DNA of 64,000 bases from an uncultured virus (IMG/VR IMGVR_UViG_3300044631_003060) (Duplodnaviria > Heunggongvirae > Uroviricota > Caudoviricetes), in the IMG/VR virus record IMGVR_UViG_3300044631_003060; one strand, 5' to 3'. The position numbers were made by a program, and so were the translations under genes. Below are positions 1 to 64,000 of this stretch, piece by piece; within the stretch, counting starts at the first letter, position 1; every line of letters begins with the position of its first letter. The notes beneath the pieces were generated by a model, which was not told the DNA's origin, made no database searches, and worked only from the letters and a program-made list of their open reading frames with translations.

Positions 1-671
1 TTGCCACCACCGCTTGTAGCCGCGACTTGCTTTGCATTTGCTATGGCTATCGAGTTTTCATTTTGCAATATGGCATAATCTTTCAAAAGAAAATCGCTTT
101 TTACATCATATAATTGAGAAAGCGTACCCGCATCAAACGGCGTAAAACCACGGGTAGTGGTGTCGGTGCGCTCATCGAGTTTGTTGGTTTTTAGGTTGTA
201 GTTATAGTTGAGTACCGCTTTAAGCATTAAATACTTAAAAGATACGGGGTATTCGGATAATGTTAAATATCTTGCCCATTCATCTATTGCGTTTTTTTGT
301 GTTTGATAGTAATTGTCAATATATCTTTTGCGAAAAGAGGGATTGTCAATTTGTTGTTTATACCTTTCTAAGTTCTCATCGGTGTCCCCTTGCTCTCTAC
401 GGGCTTCAATTTCTTGGCTTATTGCTCTTGTAATGTCATTACTATCCTTGCTTATTAAATAGTCGTTTATATTCAAAGTTAGGTCATCAAACCCTTTTTG
501 TATTGCTTTTAGCCGCGCTTCTTTTGTAAATGGTGCGTTAGCAAGTTGTTTGGCGTTATCTAATTCATACAATGCCTCTACATCGTATTTGTCGGTTATG
601 TCAATACGAGCATACTTATCTTTGTTTTGCCCTATAATTTGTCCACCCTTGGCAAAGTGATTGGTTCTCAT
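1..671 (-). CDS. Polyvalent-type protein, N-terminal part (runs off window start)
   Basis: Hand translation from ATG at 671: MRTNHFAKGGQIIGQNK...QKNAIDEWARYL...TRGFTPFDAGTLSQLY, open to the window edge. Absent from the ORF track. Begins with the FAKGG motif. Confidence 0.8.
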   Translation of the reverse strand, partial: MRTNHFAKGGQIIGQNKDKYARIDITDKYDVEALYELDNAKQLANAPFTKEARLKAIQKGFDDLTLNINDYLISKDSNDITRAISQEIEARREQGDTDENLERYKQQIDNPSFRKRYIDNYYQTQKNAIDEWARYLTLSEYPVSFKYLMLKAVLNYNYNLKTNKLDERTDTTTRGFTPFDAGTLSQLYDVKSDFLLKDYAILQNENSIAIANAKQVAATSGGG

Positions 672-681
672 CTTTTATATA

Positions 682-3600
682 TTAATGTTTTTTGAAATCT
701 TTGAAATGACAAACACCCGCCATCAAACTTGACGAGTATTCTTGACTTGGCATCCTATAAGTGAACTTTTCTCCTTTTGTGTTTGACCAAAAACATGTAC
801 TTATTAGCATGCAATTTAATTTTCTACTTTTCGGATATTGGCTTTTGCTCCAATGGTCGGATATGCGTATGATAAAATCCTCATTCTCCGATACGAAATA
901 ATAACTCAAACTACGGCTATTAGAAAAAGCATTTGACTTTTCGCTTGTAAAATCAACGCGCAAGTTGCCGTATTTGCTTGAATATATGTATTGCGGCTTT
1001 TTTCTCTTTTTTCTCCATTCTTTGTAAGCATCCAATATTTCTTTGGCATCTTCGGGTGTTACGGGCTTAAAATCACAATGGGTTTCGTGAAAATAGTTTT
1101 TGGCGGACACGCCGCCTACTTTACCACCTTTAGCATACTCACTTTTTGGTTTGGGTATTAATGATTTGTCTATGCCCCGAATAAAACCACGCCCATCAAC
1201 AACTATCGAGGCAAGATATTTGTAATTTTCTATATTGGCTTCGTCCGATTTGAGTTTGTTTTTGTCTTTTGTCAATGATGTCGGTACGTCCTTGTAGTTT
1301 TTGTTTTTAAGCCGTTCTTGTACGCTATAATAACTTTTGACTTTAATCCTAAAATCGGCGGGTGTTAGCATGGTGTGATATACCTCTCTAAATCTTTTGC
1401 CAATTATGTCTTTTAATGACTTATATGCCCATTTATCAAACACCACACCGCCATCACCATATAGCCCTAATTGCTTCTCAATAAATTCTTTTACATACGG
1501 CACATATTCATAATCTTCATAGTTTGAAGCGTTTACCCATGCGTATGTTTGATTTTCCCAATCAAGTTTAACACTTGCCCCATTCGGTAAGGTCGCCGTA
1601 AAATAATATAACACACCCATATCTTCGGTGTATAGCCGCGAGGCAAATTTTACATCGGTCAATTTAACACTTATTTCCTCAACGGCTTCTCTTATTGCCG
1701 CATTAATTGGTGTTTCTCCATCATCTACACCGCCCCCAACCAAAGACCAAGCATTAGGCATCCATGGTGCGGTTGAGCCTCTTTGTAAAATTAGTATATC
1801 GCCTTTTTTGTCTTTAATTGCGACGATTGATGTGTGGTATCCACTATAATCTTGTTGCATAATTTCTCCGCCGTTTTCCATGGTAAGTATCTTGTACATG
1901 GCTTCGGTCATTTTAAGTTCAACTTCTTTTCCTATATAAGTATTTCGTTTTGGCAAAAACATGCCTTCCATCACTTTGTCGTTGAGCCACATTCTACTTT
2001 TGCAATCTATAATATGCCCATCGGGTAATTCAATCCAAAAGTGAAATGGTATGATTAGGTCGTCATCATATTTTACATAACCTTGCTTGATAACGTGGTT
2101 TACGCCCGCTTTTGTAAGTGCATAATGCAAAACGCGGGTTGCCCCATCACATTCAAGTGTCTTGATTTTTGGCAACTCTTGTTCTAAAACTTGTTTGGCT
2201 AATTGAGTATTGTAGTTTGGCGTAAGCCCACCACGGGAAAACGAGGTATTGTCGCCTACAAGTTTGGGTAAATCTTCGTTTTCTAAAAGTTCTTTAAGAC
2301 CAAAATGAATGTTATTGGGCATGTTTTCCAAAGAAACCCATGCGTAATCCATGTTTTCCCAATTCAATCTTGGCTCAAACTCTTCATCTACTATCGCAAT
2401 AAAGTTATGAAATTCAAAATTGGGGCGCTTAAAGACATAAGACGGGATAAGTTCGGGCAAATAAATACCCGCTTCCTCGATTGCTTCTCTACGCACGGCT
2501 TCCTCTATATTTACATCGGTATCATCAACTTTGCCACTTATTATGCCCCATGTGAACGGCTCAAGCACATATATACTACGCAACAATATGAGATACCTAT
2601 TAGTTGTTGAGCAATAAACCAAAACACCGCCAGCGCGATTTCCAAAAAATATTGTGGTTGCACTATTTACTTCGCCGCCATCGTCAAATCTTATATCGGG
2701 ATTGTTGCCGTCAAATGTTGTGTTAGTTCCATCGGCAAGTTTTATGTTGTTAGGCTCAAATACCGCATATACATAAGTTTTTTTGTCGCTTTTATTTTTG
2801 GAAAAACCATATTGTGCTTCAAATCGGTATCCACCTATTCCCATTTTTAATGATAAGGCTTTTACATCGCTTCCAAGCATATCGCGTGGTGGCTCGTCCT
2901 TAAAATATCGGTATGTAGGGTCTTTAAATCTTGGATTGTCAAATTGATTTGGATTTGTTATTTCGCTACCAAAACGTATAGACAAACTATTGATTATATC
3001 CCAACCAAACATATCAACAAACACTTTTGCTTTTGTTACTTCATCAAGAGTAACCATGTGTCTTATATTTAGGAATACGGGTATTGCCCTATGGTCTATG
3101 TCGCGTGCGTCGCCATGCTTACCCCATTGTTTAGCGTGTTCTAATTGCGGCGTAAAGTAAAACCCTTTGGTTTGAAAGGTCGAATAACGCTCTACATCGT
3201 AATCTCTAAAAATAGTAAAATCGTGAATAGTGCCATGATAGCACACAAGCGGCTCTCCATTTTCGTCCAATACTTTGCTTGCATTGTCGGGTTCGTTTTC
3301 CCAATCTCCAAACCAATCTTTAAACGCCTTGGTTCTAACGAGTTCATATTGTTCTGGCGTAAGATTACTTGGCTTTCCGTTGGGTGCTATCAAACCACCT
3401 TTTAAAAAAGTGTTTACCAAATCTCTTTTGTTGATAGTAAGTAAGTATTTTTCAAAATCTTCCCATTTATCTAAATCATATTCGCTTTCGCTATATGGGT
3501 CATTATCCGCTATTCTCTCATAGAAATTTTTGGCATCCTCTTCAAATTTTTGGTCATAGGTAAACTTGCCAACATATTTACCAACAACGGGCTTGTCATA

Positions 3601-4254
3601 TCTAACTTCTTTTAAATAAGCAAAATCATACATGTTCACATGTGATAAATCCTTATACGGCTCTTTGTTAATTTCATAGATATACACCGACTTATCAACA
3701 CTATCAATTCCATTATGATTATACATACTCCACAAACCTAAAATAGCGCCGCCAATAGTTTTTGAAGCGGATAATTCGCTAACCATAATAGGTGAACCAT
3801 CGTCGTCAAATGCTTCATAATAGCCACGCGGCTCAAAATAGAAAGTTTGCCCGTAAAAAGTATCTACCGCCCTATAATATTTTGCGACCTCTCCACCTTT
3901 CGCAAATTCCACCTCTATATCCCAACAACCATAATTGCCCGTTTCGAGCATCTTATTAACGGCTTCCTCAAAAGTATATTTTCGGTATTTTTTGGGGTTG
4001 TTTTCTTGTACTTGACCGATATAATAATATAGTTGTTTTGGTATTACAAGTTGTCTATCGTTTGAGTAGTCATAAACATTTTCATCATCTTCTACCCATG
4101 CGTGTCCGTATCTAATTCCACTTATTGCGCCCTGCCCCGTAACCTCGGCGTGTACTACATGTGGCGTGCCATTAAACTCAATATCCTTATAGTTGCCCAT
4201 AGCAAACTTACCCGCCACAACATAGCAATCGCCTAAATTATTTTTCTTTGGCAT
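682..4254 (-). CDS. Multidomain polyprotein: Cys-His module, ADP-ribosyltransferase-like domain, two Nudix hydrolases, second Cys-His module, unknown modules
   Basis: Nudix boxes GKVDDTDVNIEEAVRREAIEEAG and GGGVDDGETPINAAIREAVEE; FKDWFGDWE..SKVLDENGEPLVCYHGT..GFYFT (ART-like polyvalent-protein domain); GDCY..HAWVE and ECDG..HFWIE. Seven xxxGG linkers. Start moved to ATG 4254, just after a TATTTTTG box. Confidence 0.8.
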   Translation of the reverse strand: MPKKNNLGDCYVVAGKFAMGNYKDIEFNGTPHVVHAEVTGQGAISGIRYGHAWVEDDENVYDYSNDRQLVIPKQLYYYIGQVQENNPKKYRKYTFEEAVNKMLETGNYGCWDIEVEFAKGGEVAKYYRAVDTFYGQTFYFEPRGYYEAFDDDGSPIMVSELSASKTIGGAILGLWSMYNHNGIDSVDKSVYIYEINKEPYKDLSHVNMYDFAYLKEVRYDKPVVGKYVGKFTYDQKFEEDAKNFYERIADNDPYSESEYDLDKWEDFEKYLLTINKRDLVNTFLKGGLIAPNGKPSNLTPEQYELVRTKAFKDWFGDWENEPDNASKVLDENGEPLVCYHGTIHDFTIFRDYDVERYSTFQTKGFYFTPQLEHAKQWGKHGDARDIDHRAIPVFLNIRHMVTLDEVTKAKVFVDMFGWDIINSLSIRFGSEITNPNQFDNPRFKDPTYRYFKDEPPRDMLGSDVKALSLKMGIGGYRFEAQYGFSKNKSDKKTYVYAVFEPNNIKLADGTNTTFDGNNPDIRFDDGGEVNSATTIFFGNRAGGVLVYCSTTNRYLILLRSIYVLEPFTWGIISGKVDDTDVNIEEAVRREAIEEAGIYLPELIPSYVFKRPNFEFHNFIAIVDEEFEPRLNWENMDYAWVSLENMPNNIHFGLKELLENEDLPKLVGDNTSFSRGGLTPNYNTQLAKQVLEQELPKIKTLECDGATRVLHYALTKAGVNHVIKQGYVKYDDDLIIPFHFWIELPDGHIIDCKSRMWLNDKVMEGMFLPKRNTYIGKEVELKMTEAMYKILTMENGGEIMQQDYSGYHTSIVAIKDKKGDILILQRGSTAPWMPNAWSLVGGGVDDGETPINAAIREAVEEISVKLTDVKFASRLYTEDMGVLYYFTATLPNGASVKLDWENQTYAWVNASNYEDYEYVPYVKEFIEKQLGLYGDGGVVFDKWAYKSLKDIIGKRFREVYHTMLTPADFRIKVKSYYSVQERLKNKNYKDVPTSLTKDKNKLKSDEANIENYKYLASIVVDGRGFIRGIDKSLIPKPKSEYAKGGKVGGVSAKNYFHETHCDFKPVTPEDAKEILDAYKEWRKKRKKPQYIYSSKYGNLRVDFTSEKSNAFSNSRSLSYYFVSENEDFIIRISDHWSKSQYPKSRKLNCMLISTCFWSNTKGEKFTYRMPSQEYSSSLMAGVCHFKDFKKH

Positions 4255-4258
4255 GATA

Positions 4259-4266
4259 CAAAAATA
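4259..4266 (-). promoter_or_regulatory. Bacteroidota-type -7 promoter box (TATTTTTG)
   Basis: Matches TAnnTTTG, 4 nt upstream of ATG 4254. Confidence 0.6.
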
Positions 4267-4270
4267 AGAT

Positions 4271-4298
4271 AACCCCGCCACTTTTACATGACGAGGCT
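4271..4298 (-). terminator. Putative intrinsic terminator
   Basis: AGCCTCGTCA/TGGCGGGGTT stem with G-U pairs followed by a T-rich tract, downstream of the 4354-5112 gene. Confidence 0.4.
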
Positions 4299-4353
4299 AC
4301 CAAAATTGAATTTACATCTATTAAGATGAAAAGGATATGCGAATATAAGGCAT

Positions 4354-5112
4354 TTACCCTATTCTATTTATAGTTGCTATAACACTTGGTATTTCGGGTA
4401 TTCCTACTACTGGTGATGGGTCATAGTGGAGTTCTATTGCGGAAGATGTAGCGTACCAATATAGTTCTACATATTGACCCGCATTTAGTTGTATAAAAAA
4501 ATTCCAAGCGGCAACGGCAAAATCTCCATTGTTCGCAAGTTTTAATACTGTTGTTGTATCCGCAACGGGACTACCATTTTTATCAAGCCAAATGTAAATA
4601 GAAGTAGCGCCACCTCCTTGTGTTTTTTTTACTTGAGCCGAAAAAGCAAGATTGTAAACACCCGTATTTGTGGCGGTAATACGACTATTGCTAACAATCG
4701 AAAAGCCCAAAGTAGCCGTTGCGTCGGTGTTATTAAATGTCATTGCCTTTTGCTCGTTACCAATAGTGGTTTGTGTTTGTGTGCTAAAAAAAGAGCCATA
4801 ATAAAGAGTTGTACCAACGACGCTTGGAACGGATATTTCTATATCGTTAGCGTTTTGTGTAAGTACAACATTAGTGCCTTGTGTGAGAGTTCTTAATTGA
4901 AAAGGTTTGGATGTTCCATTTACATATAGTTCCGAACCACCACCTATATTGTCTATACTATCTTGCGATAAGTAATTTTCAAGCGGTTCTATATTGCCAT
5001 AAATATCTTTAACATACATCACTCCACTTGGCTCGTCGATATAAACGGCAAGAGAATTACCATCGGGAGATAATATATTTTGAGGCAACGACCTACTAAT
5101 AAAGGCTGTCAT
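4354..5112 (-). CDS. Putative fibre/spike protein with beta-rich (C1q/TNF-like) C-terminal domain
   Basis: N-terminus (P.GNSLAVYIDEPSGVMYVKDIYGN) resembles the N-termini of the fibres at 24251 and 26741; C-terminal YGSFFS..GVYNLAFSAQ..LNAGQYVELYW. Confidence 0.6.
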   Translation of the reverse strand: MTAFISRSLPQNILSPDGNSLAVYIDEPSGVMYVKDIYGNIEPLENYLSQDSIDNIGGGSELYVNGTSKPFQLRTLTQGTNVVLTQNANDIEISVPSVVGTTLYYGSFFSTQTQTTIGNEQKAMTFNNTDATATLGFSIVSNSRITATNTGVYNLAFSAQVKKTQGGGATSIYIWLDKNGSPVADTTTVLKLANNGDFAVAAWNFFIQLNAGQYVELYWYATSSAIELHYDPSPVVGIPEIPSVIATINRIG

Positions 5113-5127
5113 AGTGTACTTTGTAAG

Positions 5128-5145
5128 CAAATTTATGTATTTTTG
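5128..5145. promoter_or_regulatory. Back-to-back divergent -7 boxes
   Basis: TAAATTTG on the minus strand (5128-5135) and TATTTTTG on the plus strand (5138-5145), between divergent ATGs at 5112 and 5152. Confidence 0.6.
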
Positions 5146-5151
5146 TCGGTA

Positions 5152-5889
5152 ATGAAGAATATTTTTGATTGGCTAAAGAAAAACTACATGTATATTGTAG
5201 TACCATCGGGCGCTTTTGCTCTTTATAAAATTGTCAATTATTTTAGTGGTGAAGACGCTACCACATCTTCGGGCGGCGTTACCACATCTTCGGGTTATAC
5301 TAAAGAAATGAAATATCCCGCGCTAATGGATGCGATATTAAAAGGCGAAAGTGTTGGCTACAACGACCATAATTATTACAACCCTTCGTTGCGTGGTTAT
5401 GTGCAAGGAAAATGGGGTAATAAATATAGTTTACTTACCAAAAACTTGAGCGAATACACAATAGGTGAAATTATGGCTTTTCAAAAAAATAGCCGAAGCA
5501 CAAGCGCGGGACAATTATGGGCAACGGGTAGGTATCAAATAATCCCATCTACGCTTCTTGGCATATACAAAGATGCGGGTCTTAAATTGACCGATAAATT
5601 TAGCCCATCAAATCAAGATAAACTTGGCATGGCTCTTTTGCGTAAAAGACCCGACGCTTGGAAATATCTCACCAAAAAGGTGTCCGACACGGACACTAAT
5701 TTACTTTCCGCCGCCAAAGGAATAGCTATGGAATGGTCAAGCGTTGGAGTACCATACGACATGCGCGGTCATTTCAAGAATGTGGTTAAAAACGAAAGTT
5801 ATTATGCAAGATATGGCGGCGGCGGAGATGTTGCTTCTACGCCTACCGAAAAAGTGCAAAAAGCACTCAAAGAGGGAAGAAAAGCATGA
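5152..5889 (+). CDS. Membrane-anchored lysozyme/lytic transglycosylase (lambda-lysozyme-like)
   Basis: GES.GYN, TIGEIMAFQ, ATGRYQIIPSTL, FSPSNQDKLG, EWSS motifs; N-terminal hydrophobic segment. Confidence 0.75.
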   Translation: MKNIFDWLKKNYMYIVVPSGAFALYKIVNYFSGEDATTSSGGVTTSSGYTKEMKYPALMDAILKGESVGYNDHNYYNPSLRGYVQGKWGNKYSLLTKNLSEYTIGEIMAFQKNSRSTSAGQLWATGRYQIIPSTLLGIYKDAGLKLTDKFSPSNQDKLGMALLRKRPDAWKYLTKKVSDTDTNLLSAAKGIAMEWSSVGVPYDMRGHFKNVVKNESYYARYGGGGDVASTPTEKVQKALKEGRKA

Positions 5890-6605
5890 AAATCAACTTG
5901 AAAAACCTAAAACCGCTTGATTATGTAACGATAATTAGCGCAATGGGCGCTTTATTTGTCGTAGGGTATTGGATAAAACCAAAAAAGCTATTATCTCAAA
6001 TTACCACAAAGAAAATAGACCCAAAAGGCAAAACCTTTGCTTTTATGGGCGATAGCTACACTTCACTTCCTACATACGGGTGGCAATCCGTTCTCGCTAA
6101 AAATTATGATTTCAAAGAAATAAATATTGCTAAAGGCGGTATGCAAACTTCATGGATGGTAAGGCAAACTGAAAATTATTTAAGCAAAAACAAACCCGAT
6201 TATTACGTCATTATGGGTGGCGCTAATGATGCTTATTCTCCACAAACAATCGAAACGGCAATCAAAAATATTCAAAAAATGATTGACATGGCAAATGCAA
6301 AGGGTGTAAAACCGATTGTAATTACGGGATATAATGCAAGAAAGGTGCAAGTTGGCAATACACGCCAAAAACCAACTTCGGAGCAATTAAGAAGAGGTGT
6401 AACGCAAGATGTTTTGTGGGGCATGGGCGAAAAATACTATAAAATGCAATTACGGATGTTATCCGACCTAAAGAACGCTACTATTGTACCCATTTGGGAT
6501 GATGCGAAGCAAAGCGACACATACGACGGATTGCACATGACATGGGATGCACATAAGAAGTTCGCCAACCATGTAGGAAATTACCTTTTTAAGAAGAAGG
6601 ACTAA
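5886..6605 (+). CDS. SGNH/GDSL hydrolase with N-terminal TM anchor
   Basis: GDSYT, GGAND and DGLH blocks. Confidence 0.85.
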   Translation: MKINLKNLKPLDYVTIISAMGALFVVGYWIKPKKLLSQITTKKIDPKGKTFAFMGDSYTSLPTYGWQSVLAKNYDFKEINIAKGGMQTSWMVRQTENYLSKNKPDYYVIMGGANDAYSPQTIETAIKNIQKMIDMANAKGVKPIVITGYNARKVQVGNTRQKPTSEQLRRGVTQDVLWGMGEKYYKMQLRMLSDLKNATIVPIWDDAKQSDTYDGLHMTWDAHKKFANHVGNYLFKKKD

Positions 6606-6624
6606 AAACAACGCTACCCAAACA

Positions 6625-6680
6625 TTTTATTCCCGAAAATAAAATCTTTTTGTTTTTTTGAAAGTTGTATCATACATTTG
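6625..6680 (+). promoter_or_regulatory. Promoter (-33 TTTG, -7 TACATTTG) with 20-bp palindromic operator
   Basis: TTTTATTCCCGAAAATAAAA 6625-6644; TTTG 6649-6652; TACATTTG 6673-6680 (20-nt spacing). Confidence 0.7.
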
Positions 6681-6684
6681 CGGT

Positions 6685-7155
6685 ATGAACATCTTTATTC
6701 TATCCGACGACCAAAAACTTGCCGCTCAATACCATTGCGACAAGCACATTGTAAAAATGCCCACCGAAAGCGGGCAAATGTTATCTACCGCCCTATATAT
6801 ACATGGTGCGGACGGCTATTGGAAACCTTGCCATGTTAAGCACCCTTGCACTATTTGGGCGGCTCAAAACAAAGCAAACTTTTCGTGGCTTGTAAATTTA
6901 GGCTATGAACTATGTGCCGAGTACACTAATCGTTACGGCAAGGAGCATGGAGCATACAAAGCAATAAAATACGCTTCCGAGCATATAGATAAACTACCCG
7001 ACGGCGAACTTACGCCGTTTGCTCTTGCTATGCCCGACCAATACAAGTGCGATAATGCAATAAAATCATACCGCGATTACTACATGGGCGAAAAAGCCCG
7101 TATCGCCACATGGAAAACACAAACACCCGATTGGTTTATCCCTAATTGTGGATAA
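6685..7155 (+). CDS. Pyrimidine-dimer DNA glycosylase (DenV/endonuclease V-like)
   Basis: MNIFIL..AAQYHCDKHIVKMPTESGQMLSTA..HPCTIWA..EYTNRYGKEH. Confidence 0.75.
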   Translation: MNIFILSDDQKLAAQYHCDKHIVKMPTESGQMLSTALYIHGADGYWKPCHVKHPCTIWAAQNKANFSWLVNLGYELCAEYTNRYGKEHGAYKAIKYASEHIDKLPDGELTPFALAMPDQYKCDNAIKSYRDYYMGEKARIATWKTQTPDWFIPNCG

Positions 7156-7158
7156 CTT

Positions 7159-7212
7159 CTTTATTTTCGGAAATAAAACATTTGCAAGTATGCGTCCATC
7201 ATTGTATGTTTG
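7159..7212 (+). promoter_or_regulatory. Promoter with 20-bp palindromic operator
   Basis: CTTTATTTTCGGAAATAAAA 7159-7178; TTTG 7181-7184; TATGTTTG 7205-7212. Confidence 0.7.
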
Positions 7213-7237
7213 CATTACATAATTACAAAAACACCAC

Positions 7238-7564
7238 ATGAACACCAACTACAAGCACACCGAGGGTAAATGGGTAATTAGCCATGGCGCAAATTATATT
7301 CCCTCTATTGGTAGCGCCGTGCTACATCAACCGATTGCACACCTTTGCAACATGACCGAAGCTAAAGGGTTTTGCGAGGAGGCGGAAGCTAACGCTCGCC
7401 TTATATCTTGCGCTCCCGAAATGCTTACCACTCTTATTGAAGCACAAAATCATTTTGCGGGCGTGATTGCATATAGAAGTTTAACCCCCGCCGAAAGCGA
7501 GTTGCATGTTAAATTGTTATTAATAATTAACAAAACAACCGACAACATTAACAAAAATTTATAA
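7238..7564 (+). CDS. Conserved phage hypothetical protein
   Basis: KHTEGKW...EANARLISCAPEML, a common small phage protein pattern. Confidence 0.65.
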   Translation: MNTNYKHTEGKWVISHGANYIPSIGSAVLHQPIAHLCNMTEAKGFCEEAEANARLISCAPEMLTTLIEAQNHFAGVIAYRSLTPAESELHVKLLLIINKTTDNINKNL

Positions 7565-7567
7565 ATT

Positions 7568-8014
7568 ATGGGAAGCGTACAATCCAACATCACATGCCCG
7601 AATTGCCAAAGCGAAGATTGCTTTGAAGATAGCTATTACAAAACGGGCGAACATTTTACTCATTGCCCCGAATGTGGCTACTACCATGCGCTATTTTACA
7701 AGCGCGACGACAACGGAAATCTCATACTCGCGGACAAAAGCAAAGCGTCAGATTACAATAATCTCATACCTCAAGAAGTTAAAATAGACAAGCCCTATTG
7801 TGCTTATTGTATTTTGCATAGTAATGGAGCGGGACAAGCGGGTACGATTACGGACAAAAAAGAATTTGACGATTTCGTAGCCATGGTAAAAGAGATTGCC
7901 GAAAAGAACGATGGTACGGATAATGTAACCATAAGTCGTTTTGTCAAAGGGCAAATTATCAAAGAAACTTTATATCAAAATCCAAACATACAAAAAAACA
8001 CTAACCTAAATTAA
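7568..8014 (+). CDS. Zn-ribbon protein
   Basis: CPNC and CPEC pairs. Confidence 0.65.
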   Translation: MGSVQSNITCPNCQSEDCFEDSYYKTGEHFTHCPECGYYHALFYKRDDNGNLILADKSKASDYNNLIPQEVKIDKPYCAYCILHSNGAGQAGTITDKKEFDDFVAMVKEIAEKNDGTDNVTISRFVKGQIIKETLYQNPNIQKNTNLN

Positions 8015-8021
8015 CAATCCC

Positions 8022-8444
8022 ATGAACAACAAGAAGACAAACAAGGTGGTTGTAATCAACCCCGAAACACAAAGCGTTTATGAGGCGCAAATCCCCGCCG
8101 AAAACACCTTGCAAGGGTGGTACAAAACTATTGGGAACGGATGTGAACTTGTGCAAGTAGTTTTATCCGTCTATGACAAAGATATGCGCGTAGATAACGC
8201 GCTCCTTATGGACGAAGAAATACTTTTGCGTACAAGCGACATCAAGGGCGCGTTTTATTTTGACGGGCGTGTATTTTTTAATACCGCAATTTTTAGCGGT
8301 GCGGACGAAGAGGGTGAAACTTGCGATTGCACAATAGATGTGAGCATAGTAAATAAGCATGTGCAATTTATGAGCCAAGCCGACGCTTTACAACATGCGG
8401 AAGAAGTTTTGAATAATAACGAACCAATCATTTACTTTGCTTAA
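8022..8444 (+). CDS. Hypothetical protein
   Basis: Operon-packed ORF; LQGWYKTIGNGCELVQ..MDEE. Confidence 0.6.
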   Translation: MNNKKTNKVVVINPETQSVYEAQIPAENTLQGWYKTIGNGCELVQVVLSVYDKDMRVDNALLMDEEILLRTSDIKGAFYFDGRVFFNTAIFSGADEEGETCDCTIDVSIVNKHVQFMSQADALQHAEEVLNNNEPIIYFA

Positions 8445-8445
8445 C

Positions 8446-8910
8446 ATGAAAAAACTACTATTAATATTCGCCTTTTTTACCGCCGCTCAAAGCGAAGCCC
8501 AATGGGAAAACAAGTCCGTGGACAATGGTTTTGACGAACCTTATCGTTATGCCGTAGCATACACCGAAGACGGAAATTATTTTGTAAAACTTGAAAAATT
8601 AACGGACACAAGTGTAATTATCGTTTTATACGAAGGTTATATATGTGATGAAAGACCTAAATTAGAGTTTTCCTTTAAGGTTGGCGATGAAAATGACAAG
8701 TACGACGTTTATGCCGTAAGAAGCACGGACAAGAAAAGAGCAATGACCTCCGCCGTTGTCAATATGGGCGATTTCGTAAGGTCGTTCAAATTATCGTCCA
8801 TTATGAGAATACGTTTAACCGATGAAACTTGTGGTACAAAAATATTTACCTTTGATATGTCTTTTAGCACATCGGCTATAATTTGGGTGATGGGCGATAA
8901 ATTAAGATAG
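8446..8910 (+). CDS. Secreted/periplasmic protein
   Basis: Sec-type signal peptide MKKLLLIFAFFTAAQSEA-QW. Confidence 0.7.
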   Translation: MKKLLLIFAFFTAAQSEAQWENKSVDNGFDEPYRYAVAYTEDGNYFVKLEKLTDTSVIIVLYEGYICDERPKLEFSFKVGDENDKYDVYAVRSTDKKRAMTSAVVNMGDFVRSFKLSSIMRIRLTDETCGTKIFTFDMSFSTSAIIWVMGDKLR

Positions 8911-8986
8911 TAAGTGGTGTTACTTATTTGCCCTTGCCCCGTAGCTGTAAATGGCACGGGGTTTTGGGGTGCAAAAATCACCGAAA

Positions 8987-9241
8987 ATGAATGACAACAT
9001 AATTGAGGGAATAATTAGCATAAACAATCAAGGTTGGTGTTTCGTGCCAACAAACAAAACCATGTCCGTTTTACCTATTCACCAAGAAAGTTTAGATAAA
9101 TTCAACATAAAATCACTATTTGACGCTCAAGGCGATTGGAAAGCGGAGATTATTGACGAATTTAGCCACCCACATCTTTATCGCGATACTATGTTATGGT
9201 GTGGCGTAAAAAAGGTTATCCTAATTGACAAAACAAAATAA
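8987..9241 (+). CDS. Hypothetical protein
   Basis: ORF from MNDNIIEG, operon context. Confidence 0.5.
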   Translation: MNDNIIEGIISINNQGWCFVPTNKTMSVLPIHQESLDKFNIKSLFDAQGDWKAEIIDEFSHPHLYRDTMLWCGVKKVILIDKTK

Positions 9242-9248
9242 AAACACC

Positions 9249-9632
9249 ATGATAACATCAATCAACTACTCGTTTAACGAAATTCTTAAAGACAAGAAAC
9301 TTAATGAAATTCGCATTAGCAAAGTCCCCGAAAGCGAAGAAGAAATGGACGAATTGGCACAATGTTACGCTAATTTTTTTGACGGCGTAAAAGTGGCTAT
9401 AAGTAGTCATACTTTTTTTACCCATAAATTTCATGTTATCGTCTTGGTTCAAGATTTGCCCAAAGATTTACAAGAAGTGTTAGGCGAAGAAAGAAGCCTA
9501 ATATGGCTAAAACCAAATGATTTGCTTATGGAGGCTAAATCCGATAAGTTCGTTTATATTTGTAAAGTTACCGAAGAAGAGGTAGAAAAACTTAAATTGG
9601 ACAATCAACAAAGAGAACAACACGATGAGTAA
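9249..9632 (+). CDS. Hypothetical protein
   Basis: Operon-packed ORF. Confidence 0.55.
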   Translation: MITSINYSFNEILKDKKLNEIRISKVPESEEEMDELAQCYANFFDGVKVAISSHTFFTHKFHVIVLVQDLPKDLQEVLGEERSLIWLKPNDLLMEAKSDKFVYICKVTEEEVEKLKLDNQQREQHDE

Positions 9633-9852
9633 AGAAATATTAAACCCCATGGAAGTAGCGCAAAATTTGTTTGCTCAAAGCGTATTGGCATCCATCAAAG
9701 AAGTTGGAGAAGATGCTCAAAATAAAAAATACGAGCAAGTTGCTAAGGCTATGGAAGCGTTTATTGACAACGAAATTAACTTTTGGATACAAGTAAAAGC
9801 CGAATGGAACGCCTTGATGTCGATGGAGCAAAAAATTGACGATACGATATGA
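9625..9852 (+). CDS. Hypothetical protein
   Basis: Short overlap with the upstream gene. Confidence 0.55.
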   Translation: MSKEILNPMEVAQNLFAQSVLASIKEVGEDAQNKKYEQVAKAMEAFIDNEINFWIQVKAEWNALMSMEQKIDDTI

Positions 9853-9915
9853 TAGGATTTTTAAGGGCAATTATATATTTTTGTTTCGGGATTGATTAAA
9901 GTGGTTAATAATTGG

Positions 9916-9950
9916 CAATGGCTCTCCTAACGGGGGGCTATTGTTTTCTT
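9916..9950 (+). terminator. Hairpin with T-tract (terminator or attenuator)
   Basis: CAATGGCTCTCC-TAAC-GGGGGGCTATTG then TTTTCTT. Confidence 0.55.
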
Positions 9951-9960
9951 CAAGATACCC

Positions 9961-11016
9961 ATGGCTAAAAAGCAATTACTTAAATGGCAAAAAAAGCGTA
10001 ACTCAAGGTTGCGTTTCTATTCTAAAGTTGTAAAAGCAACGCGAAAAGAGATACTCGCGGCGGGATTAGATTTGCCATACAAGGATGCCCGAAAATTCAC
10101 ATCCGAGTTTGTTTATCCAATATTCAAAAACCAAAAAATAAGCAAGGTCAAGGTTGCGGATATTCGGGGATATGCCAAGGCGATAATCCAAGAGCAATTA
10201 AAAGTAAAACCACCACCGCCTAAAGAGCAATTTATTGACCCGCGCACCATATCCGAATTAGATGTTGCGGATATTCAATATTGGGAATTAGACGATTTCT
10301 TATCGGGTGCGGGCGATACTAACATTTATCAAAGCCGCGCCCTTCAAGGTGTACATAGTGGCAAAAACTTGAGGTTTGAAGTTATAGCGGGTGAAAACGA
10401 TAGGACGGGCGAACTCACGTTATTGCAATATGATGGCATAGGTTCGGGGGTAAGAGATATAGTTGAAAGAATAAGGGAAGCCGTACAAAATGCGTCTGGC
10501 CCATACTTCATGGGCATCGTAGGTCGCCGAGAGGGAATGACCGATGATAGCGACCCAAATAGCTATATCTTACAATTTATTTTATTTGTCAATGACCAAC
10601 CCGTAGTACCGCCCGACGAACAAGTTACACCAATACCACAAAAAGAACTCACCCAAGAGGAATACGAGGAATATCAAAGGGCAAGACGAGAGCAAATAAC
10701 AACCAAAGAAGAAGCCGAAGCGAGAAAAGAAGAAATACGCAAACAAAAAGCGCGTAGAACCGCTAAAAGACCAACTAAAAAAGTTGTGGCAAAAGAACCG
10801 CCACCACCGCCACCACCCAAAGAACCAAAGAAAAAAACAACAAGAGGCGATAGGGTTTTGAAACTTAACGAGCAAAAACTTAAAGAACTTGAGATGCTCC
10901 GCAAGGATTTAGATGATAAGATTATCAACAAGAAAGAATATAAAAAAGGGTTACAAAGAATACAAGAGCAATACGAGCAAGCGCTATCTAAACTCCAAAA
11001 AGGCGGCGTAGTGTGA
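9961..11016 (+). CDS. Hypothetical protein with basic termini, coiled coil and poly-Pro
   Basis: 351-aa ORF ending in LQKGGVV. Confidence 0.7.
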   Translation: MAKKQLLKWQKKRNSRLRFYSKVVKATRKEILAAGLDLPYKDARKFTSEFVYPIFKNQKISKVKVADIRGYAKAIIQEQLKVKPPPPKEQFIDPRTISELDVADIQYWELDDFLSGAGDTNIYQSRALQGVHSGKNLRFEVIAGENDRTGELTLLQYDGIGSGVRDIVERIREAVQNASGPYFMGIVGRREGMTDDSDPNSYILQFILFVNDQPVVPPDEQVTPIPQKELTQEEYEEYQRARREQITTKEEAEARKEEIRKQKARRTAKRPTKKVVAKEPPPPPPPKEPKKKTTRGDRVLKLNEQKLKELEMLRKDLDDKIINKKEYKKGLQRIQEQYEQALSKLQKGGVV

Positions 11017-11037
11017 TTGTGGAAAACTTAGTTAATG

Positions 11038-11073
11038 TTTTATTTTGGAAAATAAAATCTTTGTGTAAATTTG
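11038..11073 (+). promoter_or_regulatory. Promoter with 20-bp palindromic operator
   Basis: TTTTATTTTGGAAAATAAAA 11038-11057; TAAATTTG 11066-11073. Confidence 0.7.
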
Positions 11074-11089
11074 CTATAACACAACGCAC

Positions 11090-11326
11090 ATGACCAACAT
11101 ACGATTTCCCAAATTGACAAAGAAGCAAGCCTATTACTATATAAGCATGTTTCCTTATCAATCGGCTATCGTAACCGAAAAAGTCAAGCGCATACTTAAT
11201 CCCATGAACGAGAAGAACTTTGATTTTGCCGTGTTTATGAATAAGTTGTTTTGGAGCAAAGACATACATGTTCGTGCGGGGTATTTTCATATAAAAACAC
11301 TACTTGAAAAAAACAATACACTATGA
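11090..11326 (+). CDS. Hypothetical protein
   Basis: Follows a promoter; ATGA overlap with the next gene. Confidence 0.55.
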   Translation: MTNIRFPKLTKKQAYYYISMFPYQSAIVTEKVKRILNPMNEKNFDFAVFMNKLFWSKDIHVRAGYFHIKTLLEKNNTL

Positions 11327-11724
11327 GCAAAAAACCCATCTATGATTTGGTTAAAGGAATTTTAGCCGACAAGCCCGAAGCAAGGGACAACGACATGTAT
11401 TTATGTGCTATCGTTTGGTATAGACAAACGGGCAAAAAATACAACATTAACTCCCTTGCGCTTACCGACTTTTTTCACATTATGCGTAACTATAAAACTA
11501 ATGGCTTGTTGTCTTTTGAAACCATTAGCCGCCAAAGGCGATTAGTTCAAGAAGCATGCCCCGAATTGCGTGGCGAGGAATATGAAAAACGTCATAGAAA
11601 GCAAGAAGAGGTTAAGCAAGATTTGAAAGAAATCAAAACTAACGCCTTTTTTGCCGATGATAGCAAGCCAAACGAAGACTTGTTAAGTGGGCAAATGCAC
11701 CTATTTGGGCAAACACATGGCTAA
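11323..11724 (+). CDS. Phage hypothetical protein, possibly DNA-binding
   Basis: PEARDND..ETISRQRRLVQE..PELRG. Confidence 0.6.
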   Translation: MSKKPIYDLVKGILADKPEARDNDMYLCAIVWYRQTGKKYNINSLALTDFFHIMRNYKTNGLLSFETISRQRRLVQEACPELRGEEYEKRHRKQEEVKQDLKEIKTNAFFADDSKPNEDLLSGQMHLFGQTHG

Positions 11725-12469
11725 TAAGCAAGAGTTCAAAATCTTAGAGCGTAACACCAAGTTCGGACGAACACCCGAAAAAGTAATTAGTTTGCTTGAG
11801 CGCAACAAACGAAATTTTTTTGTTCGTGAAACTTCGTTTTTGACTACGCTTATTTATGACAATAAAGAAATTGTCTATACAAAGCGTAATAACAAATTTC
11901 CACCAAATCAATTATGGGTATTCCGAGTGGTAAGGCAAAATGCGGAAAAATACGCCGAGCAAATAGAGATGGGGAACGTGGAGTTCGTAATGCCGAACAA
12001 ATATCCCGTGAACCGCACTAATTTCAATTATGATGATAGTATAGGTGAAATTACGGGAACGGACATAAATAGTGCATATTGGACAATAGCACATAGAATG
12101 GGCATTATTAGCGAAGATTTGTATAGTAAGATAAGTAGCGAGCCTTTTAAGGTTGTGCGACTTGCCGCACTTGCGATATTGGGAAGAGATTTAGTTTACA
12201 AAGAGTACCAAGACGGATTGCCTATACCCGAAAAAAAGGTGGTATCGGGCAGTAAGTTACTAAAAGAATTTTACAAAGCTATACGCTATACTTGTTATCA
12301 ACACATGCACACCCTTGCCGAAATGCTTGGTGGTGAATTTGATGCCTACCGAACCGATTGTATCTACTATCGCAATACACCCGAAAACATTACGTTAGTA
12401 CACGACTACTTAAACCAACATGGCTTTTTTTACAAGCAATTAGAGTTTGAAGAAATACAAGAAAAATAA
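11717..12469 (+). CDS. Minimal family-B DNA polymerase-like protein (palm only)
   Basis: DINSAYW (motif A-like), RLAALAILG (motif B position), YRTDCIYY (motif C-like); no exonuclease domain. Confidence 0.55.
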   Translation: MANKQEFKILERNTKFGRTPEKVISLLERNKRNFFVRETSFLTTLIYDNKEIVYTKRNNKFPPNQLWVFRVVRQNAEKYAEQIEMGNVEFVMPNKYPVNRTNFNYDDSIGEITGTDINSAYWTIAHRMGIISEDLYSKISSEPFKVVRLAALAILGRDLVYKEYQDGLPIPEKKVVSGSKLLKEFYKAIRYTCYQHMHTLAEMLGGEFDAYRTDCIYYRNTPENITLVHDYLNQHGFFYKQLEFEEIQEK

Positions 12470-12475
12470 ATAAGA

Positions 12476-12512
12476 TTTTATTTTTGAAAATAAAACTTTT
12501 GTTTTATATTTG
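12476..12512 (+). promoter_or_regulatory. Promoter with 20-bp palindromic operator
   Basis: TTTTATTTTTGAAAATAAAA 12476-12495; TATATTTG 12505-12512; ATG at 12518. Confidence 0.7.
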
Positions 12513-12517
12513 CCAAT

Positions 12518-12934
12518 ATGAATACCAACATAAAACTTGATATAACAAAATTGAATGTTCACGAATTGCTTGACCAACCAACGCTTGTGTCATATCTTGG
12601 CAATGGCGTGGACGATATTATAGAGCGCAACCGCCCGTTTTACGATAGTTCGCGAGAAATATGTGTAAATGGGGTTTATTTTGCCCTAACATCGTTTACC
12701 GAAATGGGTGTAGAATTTAATGTTCTTTCATTGTACAAAAAATCTCCAAGGGCTAAGAAAACTTATCGTTATGCTTTTGGTGCTTATGACCCCGATAAAA
12801 ACGATTTGGTTTGGTTTTTTAATGCTCAACCTATTGCCGACAATAGAGAAATTGCGGTAAAAACTTTTGCGCCTTTAAGGTTGTGGTGCAAAGAAAATCA
12901 CCCTAATTATGTTCCATTTGCATACAAAAGATAA
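12518..12934 (+). CDS. Hypothetical protein
   Basis: Near-leaderless ORF after a promoter. Confidence 0.6.
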   Translation: MNTNIKLDITKLNVHELLDQPTLVSYLGNGVDDIIERNRPFYDSSREICVNGVYFALTSFTEMGVEFNVLSLYKKSPRAKKTYRYAFGAYDPDKNDLVWFFNAQPIADNREIAVKTFAPLRLWCKENHPNYVPFAYKR

Positions 12935-12937
12935 ATC

Positions 12938-13258
12938 ATGAGCCAAAAATATTTTGAATATGAATTTTCCCATGATGGGAACGAGTATTCGGTAAATTAC
13001 AATCGAGAAGAAGACACATATAAAATATTTGAGTTTTCGGATGTGGATTATAACAAAGAAGTTATGAGCGGTAGTGGTTTTCAAGATTTTATCACGGACA
13101 ACAACTACCTTGAAATGAGCGGAATGTCGTTAAACCCGTCCGACGGAGAATGGGAGGAAGACACCTATTATATTACCTTGGAGATGTTTTTGGATGATTA
13201 TTTTCACATGCGTCAAGCATTTCGTGATATGTATGTTGATAGCACAAACAAATCATGA
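12938..13258 (+). CDS. Acidic hypothetical protein
   Basis: D/E/Y-rich, 106 aa. Confidence 0.6.
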   Translation: MSQKYFEYEFSHDGNEYSVNYNREEDTYKIFEFSDVDYNKEVMSGSGFQDFITDNNYLEMSGMSLNPSDGEWEEDTYYITLEMFLDDYFHMRQAFRDMYVDSTNKS

Positions 13259-13824
13259 TTGCAAACATAAAAAATAAGGGTAGCCACGACATTGGCTACC
13301 CTTATATGAACAACACGACCAACACTTGCACAAAGCAAAGGTTTGGACATGCCAAATTTAAGAAAGAAATGCAAGAAATTTATTTATCGCTACTTGACGA
13401 TGTGGCGTTTATACGCAACGCATTAGAAAATCCGCTAAATCTACCGAAGGATATGCCCGCGTTAATAAAATTAGTCGAGTTGCTAAAACGAAAATACGAT
13501 GATTTCTCAAAAAGCGCTTATGGCGATGTTGCCATATTTCATATCAATAATTTAGAAGATGAGTTAGCCAACATGACTATTAAATTTTACAAATATTACT
13601 TTCGGGACATAGAAAAACCGATTATTATAGAAGCACTATCCAAGCAATCGGCTAATCATGCGATACAGCAAATTATGCCGCAACTTGAAGAAAAAGGATA
13701 CAAACTTCAAAACATTGTAGATGTGCGTATCGAACAACCAATCCCTGGCGTTAGCACCAAAAAGCACCAAGGCAAAAATTTCATTTGGACTACCGAGGGG
13801 TGGATAGAGAATAGCATACAATGA
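13255..13824 (+). CDS. Hypothetical protein
   Basis: ATGA overlaps on both sides; start uncertain. Confidence 0.6.
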   Translation: MIANIKNKGSHDIGYPYMNNTTNTCTKQRFGHAKFKKEMQEIYLSLLDDVAFIRNALENPLNLPKDMPALIKLVELLKRKYDDFSKSAYGDVAIFHINNLEDELANMTIKFYKYYFRDIEKPIIIEALSKQSANHAIQQIMPQLEEKGYKLQNIVDVRIEQPIPGVSTKKHQGKNFIWTTEGWIENSIQ

Positions 13825-14612
13825 AAAACATAAAAATTAGCCAATCGCTTATGAAAGGATTGAGCGAATATGTGCAAGGGTATGAATGTGGTATTGCATT
13901 TAGGGAAATGTATATAAACAAAACTATTTCCAAACCACCAACGGATGCCATGAAACTTGGTATTTATTTTGAATATATGGCTACGGGCGCTTTACCGCGT
14001 AGCGGCGAAGTACCTCAACCCGAATTAGTTTTTAAGGGAAAGGCTAATGAGCGTCTGGCTACCGATTATGAAAGAGCAAATGCAAGTGCCGAGTATTTTA
14101 AAACGCTTATGAAAGTTTGGGATATTGAGATTGTGCATACCAACTTTACCATGGAAACCGATGCTATGAAAGGTATTGCCGATTTAGTAGTAAATTGGAA
14201 TGGAAAGCCCGCTATTATAGATTTAAAATACACGGGTTTGATTGACGACAAGTGGTCGGATAGCGGTTGGCACAAAGATTTTTTGCAAGAGAAAGACAAT
14301 CTTATGGTACAAGGGGTAATGTATAAGTTGCTCGCCAAAGAGTGTTTGGGTATTGACGATATTGATTTTTACTTTTGGGTATTCGATAGCAAAAACCCGC
14401 TTAATGTTCGCATAATACACGAAAACGTGGAAGATAGTAGGTTTGATACCCATACCGAAGCGGTAAGACAAGCAAAACTATTTATTGACAATCGCTTAAA
14501 ACATGACGATTGGACACCGCGTCCCGAACTTTTGCGTTGCTCAAAATGCCCACACAAACCTAATTGCGAATTTGCGGTAGACACACCCGCGATAGAAGAA
14601 GTTTATTATTAA
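13821..14612 (+). CDS. PD-(D/E)XK exonuclease (RecE/Cas4-like recombination nuclease)
   Basis: KGIADL..IIDLKYT..QGVMY, C-terminal CSKCPHKPNC; upstream of recT. Confidence 0.75.
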   Translation: MKNIKISQSLMKGLSEYVQGYECGIAFREMYINKTISKPPTDAMKLGIYFEYMATGALPRSGEVPQPELVFKGKANERLATDYERANASAEYFKTLMKVWDIEIVHTNFTMETDAMKGIADLVVNWNGKPAIIDLKYTGLIDDKWSDSGWHKDFLQEKDNLMVQGVMYKLLAKECLGIDDIDFYFWVFDSKNPLNVRIIHENVEDSRFDTHTEAVRQAKLFIDNRLKHDDWTPRPELLRCSKCPHKPNCEFAVDTPAIEEVYY

Positions 14613-14617
14613 TATAT

Positions 14618-14806
14618 ATGACACCACAAGAAAAAGCCCTTGCATGGGAAAACGAAGTTGGTAGAACGCAAGCCATTATAGATTGCAAACGCGCCATAGA
14701 GAAACTTGATATACACATGGATAAGCATGGTTTTACGCCAAATGACCTTGCCGCCATGAGGGAATATAAAGAAATACTCAAACACCTACAAAATAAAACA
14801 ACATAA
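14618..14806 (+). CDS. Hypothetical protein
   Basis: Fills the gap between exonuclease and recT. Confidence 0.5.
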   Translation: MTPQEKALAWENEVGRTQAIIDCKRAIEKLDIHMDKHGFTPNDLAAMREYKEILKHLQNKTT

Positions 14807-14808
14807 CC

Positions 14809-15672
14809 ATGGACAATAAAAACATCATTTCCAAATTTCAAAGCACACTTTCTCTTTACGAGGGCAAAGTGCTTACCGAACTACTTGCTCAACACGGCAT
14901 GCGCCCAGCACAATTCACACAAATTGTGCTTACCGAGATTAAAAAATCACCCAAAATGCTTGAGGCGTTTCAAAACAACCCATCTTCGCTATTTGCAAGT
15001 ATATTGCATTGTGCCGAAATTGGATTGTCGCCAAGTCAAGAAGTAGGAGAGTTTTACTTTATCCCTTTCAAGGGAAACATTAAACCCATGATTGGGTATA
15101 AAGGATTGTGTAACCTTATCATGCGTGGGAATAGTGTTAAATACATACATGCCGAATGTGTGCATAGAGGCGATGATTTTGAATGGGAACTTGGCTTATA
15201 CCCCAAACTTGAACACCGCCCCAAAAACCTTGTAAGAAATAGCACAACCCTTACCCATGTTTACGCAATAGCAAGGCTTACTAATGGCGAAAATATTTTT
15301 AAGGTAATGAGCGTGCAAGAAATACGCGCAATTATGGGTACATTGAAGCAAGTAAACGAACTTTACTTTGACGACAATAAAGACCCGATGATGTGGATGC
15401 CCAAAAAAACTTGCATAAAGCAACTTGCTAAACTATTGCCAAAAGATTATTACCAAAGTAAAGCATTAGCTATTGACGACAACGTAGAGGGCGGTGCTTT
15501 TCTAACGCTTGATGAAGACAACAAGCCAATTATTGTGCAACAAGCAAAACCCATTCGGGCAACAAAAAAAACAAATTTATACGCCGCATTGAGTAATTTA
15601 TCTCAAGATGGTGTAGATTTGCAAAACGCGGAAACGGACGTAAGTAATGAACTTGCCGAAGAAACGCAATAA
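14809..15672 (+). CDS. recT: RecT-family single-strand annealing protein
   Basis: SLFASILHCAEIGLSP..FYFIPFKG..MIGYKGL..VHRGDDFE..MPKKTCIKQLAKLLP. Confidence 0.85.
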   Translation: MDNKNIISKFQSTLSLYEGKVLTELLAQHGMRPAQFTQIVLTEIKKSPKMLEAFQNNPSSLFASILHCAEIGLSPSQEVGEFYFIPFKGNIKPMIGYKGLCNLIMRGNSVKYIHAECVHRGDDFEWELGLYPKLEHRPKNLVRNSTTLTHVYAIARLTNGENIFKVMSVQEIRAIMGTLKQVNELYFDDNKDPMMWMPKKTCIKQLAKLLPKDYYQSKALAIDDNVEGGAFLTLDEDNKPIIVQQAKPIRATKKTNLYAALSNLSQDGVDLQNAETDVSNELAEETQ

Positions 15673-15714
15673 TTTGTTCTACCATATTGGCGACTGCTCG
15701 CAAAAAGATTTACC

Positions 15715-15742
15715 AAAAAGGCGGAATTACCCGCCTTTTTTT
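15715..15742. terminator. Bidirectional intrinsic terminator
   Basis: AAAAAGGCGG-AATTAC-CCGCCTTTTTTT between convergent genes. Confidence 0.8.
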
Positions 15743-15869
15743 ATTGAACAACTATTTATATTAAATATCCAATACTTTGTACTTTTTAAGTGAAAAAAAT
15801 ACAATAAAGTGAAATCAAGTGTTAATTAAATTGTATTTCTACACCATGAAAAATACAAATTATTTTACT

Positions 15870-16670
15870 TTATTGTAGTTTTCCGTAAAACTTTTTGAAA
15901 TGCTCTATCCTATCTTGCAATCCATTATGACCCCCGTTTACTCTACGGGTAACTTCTCCCACAACGGCATCGCTACTACCCTTATCGCAAATTGTCCATA
16001 ACGAGTTTACATGGAAAAACCATGCGGCGCTCATCATTGGATATTTTGTTGCCACTAAATCGGGATTGGAAATAATATCTTCATTAACAAAAGCGTCAAA
16101 TGCCTTGTAATTGTTTTTGCCCGTGAGTTGGATATATCCTCTACCGCGATATGTGTATCCTTCTTTTGTTGCTTCCGCACCATTACCCATTCTTGCGCCA
16201 TATACCCTTGAAGCAATTAATTCGGGCTTCCATGCGTATGTGTCCGCAAGAGATTTTGTCGGAAAATACGTTGGGAAAACACGCATAAGACCCGCGCTAT
16301 CATAGTTCAAGTTTTCCATTGTCAAACGGAAATTTCCGCTTTCATGAGAGCATTGAGCAAGGAAGTGAGCCAACCTCAATGGGTTTGTTATGTTAAATTT
16401 TTTTGCCACATCGGGTATTTGCAACAAAACATTATCGGGTATTGCGCCTCGCAAGTTGGCAAGTTTGAAAGGGCTATCGGGAATAGCTATTGGAAACATT
16501 TTAGACCATGTTGCGCTACCTATAATCCCGTCATCAAGCAATCCATTTTCTTTTTGCCACTTTTTTACCGCTAATTCGGTATTATTACCAAAATCTCCAT
16601 CGGGGTCAAGACCAAGTAACTTTTGTACTTGCTTAACCGCCTCTCCGTTTGAACCTTTTTTTATTATCAT
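15870..16670 (-). CDS. Endolysin: peptidoglycan-binding domain plus GH19-family catalytic domain
   Basis: KGSNGEAVKQVQ..DGDFG..TELAVKKWQ..DGIIG; HFLAQCSHESGNF..ENLNY..YRGRGYIQLTGKNNY..TRRVNGGHNGL. Confidence 0.9.
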   Translation of the reverse strand: MIIKKGSNGEAVKQVQKLLGLDPDGDFGNNTELAVKKWQKENGLLDDGIIGSATWSKMFPIAIPDSPFKLANLRGAIPDNVLLQIPDVAKKFNITNPLRLAHFLAQCSHESGNFRLTMENLNYDSAGLMRVFPTYFPTKSLADTYAWKPELIASRVYGARMGNGAEATKEGYTYRGRGYIQLTGKNNYKAFDAFVNEDIISNPDLVATKYPMMSAAWFFHVNSLWTICDKGSSDAVVGEVTRRVNGGHNGLQDRIEHFKKFYGKLQ

Positions 16671-16671
16671 T

Positions 16672-16962
16672 TTATTCGGGGGTTTGTTCGTTAATTTCTT
16701 GTGTGATTTCCATTGTGTCTTTTTTGTCCTTCTTGTTAAGCCACTTGTCAACAGAGGCTATACCAAAAGCACCCAACACGATAACCATAAATCCATCAAA
16801 GATAAATTCGTTTATCACCAAGGGTTTTCCAAAATAGCCCGTTACCAAGTCCACTATCAATGCTACACATAGCATGAAAAAAGCAATAACGCCGACAACA
16901 GCTTTTTCGTTTATGCTGTTATTGTCGTCAAATAGTTGTTTAAAAAAGTTGATTATTTTCAT
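16672..16962 (-). CDS. Putative holin
   Basis: Two TM segments, charged C-terminus, directly upstream of the endolysin. Confidence 0.6.
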   Translation of the reverse strand: MKIINFFKQLFDDNNSINEKAVVGVIAFFMLCVALIVDLVTGYFGKPLVINEFIFDGFMVIVLGAFGIASVDKWLNKKDKKDTMEITQEINEQTPE

Positions 16963-16980
16963 AGTTTATTTTTTATTTTT

Positions 16981-18102
16981 TTATTTCTTATTTTGTTTAT
17001 CAGCATTGTCTTGTGTGGCATATTTTATGCCCATAATTGTACCGACTATTGAAAACGCATTTGTCAACAAAACACTAAACATGTTACTCCAAGTAGAGCC
17101 TATTATTTGTGTATCTTCCTTCGTTACAATAGCAACCCAATATAGTATAGTTGTTACAATACCAACACCGATTATTACCGCCAAAGCGCACTTTACAATT
17201 ACTTTTATCAGTTCGCTTTGCCCTTTTTTTATTATTACGTCTAAATCATTTAAAGCGTTATTTTTTTCAATTTCTATTGCATCTTTTAGTTTCTCTGAAT
17301 TTTTTAGTTCAATCGTTAAATTTTCTGTGAGTTCATCGACTTTTTTCTTATTGGTTACGGCATCGGTGACATCAGTTGCAATTTTTACCACCTCCGTAAT
17401 ATTCCCTTTACTATCGAAAACAGGATTGTAACTTGCTTGTAAATAGACCAAAGAGCCATCTACTTTTTTTCTTTCAAATACGCCATCAAAGAACTTACCC
17501 TTTCGTAAATTTTCCCAAAATTTAATGTACTCATCCGACTTTGAATATTCATAACTTACAAAAAGACTGTGATGCTTTCCAATGACTTTATCCTTTTCAT
17601 TGAATTTATACCCCATAGTTTCTAAAAAAATAGAATTTACATCAAGTATGAAACCATCAACATTAAAACTAATAATTGCGGTGCTTCGGTTTATTGCGTC
17701 TATTTGTTTCTTGCTATTGACAATCGGGGTAATGTCAGTAGCAATTTTCATTATTTTGGTAATCTTACCATCTTCTTGAAAAATAGGGTTATAGGTAGCT
17801 TGTAGGTTAATTAGACTTCCATCTTTTCTTCTTCTTTCAAACTCTCCTTGATAGTGTTTACCGCTTCTTAATATATCCCAAAATTTTTCATATTCTATTG
17901 ATTTTGCGTAATCTTCACACACAAAAGTGCTATGGTGCTTACCAATAAGTTCTTCGTGGTTAGCTTTGCCATACCCCATAGCCTCCAAAAAAATGTCATT
18001 GACACCTAATATAATGCCCGACAAATCAAAATATATAATAGCGTTGCTTCTATTAATAGCCTCAAGACGGCTTAATAATTCTTCTTTTGATAGGTTTCTC
18101 AT
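16981..18102 (-). CDS. Tandem PAS-domain protein with two C-terminal TM helices
   Basis: Two repeats of AINRS.AII.F..G.IL.VN.IFLE.MGY..IGKHHS.FV..FW..LR.G..G.FER...DGS...LQA.YNP..KIATD (BdlA/Aer-type PAS-PAC); then coiled coil and 2 TM. Confidence 0.85.
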   Translation of the reverse strand: MRNLSKEELLSRLEAINRSNAIIYFDLSGIILGVNDIFLEAMGYGKANHEELIGKHHSTFVCEDYAKSIEYEKFWDILRSGKHYQGEFERRRKDGSLINLQATYNPIFQEDGKITKIMKIATDITPIVNSKKQIDAINRSTAIISFNVDGFILDVNSIFLETMGYKFNEKDKVIGKHHSLFVSYEYSKSDEYIKFWENLRKGKFFDGVFERKKVDGSLVYLQASYNPVFDSKGNITEVVKIATDVTDAVTNKKKVDELTENLTIELKNSEKLKDAIEIEKNNALNDLDVIIKKGQSELIKVIVKCALAVIIGVGIVTTILYWVAIVTKEDTQIIGSTWSNMFSVLLTNAFSIVGTIMGIKYATQDNADKQNKK

Positions 18103-18983
18103 AAAGTTCCTGTGTAATCGAAATTACCAAACTCTAATGTGTCGTTGGTCGTTGTTAATATTGGGTCGCCCGCAAAATCGTATGTAATCCAAAACAACCC
18201 TAATCCCGTACGTACGCTTAATGCCGTAGCCCATGATTGTGCGGTATTAAAAGAGCCGTATAGTTGTGCTAATTTGTAAGTTGGCTCTCCAACTTTTTTA
18301 TATTCAAGCGTAAAACTTGATACACTATATGGTTCGGGTGCAAATGTATTCCAAAAATATGCCGTTTGCGCGTTTGAAGATTGTGCATAGGTGTCCGCCG
18401 CACCCCCAAGAAGAGAAACTACTATTGGTGCGGGCGTACCCGCAACATTAAGCCTATTTTGTATAGATAATTGAATAAGCAGGTTTCTTTGAGTTATATT
18501 AGCGCCCGCTTCTCTTTGAGGAAAATCGGCTAAATAATCGTAATGTTGTAGTGCTTCAAAGTTCGTAGGGCTATCAAGCATCAAATTATTTATACTTTGT
18601 TCCTCTAATGAAAACACAAAAAATACGTTTTCGGATGGCAATATTGTTGCCACAAAAACTTGCAATCCATTAAAAGTTAAAGTTTCTCTTTGTTCATGGT
18701 CTATAACTTGAGAATTTATAGCCGATATTTTTTGGTAAGGGTCTACAATAGGTACGAATTGCTTTAGTTCAAAAATGCCTCTACGATTGTTTTTTTCAAG
18801 CGTTACGGGTTCTAATAATTGCGGTATCGTGTTAGATTTCATATACAATCCGTCTAATCCAAATTGATACCCTTGACCAATAGATTGTTGTATTGTATCA
18901 TAGTCAATTTGACCACCCGATTTAACTATAATCCATGGTAGTCCATCTCCCGTATTTACTATTGATGGCGCTATTATTGGCAT
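18099..18983 (-). CDS. Paralog of candidate major capsid protein (minor capsid protein?)
   Basis: LYMKSNTIPQLLEPV..FVPIVDPYQKIS aligns with TYIQSATANQVLESI..FVPTIDPYQFQS of 41223-41921. Confidence 0.55.
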   Translation of the reverse strand: MPIIAPSIVNTGDGLPWIIVKSGGQIDYDTIQQSIGQGYQFGLDGLYMKSNTIPQLLEPVTLEKNNRRGIFELKQFVPIVDPYQKISAINSQVIDHEQRETLTFNGLQVFVATILPSENVFFVFSLEEQSINNLMLDSPTNFEALQHYDYLADFPQREAGANITQRNLLIQLSIQNRLNVAGTPAPIVVSLLGGAADTYAQSSNAQTAYFWNTFAPEPYSVSSFTLEYKKVGEPTYKLAQLYGSFNTAQSWATALSVRTGLGLFWITYDFAGDPILTTTNDTLEFGNFDYTGTL

Positions 18984-19304
18984 TTATTTTCCGTATAAAA
19001 TTTCTTTTCCCGTACTATCTTTTGCTACATAGTAATTTCCATTACGATATATACGCAAGCCGTAAGTTTGAGCAAGTTCATTGTTTAATGATTGTAGGTT
19101 TCTACTACTCTCTCTATTATCTACCGCCGTCATATAAGCATCAAGCGCTATACGAGCGTTCTCTTTAATATTTAACTCATCGTTGTCGGCGGTTTCGGGT
19201 TTAGGTATAGCGCTTTTAGCTTTGCCTTTTGGCATTGTGATAGATATTACCACTAATGTAACGCCAAGAACAATAAGCGCTTCCTTTAATTGAGTATTTA
19301 TCAT
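18984..19304 (-). CDS. Small membrane-anchored protein
   Basis: N-terminal TM segment. Confidence 0.65.
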   Translation of the reverse strand: MINTQLKEALIVLGVTLVVISITMPKGKAKSAIPKPETADNDELNIKENARIALDAYMTAVDNRESSRNLQSLNNELAQTYGLRIYRNGNYYVAKDSTGKEILYGK

Positions 19305-19309
19305 GCTTT

Positions 19310-19696
19310 TTATCTTTTATTTATCAAATACAAAAAACCACCTAAAGCCGCTAATCCAGTAACACTTATAACTACAACCGCAATAGTTTTACCTATGTTT
19401 TTTTCTTCTTTAGGTTTTCCACCGATTGTTTGTGCTATTAAATTAAGTTTAGCCAACTCCGCTTGTTGTTGGGCACTCTTTTCCGCCAAGCCAAGTTCGG
19501 CATTTAACCTTTGTTGGTTGAGCGAAAAATCCATTTGACGGCGTTTAGAAGCGTCTATAATGTCCACACCGATTTTGCCAAAAGTTTCTATTCCTTTTGA
19601 AATTGGGTCAAAATTAAATCCTTTTCCTGCGCCTGCTGCGGTTTTGGTTGCTCCTGCAACAGCACCGCCACCTATATTTAGATATACTGATTTCAT
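19310..19696 (-). CDS. Membrane protein with C-terminal TM
   Basis: C-terminal hydrophobic helix followed by KR. Confidence 0.65.
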   Translation of the reverse strand: MKSVYLNIGGGAVAGATKTAAGAGKGFNFDPISKGIETFGKIGVDIIDASKRRQMDFSLNQQRLNAELGLAEKSAQQQAELAKLNLIAQTIGGKPKEEKNIGKTIAVVVISVTGLAALGGFLYLINKR

Positions 19697-20067
19697 TTTC
19701 TTATAATTGAATATGTTATTAAACCAATAGCACCCACTCCAAGGGTTGCTATAATTATTGTTTGTGCTTGTTTTTCTTTTTTTATTTTTTCCGCTAATTC
19801 CGCTTCTCGTTGTTGTCTTGTTCGCAATGCCGTTTGTACCGCAAACAACTTTAATGCCTTACTTCTTTTTTCCTCTAAATCGGCTTCGGCGCGAGCAATC
19901 GCTTCGCTTTCGGCTTTTAGTGTTTGTGCATAGTATGTTTGCCTTTCAATGGACTTTTCATGCGCGGCTTTTGAAACCGACACGATTGCCATTGTTATCC
20001 CTATTGCTAATGATATTGGTTCTATGACTTTATCCTCCAAAATATTTATTAGCGAGCCATTCGCCAT
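19693..20067 (-). CDS. Coiled-coil membrane protein
   Basis: Hydrophobic segments at both ends; ends in RK. Confidence 0.6.
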   Translation of the reverse strand: MANGSLINILEDKVIEPISLAIGITMAIVSVSKAAHEKSIERQTYYAQTLKAESEAIARAEADLEEKRSKALKLFAVQTALRTRQQREAELAEKIKKEKQAQTIIIATLGVGAIGLITYSIIRK

Positions 20068-20722
20068 ATACAACATAACTTGGCATTGTCAAATGTAATC
20101 CATCCGTGCTATTTGCCCTTGTAAAACCATCATAAGGCGAAATTACTTTTGCATAACCTTTAAGTTTTTTTGGCATGCTATCAATAAGGGCTATCCACCT
20201 ATTGCGACCTTGTGTTAAACTTGCTTCCGTGCCTATCAACCCGCGAGTATCAAAATTATAACTTACTTTCTTAGGGTCATATCCCGTTACGAAAATTACT
20301 TTTGTTCCTTTGTTTTTTACCTTGTCAATCATGGCTTGCATATTTACAAGCGTAATAGATTGAGCAAGATTACCATACGCATCATTAGCGCCACCCCAAA
20401 CAACAAGATAATCGGGTGCTTTATTGGTTTGTAAAAACGTAGTAAGTTCGCCTAACATCCATGATGTATTAGCGCCGTTCTTTGCTCGTTTATTATATGT
20501 TTTGAAACCCGATTTTCTTACAAGGGCTTCCGCCCAACCACTATTAGGAAAAGTATGGCTATCTCCAAGAAATAAAACACTTTTCCCTTTAGACGGAAAT
20601 TTAGTCGGGAATATGTTTTGCACCAAATTGGGATTGCTCGCAATTACTTTAATAGCAATAACGCCCAACGCCAAAGATGGTATCCATAGATAATCAAATA
20701 TTTTCTTCTTATCTATCGCCAT
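20030..20722 (-). CDS. SGNH/GDSL hydrolase with N-terminal TM (paralog of 5886-6605)
   Basis: GDSHT, GGANDAY and DGLH blocks. Confidence 0.85.
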   Translation of the reverse strand: MAIDKKKIFDYLWIPSLALGVIAIKVIASNPNLVQNIFPTKFPSKGKSVLFLGDSHTFPNSGWAEALVRKSGFKTYNKRAKNGANTSWMLGELTTFLQTNKAPDYLVVWGGANDAYGNLAQSITLVNMQAMIDKVKNKGTKVIFVTGYDPKKVSYNFDTRGLIGTEASLTQGRNRWIALIDSMPKKLKGYAKVISPYDGFTRANSTDGLHLTMPSYVVYGEWLANKYFGG

Positions 20723-20736
20723 CTTGTTCGGGGTTT

Positions 20737-21138
20737 TTATCCCGCGAACAACTCTCCCAATGGGCACGCTCGTACATGCTCTTTTCCGTTATGTAAGGAG
20801 CAACAAATTGTTTTGTGGCGTTCAAACAAAAATGCGGAAAATGTATTTGCGTCGGCGTTGTAAGTGGATATTTGTTTAAGGAGCATTTCGTAAATGTGGG
20901 GCGACAAAATGGCTTCTTTCCCAAAAACGTCGAGTTGCATGTGCATGACATTTTTGAAATTACATTTTGGAACGGCAACCTTCCATTGTTTATAGATAGC
21001 GTATGACAAGCCCTCTTCATCATCTACTTTTATTTGTATTTGTATGTCTTCGCTCTTTACTCCGTGTTGTTTTGCGTGTTTACCTATGGCTTTGATAAAG
21101 TCATTCTTTATCATATCCAAAAATATTTCGTTAAGCAT
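20737..21138 (-). CDS. Hypothetical protein
   Basis: Preceded by a TATATTTG box (21157-21164). Confidence 0.6.
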   Translation of the reverse strand: MLNEIFLDMIKNDFIKAIGKHAKQHGVKSEDIQIQIKVDDEEGLSYAIYKQWKVAVPKCNFKNVMHMQLDVFGKEAILSPHIYEMLLKQISTYNADANTFSAFLFERHKTICCSLHNGKEHVRACPLGELFAG

Positions 21139-21175
21139 TTTGTCGTGTTGTTATGGCAAATATAAGAATTATATG

Positions 21176-21619
21176 TTATTTTTTCATTTTTACAAATTTA
21201 TACCATATTCTTTCATGTAAAAAATATAGTAATGGCTTTACACATAGTTCCGTTGCGCCAAGTGTTGATGCTATTGATATACTTCCCGTGAAAACGTAAG
21301 ATACTATAAACGTGGTGAGAGTTCCCAAAGCGCGGTATGATACTGTTTTTAATACGTGCCTTAGTATTGATTTTGATTTTTGCTCTTTTGCTTTGTTTGT
21401 TGTTATGTAAGCCGTAGCATTAATTATTTGGCAATCACCCCAAAACGAAACATGATATTTCATTCGATTAGATTGCTCGTCCCATACTTTATAAGTGCAT
21501 TTTACACCATCTATAAATACTTGTTTCACCAAGGTTTCTTTGCCCCGATGTATTAATCTCCACCTATCGGTTTCGCCCGTAAAATTAGTATTATATCGTA
21601 TGTGATATATGTTGCTCAT
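21176..21619 (-). CDS. DUF2061-like membrane domain protein
   Basis: RHVLKTVSYRALGTLTT..LYFLHERIW. Confidence 0.7.
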   Translation of the reverse strand: MSNIYHIRYNTNFTGETDRWRLIHRGKETLVKQVFIDGVKCTYKVWDEQSNRMKYHVSFWGDCQIINATAYITTNKAKEQKSKSILRHVLKTVSYRALGTLTTFIVSYVFTGSISIASTLGATELCVKPLLYFLHERIWYKFVKMKK

Positions 21620-22056
21620 AGCTTTCCATTCTTACGCATTTCCTCGCGTATTTTGGTTGCGGATATGTTTCCTATTTCGATGGGCGGAACATGCTCTATA
21701 ATGTCATAACCGACACCCCTACCAAATTCCACACTACATATATCGGGAATGATAATTACCTTAACTCTTCCGTCTATGATTTGTTGGTCATAAAACAACG
21801 ATATGTTTTGTTTTACTATTTCGGCGCTATAAGGATTTTTTTCATCGGGAACTACATCTCTTATGGCTATACATACGTTTTTCCCCGCCTTCAAAGCCCT
21901 ATCAAAAAGAGATGTGTGCCCCTTGTGTAAAGGTTGCCATCTCCCTATAAAAAGTGCAAATTGGGTTTCTTTAGCTTCAAGCGAAGATTTTACATGGGTA
22001 ATTTTGCCCCAACGTGGTTTTTTGTCGCCCACGCTTGTACTATTGTCATTATACAT
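21616..22056 (-). CDS. Cytidylyltransferase-like (HxGH) nucleotidyltransferase
   Basis: FIGRWQPLHKGH..ISATKIR. Confidence 0.8.
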   Translation of the reverse strand: MYNDNSTSVGDKKPRWGKITHVKSSLEAKETQFALFIGRWQPLHKGHTSLFDRALKAGKNVCIAIRDVVPDEKNPYSAEIVKQNISLFYDQQIIDGRVKVIIIPDICSVEFGRGVGYDIIEHVPPIEIGNISATKIREEMRKNGKL

Positions 22057-22460
22057 TGGTCTATTGTTAGTTGTTCTGTGTTCAAATGTAATGCTTCTCT
22101 TTCGGTTGGTATCTCAAAGTCTTCAACATGATAATGTTCTCGCCCTCTTGGACTTGTGTAATGCAAATACACAAACAAGGCGTTTGGTATCATTTCCCGC
22201 AAGTAGTCGCGTGTTTCTTTGTAAGGAAAATTCATAGAATAGACAAGGTTGCTGCATAATCCTGTTGATAAAGCATAATAACCTACATCTACCGCTTTAT
22301 TTAGGTTTTTAATCCTTCCTTCGCGAGAATAATCGGTGTTTTTGAATATTTGCCTAAATTCATCTCCATCAATATTATGAGTATAAAGAAATCTTTTTTC
22401 TAACCCCATCGCAAGGGTGCTTTTGCCCGAATTGGGTTGCCCAAACAATACTATAATCAT
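21990..22460 (-). CDS. cysC: Adenylyl-sulfate (APS) kinase-like protein
   Basis: GQPNSGKST P-loop, IDGDEFR..DYSREGRIKN, FEIP. Confidence 0.7.
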   Translation of the reverse strand: MIIVLFGQPNSGKSTLAMGLEKRFLYTHNIDGDEFRQIFKNTDYSREGRIKNLNKAVDVGYYALSTGLCSNLVYSMNFPYKETRDYLREMIPNALFVYLHYTSPRGREHYHVEDFEIPTEREALHLNTEQLTIDQCIMTIVQAWATKNHVGAKLPM

Positions 22461-23275
22461 TTTTTGTATCCGAAATATTGGTAAAACCATGCGTAGTTGT
22501 TGTAAATCCAATCGCAAACATCTTTGCCTAATACGGCTTTTGCTTGAGATTGCATGGGTTCTAATTTTTGTCTTATTGTATGGTCGCCAAATACACCATA
22601 CACCTCGTCATCTTCTTTAGTAGCTTGTTCTATGTTATCAAAATCATGCTCAAAATACTCAAGTTCAAAAAACTTGTATATTTTAGTCATTTCGGCATCG
22701 GGATACATGCACAAATCTTCATACTTAATAAACAACATGTGCTTATCCGTTCCCAAGCGTATTATTTCGCTCAATCGCTCTAAAGCCATACCAACGGGAA
22801 CTCCGTTAGCCCATAAATCTATTCTTTTGGGTATGGTTGTTCCTTGCATTTTAGACCAATCCACTAACGGGCTTGCTTTTTCGGGGTTCTTACGGAAATT
22901 CTTTTCCATAGAACAAAACACATCCCTCAAATCTCTCACCATGCAAATTATTTTTGGTTTTGCATAAATAGTATTGAGAAAATCGTAGTGAATACCCCAA
23001 CCGCGCGACTTGTCTATAATATATGGCTTGTCTGTTATAGCTTCATAAAAACCTTTCATGCCCTCTTTACAAAAAGCCAAAAAGCCGTTTTTCATAAGTT
23101 CGCCATCCTGTCCTTTAAACTCTGCGCTATTGGTATAATTAGCCCTTGCTGCAAATAATAGTTCAAGCACACCCGAAGTAGGCGTTGCGTATATATCGGG
23201 ATTTTGAGCAAGTATGTTTTGCAACAAGGTGCTTCCTGCTCTTGGCAAGGAAGATTGATAAAATATCTTTTCCAT
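22457..23275 (-). CDS. Sulfotransferase
   Basis: SLPRAGSTLL (PAPS-binding loop), DKSRGW, MVRDLRDVFCS, KYEDL. Confidence 0.85.
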   Translation of the reverse strand: MEKIFYQSSLPRAGSTLLQNILAQNPDIYATPTSGVLELLFAARANYTNSAEFKGQDGELMKNGFLAFCKEGMKGFYEAITDKPYIIDKSRGWGIHYDFLNTIYAKPKIICMVRDLRDVFCSMEKNFRKNPEKASPLVDWSKMQGTTIPKRIDLWANGVPVGMALERLSEIIRLGTDKHMLFIKYEDLCMYPDAEMTKIYKFFELEYFEHDFDNIEQATKEDDEVYGVFGDHTIRQKLEPMQSQAKAVLGKDVCDWIYNNYAWFYQYFGYKK

Positions 23276-23281
23276 AATAAT

Positions 23282-24166
23282 TTAAGCCGTGGGAAGCTCG
23301 CCTCTAATTGCCGATATTATATCTTCTTTATTAAACACTTCACTCTCACTCTTATATGGAAACTCCATCAAGTCGCCTTGAATGTTGAATTTGTGTAGAA
23401 AAGAATTACGAAGTTCGGGTTTAATAGTAAATGAGTTAGAAACAATGTTATTGTGTGCTTCATAACCAAAAACATTTGGTTTATTTGCTATCCAACAAAC
23501 CACCGATGGAAGATTAAAAGACGCTGCAACGTGCTGCGCAAAACTATCAATAAACAACCTTTTTGCACTCAATGATATTAGAACACAAAGTTGCCTAAAT
23601 GTCGCTTGAATTGGTTGGCTATCCCTATATTTGGCTTGGTCTTCCCTTGCTATATTAAGTATGGTATAGTCATTCTTGAACTCGTCAATGATTTCTTGAA
23701 CCAAATCATAAGGTATATCCCTTGCCCAAGAATACTTTAACTCCGAAGGTGCGCCACCATTTGCTTGAATTAAGAAAATAGGCTTTTCGGATATAAACAT
23801 AGAACTAAAATATTTTTGCTCTCTTGAGGTCAAAAAGATTTGTGGCTTTTCACCATTGTAACGCACATTAAACATTTCGCACCAAGTTTTAATTAGATGC
23901 TCGTCTTGTTTTATGTGAGAAGTAGTAAGGTAAGGGTCGTGTGAAAAAACCTCAAAGTCTTTATCCTCTACAAACTCCTCATAAAAGTAGCTTAAACGCC
24001 CAAACTCGTAAGTTCTATAAACATTTGGATTGTTTAAAAAGACATCGGGATAGCCCGATACCACAATAAGGTTAGCTTTTGGGTGTTTTTTTTTGATTGC
24101 TTCGCAAACGGCAGTAGCCATAACGCACTTGCCTATACCACCATTAATAGAAAATATAATGTTCAT
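23282..24166 (-). CDS. GT9-like glycosyltransferase
   Basis: GGIGKCVMATAV..NNPNV..FIDSFAQHVAAS; preceded by a TAACTTTG box (24199-24206). Confidence 0.7.
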   Translation of the reverse strand: MNIIFSINGGIGKCVMATAVCEAIKKKHPKANLIVVSGYPDVFLNNPNVYRTYEFGRLSYFYEEFVEDKDFEVFSHDPYLTTSHIKQDEHLIKTWCEMFNVRYNGEKPQIFLTSREQKYFSSMFISEKPIFLIQANGGAPSELKYSWARDIPYDLVQEIIDEFKNDYTILNIAREDQAKYRDSQPIQATFRQLCVLISLSAKRLFIDSFAQHVAASFNLPSVVCWIANKPNVFGYEAHNNIVSNSFTIKPELRNSFLHKFNIQGDLMEFPYKSESEVFNKEDIISAIRGELPTA

Positions 24167-24250
24167 TGTCCTTAAAATTTGTCGTGTTGTTAGTTAAGCA
24201 AAGTTACACATTTCTGCTATTATGACATAATTAATAATATTCAAATATAA

Positions 24251-26371
24251 TTATGGAACAATTCTTAATGTATTATCCGTAGTACAACGCCAAACAGAAC
24301 CCGAAGGCAATCCCGCAGCCGATGTTGGTATATTTTTGATTGATAAATTATTTACAAAGGTTGTGCATTCTCTATCGGCTGTAATACAACTACCAACTAT
24401 GTGTGAATAATTATTATAGTTTGATAGAGTATTGCATATTCCACCAAGTATTCCCCCATAAATAACATTATTAAAATTATTCAAACCGCCCACTATAAGA
24501 GAATAATCCTTACAAACATTATTTCCTTGACCACCGCCCACAAAGGTGGATACTCCGACTACTTTATTGAAAACACCACCGCCTAAAAAACCATTAAACC
24601 CGCAATTTATATTGTTTTGTCCACCGCCAATAAAACCAAAACAACAAGTAACATCGTTATTCTGGCCGTTGCCAACAAAAGCATATCCACCACTTGCCGT
24701 GTTGTTTACCCCAATGCCTATTATGGATAAAATCCCACTTCCCCTTGTAAATGTCGAGGAAGCAGCGGTATATCCCACAAGTTGCCCGTTTAAACCAACA
24801 CACACGGCACAAGATGTGGTTAGCCCCCCAACATAAGCATTATTTACCGCACAAATATTATTTGCAAAAAACGTACAAGCGGATGTAGTTGTTATTCCAC
24901 AACCTACAACAGATGAATAATCGTGGTTTACGGAATTGTTTTGACCACCTAAAATACTTGAAAAATTATTGTTTGCAACATTATTATTGCCACCACCTAC
25001 TATTGATGCCAAGCCACACGCCCTATTAAAATCGCCACCGAGAACCGATGAACAAGCACCATTCGATTGGTTGAAAGAACCACCCGCAACGACACTCCTT
25101 GTTCCCGAAGCCGTTGAACCATAGCCACCACCTATTGTAGAGTAAGTACCCGATGCGGTGTTTTGTTGCCCACCCGATATTGAAGAGCAATATGCCGAAG
25201 CGGAATTTAAGATACCCCCACCAACACTACTATTATTATTGGCATTATTGCAACAACCCCCCACAATAGTTGCCCCATTTCCACTTGCAAAAGAGCATAT
25301 ACCACCGCCTATGAATGAAAAACTACCAGTAGCATTATGATTAGACCCACCTAAAATACTTGATGCAAAACCCGTGGCGTTGTTATTAGCACCGCCACCA
25401 ACTATTGAGGATGTGCCATTTGCAACATTATTATTGCCACCGCCTACAACCGCAAAGTCCGAACACGCCCTATTAAAATCGCCACCGAGAACCGATGAAC
25501 AAGCACCATTCGACTGGTTGAAAGAACCACCCGCAATGACACTCCTTGTGCTATTTATAGAATTACCATAACCCCCTCCAATAGATGAATAAACCGATGA
25601 CCCCAAAAAACTATTTTCCCTACCCCCACCAATAACATTGTTAAAACCGCAATCTACATTACATTGACCCCCACCAATATATCCAAAAGGGGCTAAATTG
25701 CGATTGCATTGCCCCCCGAAAACACCACCAAAACAAATACCAACACAATTACACGACCCACCACCGATTGTTCCTTTTAATCCATCTACAATATTACACT
25801 CACCGCCAGATATTGTTCCGAAACCATTTCTAACATTATTTATTTTACCCCCGCCTATAAAAGCATCGAAGCAGCAAACAAAATTAATAGAACCGCCACC
25901 GATAAAATTATTAAATCCCGAAACACTATTATTACAACCACCTACTATAACACTACAATTACCTGTATTTGTGTTTGAAGTACCCCCACCTATAAAATTA
26001 AAGCAACCCGATGTAATGTTGTTTGATGTGCCACCCGAAATGACACTTACACAAGCGGTTATTTGATTGCTATATCCACCATTTATATTTGAATATACAC
26101 CACTTGTATCTATATTATTATTACTACCAAAAGAAGTGCTACAATTTGCTTGGGCGGTATTGTTTAAACCACATCGCAGGGTTGAACCTACGCCATTCCC
26201 AGACACAACAATAGACGTGGCGGGTATGTTTATGTATGCGGAAAGTGTTGTTACCGAACCATTTGTATCCTTTAATTTTATTGTGTTGTCATTTATATCA
26301 ACAAAAATTGCGAGTGCGTTACCTACTATCGGTGCAGATACTTGACTAATATTAGTTTTAGTTAATGACAT
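24251..26371 (-). CDS. Gly/Asn/Cys-rich repeat fibre (about 14-aa GGxxN repeats, YadA-head-like)
   Basis: Dozens of (S/F)(I/V)GGGxxNxA repeats; conserved N-terminal anchor and C-terminal cap. Confidence 0.75.
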   Translation of the reverse strand: MSLTKTNISQVSAPIVGNALAIFVDINDNTIKLKDTNGSVTTLSAYINIPATSIVVSGNGVGSTLRCGLNNTAQANCSTSFGSNNNIDTSGVYSNINGGYSNQITACVSVISGGTSNNITSGCFNFIGGGTSNTNTGNCSVIVGGCNNSVSGFNNFIGGGSINFVCCFDAFIGGGKINNVRNGFGTISGGECNIVDGLKGTIGGGSCNCVGICFGGVFGGQCNRNLAPFGYIGGGQCNVDCGFNNVIGGGRENSFLGSSVYSSIGGGYGNSINSTRSVIAGGSFNQSNGACSSVLGGDFNRACSDFAVVGGGNNNVANGTSSIVGGGANNNATGFASSILGGSNHNATGSFSFIGGGICSFASGNGATIVGGCCNNANNNSSVGGGILNSASAYCSSISGGQQNTASGTYSTIGGGYGSTASGTRSVVAGGSFNQSNGACSSVLGGDFNRACGLASIVGGGNNNVANNNFSSILGGQNNSVNHDYSSVVGCGITTTSACTFFANNICAVNNAYVGGLTTSCAVCVGLNGQLVGYTAASSTFTRGSGILSIIGIGVNNTASGGYAFVGNGQNNDVTCCFGFIGGGQNNINCGFNGFLGGGVFNKVVGVSTFVGGGQGNNVCKDYSLIVGGLNNFNNVIYGGILGGICNTLSNYNNYSHIVGSCITADRECTTFVNNLSIKNIPTSAAGLPSGSVWRCTTDNTLRIVP
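25016..25549. repeat. 87-bp direct repeat inside the fibre gene (25016-25102 and 25463-25549)
   Basis: Two copies with 2 mismatches, 447 bp apart (in frame). Confidence 0.85.
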
Positions 26372-26392
26372 TAATTATATGTTAATTTTGAA

Positions 26393-26701
26393 TTATGCAC
26401 TCAACTCATTTACAAAATCATTAAGTTTCTTTGCGGTTATATCTTTTATCTCTACACGGAAAGGTTTGTGCTTGGTATCGTTATTATTTTTAGGAATATA
26501 CACAACGAATAAATCATTGAATATATTGATAGCGTGATACTCCTTTGTAGAAGTATTATCACTTGGTTTCTTTGAATATATTTCATCTATCAAGGCTTGT
26601 GCCTTTGTTAGTTCGCTTACTTTTTTAGTTTTGTTTGCATCTTTACCTATAATTTGAGCATCGCCATAACCAAAAATGTGTATAGTGTTAAAAGTTGCCA
26701 T
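26393..26701 (-). CDS. Hypothetical protein
   Basis: Preceded by a TATATTTG box (26722-26729) and an A-rich leader. Confidence 0.65.
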   Translation of the reverse strand: MATFNTIHIFGYGDAQIIGKDANKTKKVSELTKAQALIDEIYSKKPSDNTSTKEYHAINIFNDLFVVYIPKNNNDTKHKPFRVEIKDITAKKLNDFVNELSA

Positions 26702-26740
26702 TTTTTTATTTATTTATTTTTCAAATATAACATTTTTAAT

Positions 26741-27805
26741 TTATGGTATGATTTCTAAAACTGTTCCATTTGCCCATACCGAGCCTTGTGGCAAACCCGC
26801 TGCTGCAGTTGGTATATTCATAATAGATAGGTTGTTTACAAATGTTGTGCAAGTGCGATTAGCTGTTATGTTTGAACCGACTATCATTGCTTCGGAAGTT
26901 CCTGCAATATTTTGGTTGCCACCTAAAATTGCCGATTTATAGCCACTTGCTGTATTCCCACTACCACCACCAACAAAAGAACTATATCCCGAAACTGTAT
27001 TACCATAACCACCCATAAGCGATGAATAAATACCCGATGCCGAATTTATTATACCGCCCGAAATAGATGTGCCATAAGCACTTAAATTATTGCAGTTTCC
27101 ACCACCAATAGAGCCATAGAGAGCAAAACAGGAAGTTGCGTTTACAGCCCCACCACCAATAAAAGAATAATTACCGCTTGTTGTATTGCAACACCCACTT
27201 CCCGTGAAAGCACTAATACCGCTTGATGTATTACATAAACCCGTACCAATGAACGAATAAGCACCTATGGCACAATTATAATATCCGTTCACTACCGAAC
27301 TATAACAACCGCTTGTGGTGAGCAAATTACCACTTCCAACAAAACTACTCAAACCACTCGCAGTAATTTGGGCTGCCGCACCTACAAACGAATAATCACC
27401 GCTTATATTTACACTTAAACCCGAACCAATGAAAGACCTCGCACTACTTATAGTGTTGTCTTGACCATTTCCTATTGTTGAGCATCTTTGGGTTATTTGG
27501 TTTTGAAAACCGCCCAAAATGGATGAATAACAAGCATTTGTATCTATGTTGTTATTACTTCCCAAAGCGGTGCTACAAGGTGCAAGGGCTGCGTTATTCA
27601 CGCCACATCTTATTGATGAACCCGCACCCGTACCCTCTACAATAATTCCACCACCGCCACCGCCTGTATATGCCGATAATGTAGCAACATTACCCGCTTG
27701 GTCTTTTAATTTCAGTTGCCCATCGTTTATATCAACGAATGTCGCCAAGACGTTCCCAATCTGCGGTGGGAAAACATCATTTTTACCGCTTTTCTTTAGT
27801 GTCAT
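26741..27805 (-). CDS. Shorter Gly-rich repeat fibre, paralog of 24251-26371
   Basis: Shared FVDIND..KLKD..G.V.TLSAY N-terminus and TTFVNNLSI.NIPT.AAGLP.GSVW C-terminus. Confidence 0.75.
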   Translation of the reverse strand: MTLKKSGKNDVFPPQIGNVLATFVDINDGQLKLKDQAGNVATLSAYTGGGGGGIIVEGTGAGSSIRCGVNNAALAPCSTALGSNNNIDTNACYSSILGGFQNQITQRCSTIGNGQDNTISSARSFIGSGLSVNISGDYSFVGAAAQITASGLSSFVGSGNLLTTSGCYSSVVNGYYNCAIGAYSFIGTGLCNTSSGISAFTGSGCCNTTSGNYSFIGGGAVNATSCFALYGSIGGGNCNNLSAYGTSISGGIINSASGIYSSLMGGYGNTVSGYSSFVGGGSGNTASGYKSAILGGNQNIAGTSEAMIVGSNITANRTCTTFVNNLSIMNIPTAAAGLPQGSVWANGTVLEIIP

Positions 27806-27809
27806 TTAG

Positions 27810-28001
27810 TTATTCATTTGTTTCCTTTCCCTCTACTTTTGCTTCTTCTACTTTTTCGCTTGGGTGTATAACCCTTAATGTGTTGATTGCAAAAGCAATA
27901 TTAACCGCATCTTGAATTGTAAATACACCGCTTTTGTTAGCAAATTCTAAAGCCGAAACAAGCATATCAAGGGCTTGGCTTGGTGTCATCGTGTTGTCCA
28001 T
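27810..28001 (-). CDS. Hypothetical protein
   Basis: Small operon-packed ORF. Confidence 0.55.
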   Translation of the reverse strand: MDNTMTPSQALDMLVSALEFANKSGVFTIQDAVNIAFAINTLRVIHPSEKVEEAKVEGKETNE

Positions 28002-28006
28002 ATATT

Positions 28007-28318
28007 TTATGCTTCTAAAGTTACGATTTCGCAAGTGTCAGCACCAGTTACTTCTTCAATAGCGGTGATGCACTTGTTGTGAATTAAAGTAGCCAAATCA
28101 TTACCCCAAAACTCGGTAGCCGTAAGTTCGGCATTTACCAAAGAAGGCAAGTTTGGTACGTTTACGGGTGAGCCACCCGCTTCAAATGTCGCTTGGTCTT
28201 TATAGTAAGTAATCAAAGCCCTTGAAAAAGGCTGATATAATTGAATGTCAAGAAAGCCAAAAGGTTTTACTATGAAACCATCCGAAGTGGTTACGTTGGT
28301 TGTTATTTGAAGTGCCAT
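28007..28318 (-). CDS. Hypothetical protein, possibly fibre-associated
   Basis: Preceded by a TATATTTG box (28344-28351). Confidence 0.6.
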   Translation of the reverse strand: MALQITTNVTTSDGFIVKPFGFLDIQLYQPFSRALITYYKDQATFEAGGSPVNVPNLPSLVNAELTATEFWGNDLATLIHNKCITAIEEVTGADTCEIVTLEA

Positions 28319-28354
28319 TTTATTTAGTTTTTTATTATTGTTTCAAATATAAGG

Positions 28355-30880
28355 TTAATATTTTATTTGTGTTCCTCGGAATGTAGCGATAACACGAATT
28401 GTGGTTGTGCTACCAGCCGTTGGGGGCGGTGTGAACGCTATTTGTAAACTTTCGTTTGTATCGTTGTTTGTGATTATAAACGCCACCGCTGCCATAGAAA
28501 CATCCGCATTTAGTGAGCCAATCTCTTGAACTGTGCCAACAAGGGATGTCGTTGTTCCTATTCTCTTAATTGTTACTTTGTAACTTGTCGCTGCAACATC
28601 GCCCGTTACTGTTGTACCATCGCCTTGTGCGGTACAAATGGATGATATGTCAATTATTCCGTGCCATACGCTATTTGTACTCGGAAGTATCGCTGCTACA
28701 CTTGCACCATCTAAAAAGAGTTCGGTTGTAGCAGTTCCTGTAATTGCTCTACGCCAAATTAGTTCGTGTGCTTGTGCATCACCTGCTGCTGAAAATGCCC
28801 CCGATGCGTGGGAGGTTTGTCCGTACAAATTAGAAACGCTATAAAAACCCCCTATTGTTGATGAATAAGTGCCACTTGCCGTGTTCCTTTCACCACCTAA
28901 AACAGAAGATATACCTCCCGATGCTAAATTTAGTAATCCACCTAATATAGCACCATAGGTTGCAGTCGCTTGGTTTTGTTGACCACCACCTATAAATGTT
29001 TTATCACCCGAAGGTGTTGAGTTTAAGTAACCGCCACCAATAAATGCAAATTTATCTCCACCGCCACCTATTGAATTTTCTCTACCCCCACAAACGGAAC
29101 TTTGTTGACCCGCTACGCTATTATTTAAACCACCACCTATGAAAGAACAAGAAGAACCCGAAGCAGTATTTCCCGAACCACCAACAACCGCACTAAAAGT
29201 ACCACTTGCCGTGTTTGATTGTCCACCGCAAACAGTTGCGTGAGTAGCAGATGTGGTGTTTGATTGTCCACCTCCAATAGTCATTCTATTGTTGCCACCA
29301 GTCATAGAGTGGTTTGAACCTCCACCTATAAAACTATAAACGGCACTTGTAATTACGTTTGTAGCACCGCCACCTATAAAATTGTTTCTTCCAAATAGTG
29401 AGTTGGTTTCACCTCCCACAATGATTGAGTACAAACCTTGTTCCCCCATTGTGTTACTTTGACCACCGCCTATAAACCTATGAGAACCATTATTTGTTCC
29501 CGAAATACTATTTCCTTGTCCACCTACAATAGCATCGTAGTTTCCAGTTGCACCATTGCTTAAACCACCAACCACAACGGAATACCCTATTGCAGCATTT
29601 CCAGAAGCCGTATTGCCTTGACCACCACCAACGAAACACCAACCCGCACTTGAACTATTAGATTGTCCACCGCTTATGGTTGCGTATCTACCTGTAGCAC
29701 TATTTGAACGCCCCCCAGCAACGACTGCGTGTGGGTCAAAATAACTTAAAGTTGAAGAACCACTTATAGTCGGTGCGTTTGATAAATTTATATTCGGGGG
29801 TGATGTCAATGCTATGTAGGTGTTTTCGGGAATGCCAGCACCCGTGACAAGCATACCAATACCACTTTGGGTCTGGTTAATAAAACCACTTGGAACAGTA
29901 ACATTACCCGCTGTTAGCGTAACTGTTGCCGTTCCACCAGCGGTACTTGAGTTTGCGGTATTGGTATTTCCACCGCCAATAACCCCAAAAGAATATGCTT
30001 GATTATTATTACCACCACCAACAAAAGATTTTTGAACCCCAGCGGTATTTAAAGAACCGCCAACAATCGCACTAAAAGTTCCACTTGCCGTGTTTGAAGA
30101 ACCGCCCCCGATAAATGTATGTGTTGCAGATGCCGTGTTTGCTTGTCCACCGCCTATTGTTGAAGAAGCACCACTTGCAGTATTATTCTGCCCTCCCGAT
30201 ATGGTAGCACCTCCTGAACTTGTATTATTAGTAAATCCACCACCAATAGTTTGATAGTATTGAGATGCGGTATTTGTGTCGTTAAATCTACCCCCTCCAA
30301 TAACCGAAAAACCACTTCTTAATTGGTTATCAAGTCCACCGCCAATTACGCAGTTACCTTCGTTATTATCGTTTAATATTTGGTTTCCGCTACCTCCACT
30401 TATAACGTGGTTTCCATTTACAGCAGATACCAAGTTGTTATCTCCACCACTAATTGTTGAATAAGTAGTAAATTGACCCGTTATCCTATTTCTATAACCA
30501 CCACCAATAACAGAATAACTTGAACTTGCAACTTGGTTTGATGCAGTTCGTTGCATTTGTAAATCTACAACATAAGTACCTCTTGCATTACCACCTACTG
30601 CAGTACCATCGGGAATAGCAGCCACAATAGCCCCGTTTCCCTTTGGTACAATCGCTGCGTTTACATTGGTTGCTGCGTTATTTGGTATCCATTGACTTGT
30701 CGCTTGTGTCGTGCTACTAAAACTCTCCGACCAATTAGAAACGCCAACGGCTGTCCTAAAATTGCTTATCGTGATTTTCTTTGTTTCACTTGCGGTATCA
30801 TCCCAAATCGGTAATAAATCGGCATTATCAACATTCGCTGCCAATAATTCCGTGAGTTGTGCTATGGTTAATTCAGCCAT
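28355..30880 (-). CDS. Long Gly-rich repeat fibre/spike protein
   Basis: TIAQLTEL..DLLPIWD..TKKIT fibre-type N-terminus, GGxxNTASG repeats, C-terminal beta domain. Confidence 0.75.
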   Translation of the reverse strand: MAELTIAQLTELLAANVDNADLLPIWDDTASETKKITISNFRTAVGVSNWSESFSSTTQATSQWIPNNAATNVNAAIVPKGNGAIVAAIPDGTAVGGNARGTYVVDLQMQRTASNQVASSSYSVIGGGYRNRITGQFTTYSTISGGDNNLVSAVNGNHVISGGSGNQILNDNNEGNCVIGGGLDNQLRSGFSVIGGGRFNDTNTASQYYQTIGGGFTNNTSSGGATISGGQNNTASGASSTIGGGQANTASATHTFIGGGSSNTASGTFSAIVGGSLNTAGVQKSFVGGGNNNQAYSFGVIGGGNTNTANSSTAGGTATVTLTAGNVTVPSGFINQTQSGIGMLVTGAGIPENTYIALTSPPNINLSNAPTISGSSTLSYFDPHAVVAGGRSNSATGRYATISGGQSNSSSAGWCFVGGGQGNTASGNAAIGYSVVVGGLSNGATGNYDAIVGGQGNSISGTNNGSHRFIGGGQSNTMGEQGLYSIIVGGETNSLFGRNNFIGGGATNVITSAVYSFIGGGSNHSMTGGNNRMTIGGGQSNTTSATHATVCGGQSNTASGTFSAVVGGSGNTASGSSCSFIGGGLNNSVAGQQSSVCGGRENSIGGGGDKFAFIGGGYLNSTPSGDKTFIGGGQQNQATATYGAILGGLLNLASGGISSVLGGERNTASGTYSSTIGGFYSVSNLYGQTSHASGAFSAAGDAQAHELIWRRAITGTATTELFLDGASVAAILPSTNSVWHGIIDISSICTAQGDGTTVTGDVAATSYKVTIKRIGTTTSLVGTVQEIGSLNADVSMAAVAFIITNNDTNESLQIAFTPPPTAGSTTTIRVIATFRGTQIKY

Positions 30881-30893
30881 TTCTTTTTAATCT

Positions 30894-31058
30894 TTAAGGT
30901 GTTGATGCTTTCCAAACTAATCTATCATTGTCGCCCGTTTTTACGAGTACACGATTACTCTTGCCCGATTTCCAAAGCAAAAAGTTCGCTTGAACATCGG
31001 GTGCTGCACCGCCACCCGAAATCGTGTTTCCGATGATATTTCGTAGACCTAATTTCAT
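30894..31058 (-). CDS. Small protein, 54 aa (not in ORF track)
   Basis: MKLGLRNIIGNTISGGGAAPDVQANFLLWKSGK...; fills the gap between neighbours. Confidence 0.55.
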   Translation of the reverse strand: MKLGLRNIIGNTISGGGAAPDVQANFLLWKSGKSNRVLVKTGDNDRLVWKASTP

Positions 31059-31061
31059 TTT

Positions 31062-31328
31062 TTAAAAAAGTGCCAATATATCTTGTGCATCGGTATCGGT
31101 TGACCATACTTTCCTTACTTGTATGGGCATAAAAGTTCCATCCACAACATTTACGAATTGAACAACTTGACCCCCTAACATAGTAACTTTGATGTTTCCA
31201 CCCGTTCCCACATATAGACAAGCACCATTAGTTCTTCCTTCTATTATTGCTCCACCGCCAAGTGTCAAATCGGCATTATCATCGGGTGTAACCACCTCCG
31301 CATTAAATCCTTGTTCTAAATAAGGCAT
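31062..31328 (-). CDS. Spike-base protein (RcGTA Rcc01079-like)
   Basis: VVTPDD..LYVGTGGNIKV..G..V.F.NV.DGTFMPIQVRKVWSTDTDAQDILAL. Confidence 0.65.
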   Translation of the reverse strand: MPYLEQGFNAEVVTPDDNADLTLGGGAIIEGRTNGACLYVGTGGNIKVTMLGGQVVQFVNVVDGTFMPIQVRKVWSTDTDAQDILALF

Positions 31329-31329
31329 G

Positions 31330-31830
31330 TTAATAATATAATTTATAAAGTTCGTAAAGTTTCTTGCCCGTATTGCTAAACCTAATTGGTACTTTTACCC
31401 AACCAAACGGAGTTTTAAGTTTGAAATTACCCACAAAATCAAGTTCAATGTCTTGTTTTGCTATTAATTGACTTGCGATAGTGCGCCAATTATTAAATAC
31501 ATTTTCGGGTTTTACATCAATGGTAATGAAGATTTTAGTTTGTCCGTCGGGGTTGATTGTATAGGGACCAGATTGATAGATTTTAGACAATTCCTTTCCT
31601 TGGCTTAAAACCAGCATATCTATATCCTTAATGATTGCCTTAAATGCGCTTCTATTCAAGATAGTAAAGTGCATGTTTGCTTTAAGGTTAGGCGTAACCG
31701 ATACAAGTTTGAAATCATCCACGCCATAATCCCATTGTTGGGCAAGCATTACATTTTTATACAAATAGCGCAATAGGGTTGCTCCCGCTAACCCTACGCC
31801 CGAATACAACAATATCTTCTTTGCGTTCAT
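31330..31830 (-). CDS. LEA_2-like beta-sandwich protein with N-terminal TM
   Basis: TM followed by ..TILNRS..INPDGQTKI..LDFVGNF pattern. Confidence 0.55.
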   Translation of the reverse strand: MNAKKILLYSGVGLAGATLLRYLYKNVMLAQQWDYGVDDFKLVSVTPNLKANMHFTILNRSAFKAIIKDIDMLVLSQGKELSKIYQSGPYTINPDGQTKIFITIDVKPENVFNNWRTIASQLIAKQDIELDFVGNFKLKTPFGWVKVPIRFSNTGKKLYELYKLYY

Positions 31831-31831
31831 T

Positions 31832-32644
31832 TTATTTCCTTCTTAAAACGAAGTATCCGATTGTTGCGGCAGCAAGCACGCCAACACCTATTCCAATAAA
31901 AGATTTTTTTACGGGTTTTCCGCCAACATTTACTTCTCCTTGCAAAAGACCGCTTGTTCCTTTAGGCTCTCCACCCAAAGTAGTTTCTCCAATAGTGCTA
32001 CCGCCCGTTTCTACCATAGACATAGTGGGAATTGGTGCGCTAAGTGGAGGTAATGGCAATCCCGTTGGTTTTTTAGTTTCGGTTTTCGCCGCCGCTTCCG
32101 CCGCTCTTGCCGCTTTTTCTTCGGCTTCTATTGCCGCTTTTTCCTCTCTTGCAAACGCTTTATCATACGCTTTAACAACTTCAGCACGATATTGGTTAAT
32201 AGCATACATCCATGACCTTACTGCCGCTATTTCTGCAATAATCTGTTTGTTATCTCCCTTGTCCAAAGATTTCCTGTTTCTTGCAACAGTAGCAGCCTTA
32301 CTATCTGCATCTGAACCCCAACGACTATATTCATTCGTTAGTTGCTCAACCAATGATTGTAATTGCTCGGACGACATTTTAGCGTCATACGGAAACTGCG
32401 ATTTAGTGGCTGCATAATATTGTTTAATCAAGTGTTGAGGCGGGCTTGATATGTTGCCCATTACGGTTTTATATCTGCTTTTATCATTATTTGATAACGC
32501 CATGTAAGCAGCCACAGGCGCAGATAGTAAACCTACAAAAATTACTTTGGTTTTCCACCATCCTCTACCACCTGCGTTAGCATAACCCATTTCGGTGTAG
32601 TAATCGCTTGTTTGTGGTATTCCAAGTTCTCTATTTAAGTGCAT
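31832..32644 (-). CDS. Membrane protein with C-terminal TM
   Basis: YANAGG near the N-terminus; C-terminal TM then RRK. Confidence 0.65.
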   Translation of the reverse strand: MHLNRELGIPQTSDYYTEMGYANAGGRGWWKTKVIFVGLLSAPVAAYMALSNNDKSRYKTVMGNISSPPQHLIKQYYAATKSQFPYDAKMSSEQLQSLVEQLTNEYSRWGSDADSKAATVARNRKSLDKGDNKQIIAEIAAVRSWMYAINQYRAEVVKAYDKAFAREEKAAIEAEEKAARAAEAAAKTETKKPTGLPLPPLSAPIPTMSMVETGGSTIGETTLGGEPKGTSGLLQGEVNVGGKPVKKSFIGIGVGVLAAATIGYFVLRRK

Positions 32645-32648
32645 GTCT

Positions 32649-33212
32649 TTATTTATTAGCTTTTTTTATTATTACAAATATAGTGGTAAGCGCAACAAGG
32701 CCGCCCAAACCAAACAGCAACATCTTTTGGGTATTACTGCTTTTGGGTGGTGTTGAAGTTGCCCCTGCTTGTGGTTGTGTGATTTGCTGCAAAGTGCTGA
32801 TAAACGACTGCTCTTCTTGTGCTTTTTGCTTAATGTCGCATTTTAGCTTCCTTGCGTGCGCCTCAAGTTCGGCAATACGACCACCTACAAGCGAATTATA
32901 ATCATTCAACACACGTTTTTCTCCACGCTTTGTTTTGGGGTTTGATATTTTGATGTTGTTATTGTTAATGTCCGCTTTGGCTTTAGCGATATAATTTGCG
33001 AGTTCTTCACAATCGTCGGTAATAGGGAAAGCCTTGTTTACTTGTCCTCTCCTATCCGTACCTTGCTCTTCGGCGGCTTTGCGTTGCGCTTCTCTTCTTT
33101 TTCTACGACCAAATAAATTGTTCCATTCGTCGTATGTATCTCCGACAAAAGATATGCGACCATCCATGCCAAATGCCATATCTCCGTTTTGGTAAAAAGT
33201 ATCTATATCCAT
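32649..33212 (-). CDS. Membrane protein with C-terminal TM
   Basis: Coiled coil and C-terminal TM then KK. Confidence 0.65.
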   Translation of the reverse strand: MDIDTFYQNGDMAFGMDGRISFVGDTYDEWNNLFGRRKRREAQRKAAEEQGTDRRGQVNKAFPITDDCEELANYIAKAKADINNNNIKISNPKTKRGEKRVLNDYNSLVGGRIAELEAHARKLKCDIKQKAQEEQSFISTLQQITQPQAGATSTPPKSSNTQKMLLFGLGGLVALTTIFVIIKKANK

Positions 33213-33222
33213 TTTATTATTT

Positions 33223-33717
33223 TTATTTATTAGTTAGTTTAATCACATCTTCCCTTACATAAATCCTATTTGGCGGTGGTATGTTGGTGAATACATCACG
33301 CGTTAAAAAGTTTTTTGAGTTTTTTTGTATTTCATCATACACCGCCTTTTCCATCTTAAAAGATAGCCAATTATAAGGTTTATTTGTGTTGGGGTTTTTA
33401 GTGCCTTTTTGCGGAATAACCTTTACAACACTACCTAATAGGGTGTTTTTTAAGGCTACCGAACCATATACGTTATCAAAAGCGCCGTCATTAACTTGAG
33501 GAGTGTTTCTTACTTTAATCCCATCAATACGGGTATAAATTTTTTTACCAAGTATGCTATTATTGGCTATTGCACCTTGAACATCGGTGTTCGGCTTATC
33601 TTGATTGTCTTCTTCTTCTTCGTCTTCCTTGCCCTTGTCTTTAAATCCACCAAGCAACCAATAAGTTACCGCTATAACGCTTAAACCAACCGATATGTAT
33701 AACAAACCTTTTTTCAT
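33223..33717 (-). CDS. Membrane-anchored protein, possible SH3b-like domain
   Basis: N-terminal TM; IKVRNTPQVN..LGSVVKV..WL. Confidence 0.55.
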   Translation of the reverse strand: MKKGLLYISVGLSVIAVTYWLLGGFKDKGKEDEEEEDNQDKPNTDVQGAIANNSILGKKIYTRIDGIKVRNTPQVNDGAFDNVYGSVALKNTLLGSVVKVIPQKGTKNPNTNKPYNWLSFKMEKAVYDEIQKNSKNFLTRDVFTNIPPPNRIYVREDVIKLTNK

Positions 33718-33718
33718 G

Positions 33719-33892
33719 TTATTTTTTAGCGTTATCTATTTTTCTAATTATTTCTTTAACCTCTTCGTCCATCGCGACTTGTTGTTCTTTTTTGTCTTTT
33801 CGGTTTTGTACGCCAACCAAAATAGCGGCAATAAGAACACCTCCGCCTATGATACTACTCCAAATAATTATATTTTTAGTTGATGGTTTCAT
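33719..33892 (-). CDS. Small membrane protein, 57 aa (not in ORF track)
   Basis: MKPSTKNIIIWSSIIGGGVLIAAILVGVQNRKDKK... Confidence 0.65.
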   Translation of the reverse strand: MKPSTKNIIIWSSIIGGGVLIAAILVGVQNRKDKKEQQVAMDEEVKEIIRKIDNAKK

Positions 33893-33894
33893 TG

Positions 33895-34422
33895 TTATGG
33901 TTTTATTCCTCCCGCCAATATCTTAGCCGCTTCCGCTTTCCTTCGTACTCTTGCGTCGGCTCTTCTAATTTGCAAATCGGGGTTTTTCAAATTTTGATAC
34001 GCTCTAACGCCAAAATATATCCCCGCGCCCACCACGATTAGCGGTACGGCTACTTTAAAAATCTTACCCGCTTTGCCTATTCCCGTTGCAATGCCGCTAA
34101 TTGCATCTCCAATATTATCAACAATATCGAAAACGCTTCCGCCAATATTAAGAACACCGCCTAAAATGCCCGCACTTTCATAAGTGTTTAGGTCATTTTT
34201 CTTTGCATATTCTCTAAAAGAAGTGTTGAAAGTACGACAATCTAAATGGCTTGCACCAAGAGTACCCTTACTATACGCATATTCCCAAATGTATTTGGCT
34301 TTGTCTTTGCCAAAATGCGCTTTGAGTTTTTTATGCCATTCTATCCAATCGGAACACGACCAATATTCGTCGATGCCCCATTGGTCATAGTTTGGTATGT
34401 CTTTATATGATGTTACCGCCAT
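33895..34422 (-). CDS. Membrane protein
   Basis: Trp-rich N-terminal domain, C-terminal TM. Confidence 0.65.
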   Translation of the reverse strand: MAVTSYKDIPNYDQWGIDEYWSCSDWIEWHKKLKAHFGKDKAKYIWEYAYSKGTLGASHLDCRTFNTSFREYAKKNDLNTYESAGILGGVLNIGGSVFDIVDNIGDAISGIATGIGKAGKIFKVAVPLIVVGAGIYFGVRAYQNLKNPDLQIRRADARVRRKAEAAKILAGGIKP

Positions 34423-34430
34423 GGTGGATA

Positions 34431-34769
34431 TTAAGATTTACGAGTTCCGCCTTTTGTCCAATAAGTTTTACCCTCAAGTGTGAAAGTGGGTGTATCTTCT
34501 CCGTTTTCGCTTTTATATACGGCTTTGAACCATTGTTTTTTGTAATCTTTGCCTAAACCTTTCCAAAAACCAGCTACAAAATCGTCAACAGTGTCTTTGG
34601 TATATGGCTTGTTCAAACCCTTATCGCTCAAACCTACATAAGTACCCATTTTTTTATCGGTAGTAAATAGACCAATACCGCCATTTTTTCTTTTGTAGAT
34701 TTGGTTTCCGATTAATAAAACCGATAAACCGCCGATACCATAAAGTGCATATTCTAATGTTTTATTCAT
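34431..34769 (-). CDS. Small membrane-anchored protein
   Basis: N-terminal TM then KRK. Confidence 0.65.
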   Translation of the reverse strand: MNKTLEYALYGIGGLSVLLIGNQIYKRKNGGIGLFTTDKKMGTYVGLSDKGLNKPYTKDTVDDFVAGFWKGLGKDYKKQWFKAVYKSENGEDTPTFTLEGKTYWTKGGTRKS

Positions 34770-34771
34770 TG

Positions 34772-35551
34772 TTATTGTATTACCATATTAATTTTTTCAA
34801 AGTCGTTGATAAACTTATTTATGACATCGTACCTATTTTTATTTTGCTCACTTGGAACACCCTTAAAGGTTTCAAGAAACGCTTGATATGCCTCAATGCG
34901 GGGATACCCAAGCCCAAGATAAATCAACAAACCATTCAAGTCGGCTTCAATTTCATCGTCCATGGTTTCATTTAGATAGAAATGTGAAAATTCGTGTAAC
35001 AAGATTGCAAGTCGCATAGGAACAGTCATCCCGTCAAACGCTTTTTTACTTACTTGAATTACGCCCGTTCTCTTGCTAATTCTTGCGGGAGTGTTTAATT
35101 CGTTTCCGTTCTTGCCTTTTATAGTTGGCAAAAGGTTGATGTAAAAATTTCTATCGGCGCTTGTGTAAATGGACGGCTCAAGTTCTTCGGCATTAAATGA
35201 AAATCTTTGTGCAAATTCCACAAACGATTTGATTTTAGCATTGCTAATGTCCTCTACATCTATTCTACGCTCCAATGGCACTTTTTCAACCGATACCAAT
35301 TTGAAGTCGGTTTTGCCGTCGTTATTCAAAGGTTTCTTTTCGCTTATAACCTCTACAATAGCCTTATCGGGGCTTAACGGCATGCGAACATAAAGATTTT
35401 CTTCACCGCTAATTGTTTTATAGCGATTAGTGAATATTCTTTTGGGATTTGCCTCGTCATAAACTTTCAAACGCACTTTTTGTGGCGTATCGGTTTTGAT
35501 AGCCACTTTCAAATTTACGGGAGCATGATTTGTTGTTATTCTATACTTCAT
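34772..35551 (-). CDS. Zincin-type metallopeptidase (candidate maturation protease)
   Basis: AILLHEFSHF..EIEADLNG (HEXXH plus downstream E). Confidence 0.7.
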   Translation of the reverse strand: MKYRITTNHAPVNLKVAIKTDTPQKVRLKVYDEANPKRIFTNRYKTISGEENLYVRMPLSPDKAIVEVISEKKPLNNDGKTDFKLVSVEKVPLERRIDVEDISNAKIKSFVEFAQRFSFNAEELEPSIYTSADRNFYINLLPTIKGKNGNELNTPARISKRTGVIQVSKKAFDGMTVPMRLAILLHEFSHFYLNETMDDEIEADLNGLLIYLGLGYPRIEAYQAFLETFKGVPSEQNKNRYDVINKFINDFEKINMVIQ

Positions 35552-35766
35552 TTCCCTATTGCGTTTATTGTTTCGGTGGGCGTATCATTTACCTTTACGC
35601 CGCTACCCGTTAGTTTGTTTAGCGCTCTACCAATTACATCGGGCTTGATGTTTGTTGGGTCTATTTCGTCTTGCAATGGTTTTGGATTGCTTGCTTGAAT
35701 AACTTTCCAAATCACAAACAAAGTTGCCCCACCAAGTACGAAAATCATTAATTTTTGACTATTCAT
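35548..35766 (-). CDS. Small membrane protein
   Basis: N-terminal TM. Confidence 0.6.
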   Translation of the reverse strand: MNSQKLMIFVLGGATLFVIWKVIQASNPKPLQDEIDPTNIKPDVIGRALNKLTGSGVKVNDTPTETINAIGK

Positions 35767-36046
35767 CTTTACCTTTCATATAAAATCTATACGCCACTCC
35801 AGCCAAAATTACGATGGTTAAACCAATCGCTATATTTCGTACAAGGACTTTGTTTTGCATAGGTTGTTTTGTTTGACTTACTTTCTCTTCGTCTTCCCCC
35901 AACATACTCATCATTTCGGCGTTGGCTTCTACATTAGGTATGTGAACACCTTTTGTTTTTTCCCTTTCTATCCATTGTTTGAAAGATAGAGTAGTGCCGC
36001 TTTCTTTGTAAAGTTGATTTGCGCTTTTTTGTGTCGTGTTGTTCAT
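35759..36046 (-). CDS. Small membrane protein
   Basis: C-terminal TM. Confidence 0.6.
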   Translation of the reverse strand: MNNTTQKSANQLYKESGTTLSFKQWIEREKTKGVHIPNVEANAEMMSMLGEDEEKVSQTKQPMQNKVLVRNIAIGLTIVILAGVAYRFYMKGKDE

Positions 36047-36052
36047 TTTATT

Positions 36053-36724
36053 TTAGCATAAAAGATTGTCCAAAGTTAATGGCATTTTTCCGCTAAATAG
36101 CATGCCACCACCACCAACTTCACCATCGTCCATTTTAACACATTGGCGTATTACGGAATTATACATATATCCTTTTGGGCATGTGGGCGTAGTGCCACCA
36201 CCACCAACGGGGCGTGTTGTAGTGCTTCCACCACCAACGGGAGGTGCGGTGCTACTACCACCCGTAGTACCTCCACCCGTAGTGCCTCCACCAACGGGTG
36301 CGGAACTTAATCCACCGCCAGCTTGTTGGGCGGCATCTCTTGCTTTTTTTAATGCGTCTTCGGGGGCTTGTTCAACGGGTTTGATAACCTCGCATTTTCT
36401 TGTTGCGGGATTATAAATGTAACCACTACCGCAAGTAACAGTAGTTCCACCATTACCCTTATCTTTAAATACGGGCTTTGGAACTTCAGGCGTAGGTTTT
36501 GGGGTTGTATCAACGGGAGGCGTTGGAGGTGTTATAATAAGAGGCATGCCACCACCCATAAACCCACCACCACCACCGCCGCTACTTTCGGCGCTTTCAC
36601 CGCTTTCAATAGCGTATGATTTTGGCTTACGGGTTTTCCATATATAGAAAACTACGCCCGCAACGAGCAATAGCCCTAACAATGAATTTCTTTTGTCGTT
36701 TTGTTTGTTTTGATTGTTTTCCAT
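36053..36724 (-). CDS. Membrane-anchored Gly/Pro/Thr-rich protein with two Cys-pair modules
   Basis: TCGSGYIYNPATRKCE and TCPKGYMYNSVIRQCV. Confidence 0.65.
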   Translation of the reverse strand: MENNQNKQNDKRNSLLGLLLVAGVVFYIWKTRKPKSYAIESGESAESSGGGGGGFMGGGMPLIITPPTPPVDTTPKPTPEVPKPVFKDKGNGGTTVTCGSGYIYNPATRKCEVIKPVEQAPEDALKKARDAAQQAGGGLSSAPVGGGTTGGGTTGGSSTAPPVGGGSTTTRPVGGGGTTPTCPKGYMYNSVIRQCVKMDDGEVGGGGMLFSGKMPLTLDNLLC

Positions 36725-36734
36725 GACATCTAAT

Positions 36735-37421
36735 TTATTCTATTACTACATATTTCGCTAAAACCCTAACGGCGGAATAATATGAATTACCACCATAAAT
36801 ATCGCTCGCTTGAGGGAATATCATTACATAAATTCCATCATCCACAACCGCTTCTACTTGACGATATTTTGTGCCCGTCTTAATGTATGTTTTGAGGTTG
36901 CTTCTAACATAATTAGTTTCATTAGGTGGCTTTATTTGTTGATAAGCCGTTACGAACTTATTGTTTCCGTCCTTAATAACCGCCGTTTTGCCTTGTTTTA
37001 CTTGGCTTACGATATTTTTGGCATAATCCAAAGCATTAACCTTTGCGCTACTACCCGCAAGATATATGTCAATATTTTCGGGTTTTACCGCGCCATAAGT
37101 GGCATAAAGATTGGCGTATTTGCTTTTTACGGCGGCATTGGTTTGAGGGCCAGCGATGCCATCGACATCACAACCAACAATTCCTACTTTCTTTTGAAGC
37201 GCCATAACTTTTAAGCCATAGCCACTTGTATCTCTCCTATTGGTGCATCCATTACCCCAAGTGTTTGTTGTGCCACCGCCCGTCGGAGTTTCTTCTTGTG
37301 TTTCTTCTTCTTCGTCGGTTTTACCTTTTTTGTCTTTTGCCCTTTTAATTGCCATAGCGCCCGCCGTACCAACGAGTGCCAATGATGCAATAGTTACGAT
37401 TATTTTTATATTATTATTCAT
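36735..37421 (-). CDS. Membrane-anchored protein with peptidoglycan-binding-like motif
   Basis: N-terminal TM; VMALQKKVG..VDGIAGPQTNAAV. Confidence 0.6.
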   Translation of the reverse strand: MNNNIKIIVTIASLALVGTAGAMAIKRAKDKKGKTDEEEETQEETPTGGGTTNTWGNGCTNRRDTSGYGLKVMALQKKVGIVGCDVDGIAGPQTNAAVKSKYANLYATYGAVKPENIDIYLAGSSAKVNALDYAKNIVSQVKQGKTAVIKDGNNKFVTAYQQIKPPNETNYVRSNLKTYIKTGTKYRQVEAVVDDGIYVMIFPQASDIYGGNSYYSAVRVLAKYVVIE

Positions 37422-37433
37422 ATTATTTGTTAT

Positions 37434-37757
37434 TTATACCCATACTACTTCTTCGGGGCTTTGTCCTTTTACTTCGCCCGAATATATCCTATTTTTTTCG
37501 GCTTTTACTAATTTGTCCAATTCTTTTTCTTCTTGCATTTTCAAAGAGTTGCTTATTTGCGTTACCGCAAAATCAATAATAAGCCCCGTAAGCGCACCCA
37601 CGATGAGAACTTGAGCAAGTTGTTTACCCTTGGGTATTTGAAATCTAAATTTACCGCCTTTGCTAACCGCAATAGAATACATGATAGCATCTTGCAAAAA
37701 TCCTATACCCGTTGCCGTTCCAACTACAATAAGTTGATTTTTTACTTGTGGTGTCAT
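37434..37757 (-). CDS. Membrane protein
   Basis: Two hydrophobic segments. Confidence 0.6.
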   Translation of the reverse strand: MTPQVKNQLIVVGTATGIGFLQDAIMYSIAVSKGGKFRFQIPKGKQLAQVLIVGALTGLIIDFAVTQISNSLKMQEEKELDKLVKAEKNRIYSGEVKGQSPEEVVWV

Positions 37758-37760
37758 CGT

Positions 37761-38003
37761 TTATCTATATGATTTATACGTTCCCCTATTACGCCTATAA
37801 AACGGCAAACTTTCTACCCTTATATCTTCCCTATTCGCAAAATATTGTCCGTATGGATAATTGTTTTCCGCTATTACCATTTCTCCGCTACCATCAAAGT
37901 TGGTTTGCTCTTCTTCTTTCTTTTTTATGTTTCTCCAAATAGCATAACCCCCATATAAGAGTGTTATACCAATAACCGCTTGTATAATTCCTTTTGTCTT
38001 CAT
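37761..38003 (-). CDS. Small membrane protein
   Basis: N-terminal TM; TNFDG and YFANRE motifs. Confidence 0.6.
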   Translation of the reverse strand: MKTKGIIQAVIGITLLYGGYAIWRNIKKKEEEQTNFDGSGEMVIAENNYPYGQYFANREDIRVESLPFYRRNRGTYKSYR

Positions 38004-38006
38004 TTT

Positions 38007-38240
38007 TTATTTACTTAAATCTTCAAGTTTCAAACAACCGCAATTACCACTTGCGTTGGGAAATTCATTTACATTCACTTCAAGCATCATGTAAGGGTCG
38101 GGATTGTATCCGTCGGCACTTGCCGTACCGCTTCCTTGTTTTGATGTTTTCTTTTTGAACCAATCAAAATCGGAAACTATAAATACGCCTAATCCCAAAA
38201 GAATGGCGCTTGATAATACTATTTTTTGTGCGGGTGTCAT
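38007..38240 (-). CDS. Small membrane protein
   Basis: N-terminal TM; ASADG and FPNASG motifs. Confidence 0.6.
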   Translation of the reverse strand: MTPAQKIVLSSAILLGLGVFIVSDFDWFKKKTSKQGSGTASADGYNPDPYMMLEVNVNEFPNASGNCGCLKLEDLSK

Positions 38241-38566
38241 GTGAGTTTTATTTTTTTCGCGGGTGTTACATTAAAAGGTTGATATTTTTTGAACGTCGGA
38301 TAATTACGCATCCTTTCGCGACTTGTTAAAGGCACTAAACTCATGTGAGGGTTGTTTTCTATGCTTGTGTCGCCCTCTAACTCAAAAAAATTGTCATCAC
38401 CTACCCATGCGACAAATCCATGGTCGGTATTTGCGGGTATATGTATTTGCGAAGCATCCTCACGCTTTTTTAGTTGTTTTTTGATGTATTCAACTATAAG
38501 CGGTGCGGTAACACCCGCAAGCAAGCCAATTCCAAATCTTTTTAAAGTTTCGCGGTCTAAAGTCAT
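38237..38566 (-). CDS. Small membrane protein
   Basis: N-terminal TM; GFVAWVGDDNFF resembles GFMGFTASDEFF of the next gene. Confidence 0.6.
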   Translation of the reverse strand: MTLDRETLKRFGIGLLAGVTAPLIVEYIKKQLKKREDASQIHIPANTDHGFVAWVGDDNFFELEGDTSIENNPHMSLVPLTSRERMRNYPTFKKYQPFNVTPAKKIKLT

Positions 38567-39076
38567 TTATTTTCTTTTTGGGTTTTTGCTTCTTGGCTCG
38601 TTAAATTTAGTATATTCTCCCGTTTCAAAATCCATCACACCCTTCATTGGTTTTTCTACCCTTGGTTTTTTCCATTTATGACCTTTAGGCATAATAGGTG
38701 GTGTGGATTGACCTTGACCTTTTGTTCCGCCACTAACACCTCCACCAAGGTTAGGCACTTTACCATTCGCGTTGTAAAAATTAGGCTCGTCGGTATTTAC
38801 GGGTACATTATGTCCATTAGCGTTTGCAAACTCGATAGGCGCACCTCCGCCAAGCATAAAAAATTCATCACTTGCGGTAAAGCCCATAAATCCTTCATCA
38901 ACATAATTGTTATAACCACTCATGCTTGAAGAACCTTCTTCCATGCTTTGTGTTGCCGCTTCTTTTTTCATTTCGGCGCTTTCGTGTTTCACCCATTTGT
39001 ACAAACGAGTAATTAGATAACCAGCTCCAATACCACCAACAATAAGGGCAATCGGATTTTTCATTAGTTTATTCAT
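38567..39076 (-). CDS. Membrane-anchored protein
   Basis: N-terminal TM; FANANG and FYNANG motifs. Confidence 0.65.
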   Translation of the reverse strand: MNKLMKNPIALIVGGIGAGYLITRLYKWVKHESAEMKKEAATQSMEEGSSSMSGYNNYVDEGFMGFTASDEFFMLGGGAPIEFANANGHNVPVNTDEPNFYNANGKVPNLGGGVSGGTKGQGQSTPPIMPKGHKWKKPRVEKPMKGVMDFETGEYTKFNEPRSKNPKRK

Positions 39077-39086
39077 TTTTTTGATT

Positions 39087-39494
39087 TTATGCTAAGTATA
39101 TTTCTCTTGATTTTAGGTATTCTATATCTTCTTTGCTAAAAGCACTTGGTCTTCTTTTGTACATTTCTTTAATGCTTACAACACCATCATCTTCGGCTAT
39201 CCATTCATCCAAAAACTTTTTACGCTTATCCCCAACAAGTTCAAACTTTCTCATTGGTATATCTACGAGCATTACTTTTGTTTTATCAAGAGGGTTAGGT
39301 AGGTCGTTTTTTATAATTTTTGGCATCAATGTATTAGGTCTTTTTGCACTCGGCAAATTTTCTTTAACATCGGTGTTTTTTGAAGATGTTGATTTTTTAA
39401 CTACTTTTTTCTTTTTCAAAAGCATATATGTAATAGCTATTGCGCTACCACCTAATAATGTAAAAGCCAATATGTTTTGCGTATTCGTATTCAT
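39087..39494 (-). CDS. Membrane-anchored basic protein
   Basis: N-terminal TM then poly-K. Confidence 0.6.
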   Translation of the reverse strand: MNTNTQNILAFTLLGGSAIAITYMLLKKKKVVKKSTSSKNTDVKENLPSAKRPNTLMPKIIKNDLPNPLDKTKVMLVDIPMRKFELVGDKRKKFLDEWIAEDDGVVSIKEMYKRRPSAFSKEDIEYLKSREIYLA

Positions 39495-39496
39495 TA

Positions 39497-39823
39497 CTAT
39501 TTAATTAAAGCCATGCTAACAAGCCCTATTGCTACAATACCAAGAGTTATATACTTTGTGTTTGTTTCGGCTTTTGAAAATTGTTTGCTTGTGGTTTGTG
39601 TTATGCCAACTCCACTTACGGGTGTATCTATCATGCTTGCGGTATATTGCCAATATCCATTCGGTATTTTGACATAAACCACCTCGTTGCCTTTAATTTT
39701 TATCGCATCTACATAATCTCCACCAAGCGGAACAATAACCTCGTATTTTTCGCCAACCTTAAAGACATGGGTTGCGTTATTTTGAGTTGTTGTATAATCT
39801 CTTATAATTTGTACAAGTGTCAT
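39497..39823 (-). CDS. Small protein with C-terminal TM
   Basis: C-terminal hydrophobic helix. Confidence 0.6.
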   Translation of the reverse strand: MTLVQIIRDYTTTQNNATHVFKVGEKYEVIVPLGGDYVDAIKIKGNEVVYVKIPNGYWQYTASMIDTPVSGVGITQTTSKQFSKAETNTKYITLGIVAIGLVSMALIK

Positions 39824-39825
39824 AA

Positions 39826-40056
39826 TTATACCTCACTTTCTAATAGCATATAGTTTATACCTCCGCCAACAAGTGTGCCTATAAGAGCATAAACATAAAG
39901 ATTTTTCTTAAAATACCAACCCAACATTAAGCCACCAACCATACCCGCAAAACACCCTTTTGCGGTTTTGGTTATTTTTTTCACATATTGCTCTTTTGGG
40001 TCGCTACTCTTTATGTTTTTTACATTCTCAATAGCGTTAGCGAAAACATTATCCAT
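39826..40056 (-). CDS. Small 2-TM protein
   Basis: Two Gly-rich hydrophobic helices. Confidence 0.6.
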   Translation of the reverse strand: MDNVFANAIENVKNIKSSDPKEQYVKKITKTAKGCFAGMVGGLMLGWYFKKNLYVYALIGTLVGGGINYMLLESEV

Positions 40057-40752
40057 TTATGGTTTATTTGTTCCTTTGTTTACAATAAATAACAATCCAC
40101 CAATAAGCGCTAAACCACCTACGGCTATCAACACAATAGTTCCTACGCCCATACCCGTATCTTCTTCTTTTGTTTTTTGATTAGTTCCTCCACCAACGGG
40201 TACGTCGGCGGACGTTGCACCCCCACCTCCTACTGTTGCGCTATTTAGAACATTATCTTGTCCTAAAGTGCCTCCCGTTTTTCTATAAGCATAAACACCA
40301 AGTCCCGTATTAATAAGGTTTTTAATGCTATCGTTTGAAAGAATTTGCCCTACGCGTGTTTCATCAAAAGATTTACGGGTTGTTGTGCCACTACCGCTAA
40401 CACCGCGAGTTGTAATTGTACCCGATGGCTGTAAATTTGAGGATGTGCTTGTTGATATTCCGCGTCCTTTCAAGTCGTCGCCGATATAATTACTATACTC
40501 ATTTTCTCTTACCGATACTTCACTTGTTGTCATTTCGCTCGCAACTTCGCTTGCAAGGTTTGAGAAATCATTTCTAAAGCCCCTACTACGCGGGATTAGA
40601 GAAATAAACGCTTTGTAAAGTTTTTTATCGGGGTCGCTTTCGCTAATCGACATTCCATAACTACGCATCAACGCAACCACTTCGGGTCTTCTTTTGTCAA
40701 TGGTTTTTTGAGTAATAGCAAATATGCCTTGTTTCTTAAATTTTTTAATCAT
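40057..40752 (-). CDS. Virion membrane protein with C-terminal TM
   Basis: C-terminal TM; YSNYIG motif. Confidence 0.65.
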   Translation of the reverse strand: MIKKFKKQGIFAITQKTIDKRRPEVVALMRSYGMSISESDPDKKLYKAFISLIPRSRGFRNDFSNLASEVASEMTTSEVSVRENEYSNYIGDDLKGRGISTSTSSNLQPSGTITTRGVSGSGTTTRKSFDETRVGQILSNDSIKNLINTGLGVYAYRKTGGTLGQDNVLNSATVGGGGATSADVPVGGGTNQKTKEEDTGMGVGTIVLIAVGGLALIGGLLFIVNKGTNKP

Positions 40753-40753
40753 T

Positions 40754-41152
40754 TTATTGTTTAATAATTAATGAACCCAATATCATAACCGATGCGACGA
40801 TTAGGAATGTTTTAGTTAAATCACTTTGTTTTTGTGCTTCCGTAATAGAACCCGCCGCATTGAGATAGTGAGCATCCATGCTCATTTTATCCTTATTATC
40901 TTCTTTGTGTTTGTCTTTGCATTTACAATCTTCATGCTTATGCTCTTCTCCTTGTTTTCCAAAACACTCCAAAATAATTTCTTTATCGGGGTGTATATTA
41001 ACAATAGAACGCAAGGCGGGTTCTCCTTCCGCGCTTACAAGCATACGCAAAGCGTTGGGTAGGTTATTAGTGCGAATGTCATATCCGTAACTTTTAATAA
41101 CCTCGCGTGCGCCTTTGGGGTTTGCTAATGCTACTCGTTGGTATAAATTCAT
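40754..41152 (-). CDS. Virion membrane protein with C-terminal TM
   Basis: NIHPDKEIIL; YLNAAG motif; C-terminal TM. Confidence 0.65.
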   Translation of the reverse strand: MNLYQRVALANPKGAREVIKSYGYDIRTNNLPNALRMLVSAEGEPALRSIVNIHPDKEIILECFGKQGEEHKHEDCKCKDKHKEDNKDKMSMDAHYLNAAGSITEAQKQSDLTKTFLIVASVMILGSLIIKQ

Positions 41153-41166
41153 ATTTTAATTGGGTT

Positions 41167-41204
41167 AAAAAAAAAGGGCGGGGCAAATAGCCCGCCCCTT
41201 TTTT
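41167..41204 (-). terminator. Intrinsic terminator after the candidate capsid gene
   Basis: GC-rich stem (GGGCGGG/CCCGCCC) flanked by A and T tracts. Confidence 0.8.
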
Positions 41205-41222
41205 GTGTTTGTTATATGGCGA

Positions 41223-41921
41223 TTAGCCGATAACCTTAACGGATTGTGCTTTAACAATGCCAGGGCTACCAAACTCACGACTAACGGGACGACCAGCCAA
41301 GCCACGGGCGAGGTTGATATTGTCGGCGGGGTAGAAGTAAAGTTTAACAGTTGCGTTGGCAAGAATATTAGCAATGATAAGTTTTGTGTAACCATCAATC
41401 CTATATCCAAACTTCATCGCGATGATAGTAGATTGGAACTGATAAGGGTCGATAGTAGGCACAAACACCTTTTGCGCGATGTTACCATTCGCATCTTTGG
41501 TGTTCACGCTAATGCTTTCAAGCACTTGGTTAGCGGTAGCACTTTGAATGTAGGTCAATCCAGTTGAATAAGGGCTATTCATGAACTGATACAACATTTG
41601 CTGATAAGTTACGTTAGGAATAGCGCTTGAAATGGTGATTGAACCGATAGTCAAAGAACCAGCGGAGAAACCAGGGTTGTTGATGTACTCGTAAGAACCG
41701 AGAACTTCAAAGTTAGCTACGGCAGCACCAGTGTTGGTAATGGTGATGATGTAAGGCTGTGAGGTAGGAGCGGAAGGAGCGCCCATTGAAGAGCCGCCTT
41801 CGGCGTTGAAGAAATCTTCGCCAGCGGTGAAAGACAGGTCATCGTCGAAGAAGCCGTCAGCGTTAGCGAAACTTTCATGTGCGCGGTTTTGCGCGTCCGA
41901 GAGATAATTCTTGATATTCAT
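41223..41921 (-). CDS. Candidate major capsid protein (beta-rich, jelly-roll-like) with acidic N-terminal extension
   Basis: Distinct C-ending codon bias (TTC, AAC, ATC, TAC) suggesting high expression, own terminator, next to the packaging ATPase, alternating hydrophobic strands. Confidence 0.6.
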   Translation of the reverse strand: MNIKNYLSDAQNRAHESFANADGFFDDDLSFTAGEDFFNAEGGSSMGAPSAPTSQPYIITITNTGAAVANFEVLGSYEYINNPGFSAGSLTIGSITISSAIPNVTYQQMLYQFMNSPYSTGLTYIQSATANQVLESISVNTKDANGNIAQKVFVPTIDPYQFQSTIIAMKFGYRIDGYTKLIIANILANATVKLYFYPADNINLARGLAGRPVSREFGSPGIVKAQSVKVIG

Positions 41922-41957
41922 TTTTGATGTTAGTTTAAATTTTGTTTTTTTGTTTGT

Positions 41958-42083
41958 TTACGCTTGTGTAGGTTTGGTTACTTTACTTTTGTCCAACATG
42001 CGTTGAATTTGGTTAGCGACCAAAACGCCCGCCGTAATAATGGCTACTTGACCGAGAATTGCTTTAACTTGTTCTAAATTCAT
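41958..42083 (-). CDS. 41-aa membrane peptide upstream of the capsid gene (not in ORF track)
   Basis: MNLEQVKAILGQVAIITAGVLVANQIQRMLDKSKVTKPTQA. Confidence 0.65.
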   Translation of the reverse strand: MNLEQVKAILGQVAIITAGVLVANQIQRMLDKSKVTKPTQA

Positions 42084-42198
42084 TTTGCGATTGTCAATGC
42101 AAATACAGATTTACTTGACTTTTCAAAATTATTTTTATATCTCGGCGAATAAAAGTTTAATGCCGTTATTATAGCAACGCAATAAGCGTGTAATAAAC

Positions 42199-42225
42199 AA
42201 AAAAGCCCCATAAATGGGACTTTTT
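42199..42225 (-). terminator. Putative terminator after the ATPase
   Basis: AAAAAGTCCCA-TTTA-TGGGGCTTTTTT on the minus strand. Confidence 0.6.
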
Positions 42226-42245
42226 AATAGTGTTACTTTATGTGT

Positions 42246-43064
42246 TTATTTCAAATTTGTGTAGTCGGTTAGTAGTCGTTTTTTAACCAATGAAACCGCT
42301 TCATCAATAGTGTACATGGGTTTATTCTTATTGTTTTTCATACGCATATATGGCGAGATTAGCTTTCTTTGGTTCATCATTACATATTCATTAATGACAT
42401 CATCTAACTTTTTCTTATCTACATAACCCATAAATTGCATCTCGTCAAGATTGACATATTGGTAAAATCGCTTGTTGCCCATGTTGTATTCATTATTAAC
42501 AAGCATCTCTACCAATTTAAGAAACTCATGTTTATCCTCGAACTTTTGAGCGTGTCTATCTACACTATCTAAGTTTTTGTGAAAACGCATCCAATTACAA
42601 TTTTGCCATATTTTAGTAGTAATACGCCCGATACTTTGAAAGTGCATGATAATATCCAAATCAACATGTCGATTAGTACATATTGCTCCTTCAATATCTT
42701 TTGGCAAATGGTCGGAAACATATCGGTTAATGTCCTCAATTAGCAAAAGCCCATTCCTATATTGTTCTAATATGATAAATAAGGTTTCGGCTATCTTTTC
42801 CAAAGTCATACGCCGACCATCGGGCATAAATGGTCTAATTCTTCGCGCCTCAATTTGTGGATGCACACTAAATCTCACTATATCTTTTAGCGCTATTGAT
42901 TTAATATGTGTGAACTCGTCGTTTACATCCAATATAAGCGCTCTACGACCAGCAACACCTTTAGCGGGATTACCTCTCACATATCCTTGTATCATAAGGT
43001 TTGTGGTGTAAGATTTACCCACACCCTTTTTACCTACGGCTACCCCTAAAAGCGGTTCTCTCAT
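42246..43064 (-). CDS. A32/FtsK-HerA-type genome packaging ATPase
   Basis: Walker A GKKGVGKS, Walker B LLLIED, and NRHVDLDIIMHFQS (RH..Q motif typical of A32-like ATPases). Confidence 0.75.
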   Translation of the reverse strand: MREPLLGVAVGKKGVGKSYTTNLMIQGYVRGNPAKGVAGRRALILDVNDEFTHIKSIALKDIVRFSVHPQIEARRIRPFMPDGRRMTLEKIAETLFIILEQYRNGLLLIEDINRYVSDHLPKDIEGAICTNRHVDLDIIMHFQSIGRITTKIWQNCNWMRFHKNLDSVDRHAQKFEDKHEFLKLVEMLVNNEYNMGNKRFYQYVNLDEMQFMGYVDKKKLDDVINEYVMMNQRKLISPYMRMKNNKNKPMYTIDEAVSLVKKRLLTDYTNLK

Positions 43065-44155
43065 TTCGTTTTTCTTTTACCCCTATTAGTATTGGACGCT
43101 TTTGCTTCTTGTCTTGCTATTTTGTCCATTTGTGCCAATACTTCCATATCCGTTCCAAATTCGGGTATTTTGCTTGATTTAACAATTCTACTTTTTTTGG
43201 CTCTTGCTTTTATTGGTTCGGGTTGTAAATCATCAAGAACTTCTACTTGAGTATAGTTTTCTTCTTTTGGCGTTCTTCTTTTTACTTGTATTACTTCTTC
43301 GGGTTCAATATATTCGGGTGTTGGTGGTTGAGGTTCGGGTTCGGGTTCGGGTTGTCTTGTTTGAGTAGCCTCATCACTCGCTCTTGAATTTTTTGCCGAT
43401 TGTGCCGCCGCTTGTGCCGCACTTGCGTTTCTCATGCCCGCGTTGCTTTCGGTCATTTCTTTTAATTGAGCAATTAGTTGTGCGTTTTGATTTCTCAAAG
43501 CAAACACTTGCGCCCCCGTTGTAATAATATCCATACCGAAATAGTATGCAAGTAATTGCTCGTCGGTCATGCCAACGCCACGCTTCATTAATACACGAAG
43601 CAATACGGGACTTACTTTTTCTTTGAACTCTTCCGACATGCCAATCGTGTCGGCGGTTTCTTGATTGTACATTTCCACATATTGCATAAGTGGTAAATGT
43701 TGCCCGCCACCAATAGGTATTGCTATATTTCCATCAATATCACCACTCTCAATCGCCTTTTTTATTTTTTGGGGATTGAGTTTAATTAAGTTGTTTGACC
43801 ATTTTTTTAATCCTCCGTATGCGTCAAGTATGGCATCAACCATTGCTTTAGATGCCATTCTTTGCTCTTTTTTGTCAAGGTTTTCAACGTATGGATTTGC
43901 GCTACCCGTTTCGGTTTCCGAACCCCATACTTGTCTTGGGTCGGCACTTCCACTTGGGTCTTCATCTCCAAGCTGATTGCGGAAATTATTGTCCAACTCC
44001 TCAAAAGATGGTGTTGCTATGATAGGCTCTTCAATCGGGGAAATGTCCTCAATTTGAACTTTGGGTTTCGTATAGTCGCGTTGAACTACGTTTTCCTCAA
44101 GTGGGCTAAATGCACTTGTAAACCCCGCTTCGTTGATTATTTCTTCGTTTTCCAT
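43061..44155 (-). CDS. Hypothetical protein (acidic N-terminus, Pro/Glu-rich C-terminus)
   Basis: 364-aa ORF translationally coupled to the ATPase. Confidence 0.7.
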   Translation of the reverse strand: MENEEIINEAGFTSAFSPLEENVVQRDYTKPKVQIEDISPIEEPIIATPSFEELDNNFRNQLGDEDPSGSADPRQVWGSETETGSANPYVENLDKKEQRMASKAMVDAILDAYGGLKKWSNNLIKLNPQKIKKAIESGDIDGNIAIPIGGGQHLPLMQYVEMYNQETADTIGMSEEFKEKVSPVLLRVLMKRGVGMTDEQLLAYYFGMDIITTGAQVFALRNQNAQLIAQLKEMTESNAGMRNASAAQAAAQSAKNSRASDEATQTRQPEPEPEPQPPTPEYIEPEEVIQVKRRTPKEENYTQVEVLDDLQPEPIKARAKKSRIVKSSKIPEFGTDMEVLAQMDKIARQEAKASNTNRGKRKTK

Positions 44156-44616
44156 TAGTCAAGTTGTTCTTTTTTTAGTAATTCCATCTTTTCCTTACAT
44201 AGATTGTATTTGGTTAAAATCATAAGGTCAAATTTATTATCGTTTTTAGGTGAAAGCAATTTTCTTTCCATTTCGTTTTTAATGCGGGACAAATAACTTC
44301 TATCGCGATTTAGTTGCCTTCCAATTTCGGCTACACTATATCCAAGGTTGGTAGTGCTTATATAGATGAGTATTCCAAAAGCATATTTTCGAGGATACTT
44401 TTTTTGTGTTCCATTCAACAATTCACTTTTGCTTATCTCAAAAACGGACATCACCGCTTTTACGCAATCGTTAAATTTTTCATAGTTGCCAAGTTTATTT
44501 TGCCTACTATTATTTAATACGCTAATAGTATTTGCATACCCAATATCGTCGAGTGTGTGTGCAAGCGCCGTAAATAGCTTATACAATAACCGATGCGTGT
44601 TCGTCTTTTTGTTCAT
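44155..44616 (-). CDS. HTH protein, DnaA C-terminal-like
   Basis: VFEISKSELL..PRKY..YSVAEIGRQLNRDRSYL. Confidence 0.6.
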   Translation of the reverse strand: MNKKTNTHRLLYKLFTALAHTLDDIGYANTISVLNNSRQNKLGNYEKFNDCVKAVMSVFEISKSELLNGTQKKYPRKYAFGILIYISTTNLGYSVAEIGRQLNRDRSYLSRIKNEMERKLLSPKNDNKFDLMILTKYNLCKEKMELLKKEQLD

Positions 44617-45010
44617 TGTCGTTGTTGTTCATAATAATTATAGCACCTTCTTCGCCCCATACTTTTTTCATACCCGCGTAAGTATGAACAAAACTATCGT
44701 TGTCGCATAGAGCGTCTTTAAATGCCTTTATCAAGTTGTCTAAATCGGGTTTAGTTGTGTGAGGTTCTCCGCACATGCGTTCTCTCTTTTTGCCCGACCA
44801 CGATTTAGGCATTGACATGACAAAAATAAGAGAAAGTGGATTGCTAACAAAATATCTATCCCGTAGAGCGTAAGTTTTTAGTGAGTTTGCAAAATTACGA
44901 TAAGCCAAAACGGGTTTCCTTGGCGGCTTCAACCAAACATCGCGCCTCGTCATCCGTGGTTTAGCCACGGGTTCTATGTCCCACTTCAAATATTGAATTT
45001 CGTTGTCCAT
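44579..45010 (-). CDS. rusA: RusA-family Holliday junction resolvase
   Basis: PVAKPRM..MPKSWS..KPDLDNLIKAFKDAL..DS. Confidence 0.8.
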   Translation of the reverse strand: MDNEIQYLKWDIEPVAKPRMTRRDVWLKPPRKPVLAYRNFANSLKTYALRDRYFVSNPLSLIFVMSMPKSWSGKKRERMCGEPHTTKPDLDNLIKAFKDALCDNDSFVHTYAGMKKVWGEEGAIIIMNNNDNEQKDEHASVIV

Positions 45011-45636
45011 TCTTTACTTTTTAATATGTAGTCGGCAAATGTTTTTGCACTATCTATGTCGCTTGGATAATGTACTCCATAAAATAGTCGTTGTTCATTG
45101 ATGTCAAGCACTATTTTTTTCATGTCGTTATATAGTTTCGGCTCTATGCTTGATAAAGTGTCGGCTATTAGGTTAGCTTGAAATGAATGTCCCGAAGGGA
45201 AAGAAGGATTGTTAGCACTCAAAGATTGCATTGGGAATAGTGATTTTTTATAACTCAAAGCAAGTTGATATGGTCTTGGTCTTTGAAATTTATATTTTAG
45301 TTTCAACAATACGGGCATTGTGCTTTGTATTATTTCCAATACAATATCCGTAATGTCCCAACGATAAAGATTGTAAACATAATTAATTATGGATGTACTC
45401 AATTCTTGGTCGTACTTCACATATCTTTTTTTTGTGCTATCGGGTAATGAGTTAAATTCTTTTTGATATTCAACAAGCACATCAAGTTCATCTTGCGTAT
45501 GTGTAGATATATTGCTTGGGAAATTGTGTTTAAACATTTCGGGCAATAAATAATCGTACTCACATGCTTTTTGCAAGTATTCTAATTGGTCGCGTGTTGG
45601 GTTTCCAAATTTAATCTCTTCAAGAGAGTTGTTCAT
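44986..45636 (-). CDS. PAP2/haloperoxidase-superfamily phosphatase
   Basis: KYKFQRPRP, PSFPSGHS and RLFYGVHYPSD motifs. Confidence 0.85.
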   Translation of the reverse strand: MNNSLEEIKFGNPTRDQLEYLQKACEYDYLLPEMFKHNFPSNISTHTQDELDVLVEYQKEFNSLPDSTKKRYVKYDQELSTSIINYVYNLYRWDITDIVLEIIQSTMPVLLKLKYKFQRPRPYQLALSYKKSLFPMQSLSANNPSFPSGHSFQANLIADTLSSIEPKLYNDMKKIVLDINEQRLFYGVHYPSDIDSAKTFADYILKSKEWTTKFNI

Positions 45637-45937
45637 ATTTTTCTTTGCGTAATGCTCTTACGTTTTGTTCAAGTTCTTTGAGTTTGGTTTGCGTGCTTTT
45701 GTTGTCGTTATTTAAGAATGAAATAGCTTTTTTGTAATATACGGCTTTGTAAACAAGCGCTATCATAGTTAAAGAAAAAATACCAATAGCTACCCATTGT
45801 ATTTTATCGGTATTTACCGAACCACCACTTTCAAATGTTGTTACGGGTGTTGATGGGGTTGTATCCGCTACGGGTGTGGTTGGCGTTGTTGGTGTTGGCG
45901 TTGTTGCCGCCGCCGCCGCTTCTATTGTTGCATCCAT
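45620..45937 (-). CDS. Membrane protein with Thr/Pro-rich N-terminus
   Basis: TFESGGSV motif directly before a TM helix; coiled coil. Confidence 0.6.
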   Translation of the reverse strand: MDATIEAAAAATTPTPTTPTTPVADTTPSTPVTTFESGGSVNTDKIQWVAIGIFSLTMIALVYKAVYYKKAISFLNNDNKSTQTKLKELEQNVRALRKEKYEQLS

Positions 45938-45941
45938 TATA

Positions 45942-46244
45942 TTAGTTACTTAATTTATATTCTTTTCTAATAGCAAGTTCGGCTCGCATAGCCCCATTTT
46001 CTTCTTTGAGTTTTTGGATTTCTATATTTGCTTGCCTAACCTCTAATTCAAGTGCGTATATTCTTTCTTCTTGCCTTTTTGTAACTTCCTTAGTGTCCCA
46101 AATCAAATAACATATAGCCAATATACAAATGAATAGCATGCCCGTAACGGGATTTTTCACAAATTGACCAAATGTAATAGGTGGCGCAAACACGCTTGTT
46201 GTTGCTTTATCTTCTTTATCGGCTTTAATTGCTTCCATTTTCAA
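45942..46244 (-). CDS. TM plus coiled-coil protein
   Basis: One TM then heptad pattern; start may be 46238. Confidence 0.6.
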   Translation of the reverse strand: MKMEAIKADKEDKATTSVFAPPITFGQFVKNPVTGMLFICILAICYLIWDTKEVTKRQEERIYALELEVRQANIEIQKLKEENGAMRAELAIRKEYKLSN

Positions 46245-46785
46245 TCAAATTTTCTTTCACGTCCACCTTTGATGGTCTTCCGCGACCTTTTTTTACTATT
46301 GCGGCATCTTCTTGTGTTGTGTTGTTCGTTTGATTAATTAACTCTTGCACTTCTTTTGGTAGCGATATAGATTGAGCATCTTTGATGTCGATTTGAACGG
46401 GTAATTCTTGGTCTTGCTCTATGTTTCTTTGGATAGGTGCATCTTTAATTATTGCCTCGCTCATTTCCTCATAGTTTTCTTCTTCAATATCCAATGGTTC
46501 GGGAACAAAATTCATCATTTCGTCATTGTGTGCCTTTTCCGCTCTACGCCTTTCCATCGCTTTTTTCTCATTTATGAAAAAATTAGCGCCGTTGTAAAGT
46601 ATTGTGCAAATACCAACGCCTATCAAAGACCATTTAACAAACGGGTTCAAGTTTTTGCCTTTGATACCCGCATAAATCATAACTGGTCCGACATATATTA
46701 CATCCAACAACCTAACGGGTTGTGGGTCATAAAGGAAATAAACTTGGTCGGCTTTGTGCAAATTGTCGTCTTCTTTGTTTGTCAT
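46225..46785 (-). CDS. Membrane protein with acidic tail
   Basis: VRLLDVIYVGPVMIYAG..TILYNGANF; KKGRGRPSK (AT-hook-like). Confidence 0.65.
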   Translation of the reverse strand: MTNKEDDNLHKADQVYFLYDPQPVRLLDVIYVGPVMIYAGIKGKNLNPFVKWSLIGVGICTILYNGANFFINEKKAMERRRAEKAHNDEMMNFVPEPLDIEEENYEEMSEAIIKDAPIQRNIEQDQELPVQIDIKDAQSISLPKEVQELINQTNNTTQEDAAIVKKGRGRPSKVDVKENLIENGSN

Positions 46786-47174
46786 GTTGTTTTATATTGA
46801 TTTGAATTTTTTACATAGTTCTTAAAAAACGCTCCTACGATAGCGCCACCACCTACGAGCATAACGGAAAGTTTTGCTTTATCTTCAAAACTACCTTTAT
46901 TGAAATGAACAATAGCAAAAACTAATGCCCACCATGTCGGAAGAGCAAAAGCATACGCTTGACCTATTTGGTCTTCAAGTTCTTGTTGGTTGATTTTACC
47001 CGCTTCTTTACGCTTTTGTAATACGCGCATACGATAGTAAGCCCACCCCGTAGCGGGGGTAGGCACAATATCGCTAATAATTGCTCCCGCTAAAGCGGAA
47101 TACAATAGAGCGTTTTGGTAATTACCGCCCGCAAGGTTTTTAAATTCTTCGGCTATCTTTTGGGCGCTTTTCAT
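46782..47174 (-). CDS. Multi-pass membrane protein
   Basis: Three hydrophobic segments. Confidence 0.65.
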   Translation of the reverse strand: MKSAQKIAEEFKNLAGGNYQNALLYSALAGAIISDIVPTPATGWAYYRMRVLQKRKEAGKINQQELEDQIGQAYAFALPTWWALVFAIVHFNKGSFEDKAKLSVMLVGGGAIVGAFFKNYVKNSNQYKTT

Positions 47175-47175
47175 T

Positions 47176-47283
47176 TTATTTGTCGCTTGCGTGCCAGGCT
47201 TTACCAGCTACATACACAGTTACGAAAAGTCCCGCAAGACCGAGTACATAAGCTAAAACCTTTTTTCCATCTAAATTTTTCAT
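47176..47283 (-). CDS. 35-aa membrane peptide (not in ORF track)
   Basis: MKNLDGKKVLAYVLGLAGLFVTVYVAGKAWHASDK; TATTTTTG box at 47309-47316. Confidence 0.65.
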   Translation of the reverse strand: MKNLDGKKVLAYVLGLAGLFVTVYVAGKAWHASDK

Positions 47284-47330
47284 ATTGTTTTTTGTTTTAT
47301 GTGTTTCACAAAAATAATGATTTGTTTTAA

Positions 47331-48179
47331 TTACAAAACAAATTTCCCATTTTTTATCAATTCAAGATACCCACCTATACCCGCCAATCTTTTTACATAG
47401 GCTTTTGTTACCGAAGGGACATTAGGTTGTGCTAACCATGTATTAGGCTCAAGTTTGCCTTGTGCGCTATTCATCCATGGGTTGAATTTACTATAATAAC
47501 CTCCGTTATAACCATTAATAACCCAATCGGTTCTTATGTATTCAACATCGCCCTCTTTTTGCAAAGATTTCACGATTAATTCATATAGATACATACAACC
47601 AATATGGATACCAAATGACGGGTCGCTATTCATTTTGCGATTAAATATATTGTAAGGCGACGTATAACCACCTCCCGTTGATAGTATATATGTTGGGTTA
47701 GCGTATATAAGGACATCGCGAACAGGTTGCGCCATAATTTTAGCCTTTTCAACCGCTTGGTCGCCTATATCACTTATATTCCCTATAAATTGTTGATTAC
47801 CCCAATTCAAAGGCGGTATTTTGGCATTTGGTTTGACGCGAAAAGCGGGCTTGCAAGCATAGTAAACATATTTGAAATCTTCTATGCTCATTCCCATTTT
47901 AAAAGCCGACTTAATAACCCCATCAAGTGTAGCGGCATTAGTTTGCATCATGCCATAAGACAAACCATCCGCCGACCTCAACGCCAACCCCATAGTTTCT
48001 ATACAAGTGAAAGCAAAAGCAAAATTCAAGGGTACTCCATGAATATTCGCAATCGGCTCTATAATTGATAGGGCGCGTTTTTTAGTGAGCGACAATTCGT
48101 TTAATGCTTGCGCTTCGCTTCTATCACTACGATAGCTACCAAGAGGTGCTTTTATTTTTACGGATGTTAATTCTCTCAT
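47331..48179 (-). CDS. Lytic transglycosylase (SLT-like) with large insertion
   Basis: CIET (catalytic Glu position), SYGMMQ, IHIGCMYL, GYNGG, TKAYVKR. Confidence 0.65.
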   Translation of the reverse strand: MRELTSVKIKAPLGSYRSDRSEAQALNELSLTKKRALSIIEPIANIHGVPLNFAFAFTCIETMGLALRSADGLSYGMMQTNAATLDGVIKSAFKMGMSIEDFKYVYYACKPAFRVKPNAKIPPLNWGNQQFIGNISDIGDQAVEKAKIMAQPVRDVLIYANPTYILSTGGGYTSPYNIFNRKMNSDPSFGIHIGCMYLYELIVKSLQKEGDVEYIRTDWVINGYNGGYYSKFNPWMNSAQGKLEPNTWLAQPNVPSVTKAYVKRLAGIGGYLELIKNGKFVL

Positions 48180-48340
48180 CACTCTAATTCCGCATCCCTT
48201 ATTTTGTCCTTAACTTCGGGGTTATATGGCTTTTCAATTTTGACAATACGAGGTACGAGGTAAAACAACACAAAAGCGCCACCAAGGGATAGCACTAATG
48301 CTAACAAAGTTATAGTTATGTGTTTTTTACCAACTACCAT
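48179..48340 (-). CDS. 53-aa membrane protein (not in ORF track)
   Basis: MVVGKKHITITLLALVLSLGGAFVLFYLVPRIVK... Confidence 0.6.
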   Translation of the reverse strand: MVVGKKHITITLLALVLSLGGAFVLFYLVPRIVKIEKPYNPEVKDKIRDAELE

Positions 48341-48615
48341 AATATCTTATCCGCGTAATACCCTGGTGTTCCTCTTCTATGCCTATCTTTTTCATGCCGA
48401 CTTTTGTACGCCTTGCGACGCTTGTTGGCAAATTCCGCACCTTTGGTAGCTTTGAATGTGGGATAATCACCCATACCCAACGCTCCTATGCTTGCAAGTT
48501 TATCACCTTGCTTATCGTAGACATCAATTTTTTTGCCCTTAACTTTTGAGGGCTTGATAGTTACGCCAAGTTTTTTAGCTTGGGCATAGGAGTGCGATTT
48601 TATGCGATATGGCAT
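48334..48615 (-). CDS. Small basic protein (DUF5754-like)
   Basis: KKIDVY..SIGALGMGDY..RRKAYKSRH..PGYYADKILW. Confidence 0.6.
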   Translation of the reverse strand: MPYRIKSHSYAQAKKLGVTIKPSKVKGKKIDVYDKQGDKLASIGALGMGDYPTFKATKGAEFANKRRKAYKSRHEKDRHRRGTPGYYADKILW

Positions 48616-48640
48616 AAATTAATAAAATTAGGTAGGGCGA

Positions 48641-48838
48641 TTACTTCGCTTTCCTTCTTCCCGTTGCGGGGTGTTTGTGCGCCCTTGTTTTGCGTTTAGG
48701 TGCGTAGGCTTGTTCGTGTTTTTGTTTGCTTGTGAAAGCGCCATCAACGAATTGACCTTTTTTGTTACGCCCGTTTCTTCCTTTTGATTTAGTAGTTCCA
48801 CCGAACCACTTTTTGATTGTTGTTAAAATGCTTGCCAT
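48641..48838 (-). CDS. Small highly basic protein
   Basis: K/R-rich; RNKKGQF. Confidence 0.55.
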   Translation of the reverse strand: MASILTTIKKWFGGTTKSKGRNGRNKKGQFVDGAFTSKQKHEQAYAPKRKTRAHKHPATGRRKAK

Positions 48839-48843
48839 TGTTT

Positions 48844-49281
48844 TTATTTATTGTTTGACATTGTGTTTACTGCGCCAAGAGTTAGCACCAACACTACGCC
48901 ACCAATAATCCAACCGAGAGCCGCACCTTTTTTCTTTGGCTTAATTTCATCATCTTCTTCAACGCTTGCGCGATAAACTGGACGATTACCCATTGGTCTT
49001 CTTACCACGGGTGGAGCTTGCGTATCATCATCACTTTGCTCATGTGCATTTACTTCGGATGTGATTTCACTAACAAGTTTGTCGGAAAGTTTTTGAGATT
49101 TCAAAATTGCTTCTCTCATTTCTTCCCTAACTTCCTCATCGGTTTCCGCTTTTAACTCCTCTTCGGTTGTCTTCATGGTTTCTTGTAGTTCGTCCAAAAA
49201 ATTAATTTTGTTTTGTAACTTTTTGGGTAACTCTTCAAATGTCAAACCTTTAACTTCGAGTGCTTTTTCAATGATGTCCAT
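48844..49281 (-). CDS. Coiled-coil protein with C-terminal TM
   Basis: Acidic coiled coil; C-terminal hydrophobic helix. Confidence 0.65.
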   Translation of the reverse strand: MDIIEKALEVKGLTFEELPKKLQNKINFLDELQETMKTTEEELKAETDEEVREEMREAILKSQKLSDKLVSEITSEVNAHEQSDDDTQAPPVVRRPMGNRPVYRASVEEDDEIKPKKKGAALGWIIGGVVLVLTLGAVNTMSNNK

Positions 49282-49333
49282 GTGTTCTTAAATTATTTGG
49301 GTGCTAAATTAAGGCATTTTTTCTAAAAAACAA

Positions 49334-49729
49334 CTATTTCCTATATTTCTTAACTTTTTTTGCGATGTCTTTTGGTTGTGCCACAAATTGCTTTCCCTTC
49401 TTTGTACCTATGCGTTTGGCTCTTGTCGTAGCCGCATATTCACTTGGTGTAAGTGCTTTTATTGCTTTTTCGGGCAAATATCTTTCTCCCGTTTCTCCGC
49501 TTGGTTTACCCGATTTAGTGCGCCAATTTTGTTTGCTCCATTTAACAAGAGAATTGTCGGAAGATTTTTTACCTCTATAACCGCCACCCGCATCTTTGTA
49601 TAGTTTGACGGCTAATTGTGCTTTTCTTGCCGACCATTCACCCTTGTCGCCACCTTTTGTTCCCGCTTTAACGCGAGCAACAATTTTGCGCCATAGCGTA
49701 GGGTTTGTTTTAATTGCGGTTGTTGCCAT
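49334..49729 (-). CDS. Basic protein (DUF5872-like)
   Basis: KGGDKGEWSARKAQL..YKDAGGGY..SLVKWSKQNW..GERYLP. Confidence 0.65.
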   Translation of the reverse strand: MATTAIKTNPTLWRKIVARVKAGTKGGDKGEWSARKAQLAVKLYKDAGGGYRGKKSSDNSLVKWSKQNWRTKSGKPSGETGERYLPEKAIKALTPSEYAATTRAKRIGTKKGKQFVAQPKDIAKKVKKYRK

Positions 49730-49745
49730 GTTATGTTTTAGTAAG

Positions 49746-50912
49746 TTATCTTTTTGTTATATTCTCGACTACCTTGTATAGTTTACCGCCGCTTATCGGT
49801 TCTAACACCATGATATAAAACCTATCCTTATCGCCAATAGCATTATTAATATAATTTTTTGCTTCTTCAAGATTTTGCGTAAGTAGCGCGGTCATTTCTT
49901 TCATGCTACCGCCAAAAGCGGTGCGGTGATATGGGATAATTTTTATTTCACCACCATCGGCATATTTATTTGTATCATCAAATAGCCATTTAACATCGCC
50001 GAGTTTGTCTTTTTTGGTTACAACTATACTATCTCCGCTACTATCCATAATTTCAATTTCATCGTATCTTTTCCAATTCTTTAATACCCATATTTTCGCA
50101 AGCATCAAATCGTTGGTAGAATATATAGGCTCACTTTGATTGGCTCTATCATAAATTTCTATATTGTGTATTTCTCCGCCGTGCGCCAAATTTTTTGGTC
50201 GCCCTAACACTTTAGTAGCAACCGCATACCCAACTTGTTTGGCTTCTTTTTCATCGTAGGTTTTGCCATATTTGTCTTGATATTCTTTTTTTACGGGTTT
50301 ACCAACATAATATTCCGCTACCTTTTTTACCAATTTCTCAAACGCTTCCCTTGTGGTTTCCTTTTTCTTTTTGGCTTTTGGCTTGACAATTAAACCGCCT
50401 TTTTTGTAATTACGGAAATAATAACCATCGTATTCAAAAAAGTCATGCTCTAAATCACTTCCAAAACTATCAAAGTCAAAATACCTCTCAATAGTATCTT
50501 TTCCCAATTCCGATACACCGCCAATACTATCTACATATTCTTCGGCTAACTCGGTAGCGCTACTAAATTGCCCATAATAATGTTCATCAATCCAATCTTC
50601 TAAATCGCTTGGGTCATAATCACTAATAATACTTGCTATTACTTCAAAGGGTAAGCCTTTTTCCTCCGAAGCCTTATATGCCTCAAGAAGCCTATCTAAA
50701 GCCGCTTCGTCCATATCTTCTTCGTATAGGCTATCGGGTATATCATTTGCATCCGTGAATATCGGGTCTTCATAAGGTATGCCATTCATTTTTGCCCATT
50801 TACGGGCTTTATTTTTGGCATAAATTAATATATCCTCACCACTTTCGTAGTTGTCCAAATCTATGTATTCGCCATCGTCTATGGATGGTATTGTTATGTA
50901 TAGTTCCGCCAT
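49746..50912 (-). CDS. ardA: Polyprotein with N-terminal ArdA-like antirestriction domain
   Basis: Acidic N-terminal domain: GEYIDL..YYGQFSSATELAEEYVD..ERYFDFDSFGSDL..DGYYFR; then YKKGG, LAHGG and YADGG separated modules. Confidence 0.7.
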   Translation of the reverse strand: MAELYITIPSIDDGEYIDLDNYESGEDILIYAKNKARKWAKMNGIPYEDPIFTDANDIPDSLYEEDMDEAALDRLLEAYKASEEKGLPFEVIASIISDYDPSDLEDWIDEHYYGQFSSATELAEEYVDSIGGVSELGKDTIERYFDFDSFGSDLEHDFFEYDGYYFRNYKKGGLIVKPKAKKKKETTREAFEKLVKKVAEYYVGKPVKKEYQDKYGKTYDEKEAKQVGYAVATKVLGRPKNLAHGGEIHNIEIYDRANQSEPIYSTNDLMLAKIWVLKNWKRYDEIEIMDSSGDSIVVTKKDKLGDVKWLFDDTNKYADGGEIKIIPYHRTAFGGSMKEMTALLTQNLEEAKNYINNAIGDKDRFYIMVLEPISGGKLYKVVENITKR

Positions 50913-50946
50913 TTTGTTATTTATTCTATATCAAATTATTTACGTT

Positions 50947-51447
50947 TTACAATATACCATCATCGCCAAAACTCATATACCCGTCTTGCGATATAATTAT
51001 GAAATCCACGATTGGCATGTCCATAATTTTTGATTGTTCTTTGAATTGGTTTTTTAACGCAATATCTTGTTCGGATGGTAGTAATTTCCCCGATGGATGA
51101 TTATGAACTAATATGATTGCTTGCGAACCAATTATCAAACCACCCGCCCACACCATACGAGTGTCTATTACAGTTGCGCTTGCACCACCCGTAAACATCA
51201 TTGATATACCTATAATCTTATATGCTTTGTTTAGGTATATTACAAAAGCCATTTCCCTAACCGATATTTGATTTTCAATTACGGAATTGCTTTTGATGTA
51301 ATTTAACAAATGAGTATAAACATCCCTACTACTTGTTATTTTTGGTAATACATCATATTCTATTTTGCCCGTTCTAACCATAGTTAGTTCGGGTACATAG
51401 AATTGCAAATTGTCTATCTTGCTTTTTAGTTTTTCTAAATTATTCAT
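50947..51447 (-). CDS. JAB/MPN (RadC-like) domain protein
   Basis: REMAFVIYLN..GGASATVID..IILVHNHPSG..PSEQD..DFIII. Confidence 0.85.
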   Translation of the reverse strand: MNNLEKLKSKIDNLQFYVPELTMVRTGKIEYDVLPKITSSRDVYTHLLNYIKSNSVIENQISVREMAFVIYLNKAYKIIGISMMFTGGASATVIDTRMVWAGGLIIGSQAIILVHNHPSGKLLPSEQDIALKNQFKEQSKIMDMPIVDFIIISQDGYMSFGDDGIL

Positions 51448-52712
51448 ACCAATAAATGTTCATTAGGTGATAGTTCGGGATACTTTTTTGGTGGATTATT
51501 GGTTATAGGTGTTTGTCGGTTTGCAATTATATTACCACCTTTTTTATATTCCGTTGGTATTGCCGCATGAACATTAATAGTGTAATCCAAAATATACAAT
51601 TCCTTTTTTTTATTTTTCCATAATTCAATATCTTCTTGACTTGCGGCAATATATCCATAATAATCCTCATACTTGCATAATACCGATGTTTGTATATATT
51701 CTCCCTCGCCAATATCCCAATCAAAATCATCCATCTTGTAATTAGTGCCTATAATATGCTCATTGATATAATCAACAAGCCCTCTTTTTGACTTAAATAC
51801 CTTATAGATTTTTTCATCCCAACCACCAATAGCTTCAATACTTTGTCCGTTTTCATAATCATCAACGCTTGCATAGGCACTATAACCAAATAAGAAATAT
51901 TTTTTATCTCCGCCCATTAAAGCGCCACCTTTTGCATATTTGCCGTCATAGTACAAGTATTGGAATATTTCCGACCAACCGCTTACACCATTCCAATCAA
52001 ATTTATAAAACGTCTTAGTACCAAACCCTTTTGATTTGACTATCTCCTCTCTTCCACCTAATTCACTTTCATTCTTCTTAGCCAACCATAATCTATACGC
52101 TCGCATAATATGAATGTTTTTGGTATAATATGGTTTCATAGAAGCATCGACTTTTGGATATTTTTTTAAAAAAGATTTTATTTCATTAGTATTAGGTTTG
52201 CCATAATTTAGTATTCCTCCCTTTGCGTAAACGACTTCTAATACGGATTGTGGCAAGTAGTTTAAATTTCCGTCTATTTCAACTCCAACTAATTCTTCTT
52301 CGTCGCTTGGCTCACTAAAAATATAACCTTCCGTACCTTTGGGTATTTCCGCACCAACATCATCCACGCCTAAGTCGATTGTTGTTTTAACCAATATTTT
52401 GCCTAAAAATGGATTGTTAAATCCCGAACCCCGTGGCTCTTTCATTTGGGCATAGTATTCGTCATTCGTTATTCTACCTCCGTCCATAAACTCCTCATAT
52501 CCCTCTAACTCGTTTAGATTAGTGCCTATTTTACGCAAACCATAAGCCTCCCCATTCAAGTAATAATCAAAAGTATATCCTTCGGCTTCTACTTCTTTAA
52601 GGGCTTTTGCAAGACCATTGTAATCTCCGTCAATAAAAGCGTCTTCGTGCTTTTCAAGAATAAGTTTTAATTTTCGGGGCATATTGCGGTCATCTCCAAA
52701 AAGGTCTTTCAT
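51444..52712 (-). CDS. Polyprotein of unknown modules separated by xxxGG motifs
   Basis: FMDGG, YAKGG x2, YKKGG. Confidence 0.7.
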   Translation of the reverse strand: MKDLFGDDRNMPRKLKLILEKHEDAFIDGDYNGLAKALKEVEAEGYTFDYYLNGEAYGLRKIGTNLNELEGYEEFMDGGRITNDEYYAQMKEPRGSGFNNPFLGKILVKTTIDLGVDDVGAEIPKGTEGYIFSEPSDEEELVGVEIDGNLNYLPQSVLEVVYAKGGILNYGKPNTNEIKSFLKKYPKVDASMKPYYTKNIHIMRAYRLWLAKKNESELGGREEIVKSKGFGTKTFYKFDWNGVSGWSEIFQYLYYDGKYAKGGALMGGDKKYFLFGYSAYASVDDYENGQSIEAIGGWDEKIYKVFKSKRGLVDYINEHIIGTNYKMDDFDWDIGEGEYIQTSVLCKYEDYYGYIAASQEDIELWKNKKKELYILDYTINVHAAIPTEYKKGGNIIANRQTPITNNPPKKYPELSPNEHLLV

Positions 52713-52730
52713 GCTTTTTAGCTAAATGTG

Positions 52731-55043
52731 TTATTTTGTTTTAGTACCGCTAACCGATTTTTTATTTGATAATTGCGCTCTATACACTTTGGCGGCTACT
52801 TTTTTTCCTACTTCTTGGGCTTCGGCTTTATCGTATGTTTTGCCATATTCTTTTTGGTATTTGGGGGCTACTTTTTGCCCCTCATATCTCTTGGCTACTT
52901 TTTCCGACAAACCCTTGAAACCTAATTTACCGCCTTTGGCATAACCCGCGCCCTTTGAATAATTAGTATCGGTTCTTCTACCGCCTTTTACCACATAAAC
53001 ATCAACCAAATTATAATCTTTATTCATATTGTAAACCAACGCACCCATTAGGGCTTGTTGTATGGCTTCCACGATACTATTTGCGTGAATTAAAACTTGA
53101 ATAAACTTGTATGGCTCTTTCTTATTCATAAATACCGCCGCCCATTCCGCCTTATTGAAACTCCCGCCTTTATCGTATGTGTTGTTAATGTTTCGTTTTT
53201 GATACCATTCATCAATTTCTTGTTTGGAGTAACCCGATTTTAATGCTTTTTGATAAAACATATTGTAGTCGGTTTTCGCTTCGTCATAAAACAACCGAAA
53301 CAACTCTTGATTTTCGTGTTTCCATTCCCACCCCAAATCTTGACCTTCGATTATATTAACTTTACCGCCTTTGGCGTAATATTTTCCACCTTTTGCGCCT
53401 TTTAGTAATATATGCAAGTTTTCTTCCGTCGTACTCAATGTTCCATCGCCATCTCCACCCATATCATTATCTAACTCCCATTGCGCTTCCAAAACTTGTT
53501 CTTTTTCTTTTGGTGTAAGTTGTTGATAGATATTATACGCTTCGATAGATTGGTCTTGTATCATTTCCAAAAGTTTGTATTCCCAATCGTAATTATCGTT
53601 TATGAAATTACTTTTCTTGTACAAATTATTGATTTGGATAACTTTACCGCCTTTGGCATAATTTTCTTCTTCGCTAATTATGCCGTCTTTTAATAAAATG
53701 CTTACAATATCCTCGTAATACATATCAAATGGCGCTAATGCAATAAACCCTTCTATGTTTTCCCTTATGTATTGCTCAAGTTCATCATCATCATACACAT
53801 ACCCATCATTTGATAGGTCTTCTAAAAGTATTCCGAAATCTTCTATGAGCAAACCTTGTTGTAACAAAGCATCGGTCAATTCGCTTGATGAATAGTCCAA
53901 GCCCGTAGTTGTCATTGAATAATAACCCGTCCTATTTTGCATCAACCAATCTTTTACCATGTCCTCGTCAAACAAGTATTTTTCATCGTTCAAATCTTTT
54001 ATAAAATCATCAAACGCTTGTTCTTCTTCATGGAGTTGCGCTTCGTAGTAAAGAGTTTCCATGTCTTCAAAACCTAATAGGTAGTTTTCGGTTTGCTCAA
54101 TGTAATCTTGAGCAGGTTTACCATATACAAATGCGTTGTACCCGCTATATGCCGTTGGTTCTACAAGCGTATTATCGGGATAATATTCACTAAAATACGC
54201 TATGGCTATCTTATCGTAAAAATCGCCACCATAATCGGTAAAACCAAAAGCAATTACGGGCGTGTCCGTTTCTTGAATAACATCACCCTCTATACCAATC
54301 GCTTTGCGTAGTTTTTCTTTTAATTCCTCGGAAGCAAATTCATCGGATAAATTCTTAACTCTTGCGCTCTCTCCCGATATACCGCCTCTACTAAATTTTA
54401 TTTTAATTCTTCCACCATGAGAGTATTTAGCCATTTCTTTCAATTCGGCTTTTACTCGTTTTGCGGTTTCGCCTCTCCAAGTGCTTGCGTTAGCCAAAAA
54501 GTAATTTACTATTGACCTACCATCATCCATACCATAATTATCGTCAATACTATTCATTGTGGACATAGCGTCTAAATATGGTTTAGCACCAAAATATACA
54601 TTTTTCCAATCGGCACGAATTTCGGCGGCAATAACATGTAGCGGTCTTTTGGTAGTTCCACCATGAGCATAATATTTGCCTTTGAGCAAGCCATTATATA
54701 ATTTTTTAGCGTTTACGGGTGTAAAATTCAAGTCGCGTTGCAAAGTAGTTTCGTCGCCATTGTAACTATAAAGTTTTTCGTTTTCTAACTCCTTTCGAGA
54801 AACACTACCGATTTCTACATCTAAAATTTCATAGTCCACAATAGCCCAAATATAATCGGGGTCATTAGGGTCGGAATTTAATAAATACCAATTACCAAAA
54901 CCGAATGGGTTTACTATTTTTGCCACGACCATTTGTTTTGATAGGTCGTTACCCATTGGATATTGTTTAAAAAGCATCTTGTCAATAGATGCGGTAAATA
55001 GTTTCGGGCTATGGTTGCGTAGTGGTTTAAGTTTATCTCTCAT
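52731..55043 (-). CDS. Polyprotein with N-terminal DUF2958-like domain and further modules
   Basis: VVAKIVNPFGFGNWYLL..EIGSVSRKELE; RPLHVIAAEIRADW..AKPYLDAM..FLANASTWRGETAKRVKAELK; seven xxxGG motifs. Confidence 0.7.
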   Translation of the reverse strand: MRDKLKPLRNHSPKLFTASIDKMLFKQYPMGNDLSKQMVVAKIVNPFGFGNWYLLNSDPNDPDYIWAIVDYEILDVEIGSVSRKELENEKLYSYNGDETTLQRDLNFTPVNAKKLYNGLLKGKYYAHGGTTKRPLHVIAAEIRADWKNVYFGAKPYLDAMSTMNSIDDNYGMDDGRSIVNYFLANASTWRGETAKRVKAELKEMAKYSHGGRIKIKFSRGGISGESARVKNLSDEFASEELKEKLRKAIGIEGDVIQETDTPVIAFGFTDYGGDFYDKIAIAYFSEYYPDNTLVEPTAYSGYNAFVYGKPAQDYIEQTENYLLGFEDMETLYYEAQLHEEEQAFDDFIKDLNDEKYLFDEDMVKDWLMQNRTGYYSMTTTGLDYSSSELTDALLQQGLLIEDFGILLEDLSNDGYVYDDDELEQYIRENIEGFIALAPFDMYYEDIVSILLKDGIISEEENYAKGGKVIQINNLYKKSNFINDNYDWEYKLLEMIQDQSIEAYNIYQQLTPKEKEQVLEAQWELDNDMGGDGDGTLSTTEENLHILLKGAKGGKYYAKGGKVNIIEGQDLGWEWKHENQELFRLFYDEAKTDYNMFYQKALKSGYSKQEIDEWYQKRNINNTYDKGGSFNKAEWAAVFMNKKEPYKFIQVLIHANSIVEAIQQALMGALVYNMNKDYNLVDVYVVKGGRRTDTNYSKGAGYAKGGKLGFKGLSEKVAKRYEGQKVAPKYQKEYGKTYDKAEAQEVGKKVAAKVYRAQLSNKKSVSGTKTK

Positions 55044-57468
55044 CGTTTCTGTGGGTTTTTGTTTTGGGCATTAGGTGTGTCAATTCACCACCTTTTGCAT
55101 ACTTAACTCCTTTTTTCACATATACGCCGTCTAATATGTTTGCGGCATCAATAAAGGTTGTCTTGCCTTTGCGTTCAACCTCTACCTCTTGTATCATGTA
55201 ATTTGGAACATAATTATACTTGCTCGACAATTTGCCTTTTAGCTTACCTCCTTTAGCAAATTCACCCGCTTCGTTTGAGTATGCTATATCGTCTAATAGT
55301 ATTAAATCGCCTACACCATCCTCTCGCTCATATCCTATTGGAGTGTCATTTGGAACTCGCTTATTTGTTTCTTTGTAAACATATTCTTGAAAATCGCCAC
55401 TATCATCGCCCTCGGTATATATTATAACATAATCTTGATATTGTTTGGGATTTTGAGCAAATATTTTTTTAATATTTTTGCTTGTTAATGAATGTACAGC
55501 ACCGCCTTCGGCAAAACGCCCCGCACCAAACATGCCGCCATGGGCATTAAATCCCTGTGGTTTGTTTTTGATTAGTAAATAATAAACGCTACTTGGTACA
55601 TCTTCTCTTGGTGCAGTATCCATACTATACCAAAGCATATATGCTTTTTTGAAATTTTCTTTTTTAATCATAAGCAAAATAGCTTCATGCTCTTTCTTGT
55701 CGGCACGCATCATTGCAACACCCGACTTATCGCCCTCTTTTTGATATTTTAATATTTTTTTATCGTAATTGGCAATATACTTCTCATAATCTTTTACAAC
55801 CTTTTCAAGATGTTTTTCTGTTTTGCCGCCTTTGGCGTAATGCTTACCGAGTTCTTCTAATGACAATACTTCAACAACCTCATATCCGTTGTTTTCCGTA
55901 TCTTTTTTGAAAAGTTTTACGGCTTCTTGTTTTGCTTTTTCAACACTTGGTGCTTCCAAAGTATATGCTTCCGCCGTATTGTGTACTACACCTATGCCAC
56001 TTTTTCTTTTTTCTCTCTTTGCTCCATACACGCGAATATGATAATATTTATTTCCGCTTTTGGTTGTTTCGAGTTCTTCTAATGACAACACTTCAACAAC
56101 ATCATATCCGTCGTTTTCCGTATCTTTTTTGAAAAGTTTTACGGCTTTTTGTTTTGCTTTTTCAACACTTGGTGCTTCCAAAGTATATGCTTCCGCCGTA
56201 TTATGTACTACGCCTATGCCACTTTTTCTTTTTTCTCTCTTTGCTCCATACACGCGAATATGATAAAATTTATTTTCGTCCACACCACCGCCTTTGGCGT
56301 ATTTCTCGTTGTGTGCTTTGTGGGTTTTGTCAATGTATTCTAAAACCTCGGTAACTTTATTGTGTCCATATTTTTTTGCCATAGACGACCAAAGGCTACG
56401 GCTTCCAGTAACAACATCTTTTGGATTATGATAAGCATCCACCATTTTCTCAAAGTCTTTCTGGTCAATACCAAATGTATTTTCATACTCATAATCCTCA
56501 CCCTCTTCAACATAACCGCCATGCGCAAACTTTTCGCGCATTTTGTACAAACGATTATATTCCGCCCCATTATCCTTGCTAAAATTTTCTTCCGCATGAT
56601 TTAAGGCGGCATAATAATTTTTTCTATTCTCGGCTATTAATCCCATGATACGATTGTATTCCGCACCATTGTCTTTGCTATAATTTTTTTCGGCTTCATT
56701 GAGTTGTGCATATAATTTGTCGGGGTCTACAATACCCCCGTCTTCAAATGTACCCGCACCATGTAACATGCCACCAAGTTTTAAGTATGGATATTTGCTA
56801 CGACCAAATCTATCAACGCGGTTTTCGCGATACTCGTAATATGTGTTGCCTTCTTTAGAAATGCGCTTACCAGGCGTTTTGGCTTTGCGAGAAGCGTCGC
56901 GTTCTTTGTCCAATGGTCTTGTTTGCCAATTACCTTTTGAACCCGCTACAACAGTCGCACTATTGAGAGTAGGGTTTTTAGCAAGGAACTCTTGCAACTT
57001 TTTGTATTGAGTATTGGCGTTTTTAACCGCTTTGGTTTTTTGGGCTTGTATCATTTGTCCCGCACGCTTTACCGCATCCGTCCATTTTTCTTCGCCCTTT
57101 TTGTAAATCTCTTTTGCCAATTTGGTAATGTTTCCCCTATCGGTAGGTTTCGCCGATGCCGTGCTTTTACCCTTTTTGGGTTGAACTACACTTGCTTGCG
57201 CTATTTTTTTAGCCATGGCTTGTGGCGTTTTTGGTTCGGGGGTTTTGGCTACCTTGCTTTTGATGCTTTCGGGATACTTTTGGGCAATATTGGAATACAA
57301 TGCTTCCATACTATTTTCCGCTACTTTGTAAGCCTCTTTGCTATCCGCATCGGTGCTATTTTTTAATTTCGTGTCATTAAGATATTTTGCTATCTCTTTA
57401 ACTTTCTCTACCGCTTTTTCGGGTAATTTGGACAAATCAATGTCTTTATATTTTTCTATTGGTGTCAT
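55033..57468 (-). CDS. Basic polyprotein with xxxGG-separated modules and internal duplications
   Basis: About nine xxxGG motifs; KTPGKRISKEGNTYYEYRENRVD. Confidence 0.7.
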   Translation of the reverse strand: MTPIEKYKDIDLSKLPEKAVEKVKEIAKYLNDTKLKNSTDADSKEAYKVAENSMEALYSNIAQKYPESIKSKVAKTPEPKTPQAMAKKIAQASVVQPKKGKSTASAKPTDRGNITKLAKEIYKKGEEKWTDAVKRAGQMIQAQKTKAVKNANTQYKKLQEFLAKNPTLNSATVVAGSKGNWQTRPLDKERDASRKAKTPGKRISKEGNTYYEYRENRVDRFGRSKYPYLKLGGMLHGAGTFEDGGIVDPDKLYAQLNEAEKNYSKDNGAEYNRIMGLIAENRKNYYAALNHAEENFSKDNGAEYNRLYKMREKFAHGGYVEEGEDYEYENTFGIDQKDFEKMVDAYHNPKDVVTGSRSLWSSMAKKYGHNKVTEVLEYIDKTHKAHNEKYAKGGGVDENKFYHIRVYGAKREKRKSGIGVVHNTAEAYTLEAPSVEKAKQKAVKLFKKDTENDGYDVVEVLSLEELETTKSGNKYYHIRVYGAKREKRKSGIGVVHNTAEAYTLEAPSVEKAKQEAVKLFKKDTENNGYEVVEVLSLEELGKHYAKGGKTEKHLEKVVKDYEKYIANYDKKILKYQKEGDKSGVAMMRADKKEHEAILLMIKKENFKKAYMLWYSMDTAPREDVPSSVYYLLIKNKPQGFNAHGGMFGAGRFAEGGAVHSLTSKNIKKIFAQNPKQYQDYVIIYTEGDDSGDFQEYVYKETNKRVPNDTPIGYEREDGVGDLILLDDIAYSNEAGEFAKGGKLKGKLSSKYNYVPNYMIQEVEVERKGKTTFIDAANILDGVYVKKGVKYAKGGELTHLMPKTKTHRNDER
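55849..56275. repeat. Tandem duplication, 222-bp period (74 aa)
   Basis: YHIRVYGAKREKRKSGIGVVHNTAEAYTLEAPSVEKAKQ..VVEVLSLEEL twice, nearly identical in DNA. Confidence 0.9.
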
Positions 57469-57482
57469 ATTCTTTTTACAAA

Positions 57483-60400
57483 TTAAATATCATCGAGGTC
57501 AAGTTCGTCAAGTTTGTTTTTGATTTCTTTGGCTTTACTAATTTTTGGTTGTTTTGGTTTTGTTGTTTTAGATTTTGTTGTTGTAGTCGATGTGGTGAAT
57601 GTAATACCATTTACCGACATGATAGTTTGCAAGAGTTCTTGCATTTTACCCTTATTAATATAATTTACAATTATATCGTCCAAAAGATAGGGATAAATCC
57701 ATACTTTAATCCAATTATCAACGCCTAAATTATCTTGCCCCGATATTCCTACTACAGTAAAAGCACTTTCGTCATAAGGCGTATAGAGCGTTGCTTGATA
57801 TTGAGTATATCCTTTTGTTATCAAGCCGCTATCAATCAATTCTTCATAGTGTGGATTTGTGCTACCTAAAGCACTAAACATATAAAACAAGTTTACAAAT
57901 TGCACTTTTTCTTCAAGTGTGCGTCTTTTTTTGGATAATAAATCTTTTAATTGGGCTTCGGTTTTAATCGCACCAATATTCAAATCTTCCAACACATCAA
58001 ATTCTTCGTACCATTCGCTCGGAATTTTGGTCAATTTAGGTGTTGTTGTTGCGGGCGGTGTAGCGACTTGATTGCCTACATAATCTTCAACGTATTTTTC
58101 CGACCATTCTTTCACATATTCTTGTGGAACAATTATAGTATAATTAAAATCGTTGCTTTCCGCTATTCCTTTTAAAGGCTCGTACAAGTAATATAAATTC
58201 GCTGTTCCGTATTTAGAAGCGTCATGTCGCATTTTCTTGATATACTCCTCATATTGAGGGGTATTCGGAATGTTTGACGGGTAAAATCCAAAAAGAAAAT
58301 ATTTATTTATATCATTTGGTGTTTCTATCGTGAACACTCTTCTTTTGATAGTAAAATCACTTATGGAAATATCTAAATTTCTTTTGATTTCTTCTACCAT
58401 GTACGCACTATGTGTGTTACCACCATCATTCCAATCATACCAATCTTCGTCCCACTTAAATATTGAAGTGGTTGCGGGTGTTGTTGTGGTGGTAGTTGGT
58501 GTAGTTCCGATGTTAAGATAAGCACGAAGTTTTACCCATAGATTTTCAAAAAACATGATTAGTTGGTCTTCGGGTAAAGTTATTAGTAGCCTATCATTAT
58601 TTGGCATTTTAACAACATGTGTTTCAATATCCCTATATCTTGGCGCTAAATAATCATTCACATAACTTGCCCAATCGGAATACATATCTTGTAGAGTGGT
58701 TAAAGCAATGTTGGCAATCGTAGCAAAATTGGGATTGCCGTTATTTTTTATTATCATTTCACGCAAATCGGTTGCATTCCCGTCCATGTCGGTAAATTGC
58801 CTAAATTGAAAATCTATATCGTAATCGTCATAAATTACTCCAAATGTAATGGGTGTTAGATTATTATTAATCTTGTCAAAAAGCGCCATATCAAGAACGC
58901 TATCGTTCCAATCAATATCAATTTGTGTAATTGGCGTTGTTGTCGTAGTGCTTGTAGTGGTCGTAGTTTGAGTAGTGCCTCTTTTTAATTTTAACATTTT
59001 AGCAAAATCTTCCACAAACCTTGACCAAAACTCTTGTAATGTATCAAAAGGCAAAATAACTTTGGTGTCATACTTATCCGACCATTCATCTAAGCCGATA
59101 TAGTTTTTATCAAAATCATCCGCGTAAACCTTAAAGCCTTCTTTGTTCATTGTATCGAGTATAGCATAAATTAGCGCACGAATATGTTGTAGTGTGTCTT
59201 TTGACGTTTGGTTGTTCGCTATATCCTCAAATATGATAGCTTTCAAGTCAATAACATCACGGGTGTTTTGCTCTTGAAATTGATATACGCCCATTACTAC
59301 TCCATATTCGTTGCGTAATATTTCTTCCGCATCAAAACCCGCTCCTTGTGTTTCGTTTACTTGTACAATAAAATTATTGTAAATCGCGGGTGTGCTTGCT
59401 TGGCTATCCCAATCTACCAAAACATCGTCCGACGACATTACGGCTTGAGGCGAGGTAGATTGTGGTTTGATAAGTTTGAAATCATACTTTGAATTAAAAT
59501 CGTCTATCTTATCTACGGGTATTACAAGCAACAAATCATACGATGTGTCCGTAAGCATATCTCTCAACTCTTCATATTCGCTCCAAAACTTGCTTGTATC
59601 TTCATAGCTTTCTTCGGTTTCCGCCATCTCGCTTGTTAAATCGCTATATGCCCTTGACATTTTTTCGGTTTCGGGGGTAAACCTAACCAAAAGATAGTTT
59701 TTGGATACTCCCTTTTTCGTACTAACAAACTCGCGTTGGTCTATGGTTAATTCGGGGTTTTTAATGTCATATTTATTTTTGAACTCATGCAATTCGTCCA
59801 CCATAATATCTTCGTACTTGTCGTCTATCCAAGTGAAGCCGTCTTTATATTTTGGCGTTGGTGTCGGTGTAATTATTTTTGTTTTTCTTGTCTTTGTTGG
59901 TTGTGGCGTTGTAGCGGTTGATACGGGTGTGTTGCCCATATATACTAACGGAGTTTGAGTGTTTCCCCAATCAATAGGTAATGCTTTTAATGTTTTTACA
60001 AACTCGTCTTTAAACTCCCCCATGTTTCTATACCTATAACTATATTCTACATCCTTTGCTTTTGATTGCAACTTGCTTATTTTGGTAGAAGCGTCCATAG
60101 CCCTACTTGATGAATAGCTTGCATATAGATTTTGAATAAAACTTTCGGATATATATTCAAAAACTGGAGCATGACTTGCATCCTTAAAATTACTTATATT
60201 GTCAAATGCTTTTTCGGGCGTTTGAAACGCGCCCATATAGTTAGCATATTTTAAGAAAGCTATGGCTCTTGGAGTTAATTTTATAGGAAATATCTTTTTG
60301 GCTTGTGCTTCGCTAAAATAGTTTGTAGCGTCTTTATTTAAAACCTCCATCACAAACAAATAATACATAATTGCATCGCCATAAGCTATCGTAAAATAGT

Positions 60401-62543
60401 TTGCTTCGTCGGTATTTAATTTATTAATATTTACCCATCTCTCGAAAGCCATGGTTTTTAATTTAATGCTTTCATCCGACCTTGTTAAAACTATTTCATA
60501 ATTTAAGGGCAACTCATTGTTTAATTGACTTACCAAGTATAATCTTAAATTATCTACATCTCTAAAGTCGGCGTATTGAGAAATTATTTTGCTTTCTTGC
60601 CCTATCTCATAACTTGTTGTTGCGGTTTGATTTTGAAACAAAAATGATTGCTCAACAAAATCTTTGGAGATAAATTGCGATATACCATCGACATTCTTTT
60701 CATAAGCTACAACATCTTCGCTATTGTCATTAAACCGCCAAGTAAATTGATTTTTTCTACGCGAGGTTTCTTGTTTCGCTACGGGTTCTTCTTCGGGTAG
60801 TTCTTGCTCTATTAAATAAAGCGCATAACTTTCGGATATAAGCGACTTAACTATATCTATGTATTCGGGGTTCTTTTTTGACAATTCGTTTATTCTACCC
60901 CAATCAAGTGCCGATATAGTATTCAAAAACGTATCGTCATATTCCTCGCCCAAAACATCTATAATTGATTGATATGGGCTTGTTGCGGGTTGCGCCGCTC
61001 CCGTAGTCGTTGTTTTGGTGGTGGGTGAAACACTTAAAAACGCGTCCTTTATTATTTTGCGTATTTGCGGATAAATTTTTTGCGTACTCTTATCAATATT
61101 TGCTTTTAGATATTCGTCCGTTATACAAAATATTTTTTGACCCGTAAACGGCAATTTGTCTATGTAGTTCAAAAGGTTTTGATATTCTACAACATAATGA
61201 CAAATAACATGTTCGCCTTTTTTATTGATAGCCAAACCCGAATATAAAATGATTAATTCTTCGCTTTTATTATTTATCTTAAACCTATCCCCAACACCAT
61301 AACTATTATCATTGTTTGCATCATCTATTGAAAAACAAGCAAAATATCCGCCGCCCGCGTAAGGTATTACGGGCATGCCATATAAATAATTTTCAATAAT
61401 TATATCTTCTTTCCACAAATCACCACGACTTATAGCAACTCCTTCATATTGATAGTATGTGGAATAATCAAGCGTATCAAACCCATCAAATTGAAATTTT
61501 AATAAAGTACGAACTTCATTAGGGTTGGGGCTAAATAAGTTTTCTTGTGCGCTATTTTTGTTTTTAATTATGTATGCAAACGATTTACGATTTGACGCAT
61601 AAGAGCCTAAATCCATATTGCCTAAAGACATTCTATTTAACATGCCGTCGTCGCGCACAATACACAACTTATCAAATAGTACGTTGTCCGTAAAAGGCAA
61701 AACGGGCATAGGAAAAGGAGTATAGTTCAAAGATTGATATACCAACCCACTTGGTAATGCATCCCAAATATTGCTTATGCCAAATTTATTTCGGTACTCT
61801 TCCCGTACACCATTACTTTTAATAGTTATTTCGGATTTTTCTTCAAAATATGAGTAGGCAACTATCTTATCCCCGCTATCTACAGGCTTTTTGGGTTTTT
61901 GTACTTTGATAGGTTCTATTCTTGGCAAGGGTTTTTCTTGCTTCATAAAAACAATACCCGATGGCTTTGGCATATTGATACTCCAATAAGCCATTTCCAT
62001 ATTGTCATATACGAAATTTAGAATATTGGTTTGCTCGGCGCTTGCAATGTTTTTAGAACTATCTAAAATCTTAGCAATACCTTGTCTTGTGTTTTCTATT
62101 AAAGACAAATACCCTACAACGGGATTGATTACAACACCAATCGGATATAACCTATCTTGTTTCGGTGCGCTCGCGCTTACGGCATCCGTGGACACTTCAC
62201 GCTTAATAAATCCGATAGTCAAATAATCCTTGTTGGTCTTATTGTTGTAATATTTATCGCCTATGGAAATAGGTTTTTCCATTGTGGGAACATAGGTTGA
62301 AACCAAATCACTATCTAATATCTTACCATAACGCGGCTCAATAGCATTTATGCCCTTAATGTATGCCAATGCTTCTTTAGGGCTTGTTATTGATTTATTT
62401 ATGTTAAATACGGGATACTTGTCTATGTCGCCACTTGTGCTATATGCTAAATAGACAATGTTCCCGTCTATATCGGGTTCGGTTAGCGGTATTATATATT
62501 TACCACCTTGTTTTATACCTATGTAAATTTCTCCTACTTTCAT
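57483..62543 (-). CDS. Large 1686-aa protein with Thr-rich linkers and repeated C-terminal modules
   Basis: Long ORF; poly-Thr/Pro linkers separate modules of about 150 aa. Confidence 0.75.
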   Translation of the reverse strand: MKVGEIYIGIKQGGKYIIPLTEPDIDGNIVYLAYSTSGDIDKYPVFNINKSITSPKEALAYIKGINAIEPRYGKILDSDLVSTYVPTMEKPISIGDKYYNNKTNKDYLTIGFIKREVSTDAVSASAPKQDRLYPIGVVINPVVGYLSLIENTRQGIAKILDSSKNIASAEQTNILNFVYDNMEMAYWSINMPKPSGIVFMKQEKPLPRIEPIKVQKPKKPVDSGDKIVAYSYFEEKSEITIKSNGVREEYRNKFGISNIWDALPSGLVYQSLNYTPFPMPVLPFTDNVLFDKLCIVRDDGMLNRMSLGNMDLGSYASNRKSFAYIIKNKNSAQENLFSPNPNEVRTLLKFQFDGFDTLDYSTYYQYEGVAISRGDLWKEDIIIENYLYGMPVIPYAGGGYFACFSIDDANNDNSYGVGDRFKINNKSEELIILYSGLAINKKGEHVICHYVVEYQNLLNYIDKLPFTGQKIFCITDEYLKANIDKSTQKIYPQIRKIIKDAFLSVSPTTKTTTTGAAQPATSPYQSIIDVLGEEYDDTFLNTISALDWGRINELSKKNPEYIDIVKSLISESYALYLIEQELPEEEPVAKQETSRRKNQFTWRFNDNSEDVVAYEKNVDGISQFISKDFVEQSFLFQNQTATTSYEIGQESKIISQYADFRDVDNLRLYLVSQLNNELPLNYEIVLTRSDESIKLKTMAFERWVNINKLNTDEANYFTIAYGDAIMYYLFVMEVLNKDATNYFSEAQAKKIFPIKLTPRAIAFLKYANYMGAFQTPEKAFDNISNFKDASHAPVFEYISESFIQNLYASYSSSRAMDASTKISKLQSKAKDVEYSYRYRNMGEFKDEFVKTLKALPIDWGNTQTPLVYMGNTPVSTATTPQPTKTRKTKIITPTPTPKYKDGFTWIDDKYEDIMVDELHEFKNKYDIKNPELTIDQREFVSTKKGVSKNYLLVRFTPETEKMSRAYSDLTSEMAETEESYEDTSKFWSEYEELRDMLTDTSYDLLLVIPVDKIDDFNSKYDFKLIKPQSTSPQAVMSSDDVLVDWDSQASTPAIYNNFIVQVNETQGAGFDAEEILRNEYGVVMGVYQFQEQNTRDVIDLKAIIFEDIANNQTSKDTLQHIRALIYAILDTMNKEGFKVYADDFDKNYIGLDEWSDKYDTKVILPFDTLQEFWSRFVEDFAKMLKLKRGTTQTTTTTSTTTTTPITQIDIDWNDSVLDMALFDKINNNLTPITFGVIYDDYDIDFQFRQFTDMDGNATDLREMIIKNNGNPNFATIANIALTTLQDMYSDWASYVNDYLAPRYRDIETHVVKMPNNDRLLITLPEDQLIMFFENLWVKLRAYLNIGTTPTTTTTTPATTSIFKWDEDWYDWNDGGNTHSAYMVEEIKRNLDISISDFTIKRRVFTIETPNDINKYFLFGFYPSNIPNTPQYEEYIKKMRHDASKYGTANLYYLYEPLKGIAESNDFNYTIIVPQEYVKEWSEKYVEDYVGNQVATPPATTTPKLTKIPSEWYEEFDVLEDLNIGAIKTEAQLKDLLSKKRRTLEEKVQFVNLFYMFSALGSTNPHYEELIDSGLITKGYTQYQATLYTPYDESAFTVVGISGQDNLGVDNWIKVWIYPYLLDDIIVNYINKGKMQELLQTIMSVNGITFTTSTTTTKSKTTKPKQPKISKAKEIKNKLDELDLDDI

Positions 62544-62839
62544 TCGTATGTTTTTATCAAATCTAAACCTTTGATATACTCAATTCTATCGTTAATAAAT
62601 CTTATGCTATTCGCAAGTGGTTTAAGCGACCCGTCTTCATTGATTATGGTCATTGCAAAATCGTTCAATAGATGATTTAGTTGCATAGATGAAAACTCGG
62701 TTACGAAAACAAATATATTTTTGTCCTTATCATAATATAGTTTATGTGGCATGTATCTAAAAGATGCGTGATTTCCATGCGAGGTAAAACTATTTATAAT
62801 TTCTCGTATTGCTTTATTTTGTTTTATGTTGGGTGTCAT
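62540..62839 (-). CDS. Hypothetical protein
   Basis: Coupled to neighbours on both sides. Confidence 0.6.
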   Translation of the reverse strand: MTPNIKQNKAIREIINSFTSHGNHASFRYMPHKLYYDKDKNIFVFVTEFSSMQLNHLLNDFAMTIINEDGSLKPLANSIRFINDRIEYIKGLDLIKTYE

Positions 62840-64000
62840 TATAGTAATCTATTAATAATATCTAATATGTCGTTCATTCTCTTTGTACCTTCTTCCACGT
62901 CGATTTTGCTATCATAATAAGGCGATTGTGGGTTGCTCGGTGCGGGCTTTGTAAAAAACGCTTGAGTGATTATTCTTTGTAACCTATCGCGTATGTCTTG
63001 GTTGGTTTGGTTTTTTTCTTTTTCTCTTTTTATTATTCTTCTCAAAGCGTTTTCGGGTTTGCTCGCAAGCAATATTTCGGCTATGTCGCTTATGCGATAA
63101 AATTCTTGCTCTATTGCGGTTTTATTTGCATCAAAATCATTATATGGCTGTCCTAAACCACCTACAATAAACAATTCTTTGCTTTTAACCTTTGTCTTGT
63201 TTACGCCTAATCTTTTTTGCTCTAATAGGTAGTTTTTGTACATAGCAAAACCATCCCTATAATCACTTTCAAGGTAAAGAGTGCTACCATAACCTTTTAC
63301 CTCTTTCCCGTATCGCTTCCTACTTATACCCTCGCTATTTTGCCACATAGCCCACCTAAAAAATCTTGGGTCGGCAATCGCGGTAGAAATTGCTTGCAAA
63401 TCAATGGGCGCTCCATAATCCTTAGCTACCCATGAATAGTAAACTTGCTCTCCGCTCGTAGTGTTATATGCCCTCAAACCATACACCCTAACTTTTGAAC
63501 CCGCTTGTTCAAGTTGTTCGGCAAGCATTATTATAGGCGTTACTTTTGCCATCATCCCCATACTATCAAGGTCGGCAAGACCGCCCGCAATTACAAAAAC
63601 ATCGACATAATCGGGTTCGCCACCTTTTTTGGGTCGCTTCAAATATATCTTTTTGGTTTTAGTACCATATTTGAGCGTGTATTCTTTGCCGTCTTTATCA
63701 AACGCTTTATTTTCATTAGCCGCAAAAAACCTATCGCCTACGGGTATCAAAAAAGTCGATGGAACATTTTTTAACATCTCGTAAGTACCTTTTTGTTGCC
63801 GCCTTGCAACATATTGTTTCGGCTTGCTACTTTTACTTGTCGTGCCACGATAGTAATAAGTTCCATTAATATCTTCAATAACACCCGTATCTAAATTAGC
63901 TAACTCGTCCACTTCCTCAATATACCATTCAACCAAACGATATAATGTCGGTGCGGCAAGCCCAAACGAAAATATACCCGTTGCATCTTCCGTTGCTTTA
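62839..64000 (-). CDS. vWA/CobT-like protein, C-terminal part (5' end beyond window)
   Basis: Frame open to the window edge (..GIFSFGLAAPTLYRLVEW..); VDVFVIAGG..LAEQLEQAGSKVRVY..KDYGAPID..PRFFR. Confidence 0.55.
   Translation of the reverse strand, partial: KATEDATGIFSFGLAAPTLYRLVEWYIEEVDELANLDTGVIEDINGTYYYRGTTSKSSKPKQYVARRQQKGTYEMLKNVPSTFLIPVGDRFFAANENKAFDKDGKEYTLKYGTKTKKIYLKRPKKGGEPDYVDVFVIAGGLADLDSMGMMAKVTPIIMLAEQLEQAGSKVRVYGLRAYNTTSGEQVYYSWVAKDYGAPIDLQAISTAIADPRFFRWAMWQNSEGISRKRYGKEVKGYGSTLYLESDYRDGFAMYKNYLLEQKRLGVNKTKVKSKELFIVGGLGQPYNDFDANKTAIEQEFYRISDIAEILLASKPENALRRIIKREKEKNQTNQDIRDRLQRIITQAFFTKPAPSNPQSPYYDSKIDVEEGTKRMNDILDIINRLL

Follow-up and report, generated by a model that had tools for sequence, protein, structure and literature searches.

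The closest described relatives of the proteins studied here are the polyvalent proteins. Iyer, Burroughs, Anand, de Souza, and Aravind (2017) argued that polyvalent proteins have to be processed into separate units and assigned this to an MPTase domain; about 36% of the class have the embedded zincin-like MPTase, which is therefore not obligatory (PMC5512222). The proteins that we describe, from a 64,000-nucleotide stretch of viral DNA (the window) and from its relatives, are likewise giant multi-domain proteins on viral contigs that combine anti-restriction with host-modifying modules and show extreme domain shuffling. ART-PolyVal, ArdA, NUDIX, RadC, RelA/SpoT, zeta-toxin kinase, and LPD11 modules are common to both. 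With several unrelated domains, signature domains (PF18760, ArdA, and LPD11, the last in relatives L001 and L007 at E = 5e-31), and genes carried by phages, our proteins belong to the polyvalent class. However, no zincin-like MPTase turned up among the five window proteins, among 18 giant relatives, or among 76 of the 102 ORFs of a complete 76.7-kb relative (G003).

What sets these proteins apart is a Gly-Gly motif at the borders between modules, which appears to be undescribed in the literature that we searched. The words "linker," "glycine," "boundar," and "spacer" do not occur in the text of Iyer et al. (2017), so a uniform Gly-Gly junction is not described there (PMC5512222). Also, in a 3,633-aa polyvalent protein from a Bacteroides phage, the motif is at chance level (2 among 21 GG), so the junction is specific to the present lineage. 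The polyvalent protein gp47 of phi24B was found in virions by proteomics (preprint 10.64898/2026.04.10.717836), and by analogy with polyvalent proteins elsewhere, we infer that the proteins described here may be packaged as well.

Several viral systems cut precursors at short motifs. The precedent cited in the preliminary description of this DNA is in print: ASFV pS273R cuts polyproteins at Gly-Gly-Xaa (PMC8728581). Our proteins resemble the precursors cut by pS273R and the adenovirus protease in that they come from a DNA virus and have repeated Gly-Gly at the (putative) product borders (PMC8728581). As in clan-CE GG-X processing, the position after the Gly-Gly (+1) tolerates many residues but not proline. 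Adenain- and deubiquitinase-type Gly-Gly sites have a hydrophobic residue at P4, whereas our sites have the hydrophobic residue at P5 and alanine at P4, which departs from the clan-CE consensus. Furthermore, clan-CE systems yield core-shell products, while the putative cleavage here would yield effector modules, and the Ulp1/C48 family (PF02902) was found in none of five related contigs and had no Pfam match in the window ORFs.

In the giant phages SPN3US and phiKZ, a short motif that is repeated in head and ejection proteins is cut at maturation by one protease (gp245 and gp175, respectively; PMC10052503; PMC7411985). The repetition of a short motif within internal proteins is similar, but those cuts mostly remove N-terminal propeptides, whereas our motifs lie at inter-module junctions, and both phages encode a recognizable prohead protease, whereas none is recognizable here. 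The prohead protease motif of these phages ends in Glu. Potyvirus HC-Pro and related leader proteases, which are papain-like autoproteases of RNA viruses, cut at Y-x-V-G|G, and as in our proteins, an N-terminal module is closed by a Gly-Gly with an aromatic residue at −3. However, HC-Pro is itself the protease, whereas the N-terminal DUF2958 module of our 770-aa protein has no conserved Cys or His and is not predicted to have a protease fold (model pLDDT of 87, with only a weak likeness to small SH3/Tudor-like barrels; best Z 4.2, rmsd 3.6, 75 residues). We also considered a double-glycine leader/C39 system, in which an N-terminal leader of 15–30 aa ends in GG and is paired with a C39 peptidase-transporter, and rejected it because our motifs are internal and repeated and because the C39 peptidase family has no match in the window ORFs or in G003.

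Polyvalent genes of the window

Four of the five genes at 49746–57468, all on the minus strand, carry the motif (strict pattern [FY]x[KHDRE]GG). The first (55033–57468, 811 aa) has motifs at residues 241 (FEDGG, 56734–56748), 314 (FAHGG, 56515–56529), 390 (YAKGG, 56287–56301), 544 (YAKGG, 55825–55839), 652 (FAEGG, 55501–55515), 737 (FAKGG, 55246–55260), and 790 (YAKGG, 55087–55101), with a 17-aa tail after the last. A Pfam search of this protein found no domain above noise. It includes a 73-aa module that is duplicated in tandem (64 of 73 residues identical) with no motif between the copies. The second (52731–55043, 770 aa), for which we found 501 relatives, begins with the DUF2958 module (Pfam, E = 1.5e-4). 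Its motifs are at residues 125 (YAHGG, 54657–54671), 207 (YSHGG, 54411–54425), 217 (FSRGG, 54381–54395), 462 (YAKGG, 53646–53660), 556 (YAKGG, 53364–53378), 623 (YDKGG, 53163–53177), and 701 (YAKGG, 52929–52943). The third (51444–52712, 422 aa) begins with a member of a shuffled family of 29 and has motifs at residues 75 (FMDGG, 52476–52490), 162 (YAKGG, 52215–52229), 259 (YAKGG, 51924–51938), and 389 (YKKGG, 51534–51548), followed by a 29-aa tail. The fourth (49746–50912, 388 aa) contains an ArdA-like module (Pfam, E = 3.1e-8; PHROG anti-restriction, E = 3.5e-11) and motifs at residues 169 (YKKGG, 50394–50408) and 317 (YADGG, 49950–49964), with a variant (LAHGG) at residues 241–245. Its residues 174–240 are similar to the last module of the 770-aa protein, at the C-terminal end. 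The remaining gene (50947–51447, minus strand, 166 aa) encodes a stand-alone RadC-like JAB protein (PF04002, E = 6.2e-27) without the motif.

The same motif recurs at the other end of the window. A 1,199-aa protein (682–4281, minus strand) has an ART-PolyVal module (PF18760, residues 339–523, E = 7.5e-14) and two NUDIX modules (E = 1.8e-25), and its residues 17–120 match the stand-alone gp61 of Mycobacterium phage Barnyard. The seven copies reported earlier for this gene (given as 682–4254) correspond to six strict motifs and MENGG, which together are at residues 126, 292, 532, 681, 801, 941, and 1049 (3892–3906, 3394–3408, 2674–2688, 2227–2241, 1867–1881, 1447–1461, and 1123–1137). Ten nucleotides past its stop begins an open-ended ORF (3–671, minus strand, 223 aa visible), and the motif that had been noted at its N-terminus is there: its sequence opens with MRTNH-FAKGG, which places the motif at residues 6–10 (642–656). 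This looks like a polyprotein that was divided into two ORFs just a few codons before a junction. We found no homolog of this ORF in the fetched sequence sets. A C-terminal copy had also been reported for a 351-aa protein on the plus strand (9961–11016). The Gly-Gly is present, but the sequence is LQKGGVV, with L instead of F or Y at −3, so the fit is loose; the protein had no family match and no homolog in the fetched sets, and we doubt that it belongs to this system. The suggestion that these are multi-effector proteins is borne out by the ArdA, DUF2958, ART-PolyVal, and NUDIX modules. The window also encodes an endolysin, RecT, RusA, and a terminase-like ATPase.

Enrichment of the motif and selection on the peptide

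By increasing coordinate, the four genes at 49746–57468 have 2, 4, 7, and 7 strict motifs, or 20 in 2,391 aa, while shuffled sequences have a mean of 0.55 and a maximum of 4 (2,000 shuffles). Near-variants (LAHGG, NAHGG, LKLGG, and GAKGG) raise the total to about 24, in agreement with the roughly 23 copies first counted. When [VIL] is also required at +2, the resulting 7-residue form has 16 copies where 0.097 would be expected, and the six strict motifs in 682–4281 compare with 0.20 expected. Among the 112 stop-to-stop ORFs of at least 100 aa in the window, all 27 strict motifs are in just 6; the remaining 106 (20,863 aa) have 247 GG dipeptides but no strict motif, even though they include two glycine-rich proteins with 35 and 38 GG. 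The relatives show the same pattern. In 120 of them there are 540 motifs versus 21 expected; at 42 related loci on IMG/VR viral contigs, the density is 0.88 per 100 aa in motif-rich ORFs and 0.014 in all others; and in G003, five ORFs have 51 motifs and the other 97 have 1. The enrichment is real and far above chance, as the preliminary description supposed. Motif-bearing proteins make up 31% of the ORF residues of G003.

Across about 1,400 junctions, all from one lineage and between unrelated modules, the consensus is (G)(G)x-[YMF]-A-[KD]-G-G-x-[TMIVL]. The GG is invariant, P4 is alanine in 58%, and P5 is hydrophobic (Y, M, or F); K, D, E, H, and N are all accepted at −1; and +2 is beta-branched or hydrophobic in 77%. 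Proline is at +1 in 0.1% of sites (2.6% background) and in 0% from −1 to +6. As the flanking sequences have an ordinary globular composition, the junction is the sole spacer.

Could the motif be a DNA-level recombination signal, or a hitch-hiker that is copied along with modules and has no function in the protein? Heavy shuffling of modules exactly at the motifs would fit. However, the 27 copies in the window use TAT, TAC, and TTT; all four GCN codons; AAA, AAG, GAT, GAC, CAT, and AGA; and all four GGN codons, the last in about the proportions of overall glycine usage in these genes. Synonymous codons are thus free to vary at the Y, A, K, and both G positions. The copies therefore share too little nucleotide identity for homologous exchange, yet their amino-acid pattern persists, which implies selection on the peptide. 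The codon variation largely refutes a DNA signal, which we regard as barely credible: the motif is kept by selection that acts on the protein rather than the DNA.

The motif lies between modules that shuffle

The motif had been said to fall at module borders, and it marks them exactly. In the 388-aa protein, the ArdA match covers residues 42–164 and the motif begins at 169. In the 770-aa protein, DUF2958 ends at about 124–127 and the motif spans 125–129; all 27 fused DUF2958 proteins have the motif at the point where all 16 stand-alone DUF2958 proteins stop. Between the first two motifs of the same protein, residues 130–206 align with residues 4–80 of an 80-aa stand-alone actinophage protein. 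The junction begins directly on the C-terminal residue of one module, and no more than about 3 residues separate its GG from the start of the next. Segments in the window are 53–246 aa (leaving out gaps between tandem motifs and short C-terminal tails), and the five proteins have 3, 4, 7, 7, and 8 segments of at least 35 aa, which are in different homology families. In an AlphaFold 2 (AF2) model of the 770-aa protein, there are five separate confident domains with the motifs outside them, and the GG of each motif is in a stretch with pLDDT under 50 beside a confident domain. The motif is the standard inter-module junction of these polyvalent proteins.

In 178 relatives, the motif delimits about 530 freely shuffled module families, with a median module of 82 aa. 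When proteins were cut at motifs, 956 of 1,297 segments had a reciprocal match with at least 80% coverage in another protein, versus 316 of 1,141 segments from random cuts. One 29-member family is preceded by 17 different neighbors and followed by 24. The comparison indicates that modules are exchanged as units between junctions, which agrees with the earlier suggestion of plug-in domains. Most of the motif-delimited modules have no Pfam match.

One explanation for these borders is that the junction is never cut and instead makes a tight turn or hairpin at the Gly-Gly, with the hydrophobic residues at −3 and +2 as anchors. Such an element would let small modules fold independently and would allow the chain to bend, compact, or thread a channel. 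At the first junction of the 770-aa protein, the model has a small hairpin, with strands at 124–126 and 129–131 around the GG, and the C-terminal residue of stand-alone DUF2958 proteins (V or Y) aligns with the first hydrophobic position of the motif. The preference at +2 and the absence of proline also fit a turn. Motif spacings peak sharply at 6, 10, and 20 aa, where the spacer sequences are conserved, and tandem and composite forms could be longer hinges. However, the hairpin has a modest pLDDT of 66 (residues 121–130) and the other junctions are coil, and we would not expect plain hinges to be so uniform across some 1,400 junctions of unrelated modules. The same genome uses poly-threonine linkers, instead of the GG junction, in a neighboring 1,686-aa protein. 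Also, a motif at the extreme N-terminus (3–671) or before a tail of a mere 17 aa (55033–57468) has no role as a hinge. We consider an uncleaved structural junction quite possible, if somewhat doubtful.

A second possibility is an uncut, multivalent docking tag. Its copies would load or condense cargo proteins in the virion, either by binding a common receptor (such as a scaffold, a chaperone or ATPase, or the inside of the capsid) or by weak aromatic-glycine contacts with one another. Encapsulin cargo peptides and the CsoS2 repeats of carboxysomes are analogous. Copies reach 26–28 per protein among the relatives, tandem copies would increase avidity, and motifs also occur at protein termini. 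Furthermore, an AAA_5 ATPase and a DUF7192 protein are conserved in the lineage just upstream of the polyvalent genes. But the lone motif outside the five giant proteins of G003 implies that no single-domain protein is tagged; the tolerance for K, D, E, H, and N at −1 would be unusual for a charge-based contact; no receptor was identified; and in this lineage even the capsid proteins cannot be recognized. A docking tag therefore seems unlikely.

Search for a processing enzyme

The preliminary description implied an enzyme that cuts at the motif; we found no candidate for it in the window or in G003. With Pfam, we found no protease family in 75 ORFs of the window or in 18 giant relatives. In G003 (76 of 102 ORFs searched), there was no processing protease and only cell-wall enzymes (CHAP, M15, SLT, and glucosaminidase). 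A regular-expression search for an H-D-Q-C triad gave spurious matches only, although divergent proteases could escape such searches and the window is part of a genome. An uncleaved junction would account for this negative result.

The RadC-like JAB protein is a potential exception: it, or a host RadC, might cut after Gly-Gly as JAMM deubiquitinases do. Its gene (50947–51447) is in the middle of the cluster, and its JAMM signature is intact, E...HNHPSGKLLPSEQD (E, HxH, S, D). In relatives P0005 and P0036, RadC is an internal module with junction motifs on both sides, as for proteases within viral polyproteins, but such flanks are equally expected for any cargo module. RadC is also widespread in bacteria (PF04002 matched 8 of 14 reference genomes in a control search, including Bacteroides thetaiotaomicron). 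However, the RadC/JAB gene does not travel with the motif: there is no RadC within 10 kb of any of 26 motif-rich related loci (phmmer) and no PF04002 in five whole related contigs, two of which are rated 100% complete. (Such co-occurrence tests have little independent weight because all of the motif-rich loci are from one viral lineage, which is linked to Bacteroidota and to which the motif is confined.) Also, Iyer et al. see no groove for a ubiquitin tail in RadC and consider a nucleic-acid enzyme more likely (PMC5512222). Processing by RadC is quite improbable.

Proposed mechanism

Our leading reading, which we hold with something short of even confidence, is that modules are released by proteolysis. 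As hundreds of unrelated module pairs share one proline-free junction of 7–9 residues, the site is probably recognized in trans, and the likeliest agent is an endopeptidase that would cut at or after the Gly-Gly. Cutting would free the single anti-host modules, whether as the virion matures or once the precursor has reached the cell, and the peptidase may be a host enzyme or the product of an unrecognized phage gene. This reading draws on the enrichment, the selection on the protein, the exact borders, the low pLDDT at the GG, and the shuffling; on the exclusion of proline and the junction's being the only spacer, which are properties of a site; on the contrast with the poly-threonine linkers next door; and on the precedents of Iyer et al. 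(2017), ASFV, and phi24B.

Some observations point the other way. Exact tandems 6 aa apart account for 98 of 1,218 adjacent motif pairs (8%), and there are conserved composite linkers with spacings of 10, 12, and 20 aa (such as FADGG-FMNNV-YADGG). Such arrangements resemble structural or binding repeats more than cleavage sites, and an uncleaved element (a hairpin, a hinge, or a docking site) accounts for them about as well as proteolytic release does. L, F, Y, and W are destabilizing at a bacterial N-terminus, and they are not avoided at +1 (14% versus 17.6% background). No protease was detected, RadC is unlinked, and the arrangement at P5 and P4 is unlike the P4 rule of Gly-Gly proteases. 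Finally, the predicted hairpin at the first junction is compatible with an uncleaved turn. The earlier interpretation is partly supported: the multi-effector proteins, the motif at their module borders, and the plug-in modules hold, and cutting at the motif or packaging via it is putative. That these are true polyproteins of a dsDNA phage, forming up to about 30% of the genome and cut at a universal [YMF]-A-x-G-G by an unrecognized peptidase (possibly from the host, such as a RadC/JAB protein), is plausible, though we would sooner bet against it.

Phages are thought to keep much of their counter-defence repertoire in polyvalent proteins, and self-processing by an embedded metallopeptidase is the only published idea of how their domains are deployed. 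A uniform, protein-level junction at about 1,400 sites, in a lineage without that peptidase, gives this question a concrete and testable handle, as one junction peptide can be mutated or can serve as a reporter or bait. Regardless of how it works, the motif places module borders with a precision of a few residues and parses about 530 families of small modules for anti-defence screens. If these are true polyproteins, then the motif would be a natural parser that delimits hundreds of undescribed effector domains.

Polyvalent proteins of the window

The minus strand from 49746 to 57468 holds five genes, which encode proteins of 388, 166, 422, 770, and 811 amino acids. By Pfam and PHROGs, residues 42–164 of the 388-aa protein (49746–50912) are ArdA, the 166-aa protein (50947–51447) is a RadC-like JAB domain, the N-terminus of the 770-aa protein (52731–55043) is DUF2958, and a 1,199-aa protein encoded elsewhere in the window (682–4281) contains ART-PolyVal and two NUDIX domains. 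NCBIfam added no family other than RadC and NUDIX. The cluster genes and the gene at 682–4281 encode the "polyvalent proteins" (multi-effector phage proteins) described by Iyer et al. (2017; PMC5512222). Just downstream of the cluster are three small, very basic proteins of 93, 65, and 131 amino acids (48334–48838 and 49334–49729, minus strand), of which the 93-aa one is DUF5754-like.

The genes around them are of phage type and encode an endolysin, RecT, RusA, a PD-(D/E)XK nuclease, and a small terminase-like P-loop ATPase. We recognized no capsid, portal, or protease families in the window and no capsid, portal, or prohead protease families in a complete 76.7-kb relative (G003), and we found no DNA similarity between the window and isolated phages. 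The sole packaging-like gene (42249–44155, minus strand) encodes a 272-aa P-loop protein with weak similarity to HerA/DUF87 and to terminase large subunits. It is preceded by a conserved 364-aa protein of no known family, which in the ESM Atlas, like the DUF7192 neighbor of the polyvalent genes, matches unnamed viral clusters only. For one relative (among G001–G005), the termini are classed as inverted repeats. The window also has unusual auxiliary functions (16984–18102 and 21619–23275, minus strand): a two-PAS-domain protein and a block of APS-kinase-like, sulfotransferase, and cytidylyltransferase-like genes, in place of which G003 has a large sugar-modification block.

Enrichment of the junction motif

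The strict junction motif, [FY]x[KHDRE]GG, occurs 2, 4, 7, and 7 times in the 388-, 422- (51444–52712), 770-, and 811-aa (55033–57468) proteins and is absent from the 166-aa protein, which confirms the preliminary description of four motif-bearing genes among the five. Across 2,000 composition-preserving shuffles of those four proteins, the mean was 0.55 strict motifs and the maximum was 4; the 7-residue form, which adds [VIL] at +2 (counting from the GG pair), was observed 16 times versus 0.097 expected. The 1,199-aa protein has 6 strict copies (0.20 expected), and the seventh that had been reported for it is reached only by counting MENGG. The proposed N-terminal copy in ORF 3–671 is present (the protein begins MRTNHFAKGG). 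The one at the C-terminus of ORF 9961–11016 is indeed terminal, but LQKGGVV matches the motif only loosely. Neither ORF has homologs in the sequence sets that we fetched. All 27 strict motifs lie within six of the 112 ORFs of at least 100 amino acids in the six frames of the whole window; the other 106 have none, despite 247 GG dipeptides and two glycine-rich proteins with 35 and 38 GG.

The enrichment extends to relatives. With the 770-aa protein as query, 501 of 8,000 scored candidates were related at E ≤ 0.001. The best 120 of these have 540 strict motifs versus 21 ± 5 in 20 shuffles, with at least one motif in 120/120 and at least three in 94/120. Over 1,243 GG sites, the consensus is Y (30%), M (26%), or F (20%) at −3, A (58%) at −2, K (33%) or D (23%) at −1, GG, E/K/M at +1, and T/M/I/V/L at +2.

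The motif lies at module borders

Judged from sequence comparisons, the junction motif marks module borders exactly, as had been proposed. First, in 27 of 27 DUF2958 fusions, the motif starts at the residue where stand-alone DUF2958 proteins stop (16/16; ...GEHV-stop or ...GEHY-stop as compared to ...GKYYAHGG... in a fusion). Second, modules match whole stand-alone proteins: residues 130–206 of the 770-aa protein, flanked by YAHGG and YSHGG, are 60–68% identical to small actinophage proteins and match residues 4–80 of an 80-aa product of Mycobacterium phage Iwokeuplikedis, and in the 1,199-aa protein, FAKGG comes just after a segment (residues 17–120) that matches gp61 of Mycobacterium phage Barnyard, a stand-alone protein (44% identity). 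Third, we cut 178 non-identical motif-rich proteins after every GG, which yielded 1,574 segments with a median length of 82 aa (quartiles at 57 and 114 aa). Among segments of at least 35 amino acids, 956 of 1,297 had a reciprocal match (coverage ≥80%) in another protein, versus 316 of 1,141 after an equal number of random cuts. The segments group into 530 families, whose neighbors are highly varied.

We also compared the motif to an AF2 model of the 770-aa protein, which has confident domains at about 11–127, 480–527, 590–620, 630–686, and 706–765. The GG of every motif falls outside these domains, where pLDDT is below 50, but this test is weaker than the homology tests because such low values affect 359 of the 770 residues (mean pLDDT 60), in part a consequence of the shallow (40-sequence) alignment. 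To the very edge of the motif, the flanks have the amino acid composition of ordinary globular protein. Proline is absent or nearly so from −1 to +6 (0.1% at +1 versus 2.6% background).

Two neighboring arrangements differ. In the 811-aa protein, a 73-aa module is duplicated in tandem (55834–56274, minus strand; residues 399–471 and 473–545, 64/73 identical). There is no motif between the copies, so this recent duplication has not acquired a junction. Directly upstream of the cluster, a 1,686-aa protein (57483–62543, minus strand) with no match in Pfam, PHROG, or NCBIfam has no junction motif and five threonine-rich linkers (such as TTQTTTTTSTTTTTP at residue 1190), and therefore the same phage has a second, distinct linker system.

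In the proteins that contain it, DUF2958 invariably comes first (117 members, with 2 kinds of upstream neighbor versus 55 downstream), and we found no functional study of it. Residues 1–127 of the 770-aa protein were modeled as a small beta-rich domain (model mfa2396f408ac, pLDDT 87, pTM 0.80) with no Foldseek match at E ≤ 0.001; searching with the model of the entire 770-aa protein also gave no fold match. The best VIA matches were small SH3/Tudor/FeoA-like barrels (Z 4.2), with no clear solved relative. Given these matches and the lack of a conserved Cys or His, we rejected the idea that DUF2958 is an N-terminal leader autoprotease. Each DUF2958 gene follows a gene with a conserved C-terminal tail (...LMPKTKTHRNDER at 55033–55086, minus strand, in the window; ...PMPTSNTHKND in seven loci, such as locus L004, where the ORF ends near 9991). 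In the window, this tail overlaps the start of the DUF2958 gene by 11 nt, and it may have a regulatory or coupling role.

Possible roles of the junction

What might the junction do? Among the 27 window copies, synonymous codons vary at every position, which rules out a conserved DNA signal; we give a role at the DNA level next to no credence. Our tentative preference is that the junction is a putative processing (cleavage) site. The invariant GG, the near-absence of proline at +1, and the otherwise permissive +1 would fit cleavage, as would the junction's length of about 9 residues and the use of a poly-threonine linker instead in the 1,686-aa protein. Some of the data would fit an uncleaved hinge or hairpin, which is possible though doubtful, or a docking tag, which we consider unlikely: exact tandem motifs lie 6 amino acids apart in 98 of 1,218 neighboring pairs, composite linkers with spacings of 10, 12, and 20 amino acids are conserved, AF2 predicts a hairpin at the first junction, and bulky hydrophobic residues are not avoided at +1. 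There is also a small chance of some other role.

If the junction is cleaved, RadC was the obvious candidate, because characterized JAB enzymes cleave ubiquitin-like proteins just past their C-terminal Gly-Gly pair (PMC5512222), and the 166-aa protein has an intact JAMM signature. However, phmmer found RadC in 0 of 26 motif-rich related loci, PF04002 was found in 0 of 5 whole related contigs (a control search was positive in 8 of 14 reference genomes), and in two related proteins (P0005 and P0036), RadC sits inside the chain as a module of its own, with a junction motif on either side. We therefore rejected a dedicated RadC protease as the general explanation, and RadC is quite improbable as the processing enzyme. 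Co-folding RadC with residues 540–580 of the 770-aa protein and Zn favored neither side (score 0.02 versus a mark of 0.34).

Searches for other proteases gave no candidate family: there was no Ulp1/C48 family across the five related contigs, an adenain-like triad pattern gave spurious matches only, no MPTase or other protease family was found in 18 giant relatives, and none apart from cell-wall enzymes (CHAP, M15, SLT, and glucosaminidase) was found in the 76 of 102 G003 ORFs scanned (those of 90–1,000 aa that do not cross fetch boundaries). Residues 17–120 and 685–805 of the 1,199-aa protein both show a Cys...His...Asp-like pattern, for which a papain-like fold was suspected. They have weak mutual similarity (E = 8e-4) and no Pfam match even at E = 10, and among the motif-delimited segment families, theirs has members in the window only.

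Distribution of the junction

Motif-rich ORFs (at least 2 motifs) occur in 26 of 42 related loci fetched from viral contigs, or 27 with a 465-aa ORF of locus L037 that was dropped when overlapping ORFs were removed. With the pattern widened to [FYM]x[KHDRENQ]GG for these counts, there are 551 motifs in 62,748 aa of motif-rich ORFs versus 41 in 302,426 aa of remaining ORFs; the largest single ORF has 3,272 aa and 26 motifs. In G003 (rated 100% complete), five ORFs totaling 7,464 aa (31% of ORF residues) contain 51 motifs, and the remaining 97 ORFs contain one.

In many of these loci, an AAA_5 (MoxR/CobS-like) ATPase and a DUF7192 protein (20 loci) lie just upstream of the polyvalent genes (62842–63999, minus strand, in the window; 4621–7346 in locus L002; 41858–44860 in G003). 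The ATPase family is found in 10 motif-poor loci as well, and a chaperone or loading role is only a guess.

The junction itself is solid and, within the literature that we covered, undescribed. Searches with its motif strings returned nothing concerning phages, and literature from 2018 on that concerns polyvalent proteins of phages and proteolysis did not describe it. The text of PMC5512222 never uses the terms linker, glycine, boundary, or spacer; such junctions may nevertheless be visible in alignments in its supplements.

Nor is the junction general to polyvalent proteins, since the 21 GG of a 3,633-aa polyvalent protein from a Bacteroides phage include just 2 that belong to a motif. Stand-alone DUF2958 genes without the motif are in records of Cyclobacteriaceae, Syntrophomonas, and Wolfebacteria. 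Among bacteria, motif-rich relatives occur in two Bacteroidota assemblies, one a Sediminibacterium MAG and the other an unclassified bin. Every motif-rich locus is syntenic with the window. Genes in common include those for the 93-aa DUF5754-like protein (24 of 27 loci), an SLT transglycosylase, a membrane protein, DUF7192, and the small ATPase, and therefore the motif-rich loci belong to one viral lineage.
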